A stretch of DNA of 64,000 nt from NCBI GenBank assembly GCA_963777125.1, contig CAVZPN010000048.1, forward strand, positions 1 through 64,000. Reading direction: 5' to 3'. Made by a program: the position numbers and the translations under genes. The notes below the pieces were generated by a model. The model was not told the DNA's origin and did no database searches. It worked only from the letters and a program-made list of their open reading frames with translations. This stretch comes from an uncultured archaeon (lineage in GTDB: Archaea; Nanobdellota; Nanobdellia; Woesearchaeales; UBA9642). This document shows, one piece after another, positions 1 to 64,000 of the stretch. Numbering within the stretch: position 1 is the first letter of the stretch; each line of letters opens with the position of its first letter.

Positions 1-11
1 TTTTTTTTTTT

Positions 12-70
12 AGGTGCAGGTGCAGGTGCAGGTGCAGGTGCAGGTGCAGGTGCAGGTAAAGTGCAGGTTT
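12..70. repeat. Perfect hexamer microsatellite (AGGTGC)x7 plus degenerate copies, directly after a T11 run at the window start
   Basis: Direct reading of the sequence; tandem perfect hexamers. Confidence 0.9.
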
Positions 71-85
71 GTACATATGCCCGAG

Positions 86-126
<41 letters not shown>

Positions 127-141
127 GTTTTTTTTTTTGAT

Positions 142-170
142 CCCGCCCCCCCCCCCCCGCCCCCCCCACC
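142..170. repeat. Poly-C tract of about 28 nt interrupted by single G and A, preceded by a T12 run
   Basis: Direct reading; highly atypical for an AT-rich genome. Confidence 0.9.
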
Positions 171-206
171 GTTCTTTTTCTTATAATATTTTATGAGCTA
201 TATTAA

Positions 207-1025
207 CTATATCTTAAATAACATTTGTGCATTCTTATATAGAATGTATTCTTTATCTTCCTTAGAAACATTTGGAAGAGAATTTAAAAAATCAATATAA
301 CTCTTTTGAGAAAAAATATCAAAATCAGTACCAAAAACTAGTTTTCTAGGAGTATTACACCAAGCAATAAGCGCTATAACTTTTTGTCTTGCAATTTCAT
401 TATCTGTTTTTACTAAAGGAGTATTAGATGGATCATAAGATAATAATCCTGAAATATCACCATAAATATTTTTATGTTTTGAAATAATTAATGCAGCTTC
501 ATCAATCCAAGGATTACCAAGATGAGCCATTATTATTTTTAAATTAGGATATTTTACTGCAACATCATCAACATATAACGGACTAGCATAACGAACTAGG
601 GCATCCTTTGTTTTAGGAGTAATCCAATTATCTCCTGTATGAAAATATGCAGGAATATCGTATTTAATACATAACTCGTATAATTTTTCTGCTCTTTTAT
701 CGTTAGCAAAATAATGTTCATATCCTAAATAGAATTTTAATGCAATAAGTTTTTTAGCTTTTAATAATACTTCGATTTCTTTTAAATTTTTAGAAAAGTT
801 TTTTTTATCAGTAAGTTTCATTGAACCAATAATACGTAAATTAGGATAAGGTTCGAGTAGTTTACAAAATTCAGGTAAAGACCAAATTTTTTCAGTAGGA
901 TCAGCTGTTTTACCAAAAGGCCAATACATAACGCAAACTTGAGAAATATTATTTTTCTTCATACTAGCAAGTAAGAGAGGAATATCAGCATCACGAAAAA
1001 TATGAACGTGAGAATCAATAATCAT
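207..1025 (-). CDS. Amidohydrolase-2 family TIM-barrel metal-dependent hydrolase
   Basis: N-terminal DSHVHIF (D-x-H-x-H metal ligand motif), internal His/Asp ligands (AHLGNPWIDEA, FGTDFD), 272 aa. Confidence 0.5.
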   Translation of the reverse strand: MIIDSHVHIFRDADIPLLLASMKKNNISQVCVMYWPFGKTADPTEKIWSLPEFCKLLEPYPNLRIIGSMKLTDKKNFSKNLKEIEVLLKAKKLIALKFYLGYEHYFANDKRAEKLYELCIKYDIPAYFHTGDNWITPKTKDALVRYASPLYVDDVAVKYPNLKIIMAHLGNPWIDEAALIISKHKNIYGDISGLLSYDPSNTPLVKTDNEIARQKVIALIAWCNTPRKLVFGTDFDIFSQKSYIDFLNSLPNVSKEDKEYILYKNAQMLFKI

Positions 1026-1184
1026 ATGTTTAGGAATTATTAAACATATTTAAATAATTGTGACCACTTTTGAGTATAGTAAAAAAACGTAAAAAAAAGA
1101 AACTTTATAAAGGGGTTTATATATCTATTTAAAACATTCAAATTTTATTAAAGAAGGTTACATCCAAACGAAATCAGTAAATGC

Positions 1185-2279
1185 GTGAAACTATTCGTGG
1201 TGAAAGGGCCTCACACAAAGGTGAAAATGTCATATCGAAATTATTATAGCGGAGATTTAACTCCTAATTCAAAAACAAGTAATATTCATCCTACAAAAGG
1301 AATAAAGAACCTAATTCTCAAAGATATATTGGAAAATTACAATTTACTTAATGAAAAATATCCTAATTTAAACACACCTAATTTAACACCCACATATAAT
1401 CCTAAAGAAACACCATTATACGTAGCTGCCTTTACGTCAAATTCGGGAGCCATAACAGATAAGGCATTAGAATTACAAAATTACCTTCAAGAAGAAAGAG
1501 GAGATTCGCCCTTTAAAATAATTCACATATTTTCTGATTCTGAAGATCCAAAAGGTATTAATCCATTCTTTGAGCATTATAACGTCAAAGGAATGGCAAA
1601 AAAAAATAATATTTCATTAAAAATTAGAGACATGGATAAATACTACAAAAACTTAGGATATGAAAGTAAAAAAGATCCTAAATTATCAAAACATGATAGA
1701 ATGGAGATAAGAAAAGAATTTGATAGTGAAGTAGTACAAGATATTAATTCATTAGAAAATCAAGTTGAAGCAATAATATTCGATTATTACTGGAGTATAT
1801 GTACTCCGAAAATCACAAGTAATTATAAAACCATAAATACCCATTTAGGCGATCTTACAGTTCAAAATGAAAATAATAAAAGATTATTAAAAGGATTTTA
1901 TCCAGTAAGAAAAGCTATTTTTTTAGGATATGAAAATTTACATTCAACAACACATATGGTAGATGAACAAGTAGATAACGGCGATCTTTTAGTTAGATCT
2001 AAGCCACTCCATATGAACTTATGTGCTGATGCAGAAAGAATAAATATAACACTTCCTAAAGGAAGAGAAAGAGAATATCTTCAAGATCCAGAAAATAGTT
2101 TACAATTAGAACAATTAGAAAATTTCTATGAAGCAATAATGAGAAATTACTGTGATTCACAAATATTGCCTTTAAGTCTTCTTCTACTTTCAGAGGGCAG
2201 ATTTGCTAAAGATAAAGAAGGTAATACTTATTTTAACGGACACCAATACAAAAAAGCAGTAAATATAAATCAAGATTAA
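1185..2279 (+). CDS. Formyltransferase-domain protein (PurN/Fmt-like fold) with long N-terminal extension
   Basis: INTHLGDL (N-x-H-x-x-L-L-P-like) and TTHMVDEQVDNGDLLV (G-x-T-x-H-x-V-x-x-x-D-x-G-x-I-like) motifs; weak. Confidence 0.35.
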   Translation: MKLFVVKGPHTKVKMSYRNYYSGDLTPNSKTSNIHPTKGIKNLILKDILENYNLLNEKYPNLNTPNLTPTYNPKETPLYVAAFTSNSGAITDKALELQNYLQEERGDSPFKIIHIFSDSEDPKGINPFFEHYNVKGMAKKNNISLKIRDMDKYYKNLGYESKKDPKLSKHDRMEIRKEFDSEVVQDINSLENQVEAIIFDYYWSICTPKITSNYKTINTHLGDLTVQNENNKRLLKGFYPVRKAIFLGYENLHSTTHMVDEQVDNGDLLVRSKPLHMNLCADAERINITLPKGREREYLQDPENSLQLEQLENFYEAIMRNYCDSQILPLSLLLLSEGRFAKDKEGNTYFNGHQYKKAVNINQD

Positions 2280-2317
2280 AAAAAACATAAAATAATTTAG
2301 TCAATATTCAATAGTAT

Positions 2318-2698
2318 TTATTTCTTACCTAAACCAACTGCATATATTCCGTATTCTTCAATTCTCTCTTTGTATCCTGGTAAACTATGATATAATGCTA
2401 CGGCTTCATCTGTTGAATTTAATTCTGGAAGTACTCTACTTAATCCTTCATAAAATATCATTTCATCAACAGAATCATATTTTCTATTATATAGAGCAGT
2501 AAATTCTAATGGTTTAATACTTTCTATTGGTTTAAAATCTAATCCTACAACTCTTATAGAAATATTATCTCCTTCAACTATCTTATGATAATGTTTTTCA
2601 GGTTTTCTCATGTCAGGAACTCTTCCTTCAACTTCTTTACCCTTATCTTTTATTTTATCATAATTTTCTTTAAATATATCAAATACCCAATCTGCCAT
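2318..2698 (-). CDS. Hypothetical protein
   Basis: Intact 126-aa ORF, purine-rich coding strand typical of this window. Confidence 0.4.
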   Translation of the reverse strand: MADWVFDIFKENYDKIKDKGKEVEGRVPDMRKPEKHYHKIVEGDNISIRVVGLDFKPIESIKPLEFTALYNRKYDSVDEMIFYEGLSRVLPELNSTDEAVALYHSLPGYKERIEEYGIYAVGLGKK

Positions 2699-2910
2699 TT
2701 TTTCACACCCCTCACCCCAATTATAAGAGACTAAAAAATATAATTACAAAATTAATATATTTAAGTTTCAATACTTCAAAATTTTGTAATCTATTTAAAT
2801 TTTTCCAGTATAGAGTATTAAACGTAATAAATATAACAACCAATATCGTTAGTTACTGTAAAGTGATAAAAATAGTAAAGTATTTAAATATTTAAAGTAT
2901 TACTAAAAGT

Positions 2911-4440
2911 ATGTTTTATTCAGAAGAAGAAGCTCAAAAAAAAGACAAAGAAATAAATATAATACATACCAGCGAAAAAAGAGAATTATCGCTATGCCAA
3001 TATAATAGTCTATCCTGTGTTAGATGTTGTTTACCTCATATAGGAGGAGATTATCCTCACGGAATAAACGATAAAGAATTATATACTATATTAAATAATG
3101 ATAAAAAGAAATGGCGTACCGAATTTGAAAATCAATATGTTGGTCCGAAAGGTATTAGATTAAAATTTGTAAACATACATCCATTAGTAAGTCCTGGAAT
3201 GGTTGCATCACATTACGAAAATTCATTCGAAGATATTGGAAAAGAAGAAATGGAGAAACGTTTTAAAAAACGACGAGAAGTATTTCTTAAAAAATATAAT
3301 CCCAAAAATGCAAATAAAACATTAGAAAGTTATATGAATGCTATAAAAAAAGAAGAAAAATATTCATTTAAAAAAGAAGATATAGGTTCTGGCTTATTTA
3401 CATTATTTTTTGGCGGAGATAATCATGTTGACCCGAAACATTTACCTGAATGTCAATTACTAGCAAACGTCGGTGATAAAAAAGGTTGTTTAGCACACCC
3501 GCTAGCACCTGAAAGTCAAGGCATAGATGGTAGAGAACTAGTTGGATTCTTTAAAAAAACAGATAGTTGTACAAAAGCTAGTTGTAATTGGACGGAGGAA
3601 TTTAAATATTTAAGTGATTCAGCATTAAAGGTTTTTGATAAAGCCATTCAAGGAATGTCGTGGTACGAATATAGCAGACATTCTACTGCAGTAATGGTTG
3701 CATATTTACGTGTTTATGATTTTATATTTGAAAAAATGGATACGCAAGGTAAACTTGAAAATAAATCACTAGAAGAATTAACACAATTTACAAATGAAGT
3801 ATCAAATAAGTGGAAATTTAGCAAACCTTCTGGACCTTATAAATCAGAAAATGGACCTATAGAAGAAAATTGGACTATACCCACGCATTATGCCTCTGGA
3901 AAAATAATCTCCACTAAAAAAAATATCGATATTCTTATAGGCACATTTGAAGAATATCATAACTATAATATTATGTGCGATACATATTGGGCATCAAAAG
4001 AAAAAAAAGAAGAAAATAAAACGGCTTATGAAACTTTAAGAAGCAATATCATAAAACAAATGAATTATACTGTTGTTAGTACCAAACAAGGATATAAATT
4101 TATATTCGATAAAAAGCACGTAATTCATATCGATTTAGAAGGTAATAAACCGAAATTCAGAGAGGAAGAATACGAATTTATACAAAGAATAGGTTATTCA
4201 ACATATAATACTATGACTGCATTAGAATTAGGTAAAGATGAAATACTAAATAATTTAAGACACGCCATATCTGGATATAATTATAATACTAAAACGTATA
4301 TTGATTCCTACACGTTAAATATTCCTATTAAAGAAAAACTATTATACATTGGTTTAAATACAAATTTTTCTAAACATTATGACAAACAAGTACCTATATT
4401 TAGAGAAGAAATAGAACAAATAATTAATAATTTTAAATAA
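2911..4440 (+). CDS. Hypothetical protein, 509 aa, with an N-terminal Cys cluster (C-x7-C-x2-CC)
   Basis: Long intact ORF; no recognisable catalytic motif. Confidence 0.45.
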   Translation: MFYSEEEAQKKDKEINIIHTSEKRELSLCQYNSLSCVRCCLPHIGGDYPHGINDKELYTILNNDKKKWRTEFENQYVGPKGIRLKFVNIHPLVSPGMVASHYENSFEDIGKEEMEKRFKKRREVFLKKYNPKNANKTLESYMNAIKKEEKYSFKKEDIGSGLFTLFFGGDNHVDPKHLPECQLLANVGDKKGCLAHPLAPESQGIDGRELVGFFKKTDSCTKASCNWTEEFKYLSDSALKVFDKAIQGMSWYEYSRHSTAVMVAYLRVYDFIFEKMDTQGKLENKSLEELTQFTNEVSNKWKFSKPSGPYKSENGPIEENWTIPTHYASGKIISTKKNIDILIGTFEEYHNYNIMCDTYWASKEKKEENKTAYETLRSNIIKQMNYTVVSTKQGYKFIFDKKHVIHIDLEGNKPKFREEEYEFIQRIGYSTYNTMTALELGKDEILNNLRHAISGYNYNTKTYIDSYTLNIPIKEKLLYIGLNTNFSKHYDKQVPIFREEIEQIINNFK

Positions 4441-4500
4441 AATAACTTATTCAAGAAAAATTAAAAATAATAAAAATATATTCAATAATATCAGTGACGA

Positions 4501-5238
4501 TTAATCATTCTCGATTCTTGGTGCTAGAATAAATACCATTTGTATTTTATCTAATTCCTTGTATTCAAGTTTCAATGGATAATCCTTATTGAATTGTATT
4601 GATACAACGCTACTTATTTTTGAACCTTGAATCATTTTCTTTAAATATTCAATTGAATACTTTGACTTCATTTTTTCTTGTGATTCAATTATTACACCAT
4701 CACTTGAAACTATATCAACAGTTGCTTTTCCAGTATCACCATTTGCACTGACAATAAATTTCTTATCTTCAGATTGGAACATTACTGATTCAGCAACAAT
4801 TTCAACATCTTCAATTGCATCATTTAACATACTTGAAGGACATTTAATTAATGTCTTAAATTTCAAATCTGGTTCTTTGTGATCTTTTTCTTGTTGATCA
4901 ATTAATGGCAAGTAGAATGTTCTAACAGTTGAACCTGTTAAGATTAATTTTAACTTATTTTCTGATAATTCGAGTGTTAAAGTATCATTGCCCTTAATTC
5001 TTCTTAATACTTGTTTTAAATTATTAAGATTAATTGCAATTTCGCTTTCTTCTTTAATACTATATTCGATAAATGCAGAATTTAATAATTTAAATATTAC
5101 CATCGCAACATTTGCCGGATCCATAGCAATCATTTCAATGCCATTTTTTCCAATCTTGAATTTTGCTTCTGTAACTAAATCAGAAATTATTGTTATTGGT
5201 TCTTTTATTAGTTTTGTTTCAGCTAATACTAATTTCAT
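4501..5238 (-). CDS. pcn: DNA polymerase sliding clamp PCNA
   Basis: 245 aa; archaeal PCNA-like N-terminus (MKLV..AE.KLIKE..TIISDLVTEAKFKI...GIEM.AMDPANVAMV) and two-domain length. Confidence 0.8.
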   Translation of the reverse strand: MKLVLAETKLIKEPITIISDLVTEAKFKIGKNGIEMIAMDPANVAMVIFKLLNSAFIEYSIKEESEIAINLNNLKQVLRRIKGNDTLTLELSENKLKLILTGSTVRTFYLPLIDQQEKDHKEPDLKFKTLIKCPSSMLNDAIEDVEIVAESVMFQSEDKKFIVSANGDTGKATVDIVSSDGVIIESQEKMKSKYSIEYLKKMIQGSKISSVVSIQFNKDYPLKLEYKELDKIQMVFILAPRIEND

Positions 5239-5328
5239 ATGTAACGCCCCCGAAAATGTAAGTTATAAGAATATAAACACTTATTACTTTAAAAATTTGA
5301 TTGTAAAAACAGTAGAATATTTATCTAA

Positions 5329-6018
5329 TTATTTCCTAAATTCATTAGGTAAGAATAATTTTGGCGCTCCTGGAACAATATGATGTTTTGTACATCTAGC
5401 TTCATAAGATAAATCACTTTTAACACTTTTTTTAACTCCCATCTTCTCAACCTTATGTATAATATCCGTATAAGGTGCCGGATCACCCTTAATAAATCGT
5501 TGTGTACGCGTAGCACGCATACCACAACCATAAACTTCTCCAGAAGCATTTTTTTCAGTATACTGACATATAGCATATAATGGAGTAACAACATCAGCAC
5601 GAAGAATAAAATAAGGCATCACACTGTAGGGTTCACCTCTAAAATCTAAATTAAGACCTGTTAATATGACGTTCATTTTATCATCTAATAGTTGATTAAT
5701 TACAGGTATTAATTTTTCATCAAAAAATTGAGCCTCATCAATTGCAACAACCTTAACCTTAGTATCAAGATGTTTAAATAAATCCCAAGGTGTTTCTTCA
5801 GAAAGTTCTATTGCATCTATGTACATACCGCCACCAATTCTAGAATATATTTTACCCGGAGTTCTTTCATCCTTGATTGGTTTAAACGCCTCATATCTAG
5901 AATTTGGAACATAATTAACTGAAGAAATACGTGATATTAACTTATCACCTTTACCAGAATTCATAGGACCATAATATACTTCAAGTATTCCTGGATTAAT
6001 ATTATATAACAAGTCCAT
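5329..6018 (-). CDS. tdk: Thymidine kinase
   Basis: P-loop GPMNSGKG, VVAIDEAQFF, LTGLNLDFRGEP, C-terminal Cys/His zinc region. Confidence 0.85.
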   Translation of the reverse strand: MDLLYNINPGILEVYYGPMNSGKGDKLISRISSVNYVPNSRYEAFKPIKDERTPGKIYSRIGGGMYIDAIELSEETPWDLFKHLDTKVKVVAIDEAQFFDEKLIPVINQLLDDKMNVILTGLNLDFRGEPYSVMPYFILRADVVTPLYAICQYTEKNASGEVYGCGMRATRTQRFIKGDPAPYTDIIHKVEKMGVKKSVKSDLSYEARCTKHHIVPGAPKLFLPNEFRK

Positions 6019-6162
6019 AATTCACATAATCAACTATTCTTTAAAAATATTGCCGTGTAGTCACCAATATAGTGTAACGCATAAATCCTTACTTAAGTAA
6101 AATATTACCACCTAATCTAACATATTGATAACATTTTTAAAAAAGGATTATAGCAACTCATT

Positions 6163-7992
6163 ATGAAATCTAAAACTACAACTAAACTAACACAATCGAT
6201 AAAATCAAATTCACAATCCAATAATTCTAAGACGCAAGGAGAAGTGTGGGAACTTGAATCTTTACTTGCAAATAAAAGTTCAGATGAATGGATACAAGCA
6301 ATACTTCCAAAAGTAGAAAAATTTAAGCAATATAGATCAATATTAACAGATAAAATAACACCTCAAAAAATACTTGAAATAATAAAACTCGAAGAAGAAA
6401 TATCAATTGATAGTTCAAGAGTCGGCGCATATTATTCTTTAAAGACACAAGAAAATACTCAAGACCAAAATGCACTTGCAAAACTTACACAATTAAGTAA
6501 CATCGGCACAGAAATAGGAAACGATATGATGTTTTTCGGATTATGGTTTATGCATTTAAATGACAAAGTAGCAGGTAATCTATTAAAATCTAAAGAATTA
6601 CAACCATATAAATATCATCTAGAATCATTAAGAAAAGAAAAACCTTACACTAAAAGCGAAGAAATAGAACAAATAATGGAATTAAAAGATGTAGCAGGCG
6701 GCGATGCACATGCAGGAATATACGGAATTATAACAGATAAATATTCGTTTAAATGGAATAATAAAATGCTTACAAGAGAAGAAGTTATAAAATTTGTAAG
6801 AGAAGAAAACCCTAAAAATCGAGAAAAAGCATATGAATTAGTATTAAGTAAATATAAAGAAGATAGTTTAGTACTTTCAGAATTATACAAAAATATAGTT
6901 ATGGATTGGTATAATGAAGGAGTAAAAATAAGAAAATATCCGACAAGTATTAGCGTTAGAAATAATGATTATGATGTTACAGATAAATCTGTTGAAGTAT
7001 TACTAAATACAATTCAAAAGAATGCTAAAGTATTTCAAGACTATTTCAAAATAAAATACGAATTAAATAAAAAAGCAGGTCAAAAATATCCCTTCTCAAG
7101 ATATCACCTATATGCACCATTTATTACAAAAAATAAAAAGAAATATGATTATAATTATAGCAAAGAATACGTACTAAATATGTTTAAAGAATTTGATGTA
7201 AGATTCTACGATAATGCTCAAAAGATATTTGACGCAAAACATGTTCATAGTCATCCAAAACCAAATAAACATGGTGGCGCATTCTGTTATGATGTAATGA
7301 AAGGACTTGAACCATATATATTATTAAATCATACAGATGGACTTCGAGATGCATTTGTAATTGCACATGAATTCGGTCATGGAATTCATGATATGTTTGC
7401 AACAGAAAAACAATCACACTTAGAAAGACACGCGTCTTTAACAATATGCGAAACAGCATCAGTATTTAGCGAGATGTTACTTGCAAATAAATTAAAGACG
7501 GAAACAAAAAATATTGAAGAGAAAAAGCAAATAATAGTTGAATTACTAGATAATCAATACGCAACTATTGCAAGACAAGCATACTTCGTATTATTTGAAA
7601 AATACGCACATGAACAAATACCTAAAGGTATAACAAAAGAAGCACTTGATGATTATTATATGGGTTTACTAAAAGAACAATTCGGCACTATGCAAGTTCC
7701 AGACGTATTCAAACATGAATGGAATTACATTCCGCACATTCACAATAGTCCATTCTATTGTTATTCATATGCATGGGGTAATTTATTTGTATTATCATTA
7801 TATGATATGTATACTAAAGATCAAAATGGATTTAAAGAGAAATATATTGAATTATTAAGTGCTGGAGGAAGCGACAGTCCAAATAATTTAATGAAAAAGT
7901 TAGGAATAGATCCTGAAAGCGAAGAATTCTGGCAAAAAGGATTTAATATAATAAAGACTGAAGTAGCAGAACTTGAGAAACTTGCAAAGTAA
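6163..7992 (+). CDS. pepF: Oligoendopeptidase F (M3B family zinc metallopeptidase)
   Basis: HEFGHGIH HExxH zinc motif, 609 aa, M3-like architecture. Confidence 0.8.
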   Translation: MKSKTTTKLTQSIKSNSQSNNSKTQGEVWELESLLANKSSDEWIQAILPKVEKFKQYRSILTDKITPQKILEIIKLEEEISIDSSRVGAYYSLKTQENTQDQNALAKLTQLSNIGTEIGNDMMFFGLWFMHLNDKVAGNLLKSKELQPYKYHLESLRKEKPYTKSEEIEQIMELKDVAGGDAHAGIYGIITDKYSFKWNNKMLTREEVIKFVREENPKNREKAYELVLSKYKEDSLVLSELYKNIVMDWYNEGVKIRKYPTSISVRNNDYDVTDKSVEVLLNTIQKNAKVFQDYFKIKYELNKKAGQKYPFSRYHLYAPFITKNKKKYDYNYSKEYVLNMFKEFDVRFYDNAQKIFDAKHVHSHPKPNKHGGAFCYDVMKGLEPYILLNHTDGLRDAFVIAHEFGHGIHDMFATEKQSHLERHASLTICETASVFSEMLLANKLKTETKNIEEKKQIIVELLDNQYATIARQAYFVLFEKYAHEQIPKGITKEALDDYYMGLLKEQFGTMQVPDVFKHEWNYIPHIHNSPFYCYSYAWGNLFVLSLYDMYTKDQNGFKEKYIELLSAGGSDSPNNLMKKLGIDPESEEFWQKGFNIIKTEVAELEKLAK

Positions 7993-8018
7993 AAAATAAG
8001 TTAAAAACACAAATATAT

Positions 8019-8954
8019 CTATCTTACAAGTTGAACTTTTGTCTTAGCCGGAGATATTATCACATTTGCTCCTGCATTAAATGAGATATAATCTTTTTCT
8101 ATACCATCACTAAATATTACTCCATCTTCAGTCATATTAGAAATAATATTTAATGAATTGTCTTTAGTAACGTAGCCAGTTATCATATTGCATCCTGTTG
8201 TTTTTGATGGAAAGGGTTCTCGTACAAAATATTTTAAATAATTACTATTTCGCTCAAAATTTTCTCGTTCATAATTAGCAATACTATTAGGTTTTGCAAT
8301 ACCATATGCTCCAGTAATTATTGCTTTCATCCACGCAGTTGAGCCTGTACCAGTTGACACAACAACACCACTAGATGATTGCATTTCATTAATGTTATTC
8401 TGAGAAAGAGTATATTTGGCACTTACATGAGTTTTTCTACCAATAAATAAATCGTTTAGTGCTAGCATTTTTTGTCCATCATCAAGTGTTGCCTCGGCCA
8501 TTGTAAGTTCTTCTATCTTTGCATTTCCAGAAAATACTTTAGAAATTACTTTTCCAAGTTCTTTAGGTTTACAAGTGGTAAAAACATTATCACATTTTTC
8601 TGGTTCTCCATTAATACTAATTATTGGTTGTAAACCCACATATTTTGCAACATTAACAAATAAACCTGGATCGCCAACAACTACAACAATATCATGATCG
8701 TCAAATTGATGTGTAGAAACTAATGATTTGTCGACCATTTGCGTTCTATAACTAGCAAGTAATTTGTTAATTATCTCATCAACAGTAATCTTGTACTCGT
8801 TGTGAGAATTTAAATAACTATTAAAATCTTTACCACGACTTTCCAAATAAAAACGTGCCTCAGAGGTTGTTGCATGTTCAAGTAGCAATTCCTCGAGAGC
8901 AGTTTTCTTTGTTACAACAATTATTTTATCAAGAACCATAAGTTCACCTTCCAA
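8019..8954 (-). CDS. NAD kinase-like (ATP-NAD/DAG kinase fold) protein
   Basis: VVVVGDPGLF (variant of the GGDG motif), NDLFIGRK...VVVSTGTGSTAWMKA matching the NadK D-G-x-x-x-S-T-P-T-G-S-T-A-Y motif. Confidence 0.55.
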   Translation of the reverse strand: MEGELMVLDKIIVVTKKTALEELLLEHATTSEARFYLESRGKDFNSYLNSHNEYKITVDEIINKLLASYRTQMVDKSLVSTHQFDDHDIVVVVGDPGLFVNVAKYVGLQPIISINGEPEKCDNVFTTCKPKELGKVISKVFSGNAKIEELTMAEATLDDGQKMLALNDLFIGRKTHVSAKYTLSQNNINEMQSSSGVVVSTGTGSTAWMKAIITGAYGIAKPNSIANYERENFERNSNYLKYFVREPFPSKTTGCNMITGYVTKDNSLNIISNMTEDGVIFSDGIEKDYISFNAGANVIISPAKTKVQLVR

Positions 8955-8961
8955 TAAGTTC

Positions 8962-9828
8962 TTAACGATTAGTATCTGCTGTGGTGAGTAAACCCGAACT
9001 AAATGCTAGTGTTGTTACATTTTGCGCGTTCTTACCTAATGCAATTAAAGCGTGTGCTTTTAGAGTATCCGAATCCATCCCACTATATATATCAAGGCCC
9101 ATTTTCAGAATATCTGCTTGATATGCACCTTCTTTTCTAGCGTTAAATTCTTGAAGTTCAATTAACTCTTTTCGTCTAGTCTCTAGCGCAATAGTATTAT
9201 TTAACTCATTTTCTTTTATTTGTTTTTCTTGCATTACGGCATTTGCACGTCTTTCGTATGTTGCTTTATTTTCTACAGTTAATAATTCTTCTCGATATAC
9301 TGCGCCTAAAGCTTTTGCAATTGCAGGTTCTGGAGTTATTTGATTTACATAAATTGTTTGAACACTTAATCCCAAATTAGAAAGTATAGAAGAAGCAGTT
9401 ATTTTTTTAGAAATTTCTTCAGCTAAATTTTCACTTTGTTTTAACATATCTTCAAGAGATGTTTTTTGTATATATTGTTTTGCAACACCTCTAATACTAT
9501 TTGTTATTTGTTCAGAAATCTCATTAAAATCTCCTTTATAGTTTTTTTGTCTTGGATTAATTGTACAATTAAAATTACTCAATACCTTATCAGGAACATT
9601 TGCATTATAAATATAACTTCCTTGTATTGTTACTTGTTGATTATCTGATGTTACTTCTGGAAAACTATAGGGTTGATTCATTAAACTAGTATTCACGATT
9701 TCAACAGTTGTTTTAAATGGCCAAATTAATGCTGAAAGTCCCTTCTCTTCGGCTTTGACTTTTCCACCAACAGTTATTCTACAGTATTCATTTGGGTTTG
9801 CTTTAAAATACATTACAGGTAGGTCCAT
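8962..9828 (-). CDS. SPFH/band-7-like protein with C-terminal coiled coil
   Basis: Domain-level resemblance to the stomatin/flotillin family; coiled-coil C-terminus; weak. Confidence 0.4.
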   Translation of the reverse strand: MDLPVMYFKANPNEYCRITVGGKVKAEEKGLSALIWPFKTTVEIVNTSLMNQPYSFPEVTSDNQQVTIQGSYIYNANVPDKVLSNFNCTINPRQKNYKGDFNEISEQITNSIRGVAKQYIQKTSLEDMLKQSENLAEEISKKITASSILSNLGLSVQTIYVNQITPEPAIAKALGAVYREELLTVENKATYERRANAVMQEKQIKENELNNTIALETRRKELIELQEFNARKEGAYQADILKMGLDIYSGMDSDTLKAHALIALGKNAQNVTTLAFSSGLLTTADTNR

Positions 9829-10132
9829 TTTAATTCCTCCTCAAGTAAATATTATTTACAAATTGTTTAAACCATACATAAATGATTAAATTAATTTTAC
9901 AAAATTAGTTTAATTTAATTTCGTTGATTTATTTAATTTACTTGTTAGTGTAATGTATACACTAACTCATATATATACTTTTCGCAAGGGTTTATAAATG
10001 AAATTGTAAAAAAGACACTAAGTAGACTTCCTTTTATAAATGAACTAGATAAATTACAAACTAATAATAGATTATATATTAAACCGAAATATACTAGACA
10101 AATAATTTAACAAATACTAAAATTAAAACTAT

Positions 10133-10987
10133 TCAAACATTTAATTGCATTTCTATCTCAAGTATATCAAAGAACAATTCTGCAATTGCGGCTAGATAAA
10201 TATCAGTTGATTTTAACATATTCTGCGAATCTGTTTCTATCGCAAATAATGTTTTTTCATTATAATTATAATGTAAACTAAACGTTTGTTTATATAATCC
10301 TAAAATTGCATTCAACTCAGAAATCTTATTATTCTTTGATTTAGAAATGGAATTTAGGTAAATACAAATATTATCCGTCATCATTTCAAGTAATTTAATA
10401 TATGTATGTAATATACTTGTTTTAACTTGATTTGAATACCCGAACTTGTTTAATTGTCTAAAACAATAACTTGCATAACTATTAATATGATAATCTCTTT
10501 TTTTCATTGATTTTAATACATCAAAATCTTTAGATTTTATTGCATCAATACTGTCTTCCAGAATAGTTGTAGTTATGTGAAATATTCTTGTTAGCATCTT
10601 ATCAAAATTTTCACTTGGAACATCGGCAATATCAACTAGTCTCACAATATTTTTTCGTTCTTCTTCAATAATTAGTCCTGGAAAAAACTTTATTATTGTG
10701 CCAATAAGTGCTGATTGATTGCTATCTCTTGTAAGAAGAGTGATATTATCATAACCTGCAATATATAATGCATCAAAATATCTCCAAATCAACTTATCTG
10801 AAAAGCCTTTAACATTAACGGTTATTTCTTTCTCTGTTTTTTTACTAAAAGCAGATATAATTAACTTATTTTCTTGTTCATCTAAAAATATTGACTTGCC
10901 CTTCGATAATTTATTCTTTTTTATCCAAGAAGATGGCAGCGATATAACTGAAGTTGAAGGCGATAATTGAATTAATTTACGTTGCAT
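10133..10987 (-). CDS. AbrB/SpoVT-type N-terminal domain fused to a PhoU-like helical domain (phosphate uptake regulator-like)
   Basis: N-terminus RKLIQLSPSTSVISLPSSWIKKNKLSKGKSIFL typical of swapped-hairpin AbrB domains found on archaeal PhoU homologues. Confidence 0.45.
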   Translation of the reverse strand: MQRKLIQLSPSTSVISLPSSWIKKNKLSKGKSIFLDEQENKLIISAFSKKTEKEITVNVKGFSDKLIWRYFDALYIAGYDNITLLTRDSNQSALIGTIIKFFPGLIIEEERKNIVRLVDIADVPSENFDKMLTRIFHITTTILEDSIDAIKSKDFDVLKSMKKRDYHINSYASYCFRQLNKFGYSNQVKTSILHTYIKLLEMMTDNICIYLNSISKSKNNKISELNAILGLYKQTFSLHYNYNEKTLFAIETDSQNMLKSTDIYLAAIAELFFDILEIEMQLNV

Positions 10988-11116
10988 AGATACAAGAATT
11001 CATCTTAAATTTATATATCTTTCTAAAATATATACTTTTATTGTAAGTATAACTAATTAACTTAGTATATATAGTATAAGGAAAAAGCTTAACTATTATC
11101 TTAATTAACTATTATT

Positions 11117-11890
11117 ATGAAAACTAACAAACTAAAACCGGACAAATATATTAGCATTGCTGGATTTAAGGATCCAGAAGAAGTTAGAAGAGTAAGCTAC
11201 GAAATACAAAACTTAGACTTCGGATATCACAAAGTTATGTATGGCATACATTGCTCATCTAAAAGAATGAGAGACATATACACGGGAGGCGATAAATCTC
11301 CGGCAGTAATAAATATGGAAACACTAATATCATCAATTCCAGAAAATAGAATACCCGTAATACACTATTATTCAAATACTGAAAAAGCATATTCTGAATT
11401 ATCAGAATTAATAGAATATGTTCCGAATTTTAATCACATACAATTAAACATGGATTGGCCTAGTGTAAAAAATATAAATTGCTTAAAAGAAAAATTCCCT
11501 GACAGGAATTTAAAATTTGTATTACAATTGCCAGAAAGAGCAATATCTGCACTTAATGAAAATCAGATTGCAAGATTAGTACAAGCGTATGAAACAAGTG
11601 CCAACTACGTCTTAATAGACTTATCAGGAGGAAAAGGAAAAGAACTAGATATAGAACATAGTGCTAAAATGATTAACGCAATAATAGATAACAGCAGTAT
11701 GCCAATTAGTGTGGCTGGAGGATTAAGTCCTGATAATGTATCACAAATAATTTATTCATTAAGAGAAAAATGCGGCAACATGTTTAGTGTAGATGCGCAA
11801 GCAAAAATTAGAACTGAAGACGAAAAAAATATTGATGTAAATAAAGCTGCAGCATATTTTAAGAATTCGCTTGAAGCATTAATGAGGTAA
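11117..11890 (+). CDS. TrpF-like (phosphoribosylanthranilate isomerase-like) TIM-barrel protein
   Basis: LIDLSGGKGKELD ... ISVAGGLSPDNV ... FSVDAQAKI resembles the TrpF C-terminal phosphate-binding motifs. Confidence 0.45.
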   Translation: MKTNKLKPDKYISIAGFKDPEEVRRVSYEIQNLDFGYHKVMYGIHCSSKRMRDIYTGGDKSPAVINMETLISSIPENRIPVIHYYSNTEKAYSELSELIEYVPNFNHIQLNMDWPSVKNINCLKEKFPDRNLKFVLQLPERAISALNENQIARLVQAYETSANYVLIDLSGGKGKELDIEHSAKMINAIIDNSSMPISVAGGLSPDNVSQIIYSLREKCGNMFSVDAQAKIRTEDEKNIDVNKAAAYFKNSLEALMR

Positions 11891-11894
11891 TATC

Positions 11895-12611
11895 ATGAAA
11901 ACAATAATAGGAATGATACATTTATCTGGAGAAAATAGAAAAGAAAAAATAACTAGAGCATTAGAAGAACTAAATATTTATCAAAACAACGGAATAGATA
12001 GAATAATTATTGAAAATTATCATGCCTCAATAGAAGATACTACGGCATGCACTATAGCTATTATGCAAAAAGAAGTTAAACAATTTAGTATGATGCAATT
12101 AGGAGTAAATATACTCCCAAACAACTATGCACAAGCATTTGAATTAGCAGAAGCATTATCAATATACAGACCAGGATTTATACAATTAGATCACATAGCA
12201 GGAGAGTATTACCATACGACTGAAATAAACGAAAAACATTATCTAGATACCAAACTCAAATATCCAGAAATTAAAGTATATGGTGGAGTATGGCCTAAGT
12301 ATTATACTCCGATAAAGGGATGGCTATTAGAAGAAGACTTACAAGCAGCAATGAATAGATGTGATGCTATAGTTGTAACTGGAAACGCGACAGGAATAGA
12401 AACACCAACGTATAAAATAAAATTATTTAGAGAGATAATCGGAAATAAAGAATTAATAATAGGAGCAGGATTAAACAAAGATAATGCATATGAACAATTA
12501 TCAATAGCAAATGGTGCAATTGTTGGAAGTTATTTTAAAAATGGAAATACAAATGCAAAATTGGATGAAAATAGAATTAAAGAAATAATGGATATTGCTA
12601 ATAGCCTATAA
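11895..12611 (+). CDS. BtpA/SgcQ family TIM-barrel protein
   Basis: N-terminus IIGMIHLSG ... NGIDRIIIENYH matches the BtpA family signature; 4 bp from the TrpF-like gene. Confidence 0.55.
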   Translation: MKTIIGMIHLSGENRKEKITRALEELNIYQNNGIDRIIIENYHASIEDTTACTIAIMQKEVKQFSMMQLGVNILPNNYAQAFELAEALSIYRPGFIQLDHIAGEYYHTTEINEKHYLDTKLKYPEIKVYGGVWPKYYTPIKGWLLEEDLQAAMNRCDAIVVTGNATGIETPTYKIKLFREIIGNKELIIGAGLNKDNAYEQLSIANGAIVGSYFKNGNTNAKLDENRIKEIMDIANSL

Positions 12612-12616
12612 CAAAA

Positions 12617-13450
12617 TTAATTTTTGAATAAAGTATTCTTTTGAGATGCTAATATAAAATATACATTTTTAGGTTCTAAAACAGCTTGAGCAACACAATC
12701 ACATCCTAAACCTTTAAGACATAGTGGTCGTAAGAGGTTATTATTAGTATAAGGTAATAAATAAAATCCTAATCCACGATCACTCGAATTTGGCGAAAAT
12801 GAATTACCATACTTAGGCTTGGAGTTTCTAAATATATTACTAAATGAAAGAGCAGAAAAGTTTAATATAGTACTAAAAAACACATGAGCGAATTCTTTCA
12901 ATACTATACGCCCATATTGTGTATCGCCTACCGATGCAATCCAAAGAGGATCTTCTAATAATTCAGTATATTTTAATGCTTTATTATATTTAATTTTATT
13001 AATCTTTATTATTGTACCATCAACAGAATCATAAGAAACATCTAAAAAATCTTTTGTATCAGAAGAAATGTTTATTAATTCTTTAGACTCAGGAATAATT
13101 TTTATTTCAGTTATTTTTTTAACATCCTTTTTATAACTTATACCTGTACAAGTAAATTTATCATGAAGTTTCAATCCAAATCTATCCACTACAGATCTCA
13201 AATCCCCATTCAAATCTCTAGCAACATTATAATTAATAACAACAGCTTCTAATGATTCTAACATTGTTAATGGACGATAAATAGTAGTGCCATCTAATTT
13301 AACAAAAGTAGGCTGTTTATAATTAGAATCTAAAGGTATAGACCGAATATAATTTACACCTAAAGCATAAGTATCAAAACTATTACTACGTTCGTAATTC
13401 TTAGAAGGTATAACACTAGGATAAACTGGAAGCACTGTTTCAACACTCAT
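12617..13450 (-). CDS. Hypothetical protein
   Basis: Intact 277-aa ORF. Confidence 0.4.
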   Translation of the reverse strand: MSVETVLPVYPSVIPSKNYERSNSFDTYALGVNYIRSIPLDSNYKQPTFVKLDGTTIYRPLTMLESLEAVVINYNVARDLNGDLRSVVDRFGLKLHDKFTCTGISYKKDVKKITEIKIIPESKELINISSDTKDFLDVSYDSVDGTIIKINKIKYNKALKYTELLEDPLWIASVGDTQYGRIVLKEFAHVFFSTILNFSALSFSNIFRNSKPKYGNSFSPNSSDRGLGFYLLPYTNNNLLRPLCLKGLGCDCVAQAVLEPKNVYFILASQKNTLFKN

Positions 13451-13672
13451 TATATACCACCTAAACTAATAAAATATTATTATTACTATATCGTAGATAT
13501 AATATATTTATAAATTTATCCCATACATACAGGATTTTAAAAATTTTTAATCTAAACAAAAACATTAATTCTAAACCTCAGACTTATAACTATTATAAAC
13601 ATCAATGTTAAACATCAAATCACTAAAAAAGCAAATCACAAGATTTTTTAATAACTTATTTTTCTTTAAATT

Positions 13673-14068
13673 ATGTATATTCCAAAACGTTATGGTGAAA
13701 CTAGAGTTGACTCATGTCCATTCTGTGGAAGATCAGCATTAATTAAAAATTCTCAAGGTCTTGCAGTATGCCGAGATCATAAAGATAAGACTCTTGATAA
13801 TATGAAGTGTGCTTGTGGAGAATATTTACTCACACAGCAAGGTAAATTCGGAGTATTCTTTAATTGCTTTAAGTGTGGAAATATTAACTTAAAAAAAGCT
13901 CTTGAAATAAATTCTCAAATTATTGCAAAAACAATGAATGCGGAACCAAAAGTTGAAGTTAAAAAACAATCATCAACTTCTTCATCATCGACAAAAAAAG
14001 AATTTGTTCGAAAGGATATTGCCGTAAGAGATCAAGTAGTTAGAAGTGATGATCCTAGATATTTCTAA
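13673..14068 (+). CDS. Double zinc-ribbon protein
   Basis: CPFCG...C..H and C.CG...CFKCG Cys pairs. Confidence 0.45.
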   Translation: MYIPKRYGETRVDSCPFCGRSALIKNSQGLAVCRDHKDKTLDNMKCACGEYLLTQQGKFGVFFNCFKCGNINLKKALEINSQIIAKTMNAEPKVEVKKQSSTSSSSTKKEFVRKDIAVRDQVVRSDDPRYF

Positions 14069-14156
14069 TTAAACTTAATAACACTAAAAATTGAATAACA
14101 CAAATACTAAAACTATTTAAAATCAATCAAATACCAATTAATTAAACATAATTAAA

Positions 14157-14633
14157 ATGAATCCTAACTCCTATTTTCCAAAAACAAAATTAGAAGACTA
14201 TCTTAAATATAGAAGTGAAATTGCTGCCCAAACAAATCTTGCAACTATTAGATTTGAAGTATATCCGGATAAAACAGATACAATCTATAATGAATTTAAT
14301 AATAAAATAGATCAAATATATTCTCGATATGCAAATGCAATACATTTAGATGATGTATACGCATTCAATAATCTAATTGATTTAGAATCATTTTTAAAAG
14401 AAGACTTAGAATTATCAGAACACGAAATAAGAGAAGCGATTAATCACGAAAAAGAAAATTTAAACAAGATGGCTAAATCAGGATATCTTCCTAAAGGATT
14501 TGGGTGTATATTATTAAAGGATAAAAACAATAAACCAACATATGCAATTCAAACACACATTGATGCTAAAATAATACCATATACTGATTGGATTAATATG
14601 ATCAGCACCGAAAAAAACTTAGAATATAAATAA
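14157..14633 (+). CDS. Hypothetical protein
   Basis: Intact 158-aa ORF. Confidence 0.4.
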   Translation: MNPNSYFPKTKLEDYLKYRSEIAAQTNLATIRFEVYPDKTDTIYNEFNNKIDQIYSRYANAIHLDDVYAFNNLIDLESFLKEDLELSEHEIREAINHEKENLNKMAKSGYLPKGFGCILLKDKNNKPTYAIQTHIDAKIIPYTDWINMISTEKNLEYK

Positions 14634-14692
14634 TAATTACTTCAGAATAGTGAAACGAAACAAATATAAAGGAATAAGATTTCTCAATTAAT

Positions 14693-15238
14693 ATGATAAA
14701 CTTAAAAGATGAACTAAAAAACGCAATAAAAAATAATCAACTATATGACGGCGAAAAAGGAGTATATTTAATACACTCAAAAGTAGCTGAAACTGAAAGA
14801 ATAGAAGATATAATTGCAAAAGGAAAAAGCGATAAAGCTTCTAAAAATGAATATAATATTGCTAACTATCTCTCACAAAATAGAGTAAATGTTCCAAAAA
14901 ATCTAATATTAATCAAACCTGATCCAATATCTGAAATAGTGATGCACCCTAAAACAGCATTAACTAGACATTATTTTGCATTTCAAAAAGTCGCAGGAGT
15001 AAGTATTGATGAAGTAAAAGAAGGATTACTAGATATTGCAATAAAACAATACGAAAATTTATTAAGAAAAACGTTAAATGCGGGAATTTGTCCCATCATA
15101 CCATCTTTAACAGGAGGATTAACAGGAAATCCTATATTTAGTTATGATAGATGTCAAACGTACTTAACAGATTTTGAAGGATGGCATTACGGTACTGTAA
15201 AAGAATTAGAATTAGCACGTAAAAAACTACTAAAATAA
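14693..15238 (+). CDS. Hypothetical protein
   Basis: Intact 181-aa ORF. Confidence 0.4.
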   Translation: MINLKDELKNAIKNNQLYDGEKGVYLIHSKVAETERIEDIIAKGKSDKASKNEYNIANYLSQNRVNVPKNLILIKPDPISEIVMHPKTALTRHYFAFQKVAGVSIDEVKEGLLDIAIKQYENLLRKTLNAGICPIIPSLTGGLTGNPIFSYDRCQTYLTDFEGWHYGTVKELELARKKLLK

Positions 15239-15298
15239 ATATTAATATCAAAATAGTAAAACAGTAAATAATATTAATAAACTAGTTAAAAAAAAAGT

Positions 15299-16618
15299 TT
15301 ATTCTATTTTAAATCTATGCCCGTTTTTTAATAAGAAACAATTTTTATTTTCTTTATAACCCATTTCTTCAGCTAGTTCTAAAAATTGTTCAGCAGTTGC
15401 AGTCTCTGAATGAAAAGGCAATAATATTTCTGGTTCAACAAAATTAATCAAATCTCTTTGATCTTCTCTTGCACCATGTCCCGATACATGAATATCTCTA
15501 AAAATTCTTACCTTTTTAGCCTTTAATTCAGATTCCATTGCTTCTCTGTTTTTAATATTTGCTTCACCAGGAATTATTTGACAACTAAAAATTACAATAT
15601 CTTCCTTCTTAAATTTAAAGTAATGATTAAATATCATTCTTGCAAGTACACTTTTAGGTTCACCTTGATGTCCAGTTACAACAAATACATAATCTTCAGG
15701 ATTTTTACAATTCTTTAAGAACTTTTGAACCTGTTGACGATATTTTATAATCTTTGCATGCTTTGAAAATTCTACTACGCCACAATTTTCTCCAGCAACA
15801 ATATATTTATCTAAACTTCTACCTAAAAATACTACTTGCCTATTAAGCTGTTTTGAGAATTCCATAATAGATTTTATTCTAGCCATATGACTTGAAAAAG
15901 TAGAAATAATCATTGCTTTATCTTTACTATTAGTACTAATCATTACTTCACGTAATAATTCTTTAGCGACAGATTCAGAAGGAGTCTTTATTGCTTTGTG
16001 AGCATATAATGAATCAACAATTAATGCTTTAACATTCTTTAATTCTTTTAATCTACCGATATTAGACTTCAAACCTAAAGTTGGTTGATTATCTAATTTG
16101 AAATCATTTGAATGAACAATAGAACCATACTTTGTATGCACAACAATTACTGCTGCATGAATAACAGAATGAGTGATGCTAATAAATTCTATCTTAATAT
16201 TATCCGATACTTTAAACATCGAATTAATATCGTGCGAAATTAATTTATTATGAACTTTTATCTCTTTATCAGCAATTAATGTTTTTAAAACTTCCATAGT
16301 ATAAGGTGTTCCATGTATTGCACACTTAAATTTAGAAGCTAAAAAAGGAACAGCACCAACATGATCAAGATGCGCATGACTAATACAAATTGCTTTAGTT
16401 AAAGGAATCCAATCTTCAATTAATCCAATATTTGGAACAGCTTTAATTTCAATTAATTTATTTAATGATAAATCAACATCATCATCATCACCGGTATAAT
16501 CAATATAATGTTGTAAATGTAAACCCATATCAATTATTACAACTTCATCATCAACACGAATTGCAGTACAATTTTTACCAACTTCACGATAACCACCAAC
16601 AGGCATAATTTCAATCAT
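15299..16618 (-). CDS. rnj: Archaeal RNase J (beta-CASP metallo-beta-lactamase ribonuclease)
   Basis: HAHLDHVGAVPFL (HxHxDH), further His/Asp ligands, length about 440 aa typical of aRNase J. Confidence 0.8.
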   Translation of the reverse strand: MIEIMPVGGYREVGKNCTAIRVDDEVVIIDMGLHLQHYIDYTGDDDDVDLSLNKLIEIKAVPNIGLIEDWIPLTKAICISHAHLDHVGAVPFLASKFKCAIHGTPYTMEVLKTLIADKEIKVHNKLISHDINSMFKVSDNIKIEFISITHSVIHAAVIVVHTKYGSIVHSNDFKLDNQPTLGLKSNIGRLKELKNVKALIVDSLYAHKAIKTPSESVAKELLREVMISTNSKDKAMIISTFSSHMARIKSIMEFSKQLNRQVVFLGRSLDKYIVAGENCGVVEFSKHAKIIKYRQQVQKFLKNCKNPEDYVFVVTGHQGEPKSVLARMIFNHYFKFKKEDIVIFSCQIIPGEANIKNREAMESELKAKKVRIFRDIHVSGHGAREDQRDLINFVEPEILLPFHSETATAEQFLELAEEMGYKENKNCFLLKNGHRFKIE

Positions 16619-16875
16619 TTTAAAACCTCTAAAATACTATTTCACTATTAGTAATTGGCCAAATAAGCCAATATAATCAATATAAATCAAGTATCTGGGC
16701 AAAGAGTATAAAAATATTTGTTTTTTGAAGAAAGTAGTTTTCTTATAACACAGATTTATTAGAAATTTCGATGGACTCACGTTTTCGTGAGGACATCATT
16801 TTTACTAAATCCCAAAGAAACAAAGTTTCTTGGGCGCAAGAATTTTCAATTCTTTGCGTTTTTATAAAAAAATTT

Positions 16876-16958
16876 GCGGGGAAGAGGATTCGAACCCCTG
16901 AAGGCACTAAGCCAGAGGATTTTGAGTCCACCCCATTTGGCCACTTTGGTATCCCCGC
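16876..16958 (-). tRNA. tRNA-Leu, class II with long variable arm, anticodon CAA; no encoded CCA
   Basis: 7-bp acceptor stem GCGGGGA/UCCCCGC, T-arm AGGGG-TTCGAAT-CCTCT, variable arm GGC-TTAGT-GCC, anticodon loop CU-CAA-AA. One T-T mismatch in the anticodon stem. Confidence 0.7.
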
Positions 16959-17034
16959 ATAAATATAATGCATTTTATGTATAGTTATAGAACTACCTAA
17001 TCATTTATAAAATTATTTGAAGAAAATAAAATAA

Positions 17035-17655
17035 TTACAAGTTTTTCAACTTTAGTTCAATACTTGCTAAAGAATCTTCTAATTTTTCTAGTTCAGTTTT
17101 CTCTTTTACAGCTTCTTTTGGTTTAGAAACTTGAGCAGGAGCAACTTTTTTAACTTCAACTTTTGTTTCTTCTTTTTTAATAAGAGTTTCAGGGAATCTT
17201 GATTGATACTTTGGTAATTTATCTCTAAATTTCTTATTTAGATAGAGTAATTCTTTTAACGATATTTTTAATGTCTTTAATTCTTCAAGTTTCTTTTGTC
17301 TTATTAACAAGATCTTTTGATGACTCTTAAGACAGAATAATATCTTTCTTGAACTTTCAAGAAGATGCCTTCTATAATCTAATGGTGCTGTTAAATATAC
17401 AAAACAAATATCATCATTTGGCGACACTGCTATTGTAACTTCCTTTTTATGTGAAAGATTAGCAACTTTACCATTTTCTATTGTAGAAACTTTAGAATTA
17501 AAATTGTTAGTAGAATCGACTGCGTTAGCTACTTTATTTTTCTTTGTCGCAACTACTAGTTTAGCATTAGTCTCTAAACTAGGTAGCACTTTAACTTTAA
17601 TTTCGGGTGCTTTTACTACTTTTGGTGATACGATTTTATTTTTATTCATTTTCAA
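17035..17655 (-). CDS. Hypothetical Lys-rich protein
   Basis: Intact ORF, last of three co-directional genes. Confidence 0.4.
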   Translation of the reverse strand: MKMNKNKIVSPKVVKAPEIKVKVLPSLETNAKLVVATKKNKVANAVDSTNNFNSKVSTIENGKVANLSHKKEVTIAVSPNDDICFVYLTAPLDYRRHLLESSRKILFCLKSHQKILLIRQKKLEELKTLKISLKELLYLNKKFRDKLPKYQSRFPETLIKKEETKVEVKKVAPAQVSKPKEAVKEKTELEKLEDSLASIELKLKNL

Positions 17656-17875
17656 AGAATGCCGAATCTATAAATGCTAATCTTCTTGAGATTTCAACGA
17701 TGTTTTTTTCCCATTCTTGAATTTCTCTATCTTCTTCAGCCTTTAATTCCTTAATTTTTTCTAGTGTTTGTGTTGTTTCCTTTAACTTTTGTTTCATCAC
17801 ATCAACTATGTTTAAGACTTCTCTATAATCGGCTATTTTAACAAAAACTGGTAAACTTTTATCCATAAATATCAC
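17642..17875 (-). CDS. Small coiled-coil protein
   Basis: 77-aa ORF with heptad-like pattern. Confidence 0.35.
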   Translation of the reverse strand: MIFMDKSLPVFVKIADYREVLNIVDVMKQKLKETTQTLEKIKELKAEEDREIQEWEKNIVEISRRLAFIDSAFFENE

Positions 17876-17877
17876 CT

Positions 17878-18675
17878 TTACTGTGCAAAAATTCTCTTAT
17901 CAATACTGGTCAATCGTTTATATAATTGTTCCATTTGATTTTTTGATTCTAAATATAATGATTCTTCACGTCTAAGTATTGCTTCATAATTACCTAATCT
18001 TGAATCAATCTTATTTATTGATTTAGAAATTTGATCTAATTCTAAAAATGCTTTATTGTATTCTTTTTCACGAACAAATAATTCTACCGGTGTTACAATA
18101 GTAGATTTTTCTATTGATGCAGGCTCAGAAATAATCTCAGATACTTGTTCTTCTTCTTTGAAGTTAGGTAAATCTTGACCGAAATCAGAAATTTTAGGTT
18201 CTTCTATTTTATCTTCCTTATAAGGTTCGAAATTGTTCCAATCTGGTTCTTGCCAATTATCACTCATAAATAATTTTTTTAAATCATCAACATCTAAATA
18301 TGCACTACCATTAGTTCCAAGATTTGTTGCGCCATACTTATCGGAAATATCATCTGATGGAGGCATACTAAAGTCCAATGTTGGAACATTTACTGATAAT
18401 GATTTAGATTCTAATGGTTGAGGAATAGCCGCAGGAATAGTTAATTGAGGTAAGTTAGAATTGTTATTAGAAGCCGGAGGAAATGCCGATATAGAATCAA
18501 TATTAGTATTCGTATTATTATTCATATTTAAATTCAAATTAGCATTTGTATTACTAAGCTCTAAAGAAGGAAAATCGGCAGGAATGTCCAAATCATCTAT
18601 TGGATTCAAATTATTAGCAGCTGGCGTTGGAATGGGATCTACAACCTTCTTATTTAAAAAATCAAATAACCCCAT
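17878..18675 (-). CDS. Asn/Pro-rich low-complexity protein with C-terminal coiled coil
   Basis: Intact ORF; strongly biased composition. Confidence 0.4.
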   Translation of the reverse strand: MGLFDFLNKKVVDPIPTPAANNLNPIDDLDIPADFPSLELSNTNANLNLNMNNNTNTNIDSISAFPPASNNNSNLPQLTIPAAIPQPLESKSLSVNVPTLDFSMPPSDDISDKYGATNLGTNGSAYLDVDDLKKLFMSDNWQEPDWNNFEPYKEDKIEEPKISDFGQDLPNFKEEEQVSEIISEPASIEKSTIVTPVELFVREKEYNKAFLELDQISKSINKIDSRLGNYEAILRREESLYLESKNQMEQLYKRLTSIDKRIFAQ

Positions 18676-18845
18676 TACTACACCCCTCTTTTATATAAAT
18701 AAACATATTTAGGGAGAGTATTAAAAGTTTTCTTATTATTAGATAATGGTAAAACAATAAATAAGATGATAACATATATTAACAATATTTGAGAAATACA
18801 TAAAAATATAACAAAATTTAATACTACTACTAACAATATAATTAT

Positions 18846-19949
18846 ATGACATTAAAAAAATTAAAAGAAATCACCAAATATGTTACAGTATTAAAAGATA
18901 ATACTCTACAATGCGAGCTATGCCCTAATAATTGTATTATTTTAAATAATAAATACGGATTATGTAATGCTAGAATAAATATTAATGGAAAATTATATAG
19001 TACAGTGTACGGTTATCCTTGTAGCATACAAATTGATCCTATAGAAAAAAAACCATTATATCACTATTATCCTACTGAAAAAATACTATCTATAGGAACA
19101 GCGGGATGCAATTTATTCTGTAAAGGTTGTCAAAATTTTGAAATAGCAAGAGCAAAACCTTCAATTAATTATCAACTAGAATTAAATATAAAAGAAAAAT
19201 ATTACTCTCCAAAAGAAATTGTAGATATAGCAATTCAAAATAACATTCAACTAATAGCGTACACGTATAATGAGCCCACAATATTTTTCGAATATATGAT
19301 AGATATTGCAAAAATTGCAAAAGAAAATAATATAAAAAATATTTTAGTTAGTAATGGATTCATAAATCCTGAGCCCCTTAAAGAACTATGTAAATATATA
19401 GACGCCGCAAATATAGATATTAAAAGTATTAACAATAATTTTTACAAAGAATATTGTCATGGAACCATCAACCCTGTTTTAAAAACAATAAAAACATTAC
19501 ACGAAAATAATATTTGGTTAGAACTAACAACATTAATTATCCCTAATCTAAATGATGCTAATGATGAAATCTCCCTATTATGTAAATGGATAGTAAAAAA
19601 CATAGGTAAAGAAGTACCATTACACTTTTCAAGATTCTACCCTTACTATAAGTTAACAAATATTAGTCCAACTAGTGAACAAAAATTATTTGAAGCCAAA
19701 AATATTGCATTAAGTAATAAGATAAAATATGTATATATAGGAAATTTAAGTAAAATAGAGAATACTTATTGTAGTAAATGTAATCAATTATTAATAAATC
19801 GTAATATAGTCACATTTACCAGAACTAACTTAATAAAAAATGAAAATAAAACACATACAGAACTTAAACATATCAAACAAAATATCAAGACACATAATAT
19901 TAAATGTCCTAATTGTTCACAAATTCTAAAAGGAGTATTTAAAAAATAA
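18846..19949 (+). CDS. Radical SAM enzyme, PflA/AmmeMemoRadiSam-type, with C-terminal zinc-ribbon extension
   Basis: N-terminal C-x-L-C-P-x-x-C ... GLC motif followed by CNLFCKGC (CxxxCxxC radical SAM cluster site); C-terminus CSKC...CPNC. Confidence 0.65.
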   Translation: MTLKKLKEITKYVTVLKDNTLQCELCPNNCIILNNKYGLCNARININGKLYSTVYGYPCSIQIDPIEKKPLYHYYPTEKILSIGTAGCNLFCKGCQNFEIARAKPSINYQLELNIKEKYYSPKEIVDIAIQNNIQLIAYTYNEPTIFFEYMIDIAKIAKENNIKNILVSNGFINPEPLKELCKYIDAANIDIKSINNNFYKEYCHGTINPVLKTIKTLHENNIWLELTTLIIPNLNDANDEISLLCKWIVKNIGKEVPLHFSRFYPYYKLTNISPTSEQKLFEAKNIALSNKIKYVYIGNLSKIENTYCSKCNQLLINRNIVTFTRTNLIKNENKTHTELKHIKQNIKTHNIKCPNCSQILKGVFKK

Positions 19950-20042
19950 CCATACTAATTAACGTAAAACTTACTATTCTTTCGAAAAATATACGATAAT
20001 TAACGCGTTAAACTTATTAAAAAAAGAAGCATACTAATATCT

Positions 20043-21734
20043 ATGAGGAAAAATAGCACTAACATAAATAAAAGTAGTACAAAATTAAATATTATTGGAA
20101 TCACTCTGATTATAACACTAATACAATTTATATCCTTAACATATGCATTAAGTATTACTGAAATAATGTTTAATCCACAAGGATCAGATACTGGCAGAGA
20201 ATGGATTGAATTGACATTAAATGAAACTGATGGATGTATAAATATTAGCGAATACACATTATTTGAAGAAAACACCAACCATAAACTATATGTCTATAAT
20301 AAAGAAGATACTTGCGATTACGCATTAATATATTCAGATATAAACAAATTATTACAAGACTATAATTATCTTAACGACACTTACTTTCCACTATATAAAA
20401 GCTCATTTAGTTTAAGTAATACTGGCGAAATACTTCGATTAAAACATGATAACGACACAGTATATGAAATTAATTATACTACATTAATTAATGAAACAAA
20501 AATCACCGAAGGACATAGTTTAGAATATAAGAATAATATATGGCGAAATTCAGAATTAGTAGGAGGAGATCCATTAAATCTTATTGAAGATGCAATTAAA
20601 ATTGCAGACAACACATCAAATACATCTACAAATATAATTAATACTACCTCGGATAATAATATCAATAGTACAGACACAATTAACATAACCGCAATTAACA
20701 GAACAAACAATATAACTAATTATTACATTATGGACAATAATACGCTCATTAATAATACTTATAACATAAATGAATCTGAAAATATAATTATAAACAACAC
20801 CAACACTATTGAAATAATCAATAATACACCTGTAATAAATAATAATACTCCGCTAGAGAACAACATAACAAATAATAATACAATTGAATATAACAACATT
20901 GAAAACATCACAAACAATACGACTATATCCCTAAATCAAAGCAACAACACTTGCCGCGCATATATAAGCATATTACTAAAAAATGATTCTATAATACAAG
21001 AAAACGATATTCCAATAAAATTCTATAACATACTCACAATTGAATATAATCATACAGGGAACAGCACTCGAAATACAAATGAACTAAACTACTCAATAGA
21101 GTATTGGGTAGAAGATTTATTTGGAAATATCGTAAAAAACAAACTGCTAACAATTAATCAAAATGAAAAAACATTCACACCAAATATATTTGAAGAGGAC
21201 AGGATATTAAAAATAAAAAATAATATTAAATATATTAATTGTGAAAGTATAATTAATTATAGTGAAAAAACTATATTAATAAAAAATTCACTATACACTA
21301 AAACTTTAAACGTTTGCCCAAAATGTATTACTTCAAGCGTCAACTGCGAGGATAAAGTAATAGCAAAACCCATCATTATAAAAGATAATTATACTTCATG
21401 TGTTAAAGAAAACTCCACGAAACCAGTAATAAAAATTATTAACATATGTAATAAAACAGATTCTAATGAAAATATAATTTCCATAACTTCAAATCCTCAA
21501 CTAGCAAACAACCTTAATAACAATAATAATTTTAATAACATAATAACCGTAAGCAACAATACTAGCACTAATAAAAATAATAATAAATTCACAAATAATA
21601 TTATTTATGAATCCCAAAATCTACAAAACAAACTATATGCAATTATTGGATTAATTATAGTAACTATTATTAGCCTAATTTTGCTAATTAGAAGATATTT
21701 TCTAATAATAAAAGGTAAAAAAGAAGCCATATAA
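20043..21734 (+). CDS. Surface protein with a lamin-tail domain (LTD), long Asn/Thr/Ile-rich sequon-dense region and C-terminal TM anchor
   Basis: N-terminal TM/signal; ITEIMFNPQGSDTGREWIELTLN ... FSLSNTGEILRL matches LTD motifs; dozens of N-x-T/S sequons; C-terminal hydrophobic helix then KGKKEAI. Confidence 0.6.
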   Translation: MRKNSTNINKSSTKLNIIGITLIITLIQFISLTYALSITEIMFNPQGSDTGREWIELTLNETDGCINISEYTLFEENTNHKLYVYNKEDTCDYALIYSDINKLLQDYNYLNDTYFPLYKSSFSLSNTGEILRLKHDNDTVYEINYTTLINETKITEGHSLEYKNNIWRNSELVGGDPLNLIEDAIKIADNTSNTSTNIINTTSDNNINSTDTINITAINRTNNITNYYIMDNNTLINNTYNINESENIIINNTNTIEIINNTPVINNNTPLENNITNNNTIEYNNIENITNNTTISLNQSNNTCRAYISILLKNDSIIQENDIPIKFYNILTIEYNHTGNSTRNTNELNYSIEYWVEDLFGNIVKNKLLTINQNEKTFTPNIFEEDRILKIKNNIKYINCESIINYSEKTILIKNSLYTKTLNVCPKCITSSVNCEDKVIAKPIIIKDNYTSCVKENSTKPVIKIINICNKTDSNENIISITSNPQLANNLNNNNNFNNIITVSNNTSTNKNNNKFTNNIIYESQNLQNKLYAIIGLIIVTIISLILLIRRYFLIIKGKKEAI

Positions 21735-21870
21735 AGAATAAAAGGTAAGTGGTATATAGATAAGCATTAAACATTCTTAAACGATAGATTTATAAAAAAA
21801 GAATAGTTTATTCCAATATAAGATTAGGGAATATTAGTAAATAAATACCATAAAATAATATAAATCAAAG

Positions 21871-22467
21871 GTGTGTTTAATGAATGATACTCAATTAAAA
21901 GAAATAGTAAATAAGGGTGGCGTTGTTTGCCGAGTCATATTTGAAATAGCAGGCAATCCGAAAGAACATGTAGAACAAACATTAAAAGATTATATTGCAA
22001 AAATAAAGGAAGACCCAGATTATATATTCTTAAAAGAACATATAGAACCAGTAGAAGAAAATGAAGGTATATGGAGCACATTTAATGAATCAGAAATACT
22101 AATTACTAGTTTAGAAAAATTAAATATATTATGCTTTAATTTAGGTCCGGCTAGCGTAGAAATATTATTACCTGAAGAAAGAAACTTTACAGAAAAAGGA
22201 TTAACAAATCTATATAATGATTTCATATCTAAAATACATGAAGTTGGAATGGAAATAAAAAGCCTAGGTAATGAAAATAATCTATTAAAAGTGAATCTTA
22301 ATAGAGCCATTAGAAATTGCATAATATTAACTTTAACCGAACCAAAAACAAAAGAAGAAATATCAGAAAAAACAGGAATTGATACAAATCATTTACAAGC
22401 ATTTTTAGAATTACTTATTAAAGAAAAAAGTTTGGTGAAAAATGGTGAAAAGTATCACAAAAATTAA
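21871..22467 (+). CDS. Hypothetical protein with C-terminal winged-helix-like segment, overlapping the scpB start
   Basis: Intact ORF, 26-nt overlap with the downstream ScpB gene. Confidence 0.4.
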   Translation: MCLMNDTQLKEIVNKGGVVCRVIFEIAGNPKEHVEQTLKDYIAKIKEDPDYIFLKEHIEPVEENEGIWSTFNESEILITSLEKLNILCFNLGPASVEILLPEERNFTEKGLTNLYNDFISKIHEVGMEIKSLGNENNLLKVNLNRAIRNCIILTLTEPKTKEEISEKTGIDTNHLQAFLELLIKEKSLVKNGEKYHKN

Positions 22468-23668
22468 GAAAATAGATTCTAAAATATCTAAAAAAGAAAA
22501 AATATCTAAAGTAGATACCATTAAATCATCAGTTGATCCAGTACAAGAATTAGTTGAAACATATCATAATGAAACAACTGAATCAGAGAAAGAAACAGTT
22601 TCATTAAAAGATATTACAGATAAAATTCTAGAAAAAACAGTTTTGTTTGAAGATCATAGTATAGAAGAATCTAAAGACAAAAAAGTATTTGAAGATAAGA
22701 CCAACCCATTGATGGATAATAAATCTAAAGTTGAAGCAATATTATTTGCTGTAGGTAAATATCTTGATGAAGAAAGTATTATGCAATTATGTGATCTTGA
22801 TAAAAGACATGTAAAAAAAGCACTCGAAGAATTAAAAAAAGATTATGATTCAAGAAACAATGCATTAATGATTACTGTTGAAGGTAGTAGTTGGAAAATA
22901 AACGTAAAAGAAAAATATCTTTCATTAGTTAGAAAAGTAGTTTCCGATACTGAATTATCTAAATCCATAATGGAAACACTTGCAGTAATTGCATGGAAAA
23001 CCCCTATTTATCAAAATGAAGTTGTAAGAATTAGAGGAAATAAGTGTTATGATCATATTGAAGAATTAGATAATGCAGGATTTATTACTAAAGATAAAAA
23101 AGGCAGAAGTTATATTATTAAAACCACAGATAAATTCTATAATTATTTTGATATTGATAGGAAAAACTTATCCGGAATAATGAATGAAGCAAAATTACCA
23201 ACTAAACAAACAACACTTGAAGAAGTAAATAAAGTTGAAGAAACACCATATAGTCGAGAAAAATTATTACATTCACTTGAAACAATTGAAACAAAAAGTA
23301 TAATTAGAACTGAAGAAGATAAAAATAAAGAAAAAGAATTCTTAGATAGTATGCATCAAAAAATTGAAGATGCATCAAAAAGAACCGATGAAGTAATAGC
23401 AGAATTACCTAAATCAATACCCGAACCTGAACCAGCAATTGAACCTACAGAAATTCCTAAAGTCCTTGAAGGAGAGGCAGTTGTTGAAAAGAATGATGAA
23501 GATATAATAATTAATACTGAAACAGATACAACTGAACATCACTTTCAAAAACCAGAAGAACAAATACAAAAACAGAAAGTTCTAACTAAAAAACAATTAG
23601 AAAAGAAATTCAAAGACGAACTATTAAGAGTTAAAGAAAGAAGCGATTCTAAAAATATTAAAAAATAA
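22442..23668 (+). CDS. scpB: Segregation and condensation protein B (ScpB) homologue with long acidic/basic C-terminal extension
   Basis: KVEAILFAVGKYL ... METLAVIAWKTPIYQNEVVRIRGNKCYDHIEELDNAGFI matches the tandem winged-helix ScpB signature. Confidence 0.6.
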   Translation: MVKSITKIKKIDSKISKKEKISKVDTIKSSVDPVQELVETYHNETTESEKETVSLKDITDKILEKTVLFEDHSIEESKDKKVFEDKTNPLMDNKSKVEAILFAVGKYLDEESIMQLCDLDKRHVKKALEELKKDYDSRNNALMITVEGSSWKINVKEKYLSLVRKVVSDTELSKSIMETLAVIAWKTPIYQNEVVRIRGNKCYDHIEELDNAGFITKDKKGRSYIIKTTDKFYNYFDIDRKNLSGIMNEAKLPTKQTTLEEVNKVEETPYSREKLLHSLETIETKSIIRTEEDKNKEKEFLDSMHQKIEDASKRTDEVIAELPKSIPEPEPAIEPTEIPKVLEGEAVVEKNDEDIIINTETDTTEHHFQKPEEQIQKQKVLTKKQLEKKFKDELLRVKERSDSKNIKK

Positions 23669-23679
23669 CTAGAGTAAAA

Positions 23680-23856
23680 ATGTTAAAAGTATCTTGTCCT
23701 AAATGCAAAAAAGTTCAAAATTATGAACCTAAAATAAAAAATATCAATCATTATTCTATAACAACAAAAATTAAAAGATGTGTTTATTGCGGCTACTCAT
23801 TTAAAGTACATTCTAATCAAGAAAAAAGCAGAATAGTCGAGAATGTAAGGAAATAA
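23680..23856 (+). CDS. Small zinc-ribbon protein (58 aa), not in the supplied ORF track
   Basis: Manual translation MLKVSCPKCKKV...RCVYCGYSF with two C-x-x-C pairs. Confidence 0.4.
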   Translation: MLKVSCPKCKKVQNYEPKIKNINHYSITTKIKRCVYCGYSFKVHSNQEKSRIVENVRK

Positions 23857-23863
23857 AAAAAAC

Positions 23864-24490
23864 TTAGTTAATATAGTCCCAAATATACTTTTCATGACCT
23901 TTTTTTAGACTATTTCGTTCTAATTCATCAGAGCCAATACAAATATCTACATGTACGGATCCGTTTTCTCTTAGAATATTTGAAGTAGAGTTATCTCTAA
24001 ATATCAAAGCATTCATAGATAAAAATGGATCATACCTGCATGAACTTCTAACTAAATCTACAAATGAATCATATGTAAAACCGAAAGTTCTTACTAAATT
24101 CTTATTAATGTACCAATCAGCAACATATTTGTTAGTTGTTCCTATTTCTAATTTTTCTGGCACTACATCTAGAGGTATTCTAGCATTCATAAACTCTTTT
24201 TCTGCTTTATCATTTTGAATGTATGATTCTTTTAATAAGACATAAACATTTCTTGTCGGAAAATTACTTGTCGTATTTTCTGAAAAAGTATATGTTAATT
24301 TTATATAATCTCTTTCATCTCCTTTAGGAATCACTAATTTGCCAGTATCCATTAAATCACTAAGTTCGCGTTCTAATGAAATTCTTCTTTGCAAATCTTT
24401 CTCAATAACTATAATGGATTCCGTTATACTGTTGCTTGTCAATATCTTATAACATTCATTTAATTTCACTAATAAATTATTTTTACTCAT
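23864..24490 (-). CDS. Hypothetical protein
   Basis: Intact 208-aa ORF. Confidence 0.4.
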   Translation of the reverse strand: MSKNNLLVKLNECYKILTSNSITESIIVIEKDLQRRISLERELSDLMDTGKLVIPKGDERDYIKLTYTFSENTTSNFPTRNVYVLLKESYIQNDKAEKEFMNARIPLDVVPEKLEIGTTNKYVADWYINKNLVRTFGFTYDSFVDLVRSSCRYDPFLSMNALIFRDNSTSNILRENGSVHVDICIGSDELERNSLKKGHEKYIWDYIN

Positions 24491-24498
24491 GATTTCAC

Positions 24499-24891
24499 CT
24501 ACTTTGCATATATTGTATTTATCGAATCCATCTTCGTACGATAAATTGCATCTAGATTAGTTCTCTCTGTTGCTAAATTCTTTATTTTATTATCTAAAGA
24601 ATCTTTCATCTTAGCTTGTTCTGCCTCAACAATAGATTTGTAGGACTCAAAACCACCATCTTTTCTTTGTAGATAAATTTCACTATTACCTAAAACTAAA
24701 TCAGGTAAAGTATCTTTATTGACGTATTCTATTCTAGTTTTTTCAACTAAAGGAATATAAGCGTCTTTAGTTATAAAATAATTAAAAGCATTACCCACAA
24801 TAAAAGTTAAAGCACTAATCGAAACTGATTGAGTAAAAGTAAATATTTGTTTATTTTTTTTATCATTTTTATGTTCTTCAGCCATTTTCAT
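24499..24891 (-). CDS. Hypothetical membrane-anchored coiled-coil protein
   Basis: One predicted TM near the N-terminus. Confidence 0.4.
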   Translation of the reverse strand: MKMAEEHKNDKKNKQIFTFTQSVSISALTFIVGNAFNYFITKDAYIPLVEKTRIEYVNKDTLPDLVLGNSEIYLQRKDGGFESYKSIVEAEQAKMKDSLDNKIKNLATERTNLDAIYRTKMDSINTIYAK

Positions 24892-25023
24892 CTCCTCCTC
24901 TTTTATTCATTTTAATTAACTACTTCTTAATAGTTAATAGTATAAGAAGTATATTAATATTTATCCTCCCTTTTGAGACTACATAGAAAAGTTTATATAC
25001 GAGTCTAAGTAATAAGAATAATT

Positions 25024-25767
25024 ATGGATACAAAAATACTCGAAGAACTGGGACTCACACAATCAGAAATTAAAACATACATTACATTATTAGAGTTAGG
25101 CAGCAGTACTGCAGGATTAATTCTAGAAAAATCTAGTTTGCAAAATAGTGTTGTTCATCGTGCATTAAATAGTTTAATAGAAAAAGGATTAATAAATTAT
25201 GTTCTTGAAGGTAGAAGAAAAATATATCAAGCAACAAATCCTGAAAATTTCATTACATATATAGATAATAAAAAGCAAAGTTTCATGGAGATATTACCTG
25301 AACTAAAACAAAAACAAAACGTACTAAAAAAACAAGAAGCTGCAACAATATACAAAGGAAAAAGAGGCATTCAAGAAGTATATTATACACTGATTAATCA
25401 ACCAATAAAAGAAGTTAAAGAATATCTAACATTTGGAGGAGGAGAAGAATGTGCAAATTTTATGGGATTACATTGGTGGCTAAACATGCATACAAAACGT
25501 GTAGAAAATAAATTACCCTCAAGACAAGTATTTGATGAAAGCGTAAGACCAATAGGAAAAGATATAGAATCAAAAAAATTAACAAATATAAAATATTTAT
25601 CAAAAGAATTTGCTCAATTTCAAGAAACAGTTATAGTTGGAGATTATGTTGCTATAAACGTATTTACAGAAAATGCATATAGTTTTCTAATCAAAGATAA
25701 GAAAGTTGCGGACGGATATAGAAAATATTTTGAACTTCTATGGAAGATTAGCAAAACATATAAATAA
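25024..25767 (+). CDS. TrmB-family transcriptional regulator
   Basis: N-terminus ILEELGLTQSEIKTYITLLELGSSTAGLILEKSSL...VHRALNSLIEKGL typical TrmB wHTH. Confidence 0.6.
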   Translation: MDTKILEELGLTQSEIKTYITLLELGSSTAGLILEKSSLQNSVVHRALNSLIEKGLINYVLEGRRKIYQATNPENFITYIDNKKQSFMEILPELKQKQNVLKKQEAATIYKGKRGIQEVYYTLINQPIKEVKEYLTFGGGEECANFMGLHWWLNMHTKRVENKLPSRQVFDESVRPIGKDIESKKLTNIKYLSKEFAQFQETVIVGDYVAINVFTENAYSFLIKDKKVADGYRKYFELLWKISKTYK

Positions 25768-25798
25768 AAATATAAAATTCTTTAAGATAGGTGATTAA

Positions 25799-26542
25799 AT
25801 GAAAAATGTAAAGAAAGATACAAAAATTAAAGCAAAAGAAATAATCAATAAATCAAATAAAGATACAAGAGATATAGTAATACTAAGCCTTGGTGGATCA
25901 TTAATAGTTCCTGAAGATGTTGACGTAGAATTTCTAAAATCATTCAAGACATTAATATTAAGTCAATTAAAAAATCATAGATTTGTATTAATTACTGGTG
26001 GCGGAAAGACATGTAGAAAGTATAATGATGCAGCTATGCAAATAACTAAGCTTGAAAATGTCGACTTAGATTGGATGGGAATAAGTGCTACAAGATTAAA
26101 CGCTCAATTAGTAAAAAGTATATTTAAAGGATACGTACATGATGAAGTAATATCAAATCCTACACTAAAAATCAATTTTAAAGAAGATGTTTTAATTGGA
26201 TGTGGCTGGGTGCCTGGCTGCAGTAGCGATATGGATGCAATACTTCTAGCTAAAAATCTAGGCGTTAAAACAGTAATTAACCTGAGTAATATCGACTACG
26301 CATATACTAAAGATCCAAAGAAATATCCCGATGCAGTAAAAATGGAAAAAACTACTTGGAAAGAATTTAAGAAAATTGTAGGCGATAAATGGGTTCCTGG
26401 CCTAAATGCCCCATTCGATCCAATGGCCGCAATTGAAGCTGAGAAACAAGGAATAAAAGTAATAATTGCTAATGGTAAAAACCTAAAGAATCTTCAAGAT
26501 TGTTTAGATAAAAAGAAATTTATCGGAACAATTATTGAGTAA
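25799..26542 (+). CDS. pyrH: UMP kinase (amino-acid kinase family)
   Basis: IVILSLGGSLI, FVLITGGGKTCRKY, SSDMDAILLAKNLG, YTKDPKKYPDA motifs. Confidence 0.6.
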   Translation: MKNVKKDTKIKAKEIINKSNKDTRDIVILSLGGSLIVPEDVDVEFLKSFKTLILSQLKNHRFVLITGGGKTCRKYNDAAMQITKLENVDLDWMGISATRLNAQLVKSIFKGYVHDEVISNPTLKINFKEDVLIGCGWVPGCSSDMDAILLAKNLGVKTVINLSNIDYAYTKDPKKYPDAVKMEKTTWKEFKKIVGDKWVPGLNAPFDPMAAIEAEKQGIKVIIANGKNLKNLQDCLDKKKFIGTIIE

Positions 26543-26599
26543 AGATAATTTGCTTTTTTATTTTTAATATTATCAATATCAGAACAAAAGTTTAATAAG

Positions 26600-27607
26600 T
26601 TAATCAGATACCATCGATAACTTAGGAAATCCGGTATATCCCATATATTCATAATTCTTAATTATCCCTGCAAACTTAATCATAATTTCTTCTAATATTT
26701 GCAAAAGATGAGATAAATCTTTAACAACTATTTCGCATTCAAAATCTGCTCCACCAATTGATTTATTTATTTGATAAAAATATTTATGATGCTTAATATA
26801 TTCAAATAGTTCTCTGTTCTTAGCCATAGAATTCAATGTAAAATCTACACGATATCCTTGATAACCTAATTTAGGCAAGTTTATATCTATTTTATATCCA
26901 ACGATAACTTTATTTTGTTCGAGTAATCGTATTCTTCGACGTACAGTCTCTATACTAACACCAGATTGCTTTGAAATAGTTTGTAAACTTTGACGTACAT
27001 CAGATACATATATTTTTAAAATAGTTTCATCAACACCATCATGTTCAACATAACCTTTCTCACCATACACTCTTGAAATTAATTCTTTATCTTCATAAAA
27101 AAATCTTTTATTAAAATTATATATCGGCGCATATATAGCAATTTTATGTTCTGAAATATACTCTTTATATTTTAACATGAGTTCATTCCAAATTTTATGA
27201 AACTTTTCAATATATTCGTCTCGCTTTATTCCTATAAAAAATGCAAAATCCCATTTTCCATGAAGTTCTGTTGTAGTCCATATATTTTCATAATTACCAA
27301 TATCTTCATAGAATTGCTTTTTTAATAATGCTGTTACATTTTGCCATTTAATATAAATTCTAAAAGTTAAATATCCAAATTTAGACATATCAACAATAGC
27401 TGTGAAGTTTCTAATAATACCTTGATTTACTAAACGATTTATTCTAAAATTGACTGTTTCTTTTGAACGTTTTACTTTTTTTGCTAAAATACTCACAGGA
27501 ATAGATGAATCTTTTTCTAGTTCGAATAAAATCTTCTTGTCAAGCAAATCTAATAACATACTAAGATATTTGAGCTTGAATTTAAATATTTTCCTATTAG
27601 AAACCAT
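26600..27607 (-). CDS. Tandem (duplicated) Lrp/AsnC-like regulator
   Basis: Two HTH+RAM-like halves, each ending in a KFGY/KLGY motif. Confidence 0.5.
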   Translation of the reverse strand: MVSNRKIFKFKLKYLSMLLDLLDKKILFELEKDSSIPVSILAKKVKRSKETVNFRINRLVNQGIIRNFTAIVDMSKFGYLTFRIYIKWQNVTALLKKQFYEDIGNYENIWTTTELHGKWDFAFFIGIKRDEYIEKFHKIWNELMLKYKEYISEHKIAIYAPIYNFNKRFFYEDKELISRVYGEKGYVEHDGVDETILKIYVSDVRQSLQTISKQSGVSIETVRRRIRLLEQNKVIVGYKIDINLPKLGYQGYRVDFTLNSMAKNRELFEYIKHHKYFYQINKSIGGADFECEIVVKDLSHLLQILEEIMIKFAGIIKNYEYMGYTGFPKLSMVSD

Positions 27608-27716
27608 ATTATGAGAAATTAATAAAAATAATGAAAGAAATTATTATATACTAGTATCACTAGGTAATAGCAATAAGTATTAAAAACTAACATATTAAAA
27701 AAGCAGGTGACTAAAA

Positions 27717-28682
27717 ATGAATTCAAATAAAAATAGAAGAACACTAAGTAATATGGTTGAAATTAGTGATACAATTAATAATTTATTAGAACAAATAGAA
27801 AGTGCTAAAAACAATAATAGTGAAAAACATTTTGCTACAGCTCAAGAAATAGCAAAGGCGAGAAGTGAATACGGTTGGAGCACCATATTTGGAATACTAG
27901 TTAATCCCTATGCTAATACGCAAATAGTTGTTAATCCAAAAAAAGATGCAGTGTATATCATAAATAATGATGGTCCAATAACGGCAAATAGATTAAATGA
28001 AGCATTAAAATCACCCCGTCGAAATTTTATATCAACAAATAATTCTCAATGGAAGAACGGATTAGCTTTAACGGATAACGAAGTAGAAGAAATTACAACT
28101 AAATATAAACCTGAAGCAAGATATGATTTGAGCGAATTAAAAAAAATACAATCTAGAGAATACAACTATAATAAATTATTAATTACAAATAACGAATCAT
28201 CAATCAGACCATTAAAATTCGCATATCCTCAAGCAAACATATTAGACATTATTTCTGGAGGAGATATTGAAATTGCAAAGAATTATTTATACAAACTAAT
28301 AGAAATGAATATTTCAAATAGTAGTAATAATTATAATAAAACCACACAATGCGACAGAGTTTATGTTCATAACCCCTTCGAAAATCTTAATGTGAAAAAA
28401 CCATTTGCATCAATTATACAATTTTATGGAGGATATAATAATGTACAAGACGTCGGATTTAAATTTAATACATTATATCTCAAAGGAAATTCTCAAATAA
28501 ATAGAACAGAAAGCATGCTACAAATACCAAATAATACAAATAATATATTAACAGTACAAGAGAATAGATTCCATATTGCACAAACGTATCTTCTCGCCAG
28601 AGAATTTATTCCGCCAATATTAATACAAAAATATGAAAAGCAACTACACGATGAATGGCGCAACTTAAACAGAGAAATATAA
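27717..28682 (+). CDS. Hypothetical protein
   Basis: Intact 321-aa ORF. Confidence 0.4.
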   Translation: MNSNKNRRTLSNMVEISDTINNLLEQIESAKNNNSEKHFATAQEIAKARSEYGWSTIFGILVNPYANTQIVVNPKKDAVYIINNDGPITANRLNEALKSPRRNFISTNNSQWKNGLALTDNEVEEITTKYKPEARYDLSELKKIQSREYNYNKLLITNNESSIRPLKFAYPQANILDIISGGDIEIAKNYLYKLIEMNISNSSNNYNKTTQCDRVYVHNPFENLNVKKPFASIIQFYGGYNNVQDVGFKFNTLYLKGNSQINRTESMLQIPNNTNNILTVQENRFHIAQTYLLAREFIPPILIQKYEKQLHDEWRNLNREI

Positions 28683-28707
28683 TTTTAATAAAAAAAGGTG
28701 ATTAAAA

Positions 28708-29079
28708 ATGCATTATAAAAAAATAATAGTTGGAATAGGATTAATAGGGAGTACAATATTAACATATAATATCGGAAAAAATCAAGGCTATAATCAAGGA
28801 TACAATCAAGGTTTTGAAGATACAAAAACGGAAATAAGAAAATACGCAGTTAATCTAAAACAAGGAATATACAGAAGAGAACAAGAAGCTACGCAAGTAT
28901 GTTGGAGTTGGACAGACACAACAAAAATTTATACATACGGAAAAGCGTACCAGTTTGAAAAAGATGCCTTCAGAGATTGCTATATAAAAATAGACGACGC
29001 GATAAATTACGATATAGATAGATTAACGAAAGGAGATTTAATTAAAACAATTAAATTTAATAAATTATATGAAAAATAA
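28708..29079 (+). CDS. Small membrane-anchored protein with NQGY x3 repeat
   Basis: N-terminal TM then NQGYNQGYNQGF. Confidence 0.4.
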   Translation: MHYKKIIVGIGLIGSTILTYNIGKNQGYNQGYNQGFEDTKTEIRKYAVNLKQGIYRREQEATQVCWSWTDTTKIYTYGKAYQFEKDAFRDCYIKIDDAINYDIDRLTKGDLIKTIKFNKLYEK

Positions 29080-29159
29080 AAAGCTAATATTAAGATTAAA
29101 TTTTCCTTTATTATTTTTCTATTTCTTATTTTCTCGTCTTTAAAAAGCCAAATATCCAA

Positions 29160-29182
29160 CCAAAACACTTATAAATAAAGTC
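29160..29182 (+). promoter_or_regulatory. Candidate archaeal TATA box (TTATAAATAA) about 45-55 nt upstream of the gyrA start
   Basis: Sequence motif only. Confidence 0.3.
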
Positions 29183-29224
29183 TATTTCTTTTTAGTATTC
29201 TATTAAAGATAAACTAAAGATAAA

Positions 29225-31705
29225 ATGGCTGAAGATAAGAACATAAAACGAGTAAAAAGTGCGAGTGCAGATGATGCGAACATCGTCATGCAGACACTTG
29301 AAGAAGAGATGAAGAAATCTTATCTAGATTATGCAATGTCGGTAATTATCGGAAGAGCACTACCTGACGTTAAAGATGGCTTAAAACCAGTTCATAGAAG
29401 AATATTATATGCTATGAATGAATTAAATAATACTTATAATAAACCGTACAAGAAATGTGCAAGAATCGTTGGAGAAGTACTTGGTAAGTATCATCCTCAT
29501 GGCGATAGTGCAGTATACGATTCTATGGTTAGAATGGCTCAAGAATTCTCACTTAGATACCCGTTAGTGCAAGGTCAAGGAAATTTTGGTTCTATTGATG
29601 GAGATTCAGCTGCAGCAATGAGATATACTGAAGCGCGATTAGCTAAAATCTCTGATGAAATGCTACAAGATATAGATAAAGAAACAGTAGAATTTACACC
29701 AAATTTCGATGGTACATTAAAAGAACCTGCTGTTATGCCGAGTAAATTTCCTAATTTATTTATTAACGGAAGTAGCGGTATTGCTGTAGGTATGGCAACA
29801 AATATTCCTCCACACAATATTACTGAAATGTGCAGCGCAGTAATAAGTGCAATTGATAATCCAGATATTAGTACAGAAGAATTATTACAAATAGTTAAAG
29901 GTCCTGATTTTCCAACTGGCGCAGAAATTATTGGTAGAAGCGGAATAATTAGCGCATATAATACTGGTCGAGGAAGCGTTAGAATACGATCAGTAATTGA
30001 AATGGAAGAGAAAAAGGATAGAAAAAGATTAATTGTAAAAGAAATACCTTATCAAGTAAATAAAGCTCAATTAGTAGAAAACATTGCTGAATTAGTTAAA
30101 GAGAAAAAAATTCCTGAAATTAGCGATCTAAGAGATGAATCAGATAGAGATGGAGTTAGAATAGTAATTGAATTAAAAAGAGATGCAAATCCTGAAATAA
30201 TAAAAAATATGTTATATAAATATTCTAGATTAGAAGATAATTTTGGAATAAATGTTGTTGCAATTGTAAACAATGAACCTAAATTATTATCATTAAAATT
30301 ATATTTAAGACACTATATCGAGCATAGAATAGATGTTGTACGTAAGAGATGCATCTTTGATTTAAGAAAAGCTGAAGAAAGAGCACACATTCTTGAAGGA
30401 TTAAAATTAGCATTACATAATATTGACGATATTATTAATATTATCAGAAATAGCAAGAGTGCTGAAGATGATGCTAAAAAATCATTAATGGATAAATACA
30501 AATTTAGTGAAGCTCAAACTAATGCTATTTTAGAAATGAAAATAAGAAGACTTGCAATGCTTGAGCAAGAAAAAATAAATAACGAATATAGTGAATTAAA
30601 AGTGCAAATAACAGACTTGAAAGACATATTAAATTCCGAAACTAGAGTTAGAACAATAATCAAAACAGAAATGGATGAAATAATTCATACATATGGTAAA
30701 AATGATTCTCGTAAAACAAAAATTGTAGATGCTCCAGATGATGATAATGATTTTGAAATGGAAGATTTAATACCGAATGAAACTGTTGTAATAACAATGT
30801 CTCATTCGGGATATGTTAAAAGATTACCTATTGAAACATATAAAGTTCAAAATAGAGGCGGAAAAGGAGTAATGGCAACAGACTTAAAAGATGAAGATTA
30901 CATTGAAAGATTATTCATCGCAAAAACTCACTCTTACCTACTAATAATTACAAATAAAGGACAATTATATTGGCTTAAAGCGTATAAATTACCTGATGCA
31001 TCAAGACAATCTATGGGTAAAGCAATAGTTAATCTACTCGAATTAGAAGTTGATGAGAAAGTTAATGCAATAATACCAGTTGACGAATTTAATGATAAAC
31101 ATTACATTGTAATGGCAACCAAGAATGGAACTATTAAGAAAACAAATTTAATAGAATTCTCAAATCCAAGAAAAGGCGGAATTGCAGCAATAAATTTAGA
31201 TACTGAACTTAAAGATCAATTAGTAAATGTTGTAATGACTGATGGCACAAAAGACATAATGCTTGCAACAAAAAAAGGACTTGCATCAAGATTTAACGAA
31301 GAAGATGTAAGAGCAACAGGAAGAACAAGTCAAGGAGTTCGTGGAATAAGACTTGCAAAAGATGATTCTGTTGTAGGAATGATAATTGCTGAAGATAGTC
31401 ATCAAGTATTAACACTTACAGAAAATGGTTACGGTAAAAAAACAGATACAACAGAATATAGACAAATTAATAGAGGAGGAAAAGGTGTGAGAAACATACT
31501 TTGCTCTGAAAGAAACGGTAATGTTTCGGTAATATTATCTGTTACAGATACTGATGATGTATTATTCATATCAAAGAAAGGAATAATTATTAGAACGCCA
31601 TGCGATCAAATATCAACTGTTGGAAGAAGCACTCAAGGAGTAAGATTAATGAAACTTGGCGCAAGCGATAAAGCAATTAATATGACAAAGATATTGAAGG
31701 AATAA
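29225..31705 (+). CDS. gyrA: DNA gyrase subunit A
   Basis: [32 protein letters not shown] and active-site region; 826 aa; repeated beta-pinwheel C-terminal blades. Confidence 0.9.
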
Positions 31706-32211
31706 TGAAACTAAATCTCACAAAAGAAGAAATAAAAGAAACAGTATTACATTTTGGAGAAACAACTATATTACGAAATAATTATGAAAATAATATCCCT
31801 AATGTAGTAGTCGAAATATTCTTCGAAAAATACAACCATATAAAAATATATGGTCCGAGTTTAGAAACTTTCGGACAAATTTCTACTCACACATTTAAAA
31901 ACTTTTTAGAAAGAAACGGAACAATAGAAGCATTACTTACAGAAGATTTAGAATCTAATAAAAATTCACTTATTTCCAAATTCTATCTAGAATATCAAAA
32001 TAATATACAAATAAAATTCATTCAAGATAACAAATTAAAAATTTCAGAAGAAGATGAATATAGATCATATCTAATAATAGGAGATGAAAAAGGCTTTATT
32101 TTTAAACAACATCATAAAAAAGATTCTTCTAAAAGTTATATTTTTGATTCTTTAAACAACGCAAAACAAACCAATACATTAAATGAAATATTTAATCGTT
32201 TAAAAAATTAG
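31705..32211 (+). CDS. Hypothetical protein, paralogue 1, translationally coupled to gyrA
   Basis: Start ATG overlaps the gyrA stop by 1 nt (TAATG); about 40% identical to the next ORF. Confidence 0.5.
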   Translation: MKLNLTKEEIKETVLHFGETTILRNNYENNIPNVVVEIFFEKYNHIKIYGPSLETFGQISTHTFKNFLERNGTIEALLTEDLESNKNSLISKFYLEYQNNIQIKFIQDNKLKISEEDEYRSYLIIGDEKGFIFKQHHKKDSSKSYIFDSLNNAKQTNTLNEIFNRLKN

Positions 32212-32328
32212 AATAATATTAAAAAAATAAAATTCTAAAGGAATAACTTTATCTAAAAATCAGCCTTATATTATAATTACTTCTCAAAAATGAGAACATT
32301 TAAATATTCTTAAGAAAGCTAGAATAAT

Positions 32329-32940
32329 ATGACTATGATATCTAAAGAAGACTTCGCAAGAAAAACAATAACAGAATGGGCAAGATTAAAAGAACCATGT
32401 ACGTATAAACCAACTTGCGAACACAATGTGCCAAGCATATTCTTAGAAACCTTTTTTAATAATTATAATAATATAAAATTATACGGTTCGAGCCTAGAAG
32501 CTTTTGGAAATCTTCCAACTCAAACATTTAAAGACTTTTTAGATAGAAATGGAACACTTGAATTACTACTTACAGAAAAATTAGAACCGCATTCTATTGA
32601 AACTCCTTCACTTATTTCTAAATTTTTAACAAAATATGAGAAAAACATAACTGTAAACCATGTAGATTTACAAATAATTAAAAATAAAATAGTAGAAAAA
32701 CAGAATCAGAAAAAAAGCAGTTTAATTGAAGAAATAAAAGCACTTGATACACCTAAATTTGAAGAAGAACCAGAAGAAGACTATGAGGAGTATTTTATAA
32801 CCGCAGATGATTCAGCATTTATTTTCAAAGAACATCATAAATATAACCCTAAAAGTTACTTTTTTTATTCTTTTAACAATATAGAAGAAGCTGCTAAATT
32901 AAATAACGCATTTGAGTATTTTAAAACTTTGAAAAATTAA
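32329..32940 (+). CDS. Hypothetical protein, paralogue 2 of the gyrA-coupled gene
   Basis: Shared blocks F(F/L)E.(F/Y)N.IK.YG.SLE.FG ... F.(D/N)FL.RNGT.E.LLTE.LE and C-terminal IFK.HHK...KSY.F.S.NN. Confidence 0.5.
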   Translation: MTMISKEDFARKTITEWARLKEPCTYKPTCEHNVPSIFLETFFNNYNNIKLYGSSLEAFGNLPTQTFKDFLDRNGTLELLLTEKLEPHSIETPSLISKFLTKYEKNITVNHVDLQIIKNKIVEKQNQKKSSLIEEIKALDTPKFEEEPEEDYEEYFITADDSAFIFKEHHKYNPKSYFFYSFNNIEEAAKLNNAFEYFKTLKN

Positions 32941-33827
32941 TAACAAATACACTTATTCTAAGATAATAAAATAATTATAAATCAAAGTATAGTTTAATAA
33001 GATACCAGAATAATATTAAAAAAAATAAAAAAATAACCTAACATGTATTAAATCCCTGATTTTTTCGACTATTAATGTCCCGTCCAATACTTTGCATTTT
33101 TCACTAAAACAATTAATCTTCAAGTTTTACTATTGACGATTGTTGAAATTGTTACGACGTTTTGTTGCTATTCATATACTATTTTGTCGTATGCCAATTC
33201 CAGGCCCCATCTTTTTGGTCTTATGAAGATCTTTTAGGGTTCTAGTTTTGCCTTTAAAAAACACTGTTAAATGTTTTTTGCCGTTAAACACATTTTTCAG
33301 GCTAACTTTACTAAGTCCTTGTGCACTATTGTGCGAACTTAATTATAGTCTATACCTCAGTTTTCTAATACTGTTTGTAGTTAGGCATTTTTTATTTCGT
33401 GTTATGTTACTGTTGTCCTTTACGAACTGATGTTTCTTTGCCTTTTTTCTTTCTCTTTTTCCCAAGATTTCTCTGTTTGTCATTTGCGTCATTACTAGTC
33501 ATAAAAATTTCTTTTTATAACGTCATTACTCATTTTTTTGATAAACGGAGTTGGAATGTGAATGGGCCCCCCTAAAGCAAAACTTTAGGAGGTCAGGATT
33601 GCGTGAATACTTTTAGTGTAACTTCGAGTATCTTTCACAATGATGCGGAGGCGATAAACAAGTTTGATGAAATGTTTTACTTATCTACATTTGAAACGTT
33701 TCGGGAATAAAACCAAAGTCTTGCTTTCAGATCCTATTTGTTCGTAACTGACGTTTTAATAGCCTTCGGCTTTGGTCCAAATTAATGGGCTTTGAAGGGT
33801 TGAAACATGCATTAAACCATTCAATGA

Positions 33828-34727
33828 TTAATTTAATGTTTCTACTAGGGTCTTTAATGTTTTATCCAAGTCTTCTAACTTCTCTACTACTTTCGTTTGA
33901 GGTTCAACAGATTTGAAAAAGCTGTATTTATCATACAAATTTTGCATTATCTGTTTACATTCTACAATTGTTGCTGTTATGGACTCTTTTTTCCAATCCG
34001 TTTTCTTATGATCGAATGTCTCTAACATTTCAATCATTCTTGAGAGTGAAAAATTAATACCGTTCAGTATTAATTCTATGCGTAAACTACTGTTTTGTTT
34101 TTGTTCTGTAGTAAGTTTTGTTGTTGCGTGTTCAATATTTTGTAACGCTAATTTGAACATACTTAATGATTGTTCGAAATTTTTTACTTCATTACTAATT
34201 TTTTTTGTTGATTTTGAACTTTCAAGTATTGTTTTGATATCGTTTCTAAATATATACAATTCTGAAATTGCACTATTTGTTGATTCTTCAAAACTTAATT
34301 CTTCAACTTCATATAATATTTCTTCTTGTTTTACTGCGATTATCTTTGCGATAAACACACCTAGCATTGCGATACTAAATATTGCTTCAATCACAACAAA
34401 TAACTTGGAATAACCAAATGGTACAATATCATTGTAACCTATAGTCATTGCTGTAATAAAACTAAAATACATACTATTTCCAAAACCGATTACATCTTTG
34501 GTTAACGGTTCATTATTGCTTGTTAGGGGATGATTAGTAAATGTGAGTCCAAAAAATATTATTCCGAAAAATAATATGCCAACTAGCCATAGTCCTATAA
34601 CTTGAAGTAAGCTGAGCCTGTCAAGTATTGTGAACTGCTTCATTTTCGTTATGGACGTTACTGTTTGTTCGGTTTCAATCGAACATGGATGTTTGGATGT
34701 ATCTAGGTATACGCTTTTGTATACCAA
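33828..34727 (-). CDS. Two-TM potassium-channel-like pore protein with degenerate selectivity filter (TIGYND) and long coiled-coil cytoplasmic tail
   Basis: Outer helix, pore helix, AMTIGYNDIVP (versus canonical T-V/I-G-Y-G-D) and inner helix pattern as in KcsA-type channels. Confidence 0.5.
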   Translation of the reverse strand: MVYKSVYLDTSKHPCSIETEQTVTSITKMKQFTILDRLSLLQVIGLWLVGILFFGIIFFGLTFTNHPLTSNNEPLTKDVIGFGNSMYFSFITAMTIGYNDIVPFGYSKLFVVIEAIFSIAMLGVFIAKIIAVKQEEILYEVEELSFEESTNSAISELYIFRNDIKTILESSKSTKKISNEVKNFEQSLSMFKLALQNIEHATTKLTTEQKQNSSLRIELILNGINFSLSRMIEMLETFDHKKTDWKKESITATIVECKQIMQNLYDKYSFFKSVEPQTKVVEKLEDLDKTLKTLVETLN

Positions 34728-34920
34728 TATCTCTTTTAGTGATTGAACTTATATTTAAATGTTCTGATTTATGCTTAATTGTGCGGGAAAATAACTCAAA
34801 AAAACCTAAAAATAAGCAAAAATATCAATAATAATACTAAAAAATAAGAGAAAAAATTAAACTAAACAAGCATAAAAAAAGAACTAAATCCATAAAAATA
34901 GAATTTAATATTAATTAATA

Positions 34921-35511
34921 TTATTGATCTAATAAAATATATTTCTTATTATTAATCTCTAGTTCATAAGTATGCAAAACTCCTTGGTCTAATACCCCTT
35001 TAGCAATAATGGTAGAATTATTTTTTTTAGCGAGAATTAAGCCACTATAAGCATTAACTAGTGAATCGCCATTAACACAATTATTATTTCTCATATGAAA
35101 GAACGTTGAAGCTTCAATATATTTTGAATCACATTTAATAGAATCAACACTATTAGTTAAAATAAAATTAATATTAAAGGTGGTTTCTTTATGCATAACT
35201 TTTGCTAAAGAATAAATATTATATCGATAATAAGTACTCATATCATCATTAACATATTTAGTTATTGAAGAAACTTTTTCAAGTTTTGCAATTGAACCAA
35301 ATATAGCAACCTTATGACCACGATAATTAGAACTAACAACATCATCTATAGAAGTAAAAACATAATGTTTAGGACGCTTTGCTTTTTCATATTTAAACGA
35401 TATGGTGCAAGCATTTAAAGTTGCCGCAGTAAGACCCAATAAAGAATAATAAGACATATTATTAGATAGTTTGACTAATAATTTATTAAAATTTATCAAA
35501 ATATTACTCAT
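34921..35511 (-). CDS. Secreted or lipoprotein-like hypothetical protein
   Basis: N-terminal hydrophobic signal ending LTAATLNAC (lipobox-like L-x-A-C). Confidence 0.4.
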   Translation of the reverse strand: MSNILINFNKLLVKLSNNMSYYSLLGLTAATLNACTISFKYEKAKRPKHYVFTSIDDVVSSNYRGHKVAIFGSIAKLEKVSSITKYVNDDMSTYYRYNIYSLAKVMHKETTFNINFILTNSVDSIKCDSKYIEASTFFHMRNNNCVNGDSLVNAYSGLILAKKNNSTIIAKGVLDQGVLHTYELEINNKKYILLDQ

Positions 35512-35752
35512 AATAAGATTAAAAAAAAGGAATTATTATAAAGTTTACTATTTATAACTCCTTGCCAGTAGATATTATTAGGAATTAAAATCATGATTAA
35601 CTTTTTAATATAAATATATTTAGCATAACGTAGGCTTAATTCAAATACGAAAGAAAAATTAAAAAAACAACATTATAAGATTTAAGCGAAAGACAAATAA
35701 GAGAAGAAGTAAAAGAAAAAATAAAAATTCGACAAACAACCAAAAATATATT

Positions 35753-37240
35753 CTAACGTTTATAATGAGTTGTTTTCATATTATTATATTCTACACTTGT
35801 CTCTGCTGTCGTTTCATTAGATATAATATTTGTCAAAGTATCTATACCAAAACTAATTAATGATTCATTAACAAACTTAATACGTCTAGTATATGCCAGG
35901 TGGGTTACACAACACCTGTAAGTTCTAACATCATCATTACAATCTTCCCATAATTTAAATTTAGCCATTCCTGGTTTTGTTAAATCCCTTTCTCTTAAAT
36001 GCCTATCAAATGAACCATATTCAGGTAACCATGTCAAAATATTATCCTTAACTAAAGTATTTAATTTTGCATTAGACACGTTAATAAGATTATGCTGTTT
36101 GGCATAAACTATTGATTGAAATTCAAGAAACCCTGGTTCTTTTTTAGTTGATAATTGTGCACATTTTTTAGCCAAATAATCTTTGGCATTTATACTAAGT
36201 AAATTATAGTTAGAAAATAATTTAGTATAATCTCTACCATCTTGAATCTTTACTTGCACACCATTAACAACAGCACAACTTAAAATATCTTGAGAACCAT
36301 AACCAGTTTTAAGTTTAGAACCATAATCCTTAAAATCGTATTTTATACTACGAACACCCTTTAAGAAATTTTGAAACATAATTAATGGATCATCATGTTT
36401 AAGTGCTTTTAATAAAGGCTTAATATTTGACATCTCTTTACAAGCTATTTTATCCACTATACTTTTTAAAATATTTTTTTTAGTAGTATAATACGTTATT
36501 AATTTATCATTATTTGCAACGTAATTAAATAATTTCTTTTCAGAATCAACTAATAAAGCATTAGTTGTTAAAGCAACAGTATTTGAAGGATTATTACGAT
36601 TTTCCAACATATCATCAAATGATTGCATAGCAGAAACAATATTGGAATAAGATTTAGTTGCTTCGCGTGTACGTCTCTCTAAACGATTGGCACGATCATC
36701 ATAATTACATAGACTATTTACTAAACCTCTGCTCCTCAAATTAGGCTTTAATATTGCATCATACTTTTCCATTTCAGATATTGTTGAATTAATATTTTTT
36801 CTAACTAACTGTTCTAAATGTGTTTTATCTAATACGCCATCAGATTGCGAAGTTGAGACCATCTCAGTAACATATTTATCTGCAATCTTTCTTAATTGAT
36901 CAAAAGTTATCCCTTTACGAAGTGTGCCATTTTTATGAAATGCACATGATAATTTATTATTAACATCAACACTTAAATTATTAGCAGTATCTTTAGTATT
37001 TTTAACTAAACTATCTAAAATATTAACAGATTCTTGCCAATTATTAATAATATTATTCATTAATGCTTGATATTTATTATGATAAAAAAACTGTAAAACA
37101 GTATTTTCATAATCTTTCTCTATAGCTAATACTTGCGCAGCATTTTTTTCATTTAATGCATTATATTCATTCATAAATTCTTCATCAGGTTTAACTGATA
37201 CTATCTTTTTTTCTAAGGAATTATTTTTTAATATAGTCAT
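35753..37240 (-). CDS. Large hypothetical protein (495 aa), no signal peptide
   Basis: Intact ORF; C-terminal R-x4-H (RCCVTH) reminiscent of HEPN but unsupported. Confidence 0.45.
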   Translation of the reverse strand: MTILKNNSLEKKIVSVKPDEEFMNEYNALNEKNAAQVLAIEKDYENTVLQFFYHNKYQALMNNIINNWQESVNILDSLVKNTKDTANNLSVDVNNKLSCAFHKNGTLRKGITFDQLRKIADKYVTEMVSTSQSDGVLDKTHLEQLVRKNINSTISEMEKYDAILKPNLRSRGLVNSLCNYDDRANRLERRTREATKSYSNIVSAMQSFDDMLENRNNPSNTVALTTNALLVDSEKKLFNYVANNDKLITYYTTKKNILKSIVDKIACKEMSNIKPLLKALKHDDPLIMFQNFLKGVRSIKYDFKDYGSKLKTGYGSQDILSCAVVNGVQVKIQDGRDYTKLFSNYNLLSINAKDYLAKKCAQLSTKKEPGFLEFQSIVYAKQHNLINVSNAKLNTLVKDNILTWLPEYGSFDRHLRERDLTKPGMAKFKLWEDCNDDVRTYRCCVTHLAYTRRIKFVNESLISFGIDTLTNIISNETTAETSVEYNNMKTTHYKR

Positions 37241-37304
37241 TTTTCATCACCTTTTTTAATCTCCAAAATATTGATCTTCAATCAATAAAAAGTAAAAAAA
37301 TAAA

Positions 37305-37994
37305 TTACTTTTTCAAGTAAACTCCGAGCAATATTGCACCTTCTCCAAGTTTTGCGTTAGTAACTTCTGCTCTAACATAACTCGATACGTGATCTGTGAA
37401 TTTTTTATTTAATTCTAACCATGTTATGTTTTTGATTTTTGCGTCGTAAGGTTTTGTTGTGTTACACCATGCATATCCACTGTATCCGTGTCCAAGATTT
37501 TTTCCAATAAGGAAAGTTACATTTGCCTTATCTTTATTAGCAGTCATTCTAACATAACCAAAATCTGCTCCGACCTTCTTAGAAATTGTTTTATTCAATA
37601 AACCATATTGAACATCAACTATTCCTTTTTTTGTTGTAGTTATTACTGAACATATTCCTGTTCCTGCCCCATTTTTTGTCATAGTTAATGTGTTACTTCC
37701 AAAATATGTTTGGGAATTAAAATTCTCCATTAAATGTAATCCGTCGTACTTGAAAGTTAGTTCATCAATTTTAGCACTTGAACTTACATATACTTCAGTT
37801 CTTGAATCTAAACTTTGATTAGTGCTCTTTAAAGCAGCATCTACTTTTGCATCAAGTTTTAGCTCAATCTTTGACCTATTAGATTCTATTGAATCAGACT
37901 TTATTATTTGTGCCGTTAAAGGACTACAATACATTGTTGTCATTAATGCCGTAGCAGTTATTATTTTTCTAAAATTGTTTTTGAAATTATTCAT
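37305..37994 (-). CDS. Secreted hypothetical protein (beta-rich)
   Basis: N-terminal signal peptide MNNFKNNFRKIITATALMTTMYCSPLTAQ. Confidence 0.45.
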   Translation of the reverse strand: MNNFKNNFRKIITATALMTTMYCSPLTAQIIKSDSIESNRSKIELKLDAKVDAALKSTNQSLDSRTEVYVSSSAKIDELTFKYDGLHLMENFNSQTYFGSNTLTMTKNGAGTGICSVITTTKKGIVDVQYGLLNKTISKKVGADFGYVRMTANKDKANVTFLIGKNLGHGYSGYAWCNTTKPYDAKIKNITWLELNKKFTDHVSSYVRAEVTNAKLGEGAILLGVYLKK

Positions 37995-38152
37995 TTTTCA
38001 TCACCTTCTTTTTACATTATTTTTTTCGTAATTCATAATCGGCTTAGGGTTTCTGTTTAGCCATTGTTTGTTTCTGTTACTATTACTATGTGATAACTAC
38101 TATTTAAACCTTTTTAGCAAAATATTTAAATATTTAATATAAAATATACCTT

Positions 38153-39133
38153 ATGTATCAAAAAAATAAAGAAAGAAAAGATATTTCTACAATTAACCTT
38201 GATTTAAAGGATAAAAAGTTATTACTAGAATTATTTAGCACAGAAAAAAAGTCGAAAATAGAATTAAGCAAAAAGATACTAATTTCAAAAGAAATGCTAA
38301 GTTATAGAGTTAAAAGATTAAAATCAGAAAACATATTACAAAATATTTCTCCAATAATAGATTATTCAAAACTAGGATACCATATTTATAGACTGCAAAT
38401 AAGATATAATTCTATAACACTAGAAAAAAAACAAGAAATCATAAAGTACCTAGAACAAATACCTGAATTAAGCTGGCTTGTGGAACTTGCAGGACCATGG
38501 GATATTGCAATAGGATTTATGATTAGAAATACTGAAGATTTTGAAAAAATATACTCTGATATTATGAAAAATTATGGTAGCATTATACAAAACAAATTAT
38601 TTACAATTATAACAAGTATAGAACACTTATCGCCAAATTATATCTGCCCAGGAACTAGACAAAAACTTGTAACAGGAAAAAACTACGACAACATAATACT
38701 TGAAGAAAATGCAAAAAAGATTATACGAGAATTAAATAAAGATGGTCAATTAACACTAAGCGAACTTGCAAAAAGATTAAAAGTATCGATAAGTACAATA
38801 AAATATCACTTAGAATATTTAGAATTAAAACAAATAATTATAGGATATAAACCAAGCATAAACGCAGCAAAATTAGGTTTTGAACATTTTAAAGTAATGT
38901 TAGAATTAGAGGATATAAGTAAAAAAAATACTGCAAAGGAAATATTAGAACAAAACAATAACGTTACCTACATTACAGAATCATTAGGAAAATACGATTT
39001 AGAATTTGAAGCAGAATTCACAAAAATGGATGAAGTATTAAGACTTATAAAACAATTAAAAGATCAAATAGAATTAAGAAATAGCGAAATAATATTTTCA
39101 AATAAAGAATTAATAGTGAGAGACATAATATGA
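38153..39133 (+). CDS. Tandem (duplicated) Lrp/AsnC-like regulator, paralogue of 26600-27607
   Basis: Two HTH+RAM halves (..YSKLGY, ..AAKLGF). Confidence 0.5.
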   Translation: MYQKNKERKDISTINLDLKDKKLLLELFSTEKKSKIELSKKILISKEMLSYRVKRLKSENILQNISPIIDYSKLGYHIYRLQIRYNSITLEKKQEIIKYLEQIPELSWLVELAGPWDIAIGFMIRNTEDFEKIYSDIMKNYGSIIQNKLFTIITSIEHLSPNYICPGTRQKLVTGKNYDNIILEENAKKIIRELNKDGQLTLSELAKRLKVSISTIKYHLEYLELKQIIIGYKPSINAAKLGFEHFKVMLELEDISKKNTAKEILEQNNNVTYITESLGKYDLEFEAEFTKMDEVLRLIKQLKDQIELRNSEIIFSNKELIVRDII

Positions 39134-40368
39134 GCTTTTTTGGAATATTTAGGAATAGAGAAAAAAGAGTAAAACTATATGAAGAAAAAGATAAGAATAT
39201 TATCGAAGCAATAGGTGCTAAAATAAAGGAATTAAGACAACCAGCCACGCAAACTCTACAACCCACAACTCAACCTATAGAAAAAGAAAAAGAGAGAAAG
39301 AAAATAAAAGTATTAGTATATAATCCAAGCAAATATTTTGAACGAGATATAGCATTCTATAAAATAGGAGTAGAGCTAGATAAGGCATTAAGTCTTGAAG
39401 AATATTTTCTAAAAATATCTACTAAAGAATATACGTCTATATTAATAATCCCTAATGATGATATTAAAGATAAAAATAGTTTAATAAATATGATAAAAGA
39501 GCCAAAACTCAAAAATCGTAATACACAAATATTGTTAGTAGGACCTCATCAATTTACAACTCAAGCAATATCTTACGGCGTAGATTACTTCATTATTTCA
39601 GACAAAGATAGAAAACTCGAATATTTAGGACTAAAAAATATGAACGTTATAAAAACTGGCCTAATATACACTATATGGAAAAGACTTATAGAAAAAGAAA
39701 ATCTCACTCAAAGCGAAACAGAGTTAGTTATTGAAAAAAAAGAATTTTACGAATCAGTAAAAGATATATTCAATATAAGAGCCAAGCAAACAGCAGACGT
39801 AACAAAAGAAGTTAAATTTTTGAATGAAAAATTAAAACAATTTAATTGTAAAAACATACTAGATGCAGGTTGCGGAAATGGTAGACTAACAGAGCCTTTA
39901 GCAAACTTAGGATTTATAATGACTGGAATTGATATAACAGATTCTCTTTTAAAAAGTGCAAAATCACAAAAAGGCAATAGTACAAACTATATCAAACCAA
40001 AATATATTAACATGAGTATACTTAAAACTGAATTCAAATCTAAAGAATTTGATGCAGTAATATTAATGTGGCACGTAATATGCGAATTAAAACAATATCA
40101 GGATGAAATATTTACCGACGTTTATAGAATTTTAAACAATAAAGGAATAATAATATTTGATTTTCCAGACATAGAAAATTATAAGGTGATAAAGAGAGAT
40201 GGAACTTATGAAGATGCAGGAGCAGGATTATTAAAATACAGGGGCATAGTTCCAGAAATAGATAAAATACTAGATATATTAGAATCAAAAGGATTTCAAA
40301 TAATAGAATATCATTGGATAAAATGGGGCATAAATAAATGCATAGTTGTTGCACGTAAAGTACAATAA
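39130..40368 (+). CDS. Class I SAM-dependent methyltransferase with N-terminal flavodoxin/receiver-like domain
   Basis: ILDAGCGNGRLTEPL motif I, post-I acidic residue (GIDITD); start overlaps the upstream regulator by 4 nt (ATGA). Confidence 0.55.
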   Translation: MSFFGIFRNREKRVKLYEEKDKNIIEAIGAKIKELRQPATQTLQPTTQPIEKEKERKKIKVLVYNPSKYFERDIAFYKIGVELDKALSLEEYFLKISTKEYTSILIIPNDDIKDKNSLINMIKEPKLKNRNTQILLVGPHQFTTQAISYGVDYFIISDKDRKLEYLGLKNMNVIKTGLIYTIWKRLIEKENLTQSETELVIEKKEFYESVKDIFNIRAKQTADVTKEVKFLNEKLKQFNCKNILDAGCGNGRLTEPLANLGFIMTGIDITDSLLKSAKSQKGNSTNYIKPKYINMSILKTEFKSKEFDAVILMWHVICELKQYQDEIFTDVYRILNNKGIIIFDFPDIENYKVIKRDGTYEDAGAGLLKYRGIVPEIDKILDILESKGFQIIEYHWIKWGINKCIVVARKVQ

Positions 40369-40428
40369 ACAAAAGAAACAATAACATTTATATAAATAAA
40401 TCCTAAAGATTAGTAAAAAAGAGGACAT

Positions 40429-40935
40429 ATGAAGATAAATAAGCTCGATTTATTAACAAAGGGATGGAAAGCCTCAGAAATAGAACATGCATCAAAAATA
40501 ATTGAGGAAGCAGAAGATAAGAAAGATGCTAAATTTAAATTCATTGACGTATTATTATTTACAATCATGGGCAGTATAATGATTGCTAATGGTTTTGTAA
40601 GTTCTATGTTACTAGTGCCATTTATATATGCAACAAAAATAATATTTAGCATAATTCTAGCCATGATTATGGGCTTTATATTCAGCGCATTATTAACATT
40701 TGTAATATACGATATAGAACGAATACATCATAAACATGAAACAAATTTATTTATAGCGTTTATTACTAGTGGTGTTGTAAATTTCTACTTAATACTAGAA
40801 TTTACAGCAAGATTCGGAAAAACTACAGGCATTACATTAACTGAAAACATATTTATAATTGCTGGAGCATATCTAATAGCATTTTTAATACCTCATGCAA
40901 TATACAGAATACTTGGTGCTAAAAAAAACGAATAA
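40429..40935 (+). CDS. Polytopic membrane protein, hypothetical
   Basis: 4-5 hydrophobic helices. Confidence 0.45.
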   Translation: MKINKLDLLTKGWKASEIEHASKIIEEAEDKKDAKFKFIDVLLFTIMGSIMIANGFVSSMLLVPFIYATKIIFSIILAMIMGFIFSALLTFVIYDIERIHHKHETNLFIAFITSGVVNFYLILEFTARFGKTTGITLTENIFIIAGAYLIAFLIPHAIYRILGAKKNE

Positions 40936-41015
40936 ATTAGTAAAATATAACTCAATATGTTAGAGAACAACAACAAATTAAAAATATTTAAAAACTAACA
41001 CAATTAACGTGCAAC

Positions 41016-41507
41016 ATGAACAAAGAACTAATAGATTGGACGATAAACTATGTTAAAAATAAAGACTTAACATTTAGAAAATTAGTTAAATACACTCAAA
41101 AAGAAGATCATATAGAATTCGAATTCAAAGATAAAAAAATAATATACATCATTGTAGATAAATTAACTGAAGATGTCTTTAATTCTATAAAAAATATAGA
41201 ACATAAAACATTAGTTTGTCCAAACGTTGAAGATAATTTTAAATTCTTAATAAAACATTGGGAAAAACTCGCAGACACTAAAAATTTAAGTATCTTATTT
41301 GTTAATCTAAAAATAGGAGATAAATGGATAATAAATCCTCACACACATTCAATGATTGCAGATCCTGATAGCATAGAATCCGGTCTTCGAACAATGTTTG
41401 ATACTGCAAATGGAAAAGTTGCTGAAATAAAAGCAGGAAAAAAGAAAGCTTCGATGTTTGAAGAAGGAACTAGCACTGAAGACGACGATGCAAGTGATGA
41501 TGATTAA
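41016..41507 (+). CDS. Hypothetical protein with acidic C-terminal tail
   Basis: Intact ORF ending EDDDASDDD. Confidence 0.4.
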   Translation: MNKELIDWTINYVKNKDLTFRKLVKYTQKEDHIEFEFKDKKIIYIIVDKLTEDVFNSIKNIEHKTLVCPNVEDNFKFLIKHWEKLADTKNLSILFVNLKIGDKWIINPHTHSMIADPDSIESGLRTMFDTANGKVAEIKAGKKKASMFEEGTSTEDDDASDDD

Positions 41508-41532
41508 TCAGAAATAGAACTTAAAAATAAAA

Positions 41533-41901
41533 TTAATACATTTCTTCTAAAGCAAGTAATGCTTCATTTATTGTCTTAACATTAGATAAATAATATTTCA
41601 ATCCTTTAGAAGTTGGACGATAAGTTTTATTTATACTATCCGAACTTATTTCAAATTGTAAATATTCTTTTTTAGCTAAAATAATTAAATCCTGTACGCA
41701 AGCCGTGGAAGTTTCTATAGGTAATCCGGTTGGAATATTGGCTAAGATAGTATTTACTGCTACAGCGTTTTTACCGCCATTTTTATCAAACTCAGAAACA
41801 ACTAAAGATAAGACTAAAAATCTTCTATAAGTATCTCCAAGCTTAATATTTCCTACGAATGTCAATTGCTTTTTAGAACCTGAATTAAACCAACCAGCCA
41901 T
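41533..41901 (-). CDS. Hypothetical protein
   Basis: Intact 122-aa ORF. Confidence 0.4.
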   Translation of the reverse strand: MAGWFNSGSKKQLTFVGNIKLGDTYRRFLVLSLVVSEFDKNGGKNAVAVNTILANIPTGLPIETSTACVQDLIILAKKEYLQFEISSDSINKTYRPTSKGLKYYLSNVKTINEALLALEEMY

Positions 41902-41957
41902 TATTTCACCACATCCATAATAAAATTAAATATTAAAACAAAAAATAAAAGAATAAC

Positions 41958-42221
41958 TTATTCTCCTTCCGGAGCATTAGGTATTGCTTGTCTATTGATA
42001 ATCATTATATCACCAATACTTTTTACTAAATTGTGAGGTATAATGACTCCTTTAGCTGAGCCTAATACTTTGTTTAAGAATGAATTCTTTGTTGCTCGAA
42101 CTCTCCAGCCAACAATTTTAGTACTTTGTATGATTGCTTCTTCAACATCACCAAAATAATCTCCAGTATCAGTAAAAACTCTCATCTCGTATGTTTCGGA
42201 AACTTTTTTCATTTTCAACAT
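41958..42221 (-). CDS. PRC-barrel domain protein
   Basis: Short beta-barrel pattern G..V.D..G..VG.V.D; 87 aa. Confidence 0.45.
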   Translation of the reverse strand: MLKMKKVSETYEMRVFTDTGDYFGDVEEAIIQSTKIVGWRVRATKNSFLNKVLGSAKGVIIPHNLVKSIGDIMIINRQAIPNAPEGE

Positions 42222-42269
42222 TTTAAATCACCTGCTATGCATTAACTACTCTATAAATAATATCATTAT

Positions 42270-42908
42270 TTATATAAGTTTCGATTTTAAGACTTCTTGT
42301 GATAAGGGTTTAAAAACAAAAGCCACTTCATCATCAAAATAACCGCATCTAAATTTATCCATAGAAATGCCTGTTCTTTGACTTAACATTAGAGCATAAA
42401 AGTTTGTTTGAGTCGAAGCATATTTCTCTTTAGCGGCATGTGGCTTATAATCCCACACCCAAACCAAACCATCTTCTATTCTTAAAGCATCAATATGCCC
42501 TGTTAACACCTCAGTTGTGTTAAAAAAATGCATATAATCAACTAATTCATCGTGCTTTAACCAAATAGGAACTTCAATACTAATTGTTTTAGTATCATTT
42601 TGTAACATAAACATTTGAACATTACTATGGGCTGTTGTAAATCTATTCTCGCTAAGTCCATGATTTGCAAGAGCACACACTTCGTGATTAGCAACTTTTA
42701 CTAAGGGAACATCAAATCTCATTCGAAGAGAACTACTTCTTGGACCTTTTTCAAAATATTCGTTAGGACAATTATCTTTTACATGATACAAATACTCAGA
42801 AATAGCACTCAAATTAATATCATTATCACAACATAATTGTTTTGTTTTTAGAGAATGTATCCTATAATGATACCACCAACCATGCTTAAAAGACTTATTT
42901 ATAATCAT
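42270..42908 (-). CDS. PD-(D/E)XK nuclease superfamily protein (RecB/Cas4-like core)
   Basis: HIDALRIEDGLVWVWDYK (D...E.K) followed by QTNFYALM (QxxxY). Confidence 0.5.
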   Translation of the reverse strand: MIINKSFKHGWWYHYRIHSLKTKQLCCDNDINLSAISEYLYHVKDNCPNEYFEKGPRSSSLRMRFDVPLVKVANHEVCALANHGLSENRFTTAHSNVQMFMLQNDTKTISIEVPIWLKHDELVDYMHFFNTTEVLTGHIDALRIEDGLVWVWDYKPHAAKEKYASTQTNFYALMLSQRTGISMDKFRCGYFDDEVAFVFKPLSQEVLKSKLI

Positions 42909-42994
42909 ATATTTAAGATAAAAAAATTTAGAATAAAAAGGTTATGAATAAGAATAAAACAAATAATTATTAAGATAAATATTAAAAAGATCAT

Positions 42995-43182
42995 AAAAAT
43001 TCGCTGAAAGTGTCCTACTCCACACTAAAGTGCGAAGTTTGATCGAACACTTTCTTAATCGCGAATCCCCAAAAAATGCGTAGCATTTTTGGGCCCAAGA
43101 AAAGCACGGCTTTTCTGTGGGTTTTAGGATACAAAGAAAACCAAAGGTTTTCTTGTACAAAAAATTTATAATTTTTTTGTAC
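42995..43182. repeat. Structured multi-hairpin repeat element, copy A
   Basis: Shares AAAAAYTCGC ... CTTAATCGCGARTT frame and downstream hairpin modules with copies B and C. Confidence 0.7.
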
Positions 43183-43302
43183 TAAAAACGACAATTCATC
43201 TCCATATTAAAATATTGAGTTTTATTGTCGTTTTTATTATAAAACAAATGTATAGAAAATTAAATTAAAAATTTATTAAAAAAATAAAGAATAAAACGTA
43301 AC

Positions 43303-43527
43303 TTACTTACGTTTTGATTTAGGAGCCATAGCTTTTTCAATTTTTAGCTCTTCTTCTTCAATTCTTTTTGCTTCTAACTCGATATGATGAGTCATTTTCT
43401 CAATATTTTCATCCATTCTAGCAATTCTTCTTTCAAGTAATACTAGAACTCTTAAAGAATAAACTATTGCTGCTAAAGTTCCAATAATTATTGCTAATAT
43501 AACGTTATCCAAAGCCATTTTATACAC
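43303..43527 (-). CDS. Small TM plus coiled-coil protein
   Basis: N-terminal hydrophobic helix then charged heptads. Confidence 0.4.
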   Translation of the reverse strand: MYKMALDNVILAIIIGTLAAIVYSLRVLVLLERRIARMDENIEKMTHHIELEAKRIEEEELKIEKAMAPKSKRK

Positions 43528-43648
43528 CTCTATTTTTACAAACTCTGACTATGATAGAAATACATCCGCATAAGATGTTTATATATTTTGTGTTTATATG
43601 TACGAACTCGACCAAATTCATATAATTATATCATCTATTTAAAAGTAA

Positions 43649-44044
43649 TTATCCAGTGATTAATTGTTCAAAACTTAATCCTTTTCTTTTAGCAATAGGA
43701 ATATCTATAGAATAACTTTTTTCAGTAATTTCTAAATCTTCAATATTTAAAAAAAACCAGTCCATCCTATCAAACTTTACAGCAATCCAAGCTTCTGCGC
43801 CAAATTTATTTGCAAAAAAAACTAATTCATCAACTTCTTTTTTAGTCAAATATTTTTTAGTATCACAAGTTGACTTACATTCAATTGCAAGTCTTCGAAG
43901 ATTATTGCCTGCAAGAATATCAGGACTTGGATATTTCATACTACCAGATCCTGCACTTCGAATAGCAACCCACCCATTATCATTAAACTTATGGATTAAA
44001 TCCCTCTCAGCATTTGATCCTTTGGCTTTTTTGTTTAGTAACAT
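43649..44044 (-). CDS. hjc: Holliday junction resolvase Hjc
   Basis: KGSNAERDLIHKF...PDILAG...LAIECKST catalytic E-D-E-K arrangement; 131 aa. Confidence 0.8.
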   Translation of the reverse strand: MLLNKKAKGSNAERDLIHKFNDNGWVAIRSAGSGSMKYPSPDILAGNNLRRLAIECKSTCDTKKYLTKKEVDELVFFANKFGAEAWIAVKFDRMDWFFLNIEDLEITEKSYSIDIPIAKRKGLSFEQLITG

Positions 44045-44063
44045 AGTAGAATAGTAAATTTAG

Positions 44064-44717
44064 GTGTTTATAATTTTTGTTATAAAAGAAAAATTTAAAT
44101 ACAGACGACATACATACAGACACATGTTTGAATTAGGAGAATATATGGGAGAAGGAGCATTTGCTACCTTTTTTAGAATAAGAGGATATCCTAAATTAGG
44201 AGTAAAGATATCTAGACTTGAACGTCCAAATATGGCTAAAAAAATTCTACAAGAGGAACTAAACAAAGCTAAAATACTGATGGAATTAAAACTACCTGTT
44301 CCTAAATACGTTGAAGTAATTCAAATACAAGTACCGGAATATTTTATCAAAACATTAGATAGAGGAATTACAAGAAATAATCCTGATTCAATAAATAATG
44401 ATGTCTGGATAAAAGAAAGTAGAGAAGAAATAATAACAACTCTAAAAAAAACCGTAGTATATGGCTTGCTAATGGAATATGTAGAACCTGATTTGAGTCT
44501 AATAAGTCAAAAAAGATTAGAGTATATATATAAAAAAGAAGTAGCCAAAATAGAAAAATACGGAATAAAAATAATAGATTCAGGTTTACATCATAATGTA
44601 TTATGGAGTAAAAGTCAAGCAAAAATGTATTTTATAGATGTAGAAGCATGGGATTTATCAGAAATGCATAATCCTGTAACAGAAAAGAAATCGTGGTGGA
44701 GAAAACTATTTGAATAA
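44064..44717 (+). CDS. Atypical protein-kinase-like protein (Bud32/RIO-like fold?)
   Basis: GEGAFATFF glycine loop, conserved Lys (LGVKI), IDSGLHHNVLW, YFIDVEAWD; weak. Confidence 0.3.
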   Translation: MFIIFVIKEKFKYRRHTYRHMFELGEYMGEGAFATFFRIRGYPKLGVKISRLERPNMAKKILQEELNKAKILMELKLPVPKYVEVIQIQVPEYFIKTLDRGITRNNPDSINNDVWIKESREEIITTLKKTVVYGLLMEYVEPDLSLISQKRLEYIYKKEVAKIEKYGIKIIDSGLHHNVLWSKSQAKMYFIDVEAWDLSEMHNPVTEKKSWWRKLFE

Positions 44718-44757
44718 AACAAAAAAATAATAAAAAAATAGAGTCTATTAATCAGAA

Positions 44758-44835
44758 TTACTTCTTCTTAACAATTTTCTTTACTGGCTTTTTTTCGACA
44801 GTCTTTTTTGAGCCACATCCGCAACTTCCACACAT
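44758..44835 (-). CDS. Possible micro-protein MCGSCGCGSKKTVEKKPVKKIVKKK (25 aa)
   Basis: Manual translation; AGGTGA Shine-Dalgarno-like motif 5-10 nt upstream; not in the ORF track. Confidence 0.25.
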   Translation of the reverse strand: MCGSCGCGSKKTVEKKPVKKIVKKK

Positions 44836-44939
44836 GATATCACCTCGCACAAATTATATGCTTTAATACATTAAGTAATAAAAACAGATTTTAAAAAATA
44901 GAATTAAATAAAAACGTAATTAAAAAAAATAAAACATAA

Positions 44940-45233
44940 TTAGATTATGTCTTCTTCTGCTAAAACAACAAAGTCACCGACAGCAATTACTGCTGAAAAT
45001 GGAACTAAAATGTTACCTTCCTTAGTTTTTTCTAACTCTAATTTTTCAATATAGGAAGTAGGATTTATTAATATAATATGTATTAATTCTCCTGTTCTTG
45101 CTTCAAATACTATATCTCCAACTTCACCGAATCTTTTTCCTGATTTAGATATTACAGTTTTTCCAATTAATTGTTTAGAAAATTTCTTATCGTCAGTCAT
45201 TCTTGGTTCTGATTTATTCATTACGTCTGCCAT
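44940..45233 (-). CDS. PRC-barrel domain protein
   Basis: LIGKTVISKSGKRFGEVGDIVFE pattern. Confidence 0.5.
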   Translation of the reverse strand: MADVMNKSEPRMTDDKKFSKQLIGKTVISKSGKRFGEVGDIVFEARTGELIHIILINPTSYIEKLELEKTKEGNILVPFSAVIAVGDFVVLAEEDII

Positions 45234-45429
45234 TACACATCACCTTAAGTATAAATTTTATCAATATTAGAGAATAAGAAAGCACGAATATATAAAGTTT
45301 ACTATTGAGAAGGACTAGGTTAAAATCATGGATGAGAGCATTTTAACATTTAGAACCTAAAAATAGATATATCTCTATAAAAATCGATAATTATTTAAAA
45401 CACCATTCCTATAATCTAGTAAGAAGAGG

Positions 45430-46617
45430 TTGAATAGTTTGAATAATAGTCAAAATAATAATAATTTGCATCATAAAATAATACATAATTTGGTTCTAAA
45501 CCACAAATCATATGCTAACAAGAATAATATTCAATCTAAAAAACCTGCTCTAAATTACAATAATTTAATAAAACAACATTTAGGAATTTTAAAAGAATTA
45601 CAATATAATTCAGGATTATTTGCAGCCTCGAGTAAATCTGTGAATACTGGATATGATAAATCTTGGCTTCGAGATAATTTTTATGAATGCCTTGCATTTG
45701 AAGTAATCGGTGATTGGGATACTGTTGAAAAAACCTATGATGCAGTTCTTCAAATATTTCTCAAACACGAATATAAAATTGATTACGCAATACAATCAAA
45801 ACCCGAGCATAAACATGAATATATACATGCAAGATTTCATCCTGAAACATTTGACGAATTCTGGGAAGATTGGGGTAACAAACAAAACGATAGTATAGGC
45901 GCAATACTCTTTAGAATTGGAGAACTTGAACATCATCATCAAAGATATATCTTAAAAAATGAAAATTATATAAGAATAGTAAATAAACTAGTTCAATACT
46001 TAGAAGCCATACGTTATTGGTGTGATGAGGATAATGGTATGTGGGAAGAAAATGAAGAAGTTCATGCATCAAGTGTTGGAGCATGTGTTGCTGGCCTAAA
46101 AAGCATTAAAAGATTAACAAAAATAGAAGTACCTGATGAATTAATACGCAAGGGAGAAGAAACATTAAACAAATTATTACCTCGAGAATCTAAAACTAAA
46201 TTTGTAGATTTATCTTTATTATCATTAATATATCCTTACAACATTGTTACACCAAAACAAAGAGCAGAAATACTCGAAAATGTTGAATATCTATTACTTC
46301 GAGAAAGAGGAGTAATAAGATACAAAAATGACCATTACTACAACAAAAATCCTGACGGATATAGTGAAGAAGCAGAATGGACATTTGGTCTTAGTTGGCT
46401 TGCAATAATATATGAAAAATTAGGAAATATTCCTAAAGCTAAAGAATTTATAGACAGAGCATTAAAAGCTACAAGCAACAAAGGTGTTCCTGAGTTATAT
46501 TTTAGTAATTCTAAAAAACATAATGAGAATAACCCTTTAGGCTGGAGCGAATCATTATTCATAGTAGCATTACATGATATGAATAAAAAATGTATACATC
46601 AAAATATTAAGAGTTGA
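45430..46617 (+). CDS. GH15-like (glucoamylase/trehalase-type alpha/alpha-6 barrel) glycoside hydrolase
   Basis: YDKSWLRDNFY (W-x-RD) and GMWEEN (general-acid WEE motif as in glucoamylases). Confidence 0.5.
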   Translation: MNSLNNSQNNNNLHHKIIHNLVLNHKSYANKNNIQSKKPALNYNNLIKQHLGILKELQYNSGLFAASSKSVNTGYDKSWLRDNFYECLAFEVIGDWDTVEKTYDAVLQIFLKHEYKIDYAIQSKPEHKHEYIHARFHPETFDEFWEDWGNKQNDSIGAILFRIGELEHHHQRYILKNENYIRIVNKLVQYLEAIRYWCDEDNGMWEENEEVHASSVGACVAGLKSIKRLTKIEVPDELIRKGEETLNKLLPRESKTKFVDLSLLSLIYPYNIVTPKQRAEILENVEYLLLRERGVIRYKNDHYYNKNPDGYSEEAEWTFGLSWLAIIYEKLGNIPKAKEFIDRALKATSNKGVPELYFSNSKKHNENNPLGWSESLFIVALHDMNKKCIHQNIKS

Positions 46618-46621
46618 AAAT

Positions 46622-47953
46622 TTGAATAATAAAAATACTAAAACATCTAAGGCGTGGGTCATTTCTGTTGATATGGGATATGGTCATCAAAGGGCAGCAT
46701 ATCCTCTCAAAGATATTGCTTATGAAAGAATAATAACAGCCAATAGTGATGAAATTATATCTGAAAAAGAACGTAATATCTGGGAACAAACAAGAATATT
46801 ATATGAAGCCGTATCGAGATTAAAAACCATTCCAGTTATAGGACAACAATTATTTAACATTTATGATCAAATACAAAAAATATCTCCATTTTTTCCATTT
46901 AGAGATTTATCAAAACCTAATTTTAGTACACTAAGAGTTAAAAAAATCATTGATGAGGGATTTGGTAAAAGTCTTGTAGAGTATACCTCTAAACAAAATA
47001 TTCCGATAATTTCTACATATCCAATATCTGCATTAATGTTTGACTACAATAATAAAAAAGTATATCTTGTTGTTACAGATACAGACATTAATAGAGTGTG
47101 GGTCTCAAATAATCCTAAAACAAGCAATATAACATATTTTGCACCATGTAAACACGTTGTTTTAAGACTTAAACAATACGGAGTATCTGATGAAAAGATA
47201 ATTGAAACAGGTTTTCCGTTACCTAAAGAAAACATCGGTAAGAATGACGAAATAGTAAAAAAAGATCTTATGGCAAGATTAGTGAATCTTGATCCTGAAG
47301 GAATATTTTTTGAAAAATATAAAGGAATGGTTATTGATAAACTGAATTTAAAAAAGAATCAGAAATTTGATTTGGAATCATTAAAAAAATTTAAAACACA
47401 TGACCTCACTATAACATACGCTATTGGTGGTGCTGGTGCACAAAAAGAATTAGCAATTGAAATTATTAAATCATTAAGAGAAAAAATAGAATCCAAAAAA
47501 TTAATTATAAATATAGTAGTCGGAATAAAATTAGAATTAAAAATGTATTTTGAAACAGAATTAAAAAATATAGGATTAAAAGATAATATCGGAATAAATA
47601 TCAACATAATATTTGCATTCGACAAAAAAACTATTTTTGAAAATACTAATAAAATTTTACGAACCACAGATATATTATGGACAAAACCTAGCGAAATGTC
47701 ATTTTACACCGCTCTTGGAATACCAATAATTATTGCCCCACCAATTGGAGCTCATGAACACTTTAATAAAGAATGGTTACAACACATCGGTAGCGGATTT
47801 GTTCAAGAAGATCCTTTATTTACTAAAGATTGGATTTATTATTGGATACAAGATGGAAGACTTGCTGATGCTGCAATACAAGGATTTATAGATGCTCCAA
47901 GGCATGGAACATATAATATTGAACAATACTTGTCTAAAAAAGGTAATATTTAA
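46622..47953 (+). CDS. GT28-family glycosyltransferase (MGDG-synthase-like)
   Basis: ISVDMGYGHQRAAYPL (G-x-G-H-x-x-AA N-terminal signature); 443 aa; immediately downstream of the GH15-like gene. Confidence 0.5.
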   Translation: MNNKNTKTSKAWVISVDMGYGHQRAAYPLKDIAYERIITANSDEIISEKERNIWEQTRILYEAVSRLKTIPVIGQQLFNIYDQIQKISPFFPFRDLSKPNFSTLRVKKIIDEGFGKSLVEYTSKQNIPIISTYPISALMFDYNNKKVYLVVTDTDINRVWVSNNPKTSNITYFAPCKHVVLRLKQYGVSDEKIIETGFPLPKENIGKNDEIVKKDLMARLVNLDPEGIFFEKYKGMVIDKLNLKKNQKFDLESLKKFKTHDLTITYAIGGAGAQKELAIEIIKSLREKIESKKLIINIVVGIKLELKMYFETELKNIGLKDNIGININIIFAFDKKTIFENTNKILRTTDILWTKPSEMSFYTALGIPIIIAPPIGAHEHFNKEWLQHIGSGFVQEDPLFTKDWIYYWIQDGRLADAAIQGFIDAPRHGTYNIEQYLSKKGNI

Positions 47954-48000
47954 AAAATACCATTGATTAAAAGCATAAAAGAACACATAATTAAAGAACA

Positions 48001-48687
48001 ATGATAAAAAAATCACATAAAAAAAGAACATCGAATAAGAAAAATAGCGTAACACGAAAATTAGATGAAGTTCTAAAAGTTGAAAATAAGTTATTACAAG
48101 TTGAGAAAAACATATCAAGAAAAGAAGATAATTTAGCAAAAGAAGAGAAAAAAATAGAATTAGAGGAATCTAGAATAGAAACTGATGAAAACAATATGAA
48201 AGATGTTTCTAGCATTCTTAAAAAAGAAGAATCCGACTTAGAAAGACTTGAAAAAATAGAAACTGAAATAAAAAATGAAGTTGGGGAACATCCTCTTGCT
48301 AAAGTAACATTAAAAGATATCACTAAAGGATTAATTGGTGCATTTATTGGACTTTCTGTTCATTATACTTTTACTTATGGTGTTGAAATTGCCCATAGTT
48401 TAACAATGACACGAGCCACAATAATGTTCCCATTAACGTTTTTAGTAGGATTATTATTTATATATGCAACTGGCTTTAGAAAAGTTGAAGATAAAAGAAT
48501 ATTAATATATATGCCTCTAAGAGTAATAGTATTATTTATGTGTTCATTAGCAATGTCAATACTAGTACTATACTTCTTTTATCCATTATTCGGACATAAT
48601 TTTGAAGAATCATATAAAATGGTAGCAGCAGTAATGCTTTCAGCAATAGTTGGTGCATGTACGGCAGATTTACTGGGAAAGGAATAA
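48001..48687 (+). CDS. Coiled-coil protein with C-terminal multi-TM domain
   Basis: Charged N-terminal half, 3-4 hydrophobic helices. Confidence 0.4.
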   Translation: MIKKSHKKRTSNKKNSVTRKLDEVLKVENKLLQVEKNISRKEDNLAKEEKKIELEESRIETDENNMKDVSSILKKEESDLERLEKIETEIKNEVGEHPLAKVTLKDITKGLIGAFIGLSVHYTFTYGVEIAHSLTMTRATIMFPLTFLVGLLFIYATGFRKVEDKRILIYMPLRVIVLFMCSLAMSILVLYFFYPLFGHNFEESYKMVAAVMLSAIVGACTADLLGKE

Positions 48688-49160
48688 AAATGTATATAAT
48701 AAATATTGATAAAGAAATACAAAAAGATAAGAGAATAGAAGAAATATTTAGAAATATTGAATCAGAATTAATTAACGAAGAAGTTACAGACTCAATACTT
48801 CAAAGCAAAAAAACATTATTAACATGTTTAAAAAATATTGGACTTCTAAGAGACATGTATACTGCGCAACAACAAGAATTTTATAATTATAGACCGGTTT
48901 TTATCAAAGAAGGAGCTAAAAAAGAATCAGAAAGATTATATGGTGACTTAACTAAAATGATTATAGATATTAATGAATATGAAAAAATATTGCATTATAT
49001 AATCAACTTAATTGAAGATTCAAAAAGTAAACTTGAAGATCAGAAAGCTAAAATAAAAAAAGGATTAGATGATATAAGTAAAGCTTATGAAGCATTTATC
49101 GAAACAAATAAAGATGCAATAATACAGCTAGAACAAATAAAAGTTCTATCTAAACAATAA
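48657..49160 (+). CDS. Hypothetical coiled-coil protein
   Basis: Intact ORF. Confidence 0.35.
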   Translation: MYGRFTGKGIKMYIINIDKEIQKDKRIEEIFRNIESELINEEVTDSILQSKKTLLTCLKNIGLLRDMYTAQQQEFYNYRPVFIKEGAKKESERLYGDLTKMIIDINEYEKILHYIINLIEDSKSKLEDQKAKIKKGLDDISKAYEAFIETNKDAIIQLEQIKVLSKQ

Positions 49161-49165
49161 GTCAA

Positions 49166-50206
49166 ATGAACCTTAATGATTATTCTTACGAACTTCCAGA
49201 AAAATTAATAGCACAAAAGCCACATTTTCCAAAAGATGAATGCAAATTATTAATTCTTGGTAACAAAATAGAACACACTAAATTCTATAATACTATTGAT
49301 CATTTAAAAAAGGGAGATATATTGGTATTAAATAATACTAAAGTTAGTCATGCTAAAATATATGGTGAAAAAGAAACGGGAAGTAATGCAGAAGTAATAC
49401 TGATAAAAAATATTAAAAATAATATTTATGAAGCAAAAATTAAAACAAAAAATCCCCTCATAGGAACTAAAATTATTATCAATACTAAAAATAAACACCA
49501 TAAAATTAATACAAGCAACAATAACCATAATAAGGAGTACATAGAAATTATTGACAAAAAGAATATTGATACCTTTATTGTGAAATTGAGTTCTAAAGAG
49601 ATTTTATCTTTGGCGATACTACCGACGCCACCATATATTAAAAGAAAATTAAAGGATTCCGAATATCAAACAATATTTTCTAAAAAAGTAGGATCATTAG
49701 CGGCACCTACTGCAGGTCTTCATTTTACAAAAAAGTTATTAGAAAAAATCAAACGACTAGGAGTAGAAATTGTATATATAACATTACATGTAAGTTATGG
49801 TACTTTTAAAAATATTGATGATATTGATAATTATGTTATGGATCCTGAATACTACGAAATAACAAAAGATTCAGCAAATAAAATAAATAATCGCAAAGGT
49901 CGATTAATTGTATGCGGCACAACAACCCTAAAAGCACTTGAAACAGCATCAGAAAAAGGTAAAATTATTTCAGGAAATAACTGGTCAACATTATTTATTT
50001 ACCCACCATACAAATTTAAATCAAAAACAGACATACTAATAACAAATTTTCACTTACCAAAATCTACATTATTACTTTTAACATGTGCTTTTGGAGAAAA
50101 GGAAAGGATACTAAACGCATACAATATAGCTGTTAAAAAGAGATATAAATTCTATAGCCTAGGAGACGCTATGATGATATATTTTAATCCTTCCATTAAT
50201 GCATGA
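49166..50206 (+). CDS. queA: S-adenosylmethionine:tRNA ribosyltransferase-isomerase QueA
   Basis: YSYELPEKLIAQKP, AAPTAGLHFT, ITLHVSYGTF, CGTTTLKALE, NFHLPKSTL, YSLGDAMMIY; essentially collinear with E. coli QueA. Confidence 0.85.
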   Translation: MNLNDYSYELPEKLIAQKPHFPKDECKLLILGNKIEHTKFYNTIDHLKKGDILVLNNTKVSHAKIYGEKETGSNAEVILIKNIKNNIYEAKIKTKNPLIGTKIIINTKNKHHKINTSNNNHNKEYIEIIDKKNIDTFIVKLSSKEILSLAILPTPPYIKRKLKDSEYQTIFSKKVGSLAAPTAGLHFTKKLLEKIKRLGVEIVYITLHVSYGTFKNIDDIDNYVMDPEYYEITKDSANKINNRKGRLIVCGTTTLKALETASEKGKIISGNNWSTLFIYPPYKFKSKTDILITNFHLPKSTLLLLTCAFGEKERILNAYNIAVKKRYKFYSLGDAMMIYFNPSINA

Positions 50207-50295
50207 TAAAGTTTATAAATATGTTTTTCGACTATAATTAAATAATGAATAGCAACAACTAACTTGTTATTTATTTTACGGTTAAGAGGCGAGTA

Positions 50296-51219
50296 ATGGT
50301 TTTAGAAAACATCATCAATCCAACATGGGCAGAAAATAAACCTTCAATGATGATACTTGTTGGCGCTATATATACTACTCTTGCAATATTTTTAAGTTTC
50401 TATATCTTTGAAGCATATAGCAGTGTATTTATGGTTTTTTTAACAACACTTGCAATACTGCCTATATTTTATAAAATAATTAAAACTGAAGAACAAAAAG
50501 ATTTAACAGATATGGAAGAAAAAATCTTATTGAAAGAACATTCAAAGGCATTAAAAGCATTCATGTATCTTTTTATTGGCGCAACACTTTGTTTCTCACT
50601 ATGGTATATAGTATTACCTACAGATATGACTAGTATCTTATTTCACTCACAATCAAGCACCATTAGTACAATAAATGCTCGTGTTACAGACCAAATAGAC
50701 ATTACTGGAAATGCTACAAGCCATGCATCAATATTTACTAGAATATTTTTTAATAATTTTAAAGTAATGTTATTTTGTATACTATTTTCATTTATATACG
50801 GTGCTGGAGCAATATTCATACTAATATGGAATGCATCTATAGTCGGAACGGCAATAGGTTCTTTTGTTCGAGCAAGTATTGATACACTTATAACTAGTTC
50901 GTGTGGCGCAACTACTGGCACAACATTTTGCGCAGTCTCATCAGGAATACTCAGATACACAATCCATGGAATTCCAGAAATACTTGCATATTTTGTCGCA
51001 GCTCTTGCAGGAGGCATAATTAGTATCGCAGTTATTAATCAAGAATTTAATTCTAGAAAATTTGAACACATCCTTCTAGATAGTGCCAATCTATTAATGG
51101 TTGCTATAGCAATATTATTTATTGCAGCATTACTTGAAGTATTTATAACGCCAGCATTAAGTTTTGATAAAAACTTCTATAGCTCATGTTTAGGATTAAT
51201 GTCATGCACACTAGCATAA
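50296..51219 (+). CDS. SpoIIM/DUF95-family membrane protein
   Basis: FFNNFKVM...GAGAIFILIWNASIVG...IHGIPEILAYFVAALAGG pattern. Confidence 0.5.
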   Translation: MVLENIINPTWAENKPSMMILVGAIYTTLAIFLSFYIFEAYSSVFMVFLTTLAILPIFYKIIKTEEQKDLTDMEEKILLKEHSKALKAFMYLFIGATLCFSLWYIVLPTDMTSILFHSQSSTISTINARVTDQIDITGNATSHASIFTRIFFNNFKVMLFCILFSFIYGAGAIFILIWNASIVGTAIGSFVRASIDTLITSSCGATTGTTFCAVSSGILRYTIHGIPEILAYFVAALAGGIISIAVINQEFNSRKFEHILLDSANLLMVAIAILFIAALLEVFITPALSFDKNFYSSCLGLMSCTLA

Positions 51220-51260
51220 TTAAACCACATAATACTACATAAACATACTACATAAATAAC

Positions 51261-51437
51261 AAAAACTCGCTGCTCGAGGCTATCCTCGGGCTAAAGCCCG
51301 AAGTATTACGCCTCTCGCTTAATCGCGAGTTCCACAAAAATCAAAGATTTGTGGGACCAAGAAATCTTCGATTTCTTTGGTTTTGGGATTAAAAATTTCG
51401 GCCTCAAGACCAAGGTATTAGACCACGAAATTTTTAA
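51261..51437. repeat. Structured multi-hairpin repeat element, copy B
   Basis: See copy A; carries compensatory ACTCGC/GCGAGT closing stem. Confidence 0.7.
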
Positions 51438-51465
51438 TAAATAGAATACTATTCTAACAAATAAT

Positions 51466-52689
51466 TTATTCTTTGGCGTATGCTAAGAAATGCATTGTAT
51501 CATAAACTTTTAATGCACGCATTTTATCAAGAGTTTTTCTATCCATCAAAGGCACTAATTCAGACTCGATAATATCAATAGTATGATTGGATACTAATTC
51601 ATCTTTAGAATGATATTTTTGTATAACTTGCTTAATAGTGTTTCTAACGCGAGTCGCAGAAATTGGCAAACAATCGGATTTTGCAGTCGAACGAACTACG
51701 GAGAGTAGGTTATAATCTCCTTCGCCAAATAATTGTTTTGTCCAATCATTTCCAGCAATTACTGAATTAAATGTAGGACATAAAGATACTGTCTTTGGAG
51801 CAAAACAAGCATTAGCATCAATATCTTTTATTGGAATAGTATAAAATTGGTCTGCACCAATACCATTATTAATCAAAGCATGCCTGATAATATCTATACG
51901 TTGACCCGCTGTAAATGGATCTGAATCAGTATGATCTTGCTGTGCTGAACCTATTGCAATAACTATTTGATCTGAATTTTGTAATCCTAATCGGATATTA
52001 GAAAAATGTCCATTATTATCTTCATAAACTCCTGTAAATGGTTGAAATCCACCTAGAAATAGTGTTCGTTTAGCAATATTTTTTGTAATATTAAAATCTG
52101 AATTTTTACGGTTATATATAGCATTTATTCTATTAGATAAATTACTTTCAAACAGATAATCGATAGCACTTTGAGGAATATATATTTTTAATTCATCCAT
52201 AGCAGCACTATTACCCTTCAAATATTGTGCAAGTAAATTAAAATATTCTTTTTCTGGCTTTTGTTCATCTATGGTTTGTATATTATAATGATAATTTTTC
52301 TTAAATGATTCAAACATTGTGGCATTCTTAAAATTTCTAGTATATACGGTGTGCCATTTTGGCGTCAACATTAAAATTTCCGATACCCATCTAGTTGCAT
52401 CAGGAGCGTTTTCTATAGGTATAAGAATATATTTATTAGGAGATATTCCTTCTGATTTTAATACATGATCAGTTAATTCTATTCTTTCTCCGGCAGTCAT
52501 TATTTCTCCTATTTCATGAGAGTATCCTGCATTACCTATTCCTATGACTACTTCATCATTTTCTTCCAAAATTAATTTTATTAAATCAACATCTTTTTTT
52601 GTTGTTGGTTGAAATTTTTCTATTATAAATCCTCGTTTAGGATTTAAATTATAATTATTTTTTATGTAATTAGAATCCATATGTATCAC
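51466..52689 (-). CDS. Tandem nucleotidyltransferase (NadM/NMNAT-like) domain protein, HxGH motifs degenerate
   Basis: Two repeats RGFIIEKFQP...VVIGIGNA...TAGERIEL and TLFLGGFQPF...IVIAIGSA...TAGQRIDI. Confidence 0.5.
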   Translation of the reverse strand: MIHMDSNYIKNNYNLNPKRGFIIEKFQPTTKKDVDLIKLILEENDEVVIGIGNAGYSHEIGEIMTAGERIELTDHVLKSEGISPNKYILIPIENAPDATRWVSEILMLTPKWHTVYTRNFKNATMFESFKKNYHYNIQTIDEQKPEKEYFNLLAQYLKGNSAAMDELKIYIPQSAIDYLFESNLSNRINAIYNRKNSDFNITKNIAKRTLFLGGFQPFTGVYEDNNGHFSNIRLGLQNSDQIVIAIGSAQQDHTDSDPFTAGQRIDIIRHALINNGIGADQFYTIPIKDIDANACFAPKTVSLCPTFNSVIAGNDWTKQLFGEGDYNLLSVVRSTAKSDCLPISATRVRNTIKQVIQKYHSKDELVSNHTIDIIESELVPLMDRKTLDKMRALKVYDTMHFLAYAKE

Positions 52690-52695
52690 GTCAAT

Positions 52696-53385
52696 TTACA
52701 TTAATTTAACATATCCTGCTTTTAATTCAAATATTTCTCCACGCATCATCATATCGCTAATAAAATCTTCACAATTAGAAATACCAGATAGTTTCAATAC
52801 ATCCTCAATATTTGCACCATTACCATTATCTAATGCTTTTATTAATTGAGCAATTTTATCTTTAGAACCTAAACTACCATGAGTTTCAACAATTTCCGGC
52901 TCAAGAGCCATTTTCTTTTCTATTTTTGGAAAATCTTCTGAAGTTCTAACTTTTTGAATTAAAGATAATTCTTTTTTACGATATGCAACCCATGACGGAG
53001 ATATTTTTTTAATTAATTCAATTGTTAAATATATTTGGCTATTAAAATCTCTAGGTCTTCCAACCACTAATACAACATCACCTACAACAATAGGTAACAT
53101 TTGTTCTGTTTTATCAAATATTCTACCACTAATTTGTCCTGTACCATCATCTAATACAACGCTAGTATCATCTTTTGAAACAACAACAGCCATAAGATTA
53201 ACTCTCGAAAAATCACCGTATTCAGTCATTAAATAACTAGATTCCCATCCTTGTTTTTTAATAAATACTCCATTAGTCAAAGTAATTATACTACATTTGT
53301 ATGCGGTTTGTCTTTTGATTTCTTCTGCCATTTTAATCAACTTAAATATTTTAATCAAATTATATTCTACTAATAAATCCTGCAC
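52696..53385 (-). CDS. OB-fold plus C-terminal winged-helix protein (RPA32/Stn1-like architecture), immediately downstream of mcm
   Basis: VNLMAVVVSK..VVLDDGTGQISGRIF..GDVVLVVGRP OB-like strands; overlaps the mcm 3' end. Confidence 0.4.
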   Translation of the reverse strand: MQDLLVEYNLIKIFKLIKMAEEIKRQTAYKCSIITLTNGVFIKKQGWESSYLMTEYGDFSRVNLMAVVVSKDDTSVVLDDGTGQISGRIFDKTEQMLPIVVGDVVLVVGRPRDFNSQIYLTIELIKKISPSWVAYRKKELSLIQKVRTSEDFPKIEKKMALEPEIVETHGSLGSKDKIAQLIKALDNGNGANIEDVLKLSGISNCEDFISDMMMRGEIFELKAGYVKLM

Positions 53386-55375
53386 GAGGAGTAAATATAA
53401 CTCCTTCTTTTTTCAACACATCAATTATGTCTTCAGCCTTTTCTGGATCAAGACCTCTCTCTTTAACTTTTAATAATATATCATCAACTGGGATTTGTTT
53501 ACCTATCTGTCCTTCAAGCTCCTTAATTATATCTTTAACAACAGAAATATTGCTTCTTTGAGATGCAGAAACTCCTGTTGTTATTCTATCAATATCTATT
53601 TTACCAGTCTCAGGATCTAAACCAATTTGCATTAAACAAAAGTGGACTAATTCTATTGCACGTCTTGCATCACTTTTCAATACTTTTGTTGCAAGTCTAA
53701 CTCGAGCGCTAGCTTCACTAAGTCTAATTAATGCTTCAAGCTGTCTTGCGGAAATTGGAATTGCTTTAAATGCGCCTTCATCATCCCCAGTACTTCTCAT
53801 TTTTACATAATATTCTTTTATTTCTTCTAATGCTTCATCAGTTAATACGGGATTAATATTTTGTTTTGCATAAGCAATATATTTTTTAATAAAATCGGTT
53901 CGTAATTCTGCTTCTCCACCACTAGATTTTTGATGTAATTTTAATATAAAATTTGCAGTTCTCTCATCTTTAATTTTATTTGGAAGATCTCTTATCGGAA
54001 ATATTAAATCAAATCTATTAATTAATGTTGATGGCAATTCTATTTGTTTTGCAAGCATTTCATAAGGATCGAATCGTCCAAATTTAGGATTTGCAGCAGC
54101 AAGTACCGTTGTTTCTGCTCTTAATGTTGCAGAAATATTTGCTTTGTTAATACTAATAGTCTGCTGTTCAAGAGCTTCGTGCATTGCGCTAGTATCTTCT
54201 TTAGTCATCTTATCTAATTCATCTATGCAACATATTCCTCTATTAGTTAGAACTAATGCTCCAGCTTCTAGCGCATATCCTCTTAAGAAATCATCTTTAA
54301 CAACTGTTGCAGTTAAACCCGCTGCACTTGCACCTTTTCCTGATACGAATCTCGATTTTGGTGCAACAATACTAATTCTTTTAAGCATTTGACTTTTACC
54401 TGATCCTGGATCACCAATTAATAATACGTGAATATCTCCTCTATTAATTGAACCATCATCTTTAACTTTTCGAACGCCACCGAATAATTGTAAAACTAAT
54501 GCTTCTTTTACTTTGTCGTGACCATAAATAGATGGAGCAATACTTCCTGTTAATTTTTTATATATTTTTGGATCTTCAGATAAATCTCTTATTTCTTTAA
54601 TATCTTCAGCTTTAATATTGAGTTCACTAAAATCTTCAGCAACAGATTCAGTATGATTAGCTTCAATCATTAAATCAAATCTAGTTAATTTTCCGCCATC
54701 TTTTGCAAGTATTGGAACTTCTTTTAATATTCCTGTAATAATGTTTTTACTACCAGGATTTGTTTTCTTTTCAGATAATGGACTTACTAAATCTCCTTTT
54801 AAGAAAATATCTAATCTTTTTGGTTGCTCAGATCCTTCAATATCTTCAGGCGCTTCTTCTAAAACAATTTTCTGAGCATCAATCATTTCTTTATTCATTA
54901 ATCTAAATCTTCCTTTACGACCGCAACCACATCTTGTCGGTTCATGAAATTTTGTATCAAGTTGTAGTACTGTCATAGTATTACCACATGCAGGACATTC
55001 AAATCGCGCGCTCGTAACTTGAGGTCTTACAGGAGATTTTTGTCTTATTATACCTGAAAGCTGTATTAATTTAGATAAATGTATTGCTCTAATATCTCTA
55101 ATCATAATTTCTTGCGATTTTGGTAAATTCTTAAATCTTAATTTAAAATTTTTAACATCAGGAAAATCAAATTGTTCAATAGCGATTTCGCAAGCTCTCA
55201 AAACATCTTCTGGAGTTTCTAAAAGTTGTTCAGCTAATTCAATATTAAATCTGCTTAAATCACTAAAATTAATTATTAAGAATTTTTCACCTTTAGACAC
55301 TGCGGCACGTAATTGTTCACCATAGACTACTTCAAAGAATTCGTGGAACTTTTCTATCTGCTCCGTAATTTCCAT
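53360..55375 (-). CDS. mcm: MCM replicative helicase
   Basis: C4 zinc finger (CPACG..CGCG), Walker A GDPGSGKSQ, Walker B CIDELDKM, arginine finger SARQ, C-terminal wH. Confidence 0.9.
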   Translation of the reverse strand: MEITEQIEKFHEFFEVVYGEQLRAAVSKGEKFLIINFSDLSRFNIELAEQLLETPEDVLRACEIAIEQFDFPDVKNFKLRFKNLPKSQEIMIRDIRAIHLSKLIQLSGIIRQKSPVRPQVTSARFECPACGNTMTVLQLDTKFHEPTRCGCGRKGRFRLMNKEMIDAQKIVLEEAPEDIEGSEQPKRLDIFLKGDLVSPLSEKKTNPGSKNIITGILKEVPILAKDGGKLTRFDLMIEANHTESVAEDFSELNIKAEDIKEIRDLSEDPKIYKKLTGSIAPSIYGHDKVKEALVLQLFGGVRKVKDDGSINRGDIHVLLIGDPGSGKSQMLKRISIVAPKSRFVSGKGASAAGLTATVVKDDFLRGYALEAGALVLTNRGICCIDELDKMTKEDTSAMHEALEQQTISINKANISATLRAETTVLAAANPKFGRFDPYEMLAKQIELPSTLINRFDLIFPIRDLPNKIKDERTANFILKLHQKSSGGEAELRTDFIKKYIAYAKQNINPVLTDEALEEIKEYYVKMRSTGDDEGAFKAIPISARQLEALIRLSEASARVRLATKVLKSDARRAIELVHFCLMQIGLDPETGKIDIDRITTGVSASQRSNISVVKDIIKELEGQIGKQIPVDDILLKVKERGLDPEKAEDIIDVLKKEGVIFTPRAGFISRI

Positions 55376-55492
55376 GATGTTATTATCAAAAGTTGCTAGT
55401 AACTTAAAATTGCATAATATTCAACAATGAATATCCCATAATTAAGTCAAATTAACTTTTGTACCCCCGTAATGTATATAACTTATAATAAC

Positions 55493-55633
55493 AAAAATTC
55501 GCTACTCAGGACTATTCACAATCTAAGGTTGTGGTATTGCGCCTTTGCTTAATCGCGAATTTTTGGGATTAAAAATTTCGGCCCAAAGGTCGAAATATTA
55601 AACTCCGACAAAATTTCTACCGAAATTTTTAAT
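55493..55633. repeat. Structured multi-hairpin repeat element, copy C (shorter)
   Basis: AAAAATTCGC ... GCGAATTTTT perfect 10-bp closing stem; 13-bp TTAAAAATTTCGG/CCGAAATTTTTAA stem. Confidence 0.7.
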
Positions 55634-55743
55634 AATATAATGTATAAAAGTTAAAATATATAAAAAAATATCGGATAAATTTTCGCAAATCTTCCGGAAA
55701 TTAGTTAAATTAATTAGTAATTATTTAGTATAATTTCTAATTT

Positions 55744-56331
55744 TTATTGTAATTTTTTTAATATTACAATTAATTTATCTAAAGCTTGTATTGCTTCTGC
55801 TTCACTCTTAGTTCCAGTACATACAACCTTACCATTACTAAATAATAAGAATGTAGCTTTTGCTTCAATTAACTTATATACTAAGCCTGGAAATTGTTCT
55901 GGTTCGTATTCAGTATTTGGAAGTTTCATTGCTAAACTGTTTAAGTTTAATGCCATACCAATACTTCCTGATGCAACCATATTTTGAACAGTAATCTTTG
56001 GCTTTATTGTTATTTTAATTCCAATCTTTTGTAAGCTTTCAATTATTTTTTGTATTGATTCTTCAACTTTTTGTAAACTTCGCGCGCCAGTACATACAAT
56101 TTTTCCTGAACTAAATATTAACGCAGATGTTTTTGGTTCTTTTATTCTTATAACTAAACCTGGAAATTGTTCTGGATTATATTCAGTATTACTTAATGTG
56201 GCAGCCATCTTCTCTAATGGAATGGTATGTTCAAGTGATGAACTTACAACAATATTTACAATCTGTAAACTTTTTTCAGTATTAGTTTCAACAACACTAC
56301 TCTTTGATTTCTTTACGCTTTTCTTAGCCAT
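55744..56331 (-). CDS. tbp: TATA-box binding protein
   Basis: Two direct repeats (...EYNPEQFPGLVIRI...SGKIVCTGARS / ...EYEPEQFPGLVYKL...NGKVVCTGTKS). Confidence 0.9.
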   Translation of the reverse strand: MAKKSVKKSKSSVVETNTEKSLQIVNIVVSSSLEHTIPLEKMAATLSNTEYNPEQFPGLVIRIKEPKTSALIFSSGKIVCTGARSLQKVEESIQKIIESLQKIGIKITIKPKITVQNMVASGSIGMALNLNSLAMKLPNTEYEPEQFPGLVYKLIEAKATFLLFSNGKVVCTGTKSEAEAIQALDKLIVILKKLQ

Positions 56332-56788
56332 TTTGTATCCCCCTAAAGTTCTTACAAATATTTTTTATTGACTATATTTATGAACCACAGTAATTGCTTT
56401 AAGCAGTTCATTTATAAAGAGAAATAAAGAATGATTTATAAATACTTTTGTTTGTGCTTAAAATGAATTAGACTTCAGAGTTAAGTATAGCCCTCCAAAG
56501 GAAATAGAGGTATGTTGTCCCTTGTTGAGTGACAACCTATATTTCCTATGGAAAAGTACTTGTGCGTAAAAAACGCATTTATACGGCTTAAATAATACAA
56601 ATTCTAATCTAGTATACAAAAAAACACACTTTTTAACCCCTTCATTGTATATGGAACATTACTGAAAAGTGACATTAAAACAGAACTATTTTTAAGGAAA
56701 ATCAACATATAATTTATCAAAAACTATTTATCAAAAATAGCCTCAGTACCTATATATAGTCCTATACTTAACATCAAAATCATAAAAA

Positions 56789-58426
56789 TTACTTTTCAAC
56801 TTCAAGCAATCTTTTAGTGTGTCTTTCTTCTTCTATTGCAGTTAAAGTTACTTTAGGTAAAAATATTGCTGGCGCACTTTCTTGAACTGGAACCCCGCCA
56901 GAAGTAGAACCACAAGTTCCAAGAGTTATTTTATATTCATTACCAATACCTTGTATTTGTTGAAGTAATTCATAAGGACTACCAACAACAACAGCATTAA
57001 TTATTCTTTCACGTGTACCATTAGTATATATTTTCCAGATAGCATCAGGTTCAATCATAAACATAGAAGTTGTTACATCAACAGATCCTGCACCAGAACT
57101 TATATATAAACCATACTCTAACCCTTGTTTTTTACAATAATTTAACATCATCTCTTCTAACTTAGTATTACTAACACCTTTTGAACTATAAATTTCCATA
57201 TTACTAGTTCTAGGTTCGGGAGGAATAGATACAGGAGTTCCATTTTTAGTTACACCCATAACCCACTCGGCTCTTGCATGACCATTAGAATTAGTATTAA
57301 AATGCGCAGCCGAATTTCTATCAAGTAAATAATTTTTTAATACACCATTTTCTACAAGAACTGTTCGTTTAGCACGTATTCCTTCATCATCAAATAAATA
57401 ATAACCATTAGCCGTTTTATCTAAAGGATTATCTATAACATTTATATCTAGAGGCATTATTTTTTCTCCTATTTTATTTTTAAAAGTAGTACTTTCTCCT
57501 GAACAAATATATGACCCTGAAAGTAGATGTCCTCCAAGACCTTCATGAAATAATGTTCCTGCAGCACTTGGTCCAAAAATTATAGGGTATTGACCGCTTT
57601 GTGCAAATTTAGCTAATTGTTCTTCATTAATATCATTAAGAACATTAGTATGTATTTTAGCTAAAATAGCATCTATATTTTTATAATCAGGATTTAATAC
57701 TGACTCTGAATAGAATTTTTGTGAACCTGATTCGTGATTAAAAGTAACAGTCACATTAAAGACTTCACGATAATTATTATTAAAAATGTTTCTTCCTTCA
57801 CTATCAACAAAGAAATTTCTATCAAGTGCATTTCGCATAAATACATCAACAGCCACAACACTTTTATTTGTTAAAAGAGTGTCACTAAATTTAGAATATG
57901 AATCTAGTTCTTTTTTCCCAAGTTTTCTTGAAGTAAGAACAGAATCCTGATGTACTCCTACTTCTTCTTTAGATAATCTATAATATTCTTTTTCATTTTT
58001 TATTAATATTCCATCAGCTATTTGACATAAATAAGTAGATAAAGCAGATTTTAAAGCAAAATCCATACAATCATCAATATTAGAATAAATATGTTTAGGA
58101 TCACGCGGAAATTGCTGACCAGCATAACTTCCAGAACTATAACCATTAAGTTCATCTCCAATCATACTATTAATATATAATCCAGTAGGATTATTAACAA
58201 TATTTTTGAAAACTATCCCACCATTATTCATCTTGGTAGAAATAATATCTTTTTCTTTATATAAGACAGATAAATAAGTCGGTTTTATATCAATAGATTG
58301 ACCATAAATCTTTAAATTTTGAGAAACATTTTCCCATCTTTTAATATTTCTAGATATAGTGTCAAGTATTTCTCTTTCTAAATCTCTATTGTTACCCATT
58401 GTATTCACCACCCAAAATAACATCAA
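56789..58426 (-). CDS. TldD/PmbA-family (U62) peptidase-like protein
   Basis: FHEGLGGH (HExxxH-like as in TldD), Gly-rich C-terminal half. Confidence 0.45.
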   Translation of the reverse strand: MMLFWVVNTMGNNRDLEREILDTISRNIKRWENVSQNLKIYGQSIDIKPTYLSVLYKEKDIISTKMNNGGIVFKNIVNNPTGLYINSMIGDELNGYSSGSYAGQQFPRDPKHIYSNIDDCMDFALKSALSTYLCQIADGILIKNEKEYYRLSKEEVGVHQDSVLTSRKLGKKELDSYSKFSDTLLTNKSVVAVDVFMRNALDRNFFVDSEGRNIFNNNYREVFNVTVTFNHESGSQKFYSESVLNPDYKNIDAILAKIHTNVLNDINEEQLAKFAQSGQYPIIFGPSAAGTLFHEGLGGHLLSGSYICSGESTTFKNKIGEKIMPLDINVIDNPLDKTANGYYLFDDEGIRAKRTVLVENGVLKNYLLDRNSAAHFNTNSNGHARAEWVMGVTKNGTPVSIPPEPRTSNMEIYSSKGVSNTKLEEMMLNYCKKQGLEYGLYISSGAGSVDVTTSMFMIEPDAIWKIYTNGTRERIINAVVVGSPYELLQQIQGIGNEYKITLGTCGSTSGGVPVQESAPAIFLPKVTLTAIEEERHTKRLLEVEK

Positions 58427-58589
58427 TTCAATTTAACTACGACAAAATTAATTATATCTCAATTTTAATATCACTAATATATATTTGTTTGCATTTTACA
58501 ACTTTAAAATTAATACAATTCTCATAAAACACAAACTATATAAAAACACCTTATCGCTTTGATTACATATTAATATTAAAAGGTGATTT

Positions 58590-59018
58590 ATGATGGAAAT
58601 TAAAGGCGTTCAAGTTATAACTTATGATAATAATGGAGAGTTATTCTTCTTAATACTTAGACGAGTAGAAGGTTGGCATGGCTGGGAATTCCCTAAAACA
58701 TTATTAAAAGAACATGAAACAGAAGAACAAGCTGTTGCAAGACTAATGGATGATCAAGTAGGAATAAGTAAATCGAAATTAATCAGAAAATTAAATAGTA
58801 CTCAAGCATTCCAAGATGGCCAAGATACACACGTGTTCCAATTATATTTAATAAATGCATCAATGAATATTCCTGTAAAACACTATGCTGACGCTAAAAA
58901 ACATGATAATTACTTATGGGCAATGAGAGAGAGTGTTCAAGCAAAACTTACTTGGGAACCAGAAAAAGTTGCATTAAAAGAAGCAATAGAAATAATCAAA
59001 GAAGTTGAAGACTTGTAA
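58590..59018 (+). CDS. Nudix-fold hydrolase (degenerate Nudix box)
   Basis: GWEFPKTLLKEHETEEQAVARLMDDQVG approximates G-x5-E-x7-REUxEExGU with RE to RL and EE to DD. Confidence 0.4.
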   Translation: MMEIKGVQVITYDNNGELFFLILRRVEGWHGWEFPKTLLKEHETEEQAVARLMDDQVGISKSKLIRKLNSTQAFQDGQDTHVFQLYLINASMNIPVKHYADAKKHDNYLWAMRESVQAKLTWEPEKVALKEAIEIIKEVEDL

Positions 59019-59076
59019 ATAACTTTTTTATTTTTAATTTATTTTAGTTTTAATAATATATTAAAAAAAACTATTT

Positions 59077-59907
59077 TTATTTCATCAATTCTTGTACTTC
59101 TTTATTTGTTAAGAATCGCCACTTACCAAGTTTTACATCCATTCTTAGATTTCCGATTTTAGTTCTTGATAACTCAGTAACATAATAACCTAATTTAAAG
59201 AATAGTCTTTTAACAATCCACTTTTTACCTTCATGAATTGTAACTTCTACTTGATCTTTATGATAAACCTTAACTTTAGCTTTGATTTTACCATCCTGTA
59301 AAAATACTCCTTGTTCTATTTTTGCAATATCTTCAGAACTAATTTTCTTATCCAATTTTACAAAATATGTTTTTTCTTTCTCATATCTTGGATGTGTTAT
59401 CTTATTAGAAAATTCACCATCATTAGTCAATAATAATAAACCAGTAGTATTTTTATCAAGTCTTCCAACAGGAAATATCCTCTCATTAATAGGTATTAAA
59501 TCAAGTACACTTTTGTCAACAAGCTTACTTAATGTTGCTTCGTAATGTTTTGGTTTATTTAACATAATATATACGGGAGCACTTTTTTCAATTAAAGTAG
59601 TATTTGCATAAATCTCGTCATGATCAAGATCAGCTTTATCGCCAAGCTTAATTAATTTACCATTAACTCGAACCTTTCCAAATGCGATTAATTCTTCTGC
59701 CTTACGTCTACTACAATAGCCACTAGCAGCAATTATTTTTTGTACTCTTTCTTCCATAAAGACTGTTACTACGATTCCTTTTATAAACATTTTTAAAATA
59801 CTCTTGATTAATAACATTATGAGTAACACTCCTACAATATCACGGACTACAGATACTAATTTAAATACTAAATCCGACAACATATTCGATGTAGTTATTC
59901 CAAGCAA
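59077..59907 (-). CDS. RsuA/RluB-family pseudouridine synthase with S4 domain; true start probably the internal Met (MEERVQKII) near 59754
   Basis: S4 motif (IAASGYCSRRKAEELI), catalytic FPVGRLDKNTTGLLLLTNDG; upstream 51 codons are hydrophobic and low-complexity. Confidence 0.7.
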   Translation of the reverse strand: MLGITTSNMLSDLVFKLVSVVRDIVGVLLIMLLIKSILKMFIKGIVVTVFMEERVQKIIAASGYCSRRKAEELIAFGKVRVNGKLIKLGDKADLDHDEIYANTTLIEKSAPVYIMLNKPKHYEATLSKLVDKSVLDLIPINERIFPVGRLDKNTTGLLLLTNDGEFSNKITHPRYEKEKTYFVKLDKKISSEDIAKIEQGVFLQDGKIKAKVKVYHKDQVEVTIHEGKKWIVKRLFFKLGYYVTELSRTKIGNLRMDVKLGKWRFLTNKEVQELMK

Positions 59908-60442
59908 TAATGAAGAAGTATTTATTAATACAGCATTAGAACTAAATTACACAAAAATAGTTTTCTTAACAAACAATATTAATTATAAATTAGACACAAC
60001 AAAAATAGATCCTAAAAAGTTAACTAAAATTGAACTTAAAACAGCATACTTAATTAAAGATAGTTCAGAAATAGCTTTTGCACGTAAACGTTTTAATTAT
60101 ATCTTTGCAATAGCCGAGCGAAAATATTTTGAATCAAAAGTTGACTTCATTATATACTCTGAAGAATCTGAAAGACGAGATTCATTTCATTATAGAGCAA
60201 CTAGCTTAAATCAAGTACACGCACAATTATCTAAAGATAATAATAGTTCTATAGTGATAAATTTCGGAGCGCTATTAACAGATACAAAAAATATCAGGTT
60301 AATATTTGGAAGAATGAATCAAAATGCCAAACTTATTAAAAAATATAAATTAACATATAATACATTTAGTCTTGCTAAAAGTCCTGAACTAATGAGATCT
60401 AAAATCATACTTTCTTCTCTTGAAAACGTGTTAAAATTGTAA
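59804..60442 (+). CDS. Hypothetical protein
   Basis: Intact 212-aa ORF. Confidence 0.35.
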   Translation: MINNIMSNTPTISRTTDTNLNTKSDNIFDVVIPSNNEEVFINTALELNYTKIVFLTNNINYKLDTTKIDPKKLTKIELKTAYLIKDSSEIAFARKRFNYIFAIAERKYFESKVDFIIYSEESERRDSFHYRATSLNQVHAQLSKDNNSSIVINFGALLTDTKNIRLIFGRMNQNAKLIKKYKLTYNTFSLAKSPELMRSKIILSSLENVLKL

Positions 60443-60446
60443 TAAT

Positions 60447-60857
60447 ATGGGCTGGCTAAATATGCTTCAAACAAAATCCATTCTTGCGAAAATAGAAGAT
60501 ACTGATGGAATAAGAATATCAATTATGTCAAGACACACTCTTAATGACGGAATAACTTCTCATCCAAACATAACTTCATCTAGTTATGATTGGTGGATTA
60601 AATCTTTAGCGCCTCAAAGCAAGCTCATTGGAGAATACTATAAAAGAAATTTACCTTGGAAAGATTTTGAAAATAGATATATTAATTACATTAGAGAACC
60701 TAAAATGCAAAACGAGGTTAAAGCTCTTGCAAAACTTGCACTTAACGAAATAATAACAATATTATGTATTGAAGATTCACCAGAATACTGTCATCGTAGA
60801 CTTTTAGCTGAAGAATGTAAAAGATATGAACCTGACCTAGTTCTATATATACGTTAA
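60447..60857 (+). CDS. DUF488-family protein
   Basis: C-terminal LCIEDSPEYCHRRLLAEEC matches the DUF488 C-x-E-x-x-P-x-x-CHR signature. Confidence 0.55.
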   Translation: MGWLNMLQTKSILAKIEDTDGIRISIMSRHTLNDGITSHPNITSSSYDWWIKSLAPQSKLIGEYYKRNLPWKDFENRYINYIREPKMQNEVKALAKLALNEIITILCIEDSPEYCHRRLLAEECKRYEPDLVLYIR

Positions 60858-60943
60858 TTAAGTCATATAATCCATTGATAAAAATTTTCTAAAAAACCTT
60901 CGATAACATAAACTTTATATAATCCCTAATCAAGCAAAGTACA

Positions 60944-61729
60944 ATGTATGGATATTGGGATTCAGTAAAGCATAATTATTCTTTTAGTAAAGATGAATTG
61001 AAAGAATTATTCATAACTAGTTTAGCATTTGCATTTATGCTAACTTCTTACTATGAAAATATATTTGTTATAAGTGGAGATATAAGAATACAATTATCCG
61101 ATAAAACACTATCCTTCTTTTTATTATCATTAGCAGCAGTATTTGTAGCTATGTATATTCATGTTGCCTTACAAAAATTGGCCGGAATAAAATTAGGATA
61201 TAAAGTCACATATACGTACTGGCTTAATGGAATATTAATAGGATTATTTTTATCAATATTAACATTCGGTAAAATACCATTATTATCAGTATTTTTACTT
61301 CCTGGAGCTGTAACACTTAAACATGTATCAACAATGCGTCTAGGAAAATTCATGTTCGGAATGAATGCCAAAGATATTGCAAGAATTAGTGTGGCAGGGC
61401 CAGTTGCGCACATATTAATAGTAACAGTTCTCGGAACACTTTACTTCATTACTGATAAAAATCCTTTAGTATATAGATTAATTGTTGCTAATTTACTACT
61501 ATTAGTATATTCAATGCTACCTGTACCTAAAATAGATATGCCAACAAGAATAGATAGTGCAAGTGATGGTCTTGGAATATTCTTCTATTCAAGAATGGTT
61601 TACTTACTATGCGCGGCAACAACGTTATTTTATGTAGTATTAGTGTTATCGGCAAGCATATTCTCTTTCGTATTAGCTTTTACACTTGGACTTGCAACTG
61701 TAGGAATATTTAGTGTTACAATGAAATAA
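60944..61729 (+). CDS. Polytopic membrane protein, hypothetical
   Basis: 6 or more hydrophobic helices. Confidence 0.45.
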   Translation: MYGYWDSVKHNYSFSKDELKELFITSLAFAFMLTSYYENIFVISGDIRIQLSDKTLSFFLLSLAAVFVAMYIHVALQKLAGIKLGYKVTYTYWLNGILIGLFLSILTFGKIPLLSVFLLPGAVTLKHVSTMRLGKFMFGMNAKDIARISVAGPVAHILIVTVLGTLYFITDKNPLVYRLIVANLLLLVYSMLPVPKIDMPTRIDSASDGLGIFFYSRMVYLLCAATTLFYVVLVLSASIFSFVLAFTLGLATVGIFSVTMK

Positions 61730-61901
61730 TCGACGTAAAAACGATAAATTATTCTATAAAGAGCATAAAACAAAAAATAGCTTCTTGACTAACCGACTAT
61801 TAAATAACTTTTCTTCGACTACAAAAAACACGCAAAATAATAAACTTTATAAACTCGTTCCTCTAAGAACGATTACTATAACTCACAAAAGATGAGTTGG
61901 G

Positions 61902-62150
61902 GTGAATAAAATGGCTGAAGTAGTAGCAAAAGTCGGTGTAAAGAAGGAAAAGGGAATGTTATACTTTGTAGATAAACAAGGAGACATCTCTTGCGCAACA
62001 ATGGCTCGTGGCGGAAAAGCTAAAAAGGGCACAAAGAAAGTAGCAAAAGTCGGTGTTAAAAAACAATCCGGTTTCTTGTATTTCGTAGACAAGAAAGGTA
62101 ACGTTTCAAGAGCAAAAATGGCTCGTGGCGGCCGAAAGAAGAAGAAGTAA
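61902..62150 (+). CDS. Small basic protein made of two tandem 36-aa repeats
   Basis: VAKVGVKK(E/Q)xG(M/F)LYFVDK(Q/K)G(D/N)(I/V)SxAxMARGG(K/R) twice, ending RKKKK. Confidence 0.45.
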   Translation: MNKMAEVVAKVGVKKEKGMLYFVDKQGDISCATMARGGKAKKGTKKVAKVGVKKQSGFLYFVDKKGNVSRAKMARGGRKKKK

Positions 62151-62258
62151 ATTCTTTAGTATTTTTTTATTAAATTTTATAATACAAGAGGATAAAACCT
62201 CTTGGTGTTATTTTTCTATTATAACTTAGTCGGAATTAAGCATTTTAAAATATTATAA

Positions 62259-63914
62259 TTATTCTTTAATATTCTTCTCTTCATAGTCAACTTTTTTAGA
62301 AGCAGTTTTTGATATTTTAGGATTGCTAGTCTTTTCATCTTTTTCTTTATTTTTCACAGGCTTTTTATCTAAATTATTGGCCATCCATGCACGTTTTTTA
62401 GCGTATTGAACAGGATTTTTAATACTTTTACATAATCCATCAGGATTACAAAATTGTGTATCAACCATATATCCTTTATTATCACAATTTGGAGCCATCA
62501 TCTTATCTTTATTATGACTTGCTTGTTGTTTATAGTATCTTAATTGACCACGAATATATGTTTCTCTTAATTGATCTGGCTTATTTTTAGTATTCCATTT
62601 TAATGCATACTCTTCTATCTGATCATATTCCCAATTAGCACTACTAAGAAAATTAATTAGTACAAGTAATGCTCTCTTTTTCCCATCATCAAGCCCTTGA
62701 GAAATCTTTTTTATACAAGGCGGGAAAAATTCTTCTGGAATCGGCGTAGTATCGAGTGCAATATTTTGTGAAGACATCTCTTTTTTTTCTTTAATCCACA
62801 TTTTTTGCATATCAGTTTTATGTTTTTGCTGTGTTTCTGACTTAAAATCAAATGCTTTTTGAAATAAATTTTCTGCTTCACCAGATTTAGCTTCAGTTCT
62901 TTCTAAAAATTTGTAAGGTTTAAATTTATTAACATCAGCTTCTTCCTTTTCAAATTTTAATATATGTTTAATATCAAATGGCATTGAAACTAAACCCGTT
63001 TTTTCGTGTAATGAATAAGGCATCCTAAATAAATGTCTTGAACTAATAAGAACAGTATCAACATTAACAATTGAAGATAAATCGAGTTCACTTTTAGTTT
63101 TATTTGAACCGCACTCACATAAAGCTTTTTTATTAGAATATTTATCCATAATCTTTTTACATTTAGGACAACTAATAAATTTCTTATCAACATCTTTTAA
63201 TTGATACTCACAATTCGGACAAACATACTCCACAAATCCGTCGTCAGATTTTAGATTAATTTTTTGCTTACAACTATCACATCGTAATAAAGTTAAATCT
63301 TTTTCAGTTTTGCCTGTTTCTTTTAACATCTTATCAAATTTCACATCAACCTTACCAAACCTAATAAGATTTTTTGTTAAATCGACATATATTAAATTCT
63401 CAGTAATATAATGTAATAAATATTCAGCAATTTTGCGTGGTCCTTCTGGAAAAATATTCTTTACATCAACGCCTAGAACTTTCTGCGGAAATGCTTCAAA
63501 TGGTACAGCAATATGAAAGCCTTTCCCACCAGAAAACTTGACGGTTACACAATTTATTCCATGATCTTTTAAAGCTTTAATAAAAACGTAAGTTGTTAGT
63601 TTACTAAAATTCCAATAAGGACAATCAATATCAAGAATCAAATCCCAGCCAGATCTTAATTCATCAAGTTCATTTCTTCTCAAATTTGCACTAATACTTA
63701 AAGGATTAGTCCATGTTTCTTCAGAACAATGTAAACTAGTACATCCTCTTTTAGCAGACTCTAAAATATCATTTTCATAAACTAAAACATCGGGTCTTTT
63801 ACCAAAACCATCACCAAATCTTACACCAATCTCTTTACCTTGAGCATGTTCTAGAATTAATTTTTGAACATCTTTTCTTTTATAATAAGACAATGATTCT
63901 GAAAGTGTAAGCAT
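62259..63914 (-). CDS. priS: Archaeo-eukaryotic primase catalytic subunit (PriS) with zinc ribbons and a long helical C-terminal extension
   Basis: WDLILDIDCP (D-x-D) and KFSGGKGFHIAVPFEAF (SGxRG-H) AEP motifs; several C-x-x-C pairs; 551 aa. Confidence 0.6.
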   Translation of the reverse strand: MLTLSESLSYYKRKDVQKLILEHAQGKEIGVRFGDGFGKRPDVLVYENDILESAKRGCTSLHCSEETWTNPLSISANLRRNELDELRSGWDLILDIDCPYWNFSKLTTYVFIKALKDHGINCVTVKFSGGKGFHIAVPFEAFPQKVLGVDVKNIFPEGPRKIAEYLLHYITENLIYVDLTKNLIRFGKVDVKFDKMLKETGKTEKDLTLLRCDSCKQKINLKSDDGFVEYVCPNCEYQLKDVDKKFISCPKCKKIMDKYSNKKALCECGSNKTKSELDLSSIVNVDTVLISSRHLFRMPYSLHEKTGLVSMPFDIKHILKFEKEEADVNKFKPYKFLERTEAKSGEAENLFQKAFDFKSETQQKHKTDMQKMWIKEKKEMSSQNIALDTTPIPEEFFPPCIKKISQGLDDGKKRALLVLINFLSSANWEYDQIEEYALKWNTKNKPDQLRETYIRGQLRYYKQQASHNKDKMMAPNCDNKGYMVDTQFCNPDGLCKSIKNPVQYAKKRAWMANNLDKKPVKNKEKDEKTSNPKISKTASKKVDYEEKNIKE

Positions 63915-64000
63915 AACAAGTTAGAATTAGAAGCGATTTATATAGGTTTTTATAGGTTGACTTGTGCAATTAAATACTAAACATAAAACATAAATTAAAG

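What the first reader, a model, noticed from the sequence alone, without database searches (positions are those of the whole stretch)
32941..33827. 887-bp ORF-free segment with locally elevated GC (about 38-45%) between convergent genes
In a genome where intergenic spacers are mostly under 300 bp and about 25% GC, this stretch is long, strand-skewed (T/G-rich on plus), has no ORF of 60 aa or more on either strand, and contains GC-rich blocks (for example GGGCCCCCCTAAAGC, GGAGGTCAGGATTGCGTG). Higher GC in an AT-rich archaeon is typical of structured RNA genes, but I could not find RNase P (AGGAAAGTCCGGGC), SRP helix-8 (CCGGAAGG..AGCAGC) or rRNA signatures. Alternatives are an unrecognised ncRNA, a decayed gene, or a foreign fragment.
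Basis: seen in the sequence. Interest (0 to 1): 0.55.

Follow-up and report, generated by a model that had tools for sequence, protein, structure and literature searches.

The report
New large structured RNA beside channel gene
The "empty" 887-bp gap encodes, on the minus strand, a conserved and highly folded non-coding RNA of about 0.8 kb that matches no described RNA family and in every relative examined lies directly after an unusual potassium-channel-like gene.

Summary
The gap is real and is the longest stretch of the window with no 100-codon open frame. Its GC was overstated: 31.5% overall, with peaks of 37-38%. It is not a spacer, a pseudogene or foreign DNA.

About 820 nt (33838 to 33018, minus strand) are conserved in 26 distinct Woesearchaeota-type contigs. 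Blocks of 20-55 nt are nearly invariant. Substitutions show no codon periodicity and most indels are not multiples of three.

Nucleotide covariation supports 16 counted helices. In the 3' domain, 95% of cells are paired against 29-46% in slid controls, and 36 of 56 pairs carry compensatory changes. No shuffle out of 500 reaches the observed values. Invariant G-U pairs fix the strand.

The RNA starts with a covarying hairpin that contains the stop codon of a 2-TM channel-like gene (filter GYN instead of GYG). It ends in oligo-T runs. Its parts are a 5' domain, an A-rich linker with 2-6 GURAYGAC repeats, and a multi-helix 3' domain.

Rfam 15, phage and plasmid collections, and the literature search gave no match.

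Best reading: a new class of large archaeal ncRNA, probably co-transcribed with the channel-like gene and acting with its protein. That would resemble OLE RNA and OapA. The function is inferred, not shown.

The parts
33018..33838 (-). The whole conserved RNA element, about 820 nt. It runs from the hairpin that contains the channel gene's stop codon to the second oligo-T run.
   Evidence: blastn and nhmmer find it collinear and full-length in 25 distinct loci, and it is also present in L077. Alignments are A1, A2, A3 and A4. Substitutions fall evenly over positions mod 3 (2118/1968/2019) and indel lengths mod 3 are 342/209/108.
33810..33838 (-). Hairpin P0. Its 5' strand contains the UAA stop codon (33828-33830) of the channel-like ORF.
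   Evidence: RNAfold of the junction predicts a stop-codon-containing hairpin in nearly all of the 26 loci. The stems differ by paired changes: UUAAGCA/UGCUUGA, UUAAACA/UGUUUAA, UGAGCA/UGCUCA, AAUCA/UGGUU. This was read by eye and has no statistical control.
33565..33805 (-). 5' domain. It contains:
- helix P1 (33794-33798 with 33763-33767), which encloses hairpin P1a (33786-33789 with 33776-33779);
- the near-invariant block GAAAGCAAGACUUUGGUUUUAUUCCC (33703-33728);
- a tentative hairpin with a UGAC-containing loop;
- the short hairpin AUACU/AGUAU, whose loop holds an optional insertion in some relatives;
- the 17-nt block AGUAUUCACGCAAUCCU (33595-33611), invariant in all 25 aligned loci and changed only in the distant L077;
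- the hairpin CCUCCUAAAG/CUUUAGGGGG (33583-33592 with 33568-33577).
   Evidence: RNAalifold gives 24 pairs, 10 of them compensatory. Pair counting on A4 gives 92% of cells paired against 38-58% for slid controls, and 12 of 24 pairs with changes on both sides against 3-6. No shuffle out of 500 reaches the observed values. The AUACU/AGUAU hairpin comes from the 12-sequence RNAalifold run and was not counted with controls.
33391..33564 (-). A-rich linker (about 50% A) carrying repeats of a GURAYGAC-like motif. In the window these are GUAAUGAC at 33522-33529 and 33488-33495, and AAAUGAC at 33479-33485. Conserved UGGGAAAAAGAG (33453-33464) and GUUCGUAAAGGAC (33415-33427) follow.
   Evidence: The motif RAYRAC occurs 85 times in 26 linkers, against 14.3 expected from shuffles and a maximum shuffled total of 29. 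There are 2-6 copies per linker except in L077, often 9-10 nt apart.
33037..33385 (-). 3' domain. It is closed by helix H0, CCUAAC/GUUAGG (33380-33385 with 33037-33042), followed by stacked helices:
- H1: 33366-33370 with 33046-33050;
- H2: 33357-33361 with 33055-33059;
- H3, GACUAU/AUAGUC: 33345-33350 with 33067-33072.

Inside lie:
- hairpin H4 with tip GCAC-AAUA-GUGC (33310-33343);
- helix Hx (33298-33302 with 33082-33086);
- hairpin H6 with the near-invariant loop region CAUCUAACAGUG (33256-33279; CAUUUAACAGUG in the window);
- a long arm formed by H5b, H5, H7, H8 and H9 (33103-33246).
   Evidence: RNAalifold gives 51 pairs, 33 of them compensatory. Counting 56 pairs in 9 helices gives 95.0% paired against 29-46% for slid controls, and 36 pairs with changes on both sides against 5-12. 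No shuffle out of 500 reaches the observed values. Three further helices give 79% paired against 29-48%, with 16 of 20 pairs compensatory and again no shuffle out of 500. G-U pairs invariant in 23-24 of 24 sequences fix the strand. In L019 the closing helix is wholly replaced by AAUAAAAU/AUUUUAUU. H0 was not counted with controls. Model R1 finds exactly one copy in the window.
33018..33033 (-). Two oligo-T runs (T7 at 33027-33033 and T8 at 33018-33025) just after the closing helix. This is the likely archaeal transcription terminator and RNA 3' end.
   Evidence: Runs of 5 or more T, usually two of them, follow the closing helix in 20 of 25 loci. That oligo-T tracts terminate archaeal transcription is my own background knowledge. 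The 3' end itself has not been mapped.
33828..34727 (-). Upstream partner gene: a 2-TM potassium-channel-like protein. Public gene calls start it at Met29 (34643). Its filter reads TIGYND (34428-34445), and it has a conserved C-terminal helical domain of about 165 aa that includes WKKES (33981-33995).
   Evidence: Pfam Ion_trans_2 matches at E 5.6e-10. Forty-one homologues were found among 5.8 billion proteins. The alignment is A5. The filter was read in all loci. The AlphaFold2 model has mean pLDDT 85.6. The gene lies directly 5' of the RNA on the same strand in every locus.
32941..33017 (.). AT-rich spacer between the RNA's terminator and the stop of the 203-aa plus-strand gene. It is not conserved and is not part of the element.
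   Evidence: Alignments with relatives break down after the T-runs.

Best explanation
The segment encodes a previously undescribed large, highly structured non-coding RNA of about 0.8 kb on the minus strand.

It has three parts: a structured 5' domain, an A-rich linker carrying several GURAYGAC repeats, and a 3' domain of at least 13 helices. A closing helix abuts an oligo-T terminator.

The structure begins with a hairpin that contains the stop codon of the upstream 2-TM channel-like gene. No conserved promoter-like box lies in between. The RNA is therefore most likely made as the 3' continuation of that gene's transcript, and may be processed from it afterwards.

I infer that the RNA works together with the channel-like protein as a ribonucleoprotein. 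The protein's conserved cytoplasmic helical domain, or another protein, would bind the RNA and hold it at the membrane. The RNA would then either regulate the channel or use it as an anchor. This is analogous to bacterial OLE RNA with the membrane protein OapA.

Shown: conservation, non-coding character, strand, secondary structure, boundaries, invariable adjacency to the channel gene, and absence from known families.

Inferred: co-transcription, physical or functional coupling to the protein, and every biochemical activity.
For: Conservation:
- The spacer is 73-79% identical in close relatives and collinear in 25 distinct loci that are all below 95% identical to one another.
- It is also present in L077, where the channel protein is only 43% identical.

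Non-coding character:
- Substitutions by position mod 3 are 2118/1968/2019, against 253/141/537 in the adjacent coding sequence.
- Most indels are not multiples of three.
- The conceptual translation has no Pfam hit.

Structure:
- In the 3' domain, 56 pairs are 95% paired against 29-46% for slid controls, and 36 pairs are compensatory. No shuffle out of 500 reaches the observed values.
- Twenty further pairs are 79% paired against 29-48%, with 16 compensatory.
- In the 5' domain, 24 pairs are 92% paired against 38-58%.
- The minus-strand fold has z = -4.35, against -1.57 for the plus strand.
- Invariant G-U pairs fix the strand.

Ends:
- A covarying hairpin contains the stop codon.
- T-runs follow the closing helix in 20 of 25 loci.

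Linkage:
- The RNA lies directly 3' of the channel gene on the same strand in every locus with enough sequence. This includes 14 loci found by a DNA motif alone, without reference to the protein.
- Channel identities range from 37% to 100%, while the genes on the far side vary.
- The channel family is itself small: 41 proteins among 5.8 billion.

Repeats: 85 motif copies against 14.3 expected.

Not a known family: no hit in Rfam 15 at gathering or E-value thresholds, in the window or in 6 homologous loci.

Precedent: OLE RNA forms a membrane-localised RNP (abstracts of PMC12265935 and PMC9723947).
Against: - There are no transcript data, so co-transcription and the RNA's 5' end are unproven. 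A promoter inside the channel ORF cannot be excluded.
- All loci come from one fairly narrow clade (GyrA 70-92% identical) in which wider gene order is also conserved: Tyw1-like gene, channel, RNA, gyrA. Adjacency could therefore be inherited synteny rather than functional coupling.
- The channel's C-terminal domain is an acidic to neutral helical bundle with no recognisable RNA-binding fold. The best Foldseek hit against the PDB has E = 0.008, to lipid-binding bundles.
- The P1 and P1a helices never vary, so covariation says nothing about them.
- No helix linking the two domains was found.
Confidence: 0.5

Rival explanations
1. It is an independent trans-acting RNA, such as a ribozyme, a scaffold or a protein sponge that uses the GURAYGAC repeats. 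On this reading its position after the channel gene is only inherited gene order in a narrow clade.
For: - Wider synteny is also conserved in these contigs: Tyw1-like gene, channel, RNA, gyrA.
- Repeated single-stranded motifs resemble protein-titrating RNAs.
- The channel's C-terminal domain shows no RNA-binding fold.
Against: - The RNA abuts the stop codon with no spacing, and a structured hairpin includes that stop codon.
- Genes are inserted or lost on the other side of the RNA and upstream of the channel, but never between the channel and the RNA.
- No conserved TATA-like box is visible upstream of the first conserved helix. This rests on reading the alignments.
Confidence: 0.2
2. It is a cis-acting 3' UTR of the channel mRNA. 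It would control that mRNA's stability, localisation or translation, for example as an ion-sensing or exonuclease-blocking structure, and would have no role of its own.
For: It has the same strand and contiguity with the ORF, a hairpin that includes the stop codon, and a terminator at its end.
Against: About 800 nt with at least 16 helices and many invariant single-stranded blocks is far beyond what known 3' stabilisers need. From my own knowledge, cis-regulatory riboswitches are 5' elements of 50-250 nt. The RNA is conserved at least as well as the protein it follows: 73-79% nucleotide identity where the protein is 72-83% identical.
Confidence: 0.15
3. It is a very divergent housekeeping RNA that Rfam models fail to recognise, most plausibly RNase P RNA. 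RNase P RNA should exist in DPANN genomes because they lack the protein-only enzyme HARP.
For: - PMC6380272 states that the RNase P RNP is near-universal in Archaea and that HARP is absent from DPANN.
- No RNase P RNA was found in the 64-kb window.
- There are faint motif echoes: GAGGUAUAGAC against GAGGAAAGUCC, and GGGACAUUA preceding the 3' strand of helix H3 against ACAGAA preceding the 3' strand of P4. The RNase P motifs are recalled from memory.
Against: - No RNase P, SRP or other Rfam family scored in the element, in the window (E up to 10) or in six homologous loci (E up to 1).
- All long-range helices are strictly nested (H0 to H3), whereas RNase P has the crossing P2/P4 arrangement (my own knowledge of the RNase P fold).
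- The element is two to three times as long as archaeal RNase P RNA, and has an extra 5' domain and a repeat-bearing linker.
- The window is only a small part of the genome, so absence of RNase P RNA from it says little.
Confidence: 0.08
4. It is a decayed protein-coding gene. Minus frame 0 has only 13 stop codons, against 25 and 37 in the other two minus frames.
For: Stop codons are depleted in one minus-strand frame.
Against: - Substitutions show no codon-position bias, and most indels are not multiples of three.
- The translation has no Pfam hit at E up to 10.
- Blocks of 20-55 nt are nearly invariant and alternate with variable loops.
- Extensive base-pair covariation is present.
- The element stays free of a conserved ORF in all relatives.
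Confidence: 0.01
5. It is a foreign or mobile fragment, such as a phage, plasmid, intron or IS remnant.
For: None beyond its composition differing from typical spacers.
Against: - It occupies the same chromosomal position in all 26 lineages.
- It is a single copy in the window.
- blastn found no match in the phage or plasmid collections.
- No copy was found in the IMG/VR loci that three short-motif scans brought in.
- No group I or group II intron model matched.
Confidence: 0.01

Closest known systems
OLE RNA with OapA (Bacillota; Rfam RF01071)
   Same: - Both are large (about 600 nt against about 800 nt), ornate and strongly conserved non-coding RNAs of unknown biochemistry.
- In both, highly conserved single-stranded blocks sit between covarying helices.
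- Both are encoded next to a membrane-protein gene. From my own knowledge, OLE RNA is co-transcribed with it.
- OLE RNP localises to the membrane (PMC12265935 and PMC9723947).
   Different: - There is no sequence or structure match to the OLE model.
- The host is an archaeon, not a bacterium.
- The partner here is a 2-TM K-channel-like protein, not OapA.
- From my own knowledge, OLE lies upstream of oapA, whereas this RNA follows its gene and overlaps the stop codon.
- Any RNA-protein contact here is untested.
GOLLD, ROOL, raiA and HEARO: other large bacterial or phage ncRNA classes
   Same: They fall in a similar size class, were discovered by comparative genomics, have multi-helix folds supported by covariation, and mostly have unknown functions (bioRxiv 10.1101/2024.12.08.627333 and PMC10861870).
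   Different: - No Rfam match.
- Those RNAs are bacterial or phage-borne, and from my own knowledge often mobile or linked to tRNA clusters.
- This one is chromosomal, single-copy, archaeal and tied to one gene.
Archaeal RNase P RNA (RF00373)
   Same: It is a conserved, multi-helix archaeal RNA with a central helix flanked by invariant purine-rich strands. Such an RNA is expected to exist in these genomes.
   Different: - No covariance-model hit.
- The topology is nested, without the crossing P2/P4 arrangement.
- No CR-I or CR-V sequences were recognised.
- It is two to three times longer.
- It has an extra 5' domain and a repeat linker.
Group I intron core (R and S elements forming P7)
   Same: Helix H3 with its flanks (..AUAGACUAUAA.. 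and ..UAAUAGUCG..) resembles the R (..CAGACUAAA..) and S (..AUAUAGUCC..) elements that form P7. The intron sequences are recalled from memory.
   Different: - It is not inserted in a host gene.
- It has no P3/P7 pseudoknot order. Three arms lie between the two strands, where a group I intron has P3' and P8.
- The Intron_gpI model does not match.
- I treat the resemblance as coincidence.
Protein-titrating RNAs with repeated short motifs (CsrB/RsmZ type)
   Same: The linker carries 2-6 copies of one short motif in an A-rich, apparently unstructured stretch.
   Different: - The motif differs: GURAYGAC against GGA.
- The repeats are embedded in a much larger structured RNA.
- The binding protein is unknown.

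Membership tests
Any Rfam 15 family (4227 covariance models) | Score at or above the family's gathering threshold, or at least a listed E-value match | tested here: not met
   A gathering scan of the whole window found only a tRNA at 16875-16958. An E-value scan (up to 10) of 32700-34100 gave three spurious hits of 12-17 bits: mir-1264, snoU83D and RAGATH-8. An E-value scan (up to 1) of six homologous loci gave no hits. The listed E-values are multiplied by the number of families, so very weak single-family similarity would not be shown.
Archaeal RNase P RNA | P4 helix formed by the CR-I and CR-V regions and crossing P2 (a pseudoknot) | tested here: not met
   All long-range helices supported by covariation (H0 to H3, Hx, H5b, H5) are strictly nested. 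No CR-I or CR-V consensus sequence was recognised on reading the alignments.
Archaeal RNase P RNA | Cleaves pre-tRNA 5' leaders, and is the only RNase P RNA in the genome | not testable with these tools
   This needs whole-genome covariance-model scans of the source genomes and biochemistry.
Archaeal SRP RNA | Match to the SRP covariance model and the conserved helix 8 motif | tested here: not met
   No SRP family appeared. I did not search for the helix 8 sequence separately.
Group I intron | Inserted in a host gene, with flanking exons | tested here: not met
   The element lies in an intergenic position, after a stop codon and before a terminator, in all loci.
Group I intron | Core order P3-P4-P6-P7-P3'-P8-P7' with the P3/P7 pseudoknot | tested here: not met
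   The P7-like helix H3 encloses H4, Hx, H6 and the long arm. The outer strands pair in a nested way. No Intron_gpI hit was found.
OLE RNA | Match to the OLE covariance model; found in Bacillota; adjacent to oapA | tested here: not met
   No Rfam hit. The host is a Woesearchaeota-type archaeon. The neighbouring gene is an Ion_trans_2 protein. The similarity is one of kind only.
Protein-coding gene or pseudogene | Codon-position bias of substitutions and indels in multiples of three | tested here: not met
   Substitutions are 2118/1968/2019 against 253/141/537 in the coding control. Indel lengths mod 3 are 342/209/108. The conceptual translation has no Pfam hit.
Structured non-coding RNA (generic) | Base pairs kept through compensatory changes, beyond shuffled and slid controls | tested here: met
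   Searches cover 100 pairs in 16 helices. Of these, 64 pairs have changes on both sides. No shuffle out of 500 reaches the observed value on any of the five measures in any of the three tests. Slid controls are 29-58% paired, against 79-95% observed.
Structured non-coding RNA (generic) | Transcribed as a stable RNA | not testable with these tools
   No transcriptome data are available. The terminator-like T-runs are only suggestive.

The most novel reading that the evidence does not exclude
This would be an archaeal counterpart, by convergence, of the OLE RNP. A 0.8-kb ornate RNA is made as the tail of the mRNA for a tetrameric, non-canonical (GYN-filter) channel-like protein. The RNA then assembles with that protein's cytoplasmic helical domains. 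The 3-4 GURAYGAC repeats typical of most linkers might match the four subunits. The result would be a membrane-bound RNA-channel complex in which the RNA senses or gates. It would be the first RNA subunit of an ion channel, and the first large ncRNA class of unknown function specific to DPANN archaea.
Probability: 0.2. Interest if true: 0.92.

Novelty: categorically new. Interest (0 to 1): 0.8.

Why it matters
Large, intricately folded RNAs above 500 nt are rare outside the ribosome. To my knowledge the described classes of unknown function are essentially all bacterial or phage-borne. The known large RNAs with assigned functions (rRNA, RNase P, group I and II introns, tmRNA) are ribozymes or core machinery.

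An 0.8-kb RNA carrying this much invariant sequence and this many covarying helices would therefore be a new candidate ribozyme or RNP scaffold in Archaea. Its hosts are small-genome DPANN archaea, and my literature searches found no large non-coding RNA of unknown function described in them.

Its unbroken link to an atypical channel-like membrane protein gives a concrete, testable hypothesis: an RNA-membrane protein complex. It also gives a handle for experiments through heterologous co-expression, even though the hosts are uncultivated.

More practically, it shows that ORF-free gaps in DPANN genomes can hold RNA genes that are invisible to Rfam.

Tried and rejected
- **Pseudogene.** Minus frame 0 is depleted in stop codons (13 against 25 and 37). 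The translation has no Pfam hit and there is no codon periodicity. Rejected.
- **Rfam.** Gathering and E-value scans of the window and of six relatives found nothing.
- **RNase P and SRP.** No covariance-model hit, and the nested topology is incompatible with the crossing P2/P4 arrangement. Kept only as a low-probability rival.
- **Group I intron.** The R/S-like resemblance of helix H3 was considered. Rejected on topology, genomic context and the lack of a model hit.
- **Repeats.** No other copy of the element appears in the window.
- **The 17-mer scan.** AGTATTCACGCAATCCT gave 2 viral and 55 metagenome loci. Thirty-six of these 57 have no real match to the element and lie in unrelated DNA of 24-69% GC. 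They are chance matches.
- **More IMG/VR scans.** Two further motif scans gave 19 loci. None holds the RNA; the best match has E = 0.12.
- **Phage and plasmid blastn.** No match.
- **Inter-domain and pseudoknot helices.** A column-pair covariation scan was noisy. The candidate UUUGGUUUU/AAAACUAGA is contradicted by L009 and L013. A single-pair scan did lead to helix Hx, which held up.
- **K-turn and C/D-box motifs.** I looked by eye in the H7/H8 internal loop and in the linker and found no convincing match.
- **Channel protein fold.** Foldseek against the PDB gave no hit below E = 0.008. The top hits were lipid-binding helical bundles, weak translin matches at 12 Å rmsd, and Kir pores. This gives no evidence for an RNA-binding domain.
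- **Literature.** Three searches found no description of such an RNA. A fourth search failed on syntax.
Full report
**1. The observation**

The segment 32941-33827 lies between the stop of a plus-strand 203-aa ORF (32329-32940) and the stop of a minus-strand 299-aa ORF (33828-34727), so the flanking genes are convergent. It is the longest stretch of the window with no open frame of 100 codons: 887 nt, against 707 nt for the next longest.

The segment is 31.5% GC, and 200-nt windows peak at 37-38%. The window mean is 27.9% and coding regions reach 40-41%. The plus strand is T-rich but not G-rich. One ORF of exactly 60 aa with a TTG start exists on the plus strand.

The two quoted GC-rich strings are present, at 33564-33578 and 33588-33605. 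They turn out to be the antisense of two of the best-conserved parts of an RNA.

**2. Not a known RNA, not a gene remnant**

Rfam 15 finds only a tRNA in the whole window. At permissive thresholds it finds nothing credible in 32700-34100.

One minus-strand frame is depleted in stop codons (13, against 25 and 37 in the other two). Its translation nevertheless has no Pfam hit. As RNA, the minus strand folds much better than shuffled sequence (z = -4.35). The plus strand does not (z = -1.57).

**3. Relatives**

The upstream ORF is a 2-TM channel-like protein (Pfam Ion_trans_2, E 5.6e-10). A scan of reference genomes found one relative, a Candidatus Woesearchaeota MAG (L001). There the channel gene is followed by an 809-nt ORF-free gap and then gyrA.

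blastn aligns window 34823-32993 to L001 at 74% identity. The spacer is therefore as conserved as the gene next to it. The pairwise alignment shows perfectly conserved blocks of 30-55 nt. It shows indels of 1, 2, 4, 6, 9 and 23 nt. It also shows a hairpin whose stem changes by paired substitutions.

The protein has only 41 homologues among 5.8 billion clustered proteins. Contigs for eleven of them all show an ORF-free gap of 0.8-1.8 kb after the gene.

A 17-nt block is invariant in all of these except the most distant one (L077). It was used to scan metagenomes independently of the protein. Of the 55 loci returned, 21 carry the element. The other 34 are chance matches in unrelated DNA.

Altogether there are 25 full-length copies, all below 95% identical to one another. 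A 26th is in L077, where the channel is 43% identical and the 17-mer is altered.

**4. It does not code for protein**

Substitutions relative to the window fall evenly on positions 1, 2 and 3 (2118/1968/2019). In the adjacent channel coding sequence the same test gives 253/141/537. Indel lengths are mostly not multiples of three (342/209/108 for lengths mod 3 = 1, 2, 0).

**5. It is structured, on the minus strand**

RNAalifold on 12 full-length sequences gave 83 pairs, 35 of them with compensatory changes.

| Test | Pairs | Cells paired | Slid controls | Pairs with both-side changes | Slid controls |
|---|---|---|---|---|---|
| 3' domain, 24 sequences (A3), 9 helices | 56 | 95.0% | 29-46% | 36 | 5-12 |
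| 3' domain, three helices added from a covariation scan and by eye | 20 | 79% | 29-48% | 16 | 5-9 |
| 5' domain, 25 sequences (A4), 4 helices | 24 | 92% | 38-58% | 12 | 3-6 |

In all three tests, no shuffle out of 500 reached the observed value on any of the five measures.

In the 5' domain, almost all of the signal comes from one hairpin. Helices P1 and P1a never vary, so covariation says nothing about them. Several G-U pairs are invariant in 23-24 of 24 sequences. They would be A-C mismatches on the other strand, so the RNA is read from the minus strand.

In L019 the helix that closes the 3' domain is entirely replaced: AAUAAAAU/AUUUUAUU instead of CCUAAC/GUUAGG.

**6. Anatomy (window coordinates)**

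- **(a) Hairpin P0, 33838-33810.** Its 5' strand contains the channel's UAA stop codon (33830-33828). Equivalent hairpins with covarying stems occur in nearly all loci.
- **(b) 5' domain, 33805-33565.**
  - P1 and P1a.
  - The near-invariant block GAAAGCAAGACUUUGGUUUUAUUCCC.
  - A tentative hairpin with a UGAC-containing loop.
  - A short hairpin (AUACU/AGUAU) whose loop carries an optional inserted subdomain in some relatives.
  - The 17-nt block AGUAUUCACGCAAUCCU, invariant in all 25 aligned loci.
  - The hairpin 33592-33568.
- **(c) A-rich linker, 33564-33391.** It holds GURAYGAC-like repeats. The motif occurs 85 times in 26 linkers, against 14.3 expected and a maximum shuffled total of 29. 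Copies are often 9-10 nt apart. Conserved UGGGAAAAAGAG and GUUCGUAAAGGAC follow.
- **(d) 3' domain, 33385-33037.** Four stacked outer helices (H0 to H3) lead to hairpin H4, helix Hx, hairpin H6 with a near-invariant loop region (CAUCUAACAGUG in most; CAUUUAACAGUG in the window), and a long arm (H5b, H5, H7, H8, H9).
- **(e) Two oligo-T runs, 33033-33018.** T-runs follow the closing helix in 20 of 25 loci. From my own knowledge, this fits an archaeal terminator.

**7. Context**

In every locus with enough sequence, the RNA lies directly after the channel-like gene on the same strand. This includes 14 loci recovered by the DNA motif alone. Channel identities range from 100% down to 37%.

The other flank varies:
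- gyrA directly;
- a NUDIX gene;
- one to three unrelated genes;
- in the window itself, two paralogous genes of 168 and 203 aa that relatives lack at this position.

No conserved TATA-like box is visible between the end of the ORF and the first conserved helix (alignments). The spacing from stop codon to P1 is nearly constant.

These facts argue that the RNA is transcribed as the continuation of the channel mRNA. No transcript data were available, so this is an inference.

**8. The partner protein**

In all close relatives the selectivity-filter position reads TIGYND rather than the canonical GYG. Only distant members keep GYG.

The AlphaFold2 model (mean pLDDT 85.6) shows a 2-TM pore, a 65-residue helix continuing from the inner helix, and a helical bundle. 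Foldseek against the PDB gives nothing below E = 0.008 and no recognisable RNA-binding fold. The protein therefore offers no independent support for RNA binding.

**9. What it is not**

- **A mobile or foreign element.** It is single-copy in the window and fixed in position. It is absent from the phage and plasmid collections. None of the IMG/VR loci brought in by three short-motif scans carries it.
- **RNase P RNA.** This remains a formal rival, because DPANN archaea lack the protein-only enzyme and must have the RNA somewhere (PMC6380272). Several points argue against it:
  - no model hit;
  - nested rather than crossing long-range helices;
  - two to three times the expected length;
  - an extra 5' domain and a repeat linker.
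- **A group I intron.** The resemblance of helix H3 and its flanks to the group I R/S elements is, in my judgement, coincidental.

**10. Most likely mechanism**

This is a new class of large structured archaeal RNA. It is produced with the mRNA of an atypical channel-like membrane protein and most likely acts with that protein.

The closest analogy in kind is OLE RNA with OapA. OLE RNA is also a large ornate RNA, and it forms a membrane-localised RNP (PMC12265935 and PMC9723947). From my own knowledge, its gene lies next to oapA. Membership of the OLE family itself was tested and not met.

My confidence, part by part:
- About 0.95 that this is a functional structured RNA on the minus strand.
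- About 0.6 that it is co-transcribed with the channel gene.
- About 0.4-0.5 that it is functionally coupled to the channel protein.
- About 0.2 for the specific RNA-channel complex.

The alternatives are an independent trans-acting RNA, a cis-acting 3' UTR, or a divergent housekeeping RNA. They are listed with the results that would separate them.

**11. Verdict**

It is not explained by any described family. I rate it a new RNA class (no family membership, analogy only) and score interest at 0.8. The main weaknesses are the lack of expression data and the narrow clade sampled.

Noticed in passing
window 34428-34445 (-), within the gene 33828-34727: The channel-like protein has TIGYND where K+ channels have T-x-G-Y-G-D. 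GYN is conserved in all close relatives. Distant ones read TLGYGN (L077) or TLGYAN (L041). The protein may therefore not be a K+-selective channel.
   Followed up: partly
window 31705-32211 and 32329-32940 (+): Two tandem paralogous genes of 168 and 203 aa are 40% identical to each other and have no Pfam hit. They lie between gyrA and the RNA only in this genome. Relatives have gyrA, a NUDIX gene or other genes at this position.
   Followed up: partly
window 42942-43648, 44718-45414, 61730-62258, 56372-56788: These are further long stretches (707, 697, 529 and 417 nt) with no 100-codon open frame. Rfam found nothing in them. They could hold other unrecognised RNAs or short genes. 61922-62131 contains a 117-nt tandem duplication.
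   Followed up: no
L015 4039-6323 and L016 2545-4829: In these two relatives gyrA carries an intein (Pfam Intein_splicing). The window's gyrA (29225-31705) does not.
   Followed up: no
L009, L013, L019, L032, L041, L054, L055, L061, L075 (5' domain; A4 columns about 200-440): An optional inserted subdomain is present in some lineages and absent from the window. It sits inside the loop of the AUACU/AGUAU hairpin. It includes the hairpin AAAGUUCAGUCAYU..UUCGGAACUUU and, in many of these lineages, the motif CCCAUAACGAAAA.
   Followed up: partly
window 33248-33430 (+): A 60-aa ORF with a TTG start lies antisense to the RNA's 3' domain. I did not examine it further and treat it as a chance ORF.
   Followed up: partly
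window 26600-27607 (-) and 38153-39133 (+): Two paralogous ORFs of about 330 aa flank the region. From reading their sequences they look like tandem Lrp/AsnC- or TrmB-type winged-helix regulators, but I did not test this. Similar genes occur near the locus in relatives (L014, L018, L077).
   Followed up: no
window 16875-16958 (-): This is the only Rfam hit in the window: a tRNA spanning 84 nt, longer than the 71-position model. It may be a class II tRNA or contain an intron.
   Followed up: no

Follow-up and report, generated by a model that had tools for sequence, protein, structure and literature searches.

The window, the whole 64,000-nucleotide stretch of DNA from a Woesearchaeota (DPANN) archaeon analysed here, carries a cluster of four co-directional minus-strand ORFs. 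An earlier note, made from the sequence alone, had read four genes at these positions, and the ORFs are confirmed. It had also taken them for one accessory module, possibly horizontally acquired, that included a K+-channel-like protein with a degenerate filter. The locus and its surroundings contain the following features:

29225-31705, plus strand: gyrA, conserved and convergent, the 3′ neighbour of the channel and the RNA
33044-33811, minus strand: structured RNA of ~770 nt, on the channel's strand in all instances
33828-34643, minus strand: gene for a 2-TM pore-loop cation channel of 271 aa, a syntenic core gene of a Woesearchaeota lineage
34428-34445, minus strand: selectivity-filter codons T67-I-G-Y-N71-D72, translated as TIGYND
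34644-34727, minus strand: 5′ extension of the mechanical channel ORF, from TTG, probably untranslated
34921-35511, minus strand: p196, a near-ORFan with three weak relatives by HMMER
35753-37240, minus strand: p495, an ORFan without recognisable domain, predicted soluble and mostly helical
37305-37994, minus strand: p229, predicted secreted, with one known homolog at 55% identity
38153-39133, plus strand: Lrp/AsnC-type regulator (Pfam)
39130-40368, plus strand: SAM methyltransferase (Pfam)
40429-41507, plus strand: p168b (a 5-TM membrane protein) and p163, the channel's 5′-side neighbours, conserved in relatives

At its longest, the channel ORF runs from 33828 to 34727 (299 aa, TTG start). 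The ATG at 34643 (271 aa) is the start in all homologs and in the independent gene calls, the homologs opening with MK(Q/G/E).. in alignment with it, so that the additional stretch is probably untranslated. In its synonymous codon usage this gene is the most atypical of the window (z -2.4). The spacers among the four minus-strand genes measure 277, 241, and 64 nt, and T-runs follow each stop codon. Judged by these T-runs alone, the channel, p196, p495, and p229 look like separate transcription units, which speaks against the single four-gene unit proposed earlier.

The channel is a conserved, syntenic, and vertically inherited core gene of a Woesearchaeota (DPANN) lineage. In more than 20 related contigs its neighbours are p168b/p163 on one side, usually accompanied by TYW1, and a convergent gyrA on the other. 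In tblastn searches p168b/p163 lie near the channel every time, at 41-76% identity (in L002, L003, L004, L006, and L084, as well as in L086, L088, L090, L095, and others), and the gyrA of the relatives is 71-92% identical. TYW1 adjoins the channel in 12 loci and is absent from the window. The ancestral order would have been p163 - p168b - TYW1 (divergent) - channel - RNA - gyrA (convergent). Few membrane proteins of a DPANN lineage are both conserved and syntenic; the channel, with its uncharacterised cytoplasmic domain, is among them.

What, then, is the “anomalous non-coding segment” that had been noticed beside this gene? The segment is real, 887 nt long, and richer in GC (0.315 overall and 0.339 in its core, against 0.15-0.25 in other intergenic DNA), but it is not an acquisition scar: positions 33044-33811 are a conserved structured RNA with strong covariation. 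The RNA begins ~17 nt past the channel stop codon, without a T-run between the two, and oligo-T runs lie beyond its end, at about 33013-33035. It was found by nhmmer in more than 30 loci, each just 3′ of the channel, and wherever a relative carries it, its start follows the channel stop codon directly; the copy in L003 is 73% identical across 832 nt.

Alternatively, the block might be a DNA element such as a replication origin or a regulatory region, or a decayed or unrecognised coding region; it does adjoin gyrA, and small opposite-strand ORFs are called there in some assemblies. The pairing pattern makes such a reading quite improbable. Out of 137 proposed pairs, 90.4% are paired, against 36-48% in slid controls, and 64 show compensatory changes of both bases, against 19-27 in slid controls, values reached by none of 500 shuffles. 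The signal is also strand-specific, since the fold z-score is -3.99 on the minus strand against -1.32 on the plus strand, and the conserved G-U pairs make sense on the minus strand only. Insertions of variable length between the conserved blocks are not multiples of three, the GC enrichment is that of structured RNAs in AT-rich genomes, and an oligo-T terminator stands at the end of the block.

Searches against Rfam 15 gave no match in the window region at the gathering threshold or at E<=10, and none in seven homologous loci at E<=5. RNase P (the 5′ block has AAAGUCC), SRP RNA, and group I/II introns were considered as identities for the RNA and set aside, as none of their Rfam models matches at lenient thresholds. 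No paper on Woesearchaeota ncRNAs was found in the literature. A candidate new large structured RNA class in archaea is strongly supported; to our knowledge, very few such classes are known in archaea. Like OLE, GOLLD, ROOL, and HEARO, the RNA is several hundred nt long, has many covarying helices, is restricted to a lineage, and lies in a context that suggests no obvious function. Those four are bacterial, whereas this one is archaeal (DPANN) and without a match in Rfam 15; unlike them, it always has the same position, directly 3′ of one and the same gene. Inside the channel gene, synonymous-site conservation at codons 253-264 is 0.82 against about 0.5; a promoter or another element serving the RNA might lie behind this, but the signal is confounded by AT-biased two-fold Glu and Lys codons and is not relied on.

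The channel protein matches Pfam Ion_trans_2 (PF07885, E=5.6e-10), and its two TM helices around a re-entrant pore helix place it in the superfamily TC 1.A.1. Its AF2 model is that of a monomer. The C-terminal cytoplasmic domain is an all-helical bundle of ~165 aa, in which neither Pfam nor NCBIfam matches an RCK/TrkA, CNBD, or Kir-type domain, and for which structural comparison returned generic bundle matches only and no specific relative. The literature yielded no paper describing a GYN or GYND filter, and none on channels from Woesearchaeota. In an 18-mer search, 12 of the 33 metagenome matches and the single viral match were chance occurrences in unrelated DNA.

The filter codons translate as TIGYND and not as T(V/I)GYGD, just as the earlier note had read them: the T-[VI]-G-[YF]-G signature with both its glycines is broken by an Asn at the second. 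This GYN is genuine and fixed in a clade that is monophyletic with a bootstrap of 100/100, and in which position 71 is Asn in 36 of 38 members and Ser in 2. A second, independent G to N change is found in L007 (support 100/100), and other relatives have GYS, GYA (L099), or a NaK-like TLGNGA(F) (L008) at the same site. A sequencing or assembly error, which the earlier note had allowed for, or a pseudogene would be suggested by prior expectation alone, and we regard either as negligible. A protein identical to the channel is encoded in an independent Logan assembly; GYN occurs in ~37 clusters from JGI, ENA, NCBI, and Logan, with the ORF intact and full-length in all of them; and going from GGN to AAY takes two base changes, with both AAT and AAC used across lineages.

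Nor is the filter “degenerate” in the sense of decaying. No other part of the protein is so well conserved in the GYN clade: pairwise identity is 0.90 in the filter and 0.81 in the pore helix, against 0.57-0.74 elsewhere. Residues T67, G69, Y70, P75, and G77 are invariant, as are the C-terminal motifs WKKES and EKLEDLNKTL. Substitutions of the second glycine are nonetheless said usually to abolish conduction or selectivity in well-studied channels, reportedly in the work of Heginbotham in 1994 and in hERG changes of the G628S type. The filter glycines have been called absolutely conserved, owing to the alternating left- and right-handed backbone, and loss of conduction is the textbook expectation when the second is lost (PMC9273215). 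The GYN protein could then have lost conduction and persist as a sensor or scaffold anchored in the membrane, its conserved function residing in the cytoplasmic helical domain, a view that fits the invariant C-terminal motifs and the repeated drift of the site within the family (N, S, A, and a NaK-like deletion). We nevertheless find this unlikely. A dead pore would be expected to decay, so the conservation of the filter and its invariant residues counts against it, and the Asn itself is under purifying selection with turnover of its synonymous codons.

Because the pore helix and the filter are the best-conserved parts, we infer instead that the protein is a functional cation pore whose outer site is altered. 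In canonical channels T-I-G-Y is the source of the S1-S4 site ligands, and Asn is the L-amino acid most tolerant of the left-handed backbone conformation that the second filter glycine adopts. Asn replaced this glycine in one clade and was then kept by purifying selection, with T-I-G-Y invariant beside it. As far as sequence can tell, the GYN protein would still assemble into a tetrameric pore that conducts, the outermost site having been remodelled; its K+ selectivity would probably be weakened, or its external block or inactivation changed, and gating may proceed via the conserved helical C-terminal domain.

How does this channel compare with known ones? KcsA, KirBac, and the MthK pore, all 2-TM K+ channels, have Gly at the second signature position where the window channel has Asn; it further differs from them by its helical bundle in place of an RCK, CNBD, or Kir-type domain. 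K2P7.1/KCNK7 is another pore-loop channel that naturally lacks glycine at this position, and its second pore reads “GLE”; it is eukaryotic, only one of its two pore domains is affected, and it has Glu and not Asn. KCNK7 has been reported silent in expression systems. NaK from Bacillus cereus is a prokaryotic 2-TM channel whose filter, TVGDGNFS, deviates in its outer part, which removes the outer sites and with them K+ selectivity, a property that requires four contiguous sites (PMC3082925). The L008 filter, TLGNGAF, is nearly of this pattern and the sole one of its kind in the family. The window channel is not of the NaK type: its Tyr is retained and the change falls on the next residue, whereas the NaK filter T-V-G-D-G-N-F has lost the Tyr. 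The GYN clade is a natural, selection-tested replacement of a filter residue usually called invariant.

The three other minus-strand genes are of a different kind. The protein p196 contains ...LGLTAATLNAC..., so the lipobox-like LNAC noted earlier is present, but it is not conserved in the p196 homologs. The N-terminal hydrophobic segment is weak (residues 24-38, KD 1.39). An exhaustive HMMER search yielded only three weak relatives (E 1e-13 to 5e-4), small membrane-anchored proteins that have in common with p196 a C-terminal domain of ~85-110 aa, and that possess a strong N-terminal TM helix with no Cys after it. With its weak h-region, an atypical Asn at position -2, and a lipobox Cys absent in homologs, p196 does not fit the lipoprotein pattern of a positive n-region, a hydrophobic h-region, and a lipobox [LVI][ASTVI][GAS]C kept in homologs. 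In p229, the N-terminal n/h/..AQ pattern resembles a signal peptide and is common to its one known homolog, P0048 (55% identity). Judged by eye and hydropathy, both have a K/R-rich start, a ~15-aa hydrophobic stretch, and P-x-(T/M)-A-Q. P0048 lies in a different genomic context, where PolB, the p229-like gene, a 195-aa signal-peptide protein, and a 279-aa lipobox protein are found together. Hydropathy and sequence pattern make p229 and p196 probable surface proteins, exported or anchored in the membrane; these two are the ones among the three ORFans that look exported.

The protein p495 has no TM segment and is predicted to be soluble. As had been remarked, it lacks recognisable domains, with no match in Pfam, NCBIfam, PHROG, PADLOC, or the PDB. 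No homolog was found among cluster representatives sharing 5-mers with it, which is what the search covers; p495 was itself clustered under an unrelated 51-aa IS66 “transposase” fragment, and so was hidden from the homology search. Single-sequence AF2 gave an unusable model (pLDDT 36.5). An ORF of 495 codons would arise by chance in 28% GC DNA with an estimated P of about 1e-19, at ~0.086 stop per random codon. Searches with p229 and p196 against PDB sequences found no match, PHROG, NCBIfam, and PADLOC gave nothing meaningful, and scans of viral contigs found no relatives of p495 or p229. Pairwise comparisons showed no similarity between p229 and a 245-aa secreted protein of L002, between p196 and a 195-aa protein of L082, or between p495 and a 413-aa protein of L002.

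Comparative synteny separates these genes from their neighbour: among the four, only the channel is syntenic, and none of the related channel loci contains p196, p495, or p229, not even those of relatives with 92% identical GyrA. Their presence is patchy even at close range, as they are missing in L084, L086, and L088 (GyrA 88-92% identical). The three lie in a variable slot that has the Lrp-methyltransferase pair on one side and the channel on the other. The regulator and methyltransferase that bound it are found at the same position in L084, at 75% and 44% identity, and there the slot is filled by other secreted or lipoprotein ORFans; L082 points to a shared pool of such families. Across relatives the content of the slot differs by lineage and consists of TYW1, of other secreted or lipoprotein ORFans, or of both. 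This is reminiscent of the surface-protein islands of DPANN and other small-genome symbionts, in which lineage-specific signal-peptide or lipobox genes lie between conserved flanks. The slot differs from such islands in having neither repeats nor mobility genes, and in that p495 has no export signal.

Should the four genes nevertheless be taken as one accessory, possibly horizontally acquired module for host interaction, crippled channel included? They are adjacent and co-directional, three are without homologs, two seem to be exported, the slot varies between relatives, and DPANN archaea depend on hosts. Yet more than 20 contigs have the channel in conserved synteny with none of the other three beside it, the only homolog of p229 occurs elsewhere without p196, p495, or a channel, and terminator-like T-runs separate the genes. 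Horizontal acquisition finds no support in composition: the codon usage of the ORFans is native-like (z of -0.58, +0.29 for p495, and -1.40), and their GC of 0.25-0.31 against a mean of 0.283 is not atypical. No mobility genes or flanking repeats were found at the locus, and the single tRNA, 17 kb away, does not make it a tRNA target. We consider a single module improbable; “accessory” describes p196, p495, and p229, and does not describe the channel. Adjacency and a lack of homology do not make a module, and the ORFans are merely the current tenants of a variable slot.

The likely reading is that two unrelated things meet here: a vertically inherited channel and RNA pair, in which GYN has been selected, and, separately, lineage-specific ORFans in a variable slot, which are native in composition, are not linked to the channel in any other genome, and are probably transcribed on their own. 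A more far-reaching version is put forward only tentatively. The channel and the ~770-nt RNA might form a real conserved unit that is functionally coupled, the RNA representing a new large DPANN ncRNA class, transcribed either together with the channel or from a promoter lying within the 3′ end of the channel gene, and the second filter glycine might be replaceable by Asn (twice independently), Ser, and Ala in working channels. One small family holds GYG ancestors together with GYN, GYS, GYA, and NaK-like descendants, a series ready-made for probing the role of the second glycine in selectivity and inactivation.

The most notable feature of this neighbourhood is a conserved pair, made up of a pore-loop channel gene and a structured RNA. 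The earlier note had grouped the channel with three minus-strand ORFs lying 5′ of it (p196, p495 and p229, named by length in amino acids) as an accessory, possibly horizontally acquired or host-interaction module. Its description is accurate, since coordinates, strand, the TIGYND filter, the LNAC sequence and the signal-like p229 N-terminus were all reproduced, and its interpretation stands in part: the three neighbours are indeed lineage-specific, but the channel is conserved and syntenic. In this AT-rich window (GC 0.279), ORF calling gives four co-directional frames:

33828-34727, minus strand: channel, called from a TTG start
34921-35511, minus strand: p196
35753-37240, minus strand: p495
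37305-37994, minus strand: p229

The channel matches Pfam Ion_trans_2 (E=5.6e-10), and TIGYND is the translation of 34428-34445 (minus strand). The TTG-initiated frame of 299 residues is too long, as all homologs and independent gene calls begin at the ATG at 34643 (271 residues). AF2 modelling from the family alignment (pLDDT 86.6) gives TM1, a pore helix and TM2; the TM2 helix extends unbroken as far as residue 145, and residues 150-270 form a helical bundle. Solved channels are matched by the pore alone, the C-terminal domain matching just generic helical bundles. Given its invariant motifs (EELSFEE, NFSLSR, WKKES and EKLEDLNKTL), this domain likely serves in gating or sensing.

The 887-nt gap 3′ of the channel had been regarded as an anomalous non-coding segment. 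The stretch is there, but it is a conserved and strongly covarying structured RNA, 73% identical over 832 nt to the related contig L003 and with conserved blocks in other relatives. An 18-mer from the gap is found at 33 metagenome loci, 12 of them chance matches; the other 21 are true homologs, each directly preceded by the channel and/or followed by gyrA where its contig is long enough. The alignment of these 21 sequences has variable insertions between conserved blocks, and its RNAalifold consensus comprises 137 pairs in 23 helices. Consensus pairs are 90.4% paired, versus 36-48% with slid partners, and both sides have changed in 64 of the 137, versus 19-27 in slid controls; the observed values were reached in none of 500 shuffles. 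That the RNA lies on the channel strand follows from conserved G-U pairs and from a fold z-score of -3.99, versus -1.32 on the opposite strand. nhmmer places the window copy at the first interval below; the others are examples from related contigs:

33044-33811, minus strand: structured RNA, about 770 nt
L003, 1705-2434: RNA homolog
L084, 10339-11130: RNA homolog
L002, 10837-11653: RNA homolog
L007, 1130-1862: RNA homolog
L006, 10828-11679: RNA homolog

The RNA is GC-enriched (0.339) and ends in oligo-T. AGUAAYGAC motifs recur in it (at 33522-33530 and at 33488-33496), and pairing of 33365-33372 with 33044-33051 closes its long nested 3′ domain. No Rfam 15 family matches it at eight loci, even at lenient thresholds. 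Every relative that carries it has it directly 3′ of the channel; nhmmer also finds it after GYG-type (L004, L006) and NaK-like (L008) channels, but behind neither the bacterial homologs nor the remotest Woesearchaeota ones (L009, L010). Because no T-run intervenes between the channel stop codon and the RNA, co-transcription with the channel, or a promoter inside the 3′ end of the ORF, is plausible. The C-terminal EKLEDLNKTL motif and its unusually constant codons are restricted to RNA-bearing channel members, which is a weak and confounded hint. Between homologs, synonymous sites vary unusually little at codons 205-228 and 253-264. Among the 61 window ORFs, synonymous codon choice departs furthest from the norm in the channel (33828-34643; z -2.4, GC3 0.235).

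What distinguishes the pore is the asparagine at position 71, the second signature glycine. Filter glycines have been called absolutely conserved, since the filter backbone is left- and right-handed by turns (PMC9273215), and K+ selectivity requires four contiguous sites (PMC3082925). In 46 homolog clusters together with sequences taken from genomes, residue 71 is asparagine 37 times, glycine 20 times and serine (AGY) twice; L099 reads TLGYAN, and L008 reads TLGNGAF, nearly identical to the NaK filter (PMC3082925). With the filter masked, the main GYN clade is monophyletic and L007 (TIGYNN) falls inside a GYG-bearing clade (NJ bootstrap 100/100 each), so that the change from G to N arose at least twice. 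It takes two base changes (GGN to AAY), and both AAT and AAC are in use across lineages. The GYN reading is therefore genuine; an error or a decaying pore does not fit such clade-wide conservation, recurrence and double codon use. Conservation in the GYN clade peaks in the pore helix (0.81) and filter (0.90), versus 0.57-0.74 elsewhere, and T67, G69, Y70, P75 and G77 are invariant family-wide. Asparagine is the commonest non-glycine residue in the left-handed Ramachandran region, and in KcsA the S1-S4 carbonyls are supplied by T-V-G-Y, the second glycine serving mainly the outer S0 site. The protein is a pore-loop channel whose GYN filter is fixed and recurrent and whose helical domain is uncharacterised. 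We infer that the pore still conducts, its outer mouth remodelled and its K+ selectivity perhaps reduced. The main rival is a non-conducting role, which we hold to be unlikely.

Full-length relatives of the channel come solely from Woesearchaeota (DPANN) MAGs in a channel-alignment scan of species-representative genomes; more distant ones, 24-30% identical and devoid of the extreme C-terminus, occur in Acidobacteriota and Peribacteria. Synteny was established by tblastn of the window proteins against the scan loci, three metagenomic contigs that are closer relatives, and another 21 contigs. In related loci, gyrA is on the 3′ side, always convergent, and p168b/p163 (window 40429-41507) are near the 5′ side. 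In 12 of them (e.g., L084:8106-9266, L086:3715-4878, L002:7249-8391), the channel is flanked divergently by TYW1, a radical-SAM wyosine gene, of which the 64-kb window has no copy; there p196, p495 and p229 take its place.

These three ORFs are unremarkable ORFans of this lineage, lodged in a slot whose content varies. They have no matches in Pfam, NCBIfam, PHROGs, PADLOC or PDB sequences, and tblastn finds them in none of the related loci, including L084, L086 and L088, whose GyrA and channel are 88-92% and 77-83% identical to those of the window. L084 shares the Lrp-methyltransferase pair; the stretch from there to the channel encodes TYW1, a multi-TM protein and two proteins bearing signals of lipoprotein type. 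The only homolog of p229 (55% identity) sits after a PolB gene, near one protein with a signal peptide and one with a lipobox; the latter is 30% identical to one L084 slot protein. The slot therefore takes its genes from a pool of exported proteins that vary between lineages. Neither composition nor surroundings point to horizontal acquisition: GC, GC3 and synonymous codon choice of p196, p495 and p229 are typical for the window (z -0.58, +0.29 and -1.40), searches around them gave no integrase or transposase, no flanking repeats and no tRNA close by, and p495 and p229 had no relatives among viral contigs. Nor do the four genes form a single module. T-runs follow each of them, p196 and the channel are each preceded by a 241-277-nt spacer with TATA-like boxes, and even the only close pair, p229-p495 (64 nt), has a T7 run after the p229 stop; from this, separate transcription units are inferred.

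The N-terminus of p229 is signal-peptide-like, and no hydrophobic segment was found in p495. The hydrophobic stretch around LGLTAATLNAC in p196 is weak, and in its three weak relatives, each with a strong N-terminal TM helix and a common C-terminal domain, no cysteine follows that helix; the family as a whole therefore does not share the LNAC "lipobox". The homology search for p495 was limited by mis-clustering in the database, which concealed p495 itself: at 90% clustering, it (P0053) is filed under an unrelated 51-residue IS66 "transposase" fragment and is invisible to representative-based searches. Its single-sequence AF2 model (pLDDT 36.5) is unusable. The p495 and p229 start regions (37219-37257 and 37973-38011) are 85% identical over 39 nt, including GGTGATGAAAAATGA; this could reflect a duplicated start region or merely a strong common Shine-Dalgarno context.

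Other differences concern the gyrA side. The window gyrA is uninterrupted, and in L007/L093/L115, L095, L106 and L099 it matches two pieces about 1.3-1.4 kb apart (in L007, residues 12-88 at 5824-5594 and 85-826 at 4210-2000), which suggests an intein or other insertion. Two paralogous plus-strand ORFs (38% identical), 31705-32211, beginning on the gyrA stop codon, and 32329-32940, of 168 and 203 residues, separate gyrA from the RNA in the window. Homologs of the two are absent from all related loci, in which the RNA borders directly on gyrA or on other genes, and their sole family match is a weak PHROG (E about 7e-4). Elsewhere in the window, the 222-nt intergenic stretch 17656-17877 has a GC of 0.293, well above other spacers (0.15-0.25).

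Follow-up and report, generated by a model that had tools for sequence, protein, structure and literature searches.

Hairpin repeats in a Woesearchaeales contig are probably old copies of a MITE-like mobile element with ATAA flanks

The palindromic elements of Rickettsia (RPEs) are hairpin repeats of ~100–150 bp in a reduced, AT-rich genome, where they occupy spacers and have also become joined, in frame, to conserved protein genes that survive the insertion (PMC2229807, PMC10969869). Correia/NEMIS, ERIC, RUP and BOX, together with archaeal MITEs and palindromic repeats (those of Sulfolobus and Haloquadratum, and the M. jannaschii elements with coding potential), are small, multi-copy, mostly intergenic repeats with stable stem-loops; their target is AT-rich and includes TA, variants can be modular (BOX is an example), and open frames can become fused to genes (PMC2229807, PMC10969869). 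A MITE census placed a Woesearchaeal genome among the MITE-densest archaea (PMC11602168), and IS200/IS605 is reported to be the most widespread IS family in archaea (PMC13343696). IS200/IS605-derived PATEs and REP/REPIN elements have asymmetric ends with hairpins close by; the irregularities in these hairpins are conserved although the stems vary, a short motif on the 5' side of the hairpin is conserved as well, and adjacent copies share one orientation. The repeats described here resemble all three groups in these properties.

The window is a 64,000-nt stretch of a contig from an uncultured archaeon of the order Woesearchaeales; it is AT-rich (overall GC 0.28) and includes genes for MCM, TBP and Hjc. 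A first-pass annotation had placed three copies of a multi-hairpin family in its intergenic gaps, all on one strand. This placement was borne out by a covariance model of module 1, the first structured unit of the repeat, which was run over the whole window with filters off and returned exactly three matches of 91.5, 72.1 and 63.1 bits (E-values 2e-20 to 3e-13; next match, 17 bits), all intergenic and all on the + strand. The copies (A, B and C) and their parts are as follows.

42993–43242, + strand: copy A, whole, with its right end as inferred here; L044 subfamily (module 1 86% identical to L044)
42995–43070, + strand: copy A module 1, with closing stem P1, helix P2 (GAAAGTG/CACTTTC), P3 with the CTAAAG loop, and the conserved CTTAATCGCGA (63.1 bits; fold z −3.0)
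43067–43121, + strand: copy A, two optional small hairpins, CCCCAAAAAATGC..GCATTTTTGGG and CCCAAGAAAAGC..GCTTTTCTGTGGG (fold z −3.6)
43120–43182, + strand: copy A, GGTTTTAGGAT linker and two AT-rich hairpins (fold z −5.3)
43184–43235, + strand: A5-stem...stem-T5 hairpin adjoining copy A (fold z −6.8; weak 17-bit match of the module 1 model)
51256–51440, + strand: copy B, whole, with ATAA at 51256–51259 and 51437–51440; module 1 85% identical to L020 and L037
51261–51334, + strand: copy B module 1 (91.5 bits; fold z −4.1)
51332–51381, + strand: copy B, two optional small hairpins (fold z −3.3)
51389–51438, + strand: copy B module 2, TTAAAAATTTCG...CGAAATTTTTAA (fold z −3.7)
55488–55635, + strand: copy C, whole (short form), in the TBP–MCM spacer, with ATAA at 55488–55491 and 55632–55635
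55493–55564, + strand: copy C module 1 (72.1 bits; fold z −1.75)
55568–55633, + strand: copy C module 2, ATTAAAAATTTCGG...CCGAAATTTTTAAT (fold z −4.5)

Module 1 measures 72–76 nt and contains three helices in each window copy, while module 2, a second A5-stem...stem-T5 hairpin, is present in copies B and C and probably also in copy A. The downstream hairpins described in the first-pass annotation do fold; the CCMCAAAAA.. and CCAAGAAA.. hairpins are restricted to copies A and B, copy C being a short form that lacks this extra pair. The pair of small hairpins in copy A recurs in copy B and in L037. Copy A had been ended at 43182; the adjoining hairpin at 43184–43235 is probably its module 2 and right end, followed by ATAA at 43239–43242, to which we have moved the boundary. 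With this extension copy A carries ATAA at both ends, as copies B and C do.

Copies of the family measure 132–250 bp and contain no transposase gene, their sole frames being short and internal to the element. The GC content of the window copies (0.36–0.42 versus 0.28 for the window) lies above background, as had been claimed. The genes beside copies have housekeeping functions and no common orientation (MCM, TBP, Hjc, gatCAB). Copy B lies where two genes converge, and copies A and C are each found immediately downstream of a gene on the minus strand.

All modules folded better than dinucleotide shuffles, with z values between −1.75 and −6.8. Across 13 diverse copies, both sides had changed in 12 of 25 pairs, and 91.7% of cells were paired, versus 77.5% in shuffles and 33–48% when the partner was slid; the compensatory changes proposed in the first-pass annotation thus go far beyond either control. 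When 23 distinct copies were used in an alignment fitted to the covariance model itself, both sides had changed in 21 of 25 pairs, and 94.8% were paired. The closing stem AAAAAYTCGC/GCGARTTTTT forms as described, and its Y/R position covaries perfectly (CG in seven copies, UA in six, no mismatches). The core hairpin, with its CTAAAG loop on stems of differing sequence, is likewise real. Conservation in module 1 is concentrated in the junctions and loop (TCGC-T, the CTAAAG loop, TTAATC-GCGA and a tandem mismatch), and the stems are variable and compensated. The tandem mismatch belongs to P2, a third helix situated between the closing stem and the hairpin that bears the loop; neither the helix nor its mismatch figured in the earlier description.

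Within the window the copies are few and diverged, and each is closer to copies in other genomes (80–86%) than to the others (51–66%). A search of 80 TBP-related loci (711 kb) yielded just three weak, diverged matches outside the window's own organism. The related Nanoarchaeia MAG SMAG_U8006 contains ~38 near-identical copies in unrelated contexts, many of them exactly at contig ends, and 28 of these measure 132 bp including one ATAA. All eight neighbouring copy pairs are co-oriented (8/8). Relatives differ in presence and absence, with element-free sites in L136, L047 and L048; the TBP–MCM spacer is ~120 nt long and lacks the element in relatives whose TBP is 96% and 90% identical, versus 369 nt in the window. 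No exact empty site could be recovered for any of the three window copies, the TBP–MCM spacers of L047 and L048 being too diverged to place the junction and the gene adjoining site B being absent from relatives. At four sites compared among assemblies of the SMAG population, no insertion polymorphism was seen. Viral sequences gave no match to a strict pattern and six to a loose one, all of them chance matches without hairpins.

An insertion junction was found at the end of gatB, where the empty site in L136 reads GCGATAAAGTGA and the occupied site in SMAG_U8006 reads GAGATAA[C...CA]ATAAAGTAA. ATAA is thus present on both sides of the element and once at the empty site, and the insertion has added 132 bp, comprising 128 bp of element plus ATAA. 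L136 has no copy in 11.5 kb, whereas all three gatCAB copies persist in independent assemblies of the SMAG population. All 16 fully flanked SMAG_U8006 copies have ATAAC to their left and AATAA to their right, never TTAT, and the same flanks occur in the diverged L051, L090 and L117 and in window copies B and C. The PepA site was rejected as a further empty site because the 70% relative is too diverged, and the AATAAC that it natively has close to the stop codon is probably coincidental, since the gatB empty site assigns the C to the element.

The first-pass annotation had listed a MITE among its options and had named terminal inverted repeats with target-site duplications as the signs of a plain one. 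These signs appear to be largely present: ATAA stands at both ends, with a single ATAA at the relative's empty site, and the ends share the inverted repeat (C/T)AAAAACT(C/G)GC. This repeat is short and imperfect (~10/14 in SMAG_U8006; ~11/13 in copy C, allowing one gap), and L031 lacks it. The element differs from the MITE-like repeats introduced above in its terminal inverted repeat of ~8–11 bp, imperfect and not conserved family-wide, in its non-palindromic target of fixed orientation, and in having no known parent IS.

Several copies in SMAG_U8006 lie in genes. One copy is in frame at the N-terminus of gatC, another is in frame in a PMT_2 membrane protein gene, and a third, likewise in frame, falls between profile positions 161 and 166 of DUF763, the last case depending on an inferred join of two contigs. 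At the third gatCAB copy, the gatB reading frame continues 13 codons into the element, and several copies abut or supply stop codons. The compact 132-bp form (128 + 4) has a stop-free frame on each strand, so in-frame gene insertions survive. Hypothetical proteins of 51–73 aa have already been annotated from copies in the related MAG; a census of proteins carrying the element peptide returned five short ORFs and was uninformative.

The closest likeness is to RPEs, in that a unit adding 132 bp with an open frame occurs in gatC, DUF763 and PMT_2 and that a transposase has been identified for neither. The element differs in its archaeal host, in having two or more local hairpin modules rather than one long pairing of the 5' and 3' ends, in its constant, orientation-coupled ATAA flank, and in that its in-frame copies are found in the relative SMAG_U8006 and not in the window. 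Homology between the two would not be expected across domains, and we treat the element as an RPE analogue and not a member.

Taken together, these results indicate, with a probability of roughly 0.8, that the window holds three old and since diverged copies of a non-autonomous, MITE-like mobile DNA repeat with a patchy distribution among DPANN archaea (Nanoarchaeia/Woesearchaeales-type). The unit is modular, with module 1, an optional pair of small hairpins, and module 2 closed by an A5...T5 stem. It inserts at ATAA in a fixed orientation to the tetranucleotide, leaving ATAA on both sides, as seen at the flanks. An enzyme acting in trans would mobilise it, recognising the conserved junctions and loops on a hairpin scaffold, and stems would for that reason change only in a compensated manner. 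The element lands in spacers, which would help it to be tolerated, as would the survival of in-frame insertions, seen in the relative and not in the window. Each module reads, on either strand, as a hairpin followed by T5, so that a side role as a bidirectional terminator may exist. At the loci examined, module 1 was always followed directly by module 2 and never by a gene that would mark an autonomous parent, and no transposase was identified. Neutral MITE decay does not predict compensated stems across subfamilies; for these, either the hairpins must be under selection or one arm must serve as template for correcting the other. Because the window copies are diverged, they do not demonstrate current mobility in this genome.

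How such a repeat might move is less certain. Strand-specific movement as single-stranded DNA, driven by an HUH enzyme and placing the repeat with IS200/IS605-derived PATEs or REP/RAYT-like elements, is conceivable though somewhat doubtful as an alternative to the cut-and-paste movement of a classical DDE-type MITE. Modules 1 and 2 would then be the left-end and right-end hairpins, with ATAA serving as the target 5' of the left end and as the cleavage site at the right end, and there would be no true target-site duplication. The strict coupling of orientation to a non-palindromic ATAA (16/16, never TTAT), the subterminal hairpins with conserved loops and bulges on free stems, the weak or absent terminal inverted repeat, the co-orientation of neighbouring copies and the reported prevalence of IS200/IS605 in archaea (PMC13343696) all fit this mechanism. 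ATAA on both sides is a difference from PATE and REP/REPIN, and the sequences fit a 4-bp target-site duplication equally well; conversely, an element with ATAA at its own end that inserted 3' of ATAA would give the same apparent duplication. A tblastn search for a Y1 transposase with approximate queries for two bacterial TnpA sequences, those of IS608 and IS200, gave no match at E<1 in 1.2 Mb of sequence, which includes an estimated quarter or less of the SMAG genome, and no RAYT was found there. IS608 has near-identical end hairpins, whereas here modules 1 and 2 of a single element have unlike stems. Orientation showed no link to local GC skew (23 versus 17), which counts against this mechanism and also led us to reject a replication-strand bias.

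That the host keeps a mobile-derived repeat because it ends transcription in both directions, or insulates genes, in a very compact genome appears unlikely as the main explanation. The stability of each module's hairpin, followed directly by T5 on both strands, would suit such a role, as would the position of copy B between convergent genes, of copies A and C downstream of minus-strand genes, and of several copies at stop codons. However, 7 of 24 copies are flanked by divergent gene starts, which call for no terminator, termination within gatC, DUF763 and PMT_2 and between gatA and gatB would be harmful, and close relatives do without the element in the corresponding spacers. Copies are randomly oriented with respect to the genes beside them, and placement as a 3'-UTR or terminator was rejected on these orientation and context counts, a generic terminator scan being uninformative.

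The first-pass annotation had favoured an undescribed sRNA family, and an sRNA or cis-regulatory RNA transcribed from one strand, its stems kept by selection on folding, would account for the strong covariation, the significant folds, the raised GC content and the T5 after every hairpin, an archaeal termination signal. We nevertheless consider this reading highly improbable. Stem mismatches are balanced (9 G·T versus 13 A·C), so that strand asymmetry is lacking; all four gene-context configurations occur, including the divergent starts; and the absence from syntenic spacers of close relatives and the ~38 near-identical copies elsewhere, some in frame in coding sequence, argue against a conserved RNA gene. 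The minus strand of copy A turns two A·C mismatches into G·U, and the minus strand was considered as the RNA strand on this hint; the family-wide mismatch counts rejected it. Rfam, searched at gathering and E-value thresholds, gave only sub-threshold chance matches, a tRNA/tmRNA scan found nothing relevant, and a literature search for the core sequence returned unrelated papers only. An integron attC array was dismissed because the ends misfit RYYYAAC/GTTRRRY and the flanking housekeeping genes are in mixed orientation, as were ribozyme, H/ACA or C/D sRNA and split-tRNA ideas, whose defining motifs are absent from the sequence.

For annotation, the MITE-like repeat illustrates that strong covariation in a multi-copy element is insufficient by itself for calling an RNA gene, and its copies interrupt assemblies, which then end in them. 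The genomes of DPANN archaea are tiny and are thought to carry few mobile elements. Dozens of copies of a hairpin repeat, some of them in frame within or beside gatC, DUF763 and a glycosyltransferase gene, parallel the RPEs of Rickettsia and suggest, by analogy, that reduced symbiont genomes of both domains may put up with selfish DNA of one and the same kind. With its compensated stems and an ATAA target locked in orientation, the repeat offers a tractable system for studying the mechanism of archaeal transposition. More tentatively, the family may represent a strand-specific hairpin transposon that targets ATAA, is moved by a possibly HUH-type enzyme and inserts in frame into essential genes of reduced DPANN genomes, with A5-hairpin-T5 modules doubling as bidirectional terminators, and would then be an archaeal counterpart of RPEs.

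The window has a GC content of 28% and, given its MCM helicase, TATA-binding protein (TBP), and Hjc resolvase genes, therefore derives from an AT-rich archaeon; its nearest relatives in public data carry the labels Nanoarchaeia or Woesearchaeota, both DPANN. Genes for a PD-(D/E)XK protein, a SpoIIM-like membrane protein, and a cytidylyltransferase-like protein also surround the three element copies (A, B, and C), which lie in intergenic gaps on the plus strand, as reported in the first-pass annotation. The relevant features are as follows:

31786-32586: pair of 168-nt direct repeats (73% identity) 633 nt apart, spanning neighbouring ORFs; unrelated to the element
42995-43182 (+): copy A
43184-43235: further hairpin directly after copy A
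43239-43242: ATAA following this hairpin
43649-44044 (-): Hjc resolvase gene
51261-51437 (+): copy B
51466-52689 (-): cytidylyltransferase-like gene (407 aa), beside copy B
53360-55375 (-): MCM helicase gene
55493-55633 (+): copy C
55744-56331 (-): TBP gene
61922-62131: pair of 93-nt repeats (74% identity) 117 nt apart; unrelated to the element

We consider the element to be a mobile interspersed repeat, with a probability of roughly 0.8. Alignment of copies A, B, and C revealed conserved AAAAAYTCGCT, CTAAAG loop, CTTAATCGCGA, and TTTTGGGAT blocks separated by variable stretches. From the first ~75 nt of 13 diverse copies (module 1), a three-helix structure was written, comprising P1 (AAAAAYTCGC/GCGARTTTTT), P2 with a conserved tandem T·C/C·T mismatch, and P3 with a TAAA/CTAAAG loop. 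The proposed covariation of the stems was confirmed, with both sides changed in 12 of 25 pairs and 91.7% of cells paired, compared with 77.5% in shuffles and 33-48% when partners were slid. Among 23 distinct copies, including distant ones, covarying pairs rose to 21/25 and paired cells to 94.8%, in an alignment that was itself fitted to the model. Across the full window, with filters off, a covariance model recovered the three copies only (63-91 bits; next match, 17 bits), and all modules folded better than their shuffles (z -1.75 to -6.8). The raised local GC content noted earlier was also evident (36-42% in the copies). Two short hairpins previously attributed to all three copies were present only in A and B. 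The hairpin directly after copy A has the form A5-stem...stem-T5 (AAAAACGACAAT...ATTGTCGTTTTT, z -6.8); copy A probably runs on through it to the ATAA, making this hairpin the true module 2 and right end.

The combination of conserved junctions, bulges, tandem mismatch, and loop with freely varying helices is the pattern expected for a protein recognizing a hairpin scaffold. A possible alternative is templated correction between quasi-palindrome arms, a non-selective process that would also yield compensated stems.

Presence and absence contrasted most sharply in the gatCAB region, where SMAG_U8006 (GCA_035291205.1), a related Nanoarchaeia metagenome-assembled genome (MAG), carries three copies (locus L043) and the relative GCA_053532775.1 (L136; GatA 79% identical) carries none. 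At the end of gatB, the empty site of L136 reads ...ATGCTGGCGATAAAGTGATTT, and the SMAG_U8006 site reads ...ATGCTGGAGATAA followed by the element (CAAAAACTCGC...CAGTTTTCA) and ATAAAGTAAATT. This comparison places the element at an ATAA, with ATAA on both sides and the C after the left ATAA belonging to the element. All 16 fully flanked SMAG_U8006 copies showed left ATAA(C) and right (A)ATAA, never the complement, and copies B and C of the window have the same flanks. Two readings fit these flanks equally well: a non-palindromic 4-bp target that was duplicated, or an element that itself ends in ATAA and inserted on the 3' side of an ATAA.

Within the window, comparison was made with two metagenome loci, L047 and L048 (TBP 96% and 90% identical). 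Their TBP and MCM genes are adjacent, with a spacer of ~120 nt; the window's spacer measures 369 nt, copy C included, and the insertion junction of copy C could not be placed against these loci because the spacers are too diverged. Upstream of the MCM start, GGGGGTAC (window 55461-55468 (-); L047 2664-2671) is a motif conserved in this otherwise unalignable spacer, with a possible regulatory or origin-related function. The cytidylyltransferase-like gene has no counterpart at the syntenic place in L047/L048, where the OB-fold gene is followed by the SpoIIM-like gene directly or with a different gene between; copy B therefore lies at an indel breakpoint.

Insertions also extend into genes. The SMAG_U8006 unit plus one ATAA measures 132 bp in 28 of 29 measured copies and has one stop-free frame per strand. 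Three co-oriented copies bracket and split gatC-gatA-gatB (L043 1868-5520; also L132 and L133). At gatC, the upstream copy separates the native start from the conserved body while keeping the frame, giving MAQTNQQKN-[44 residues]-KIIERETLLKV versus MAKTNQIIEKETLLKV in L136, and the gatB frame enters its copy for 13 codons before a stop in the CTAAAG loop, so that the product gains an element-encoded 12-residue tail. A DUF763 protein is split between two contig ends, its N-terminal half matching profile positions 1-161 and its C-terminal half 166-319; the halves are in frame through the element, assuming that the two contigs join. Read-through was likewise found in a PMT_2 membrane protein and an HTH protein of SMAG_U8006. 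Copies annotated in this assembly as 51-73 aa 'hypothetical proteins' (P0241-P0244) are likely artefacts of the open frame. Rickettsia palindromic elements behave in the same way, as do certain small repeats of other bacteria and of archaea (PMC2229807, PMC10969869); the likeness concerns the SMAG_U8006 insertions, as copies A, B, and C lie outside genes and their matching frames contain stops.

When one genome per species was scanned with a sequence pattern, genuine copies turned up in DPANN-type MAGs only; contig matches in Polynucleobacter, Bacteroidia, Crocinitomicaceae, and Devosia were rejected as chance or coding. SMAG_U8006 contained ~38 near-identical copies, many at extreme contig ends, as is typical of high-copy repeats in short-read assemblies. 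The 80 metagenome loci (711 kb) picked for a TBP 72-96% identical to that of the window contained essentially no copies, with three weak, diverged matches besides the window's own organism. These matches retain ATAAC-A5, the CTAAAG-loop hairpin, GGTATTAC, and T5, and their closing stems are wholly different yet complementary. Module 1 identity was only 51-66% among copies A, B, and C and 80-86% to copies from other genomes (A to L044, B to L020/L037, C to L031), indicating subfamilies common to several genomes, as in transposon families. Binning assigns four element-bearing contigs (L031, L036, L037, and L044; GC 30-48%) to 'uncultured Methanosarcinales', which could mean either that DPANN contigs were mis-binned or that the element occurs in a broader set of hosts.

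For the mobilizing enzyme, three features point tentatively to a strand-specific, HUH-type mechanism: element orientation is strictly coupled to the non-palindromic ATAA, the terminal repeat is weak, and neighbouring copies 1.5-9 kb apart were co-oriented in 8/8 pairs (chance about 0.004; from the window, L043, L005, L012, L036, and contig DATDSP010000088.1, which holds L003 and L007), although local GC skew gives no support. Co-orientation could reflect replication-strand bias or local hopping. An alternative would be a DDE enzyme that duplicates 2-4 bp of AT-rich target. Gene lists around the SMAG_U8006 loci contained no transposase, and tblastn with two approximate Y1 TnpA query sequences found no match in 1.2 Mb of compared sequence. 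In the loci examined, module 1 always lies directly 5' of module 2, and thus no autonomous candidate emerged. A reverse-transcriptase fragment (RVT_1, YVDD motif; L005 13-552) lies ~0.8 kb from a SMAG_U8006 copy, with no link established.

On either strand, each module presents a hairpin followed by T5, which makes a terminator side-effect plausible from sequence; copies inside operons and genes argue against this role as the element's reason for existing. Among 24 copies with both neighbours called by crude ORF calling, contexts were tandem co-oriented (8), tandem anti-oriented (6), divergent starts (7), and convergent ends (3), showing no preference relative to genes. Stem cells that departed from Watson-Crick pairing (9 G·T, 13 A·C, 4 other) favoured neither strand, unlike an RNA transcribed from a single strand. 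Combined with the evidence for mobility, these counts make the sRNA gene family favoured by the first-pass annotation unlikely; its covariation and its MITE option are what the evidence supports.

Rfam held no family matching the element, and its core sequence was not found in any relevant searchable paper. In a MITE census that described no families, a Woesearchaeal genome stood out for its high MITE density (PMC11602168). Interspersed repeats of this MITE-like kind, which form hairpins and have frames compatible with coding, are already known; this element is distinguished by being modular, by its fixed orientation relative to ATAA, and by inserting in frame into DPANN genes.

Follow-up and report, generated by a model that had tools for sequence, protein, structure and literature searches.

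By textbook accounts, queuosine is found in Bacteria and Eukarya, and Archaea have archaeosine. Archaeosine is a modification of tRNA position 15, not of position 34, and to our knowledge its synthesis includes no QueA step; a preliminary description of the locus studied here, which had placed archaeosine at G34 as well as at G15, is corrected on this point from general knowledge to position 15 only. The archaeosine pathway (ArcTGT/TgtA and ArcS, acting at position 15) shares with the queuosine pathway related 7-deazaguanine precursors and transglycosylases of a homologous superfamily. Bacterial queuosine pathways, complete or partial, have been reported from DPANN and some Euryarchaeota (34 archaeal genomes, of which 12 are DPANN), together with a list of co-localised QueA, QueH-like and Tgt proteins and the remark that these break with the split of queuosine and archaeosine between the domains (Castelle et al. 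2021, PMC8204110). A bacterial-type QueA in a DPANN archaeon is thus already known since 2021, and the locus described below, a bacterial-type QueA in a Woesearchaeota-like genome, is a further example of the same phenomenon. What appears to be new is the clade-wide pairing of QueA with an uncharacterised DUF2391 membrane protein and an apparently old vertical inheritance in a sizeable Woesearchaeal clade. The DUF2391-QueA arrangement is absent from the main text of PMC8204110, and a term search of two of its supplementary files returned none of the family identifiers. We know of no experimental study of archaeal queuosine, and the literature searched contained none.

The gene lies in a 64-kb stretch of archaeal DNA (64,000 nucleotides, the whole of which we refer to as the window):

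49166..50206, plus strand: queA, tRNA preQ1(34) S-adenosylmethionine ribosyltransferase-isomerase, 346 aa, ATG start

Its identification as queA in the preliminary description, made from motifs collinear with bacterial QueA, proved correct. AAPTAGLHF, NFHLPKSTL and YSLGDAMMIY are all present in the 346-residue product, which matches Pfam PF02547 (Queuosine_synth) with E=5.5e-98 and 328.5 bits (cut-off 25), its residues 3-338 spanning the whole profile (positions 1-322 of 322), and which passes two NCBIfam equivalog models: NF001140, where it scores 338 bits for a cut-off of 324, and TIGR00113, where it scores 324 bits for a cut-off of 267.45. Sequence alignment to QueA entries of the PDB extends over both domains: residues 13-346 of 1VKY_A (T. 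maritima QueA) align with query residues 1-338 (E=2.5e-72), and residues 10-345 of 1YY3_A (B. subtilis QueA) with query residues 6-338 (E=2e-70). Compared with these bacterial proteins and with the TIGR00113 and PF02547 families, the window QueA has the same length, is collinear throughout and keeps the motifs, whereas its host is an archaeon.

The same conservation is seen at the level of single residues, as 55 of the 61 columns that are invariant among 19 named bacterial QueAs are identical in the window protein. The six departures (K23, H62, K64, A150, S210 and K256) are mostly conservative and widespread in the archaeal clade to which the protein belongs (see below): the R64K and R256K replacements that set this clade apart from bacterial QueAs are fixed (41/41 members), and A150, S210 and H62 are common. 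Private to the window sequence is an insertion of 16 aa at residues 107-122, whose N/K-rich composition is as expected for a genome of 28% GC. That these residues are conserved among clade proteins that have diverged to 50-77% identity implies sustained purifying selection on the QueA of this clade.

The preliminary description had placed the gene in an archaeal replication and transcription context, and the wider annotation of the window bears this out, with Hjc (listed below with the genes around queA) adding to the following genes:

4501-5238, minus strand: PCNA
25024-25767: TrmB regulator
51466-52689, minus strand: archaeal-type NMN adenylyltransferase (NMNAT)
53360-55375, minus strand: MCM with archaeal winged-helix domain
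55744-56331, minus strand: TBP
62259-63914, minus strand: fused PriS/PriL primase

Further genes of the window encode thymidine kinase, RNase J, ScpB and GyrA, and its sole RNA gene is a tRNA-Leu(CAA); the 64 kb contain no tRNA with a GUN anticodon, the substrate of queuosine modification. An overlapping Logan contig (L082) adds about 5 kb upstream, in which a CDP-archaeol synthase (CarS) lies about 1 kb past the window start, along with CDP-alcohol phosphatidyltransferases; no que genes were found in this extension of about 5 kb.

Since the QueA family is typical of bacteria, such a gene in an archaeal contig might stem from bacterial DNA that was mis-assembled or mis-binned, or from a very recent bacterial transfer, and the NCBI label 'Alphaproteobacteria' of a close relative (P0012) might be taken to point the same way. 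Against this, the GC content stays between 0.25 and 0.32 throughout the window, the gaps between queA and its flanking genes are merely 2-5 nt, and an independent Logan assembly (L001) of run ERR12037365 gave the same stretch from Hjc to QueA with the same junctions, which argues that the contig is not chimeric. The other evidence on this point comes from the genes surrounding queA and from its relatives. In the window, the former are:

43649..44044, minus strand: Hjc, archaeal Holliday-junction resolvase (Pfam PF01870, E=5.3e-28), a conserved archaeal marker bounding the synteny block on its upstream side
45430-46617, plus strand: GH15-family glycoside hydrolase (Pfam), upstream gene of the synteny block
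46622-47953, plus strand: DUF6938 protein (Pfam), upstream gene of the synteny block
48001..48687, plus strand: DUF2391-type membrane protein, 228 aa (Pfam PF09622, 31.8 bits, cut-off 22)
48690..49160, plus strand: small all-helical protein, 156 aa, lying 2 nt behind the membrane-protein gene and 5 nt ahead of queA

Relatives of the window QueA were searched among 5.8 billion proteins, and the clade to which it belongs has eight loci with readable context: the window, L083, L084, L085, L086 and L091, which make up a crown group, and the basal L092 and L171. All eight, from at least six different samples or assemblies, are archaeal and syntenic. The order Hjc, PRC, GH15, (DUF6938), DUF2391-type membrane protein, small protein and QueA is found in the window, L083, L084, L086 and L091, and L085 has the same order with the small protein absent. 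The copies of Hjc in L083-L086 and L091 occupy the same relative position and are 73-86% identical. Synteny extends downstream in L084, where SpoIIM, an OB-fold protein, MCM, TBP, PmbA/TldD, a NUDIX protein and a pseudouridine synthase follow, and archaeal FEN1, Trm5/TYW2 and PAN lie near the QueA block in L083, L085 and L086. The GH15 and DUF6938 genes are co-oriented and closely spaced, and their order is repeated in L084 and L085, GH15 also being present in L083, L086 and L091; we claim no functional link of either to QueA. In the basal L092 and L171, QueA is followed by a CAE-type cytidine deaminase and then by QueH, with the membrane protein and the small protein upstream and, in L171, an M24 peptidase inserted between these two and QueA. 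(L091, L092 and the locus L093 mentioned below come from GTDB/JGI scans anchored on QueA; most of the matches listed in these scans are bacterial or distant loci, which served as outgroups.)

The archaeal gene order is therefore repeated on seven other contigs from different samples, and the contig of P0012 itself carries Hjc, FEN1, TYW2 and PAN, so that its 'Alphaproteobacteria' label is a binning error. Moreover, the bacterial QueAs named as nearest (from Clostridia, Bacilli and others) are 46-48% identical to the window protein over trimmed columns among the GTDB-scan matches listed, compared with up to 74% for relatives in archaeal context. With uniform GC, tight gaps, a second assembly with the same junctions and conserved synteny, chimerism and contamination were rejected, as the preliminary description had surmised from the even composition of the flanks, and we regard an artefact or a very recent transfer as extremely unlikely.

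The search returned more than 100 QueA relatives with 44-74% identity, most of those that carry a name being called Woesearchaeota, Nanoarchaeota or 'archaeon', and NCBI annotates near relatives of the window protein as QueA in Woesearchaeota MAGs. Three runs of neighbour-joining with 100 bootstraps each, in which bacteria were represented by a small sample of 19 reference QueAs, placed the window protein inside a clade of 41-43 members with bootstrap values of 87, 95 and 89, and none of the 19 references fell within it. A broader set of 88-90 DPANN-type QueAs grouped apart from the bacterial references in these trees at a support of only 29-52%, and the QueAs of Methanosarcinales/Methanoperedens, Hydrothermarchaeota and Thermoplasmatota fell on the bacterial side. 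The nesting in the clade, along with the archaeal synteny conserved at all readable loci, fits a QueA that has long been inherited vertically within a Woesearchaeal lineage. This runs counter to the preliminary description, which had proposed a special lateral acquisition by this archaeon and had named the phylogeny of QueA beforehand as the check that could refute it: the protein nests in a vertically inherited archaeal clade (bootstrap 87-95) with archaeal synteny at eight loci. An ancient transfer of a bacterial-type QueA into DPANN is likely, the deep nodes and the donor lying below the resolution of the neighbour-joining tree.

We also looked for the other genes of the queuosine pathway. 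A Pfam scan of about 60 ORFs and tblastn with Tgt, QueH and Vut_1 (E<=1e-3) detected no tgt, queH/queG, Vut_1/YhhQ or queT in the window and its L082 extension (about 69 kb together), in agreement with the preliminary description, which had seen no queuosine partner genes in the window. The same Pfam scan and tblastn searches revealed no archaeosine genes and no other queuosine gene in the window or the extension. QueA of the window resides on an archaeal contig, as do the co-localised genes described earlier, and it is not co-localised with QueH and Tgt. In the bacterial-like loci that were sampled, queA as a rule has tgt as its neighbour, whereas queA of the window has not, and Tgt was found in none of the eight clade loci. 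Among 120 Tgt relatives, contig matching tied none to a contig or assembly of the clade, nor did a comparison of accession series at NCBI link any named archaeal Tgt to a clade QueA. The most AT-biased Tgt, P0140, was considered as the Tgt of the clade and dismissed as unrelated, as it comes from another sample and the regulator beside it is 26-27% identical to paralogues in the window.

A QueH gene (PF02677) is located about 0.5 kb from QueA in the basal members L092 and L171, indicating that a consumer of the QueA product exists in the window clade, and none was found within +-10 kb of QueA in the six crown-group loci (window, L083, L084, L085, L086 and L091). The latter pattern could mean that QueH was lost in the crown group and that epoxyqueuosine (oQ) would be the final wobble modification there, with Tgt and QueA still functional. 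Such a truncated pathway is improbable in our estimation, since a neighbourhood of 20 kb says nothing of the remaining genome of about 1 Mb and many organisms encode QueH apart from QueA.

More distant DPANN loci with archaeal genes on their contigs, whose QueAs are 45-48% identical, show the co-localised arrangement reported previously. In L087, from a Nanoarchaeota MAG, QueH, Tgt and QueA form an overlapping operon; L088 has Tgt and QueA with QueH adjacent and a Vut_1 (YhhQ) protein 6 kb away, beside an A-type ATPase operon; and L089 has the order Vut_1 (YhhQ), DUF5652, QueA and QueH, near Topo VI and Hef. Tgt is also next to QueA in L099/L100 and in L101, and QueH is next to QueA in L093 and L096; MAGs of Woesearchaeota and Nanoarchaeota commonly encode a Tgt of bacterial type. 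Unlike archaeosine transglycosylases, the Tgts found with QueA in the DPANN loci score as G34-type: they reach 494 and 436 bits for a TIGR00430 cut-off of 307, and the TgtA model of archaeosine synthesis gives them 163 and 160 bits, under its cut-off of 350. In L088 and L089, Vut_1 scores above the cut-off of TIGR00697, an equivalog model named 'queuosine precursor transporter'. None of the clade or distant DPANN neighbourhoods read carries a Pfam label for QueC, QueD, QueE or QueF, a lack of nearby de novo preQ genes with which salvage of a precursor base is consistent.

Taken together, these sequences lead us to regard it as likely that the window encodes a canonical QueA, part of a salvage-fed, bacterial-type queuosine pathway that is resident in part of the DPANN (Woesearchaeota/Nanoarchaeota). 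For this genome, we infer Tgt, QueH and a precursor transporter, as well as precursor salvage and queuosine in its tRNAs. As proposed, the pathway would begin with uptake of a precursor base, in all likelihood preQ1, from a host or the surroundings, and a bacterial-type Tgt would insert this base at G34. In the tRNAs for Asp, Asn, His and Tyr, QueA would then transfer the ribosyl moiety of SAM to the preQ1 aminomethyl group at position 34, the wobble position, and isomerise it, giving epoxyqueuosine-tRNA, which QueH would reduce to queuosine. In the lineage of the window, queA would be separated from tgt and queH, both presumably encoded elsewhere in the genome. The preliminary description had left a choice between a QueA repurposed on another substrate and salvage of queuosine intermediates; the former is not borne out, with 55 of 61 bacterial invariants kept and QueH about 0.5 kb away in L092 and L171, and salvage emerges as the better supported of the two by way of the distant DPANN loci with Tgt, QueA, QueH and YhhQ and no de novo preQ genes nearby.

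Instead of a Tgt or QueH neighbour, which the co-localised loci described before have, QueA of the window and its close relatives is preceded by the DUF2391-type membrane protein and the small helical protein listed above. The match of the membrane protein to PF09622 is confined to positions 139-273 of 275, the C-terminal half of the profile, and an AF2 model (pLDDT 82.6) predicts a long N-terminal helix, rich in K and E, and after it a bundle of four transmembrane (TM) helices. The protein is encoded upstream of QueA in all eight clade loci, in three different neighbourhood arrangements, with 36-71% identity among the window and L083-L086 when aligned together; those of L091, L092 and L171 are 51-64% identical to the window protein. 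The subfamily is small, comprising 89 detectable homologues that belong to Woesearchaeota where named, with relatives called 'DUF2391 family protein' at NCBI, and 11 of the 89 could be paired with a clade QueA, putatively, via contigs of equal size. The small protein has no Pfam or NCBIfam match, its positional orthologues in L083, L084, L086, L091, L092 and L171 are fast-evolving (18-28% identity), and a single-sequence AF2 model (helical hairpin, pLDDT 76) was uninformative.

These observations could be read as a QueA that has been orphaned, in a subclade devoid of bacterial-type Tgt, and that acts on another substrate or in a new route with the DUF2391-type and small helical proteins, as QueA is uncoupled from tgt and queH, the DUF2391-type flank is present in 8/8 loci of three arrangements, 11 putative co-occurrences were found and no Tgt is tied to the clade. 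We hold this to be unlikely: the catalytic core is conserved as in bacterial QueAs, QueH, which is sensible only downstream of canonical QueA chemistry, adjoins QueA in two clade members, and the membrane protein resembles no known transporter or enzyme, so that its adjacency may be inherited gene order. In addition, a more distant DUF2391 subgroup of 197 aa occurs on long contigs without a matching QueA, which disfavours an obligate link between the two proteins.

If QueA is canonical, as we prefer, the membrane protein might still serve the pathway. Physical clustering is the route by which new queuosine-precursor transporters were found, those known including QPTR/YhhQ (COG1738), the QrtT/QueT ECF S-components and members of PF07168, PF03006 and PF07690 (PMC11130926). 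The DUF2391-type protein holds the position that Vut_1 has in L089 (membrane protein, small protein, QueA). In contrast to the known transporters, it has no detectable homology to them, four TM helices only and no fold match. Its identity as a YhhQ/QPTR (Vut_1) protein or an ECF S-component was not borne out: hhalign gave a probability of 11.6% for homology to Vut_1, BLASTP aligned only a TM stretch of 55 residues, the ECF_trnsprt Pfam model scored 20.2 bits, under its cut-off of 30.7, and a comparison of the AF2 model with the PDB returned no fold match. The pairing with QueA could reflect a functional link and could equally be merely inherited gene order. That this clade-restricted 4-TM protein, beside which the clade QueA, uncoupled from tgt and queH, has become fixed, is a novel component of precursor uptake or handling, replacing the YhhQ-type transporter found at this place in other DPANN loci, is a speculative proposal to which we give little credence at present.

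The occurrence of bacterial-type Tgt, QueA and QueH in DPANN blurs the split between queuosine and archaeosine, a point made by Castelle et al. 2021 (PMC8204110). It suggests that preQ1, or a base similar to it, is a bacterial micronutrient which these symbionts with reduced genomes scavenge, which is predicted to tune the decoding of NAU and NAC codons and which may offer a clue to the partners they live with. That QueA of the window clade travels with an uncharacterised membrane protein, and not with tgt or queH, is a modest refinement of this known phenomenon.

Finally, the window contains a second gene that the preliminary description had singled out as a bacterial-flavoured RNA-modification gene, of RsuA/RluB type:

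59077-59907, minus strand: RsuA/RluF/RluB-family pseudouridine synthase

The family assignment was confirmed by PseudoU_synth_2 and S4 domains and by a TIGR00093 score of 124.8 bits (cut-off 109.3), and the protein probably starts, in fact, at an internal Met close to residue 51.

Inspection of the que loci in relatives of the window's QueA revealed that two basal members of the clade (L092 and L171) have kept a CAE-type cytidine deaminase, whose two copies, 76% identical to each other, lie between QueA and QueH:

L092, 2790-3206: CAE-type cytidine deaminase (dCMP_cyt_deam_1), between QueA and QueH
L171, 4110-4538: CAE-type cytidine deaminase (dCMP_cyt_deam_1), between QueA and QueH

Another relative, P0012, is the QueA of L086 (DASPMU010000108.1, GCA_035626895.1) and carries the NCBI label Alphaproteobacteria. 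Since Hjc, FEN1, TYW2 and PAN are all encoded on this contig, it is archaeal despite having been binned or labelled as bacterial.

The DUF2391-type membrane protein, the conserved upstream neighbour of QueA in the window's clade, also exists as a shorter (197 aa) subgroup (P0316-P0328), whose TM domain is ~51% identical and whose members are found on long contigs (84-336 kb). When we compared the lengths of these contigs with those of the contigs carrying the QueA relatives, no equal length was found among the matches listed, suggesting that the pairing of DUF2391 with QueA is not universal.

We also observed that on L087, from a Nanoarchaeota MAG, class-II synthetase genes border the QueH-Tgt-QueA operon on both sides:

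L087, 6348-7748, minus strand: class-II tRNA-synt_2 synthetase
L087, 12689-13990, minus strand: class-II tRNA-synt_2 synthetase

The tRNA-synt_2 family is of the Asp/Asn/Lys type, and among its members are the enzymes that charge two of the four queuosine tRNAs.

On L090, Tgt adjoins a regulator of ~330 aa with two AsnC-type HTH domains, a type that recurs in the DPANN contigs listed here with a mutual identity of only 26-27%:

Window, 26600-27607, minus strand: double AsnC-type HTH regulator
Window, 38153-39133, plus strand: double AsnC-type HTH regulator
L090, 2044-3039: double AsnC-type HTH regulator
L089, 20285-20996: double AsnC-type HTH regulator

Four further features lie in the window itself:

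31705-32211 and 32329-32940, plus strand: neighbouring paralogues immediately after gyrA
51466-52689, minus strand: protein with two nucleotidyltransferase halves, 407 aa
59077-59907, minus strand: RsuA/RluF/RluB-family pseudouridine synthase with S4 domain (TIGR00093, 124.8 bits versus 109.3)
62259-63914, minus strand: fused PriS-PriL primase, single ORF, 551 aa

The post-gyrA paralogues have a stretch in common (NHIKIYGPSLETFGQISTHTFKNFLERNGT in the first, NNIKLYGSSLEAFGNLPTQTFKDFLDRNGT in the second), and a Pfam search of both returned no match. The 407-aa protein contains nucleotidyltransferase halves at residues 22-105 and 208-375, the second matching archaeal NMN adenylyltransferase (NF002243, 198.6 bits versus 127), and it is the product of an internal duplication or fusion. 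The pseudouridine synthase is hosted by an archaeal genome, with a syntenic copy at 19614-20241 of the Woesearchaeota relative L084; its listed TTG start adds ~50 hydrophobic residues, and the true start is probably an internal Met ('MEERVQKII'). Finally, the 551-aa ORF harbours both the small-subunit (residues 100-314) and the large-subunit (residues 343-479) domains of DNA primase, and therefore encodes a fused PriS-PriL enzyme.
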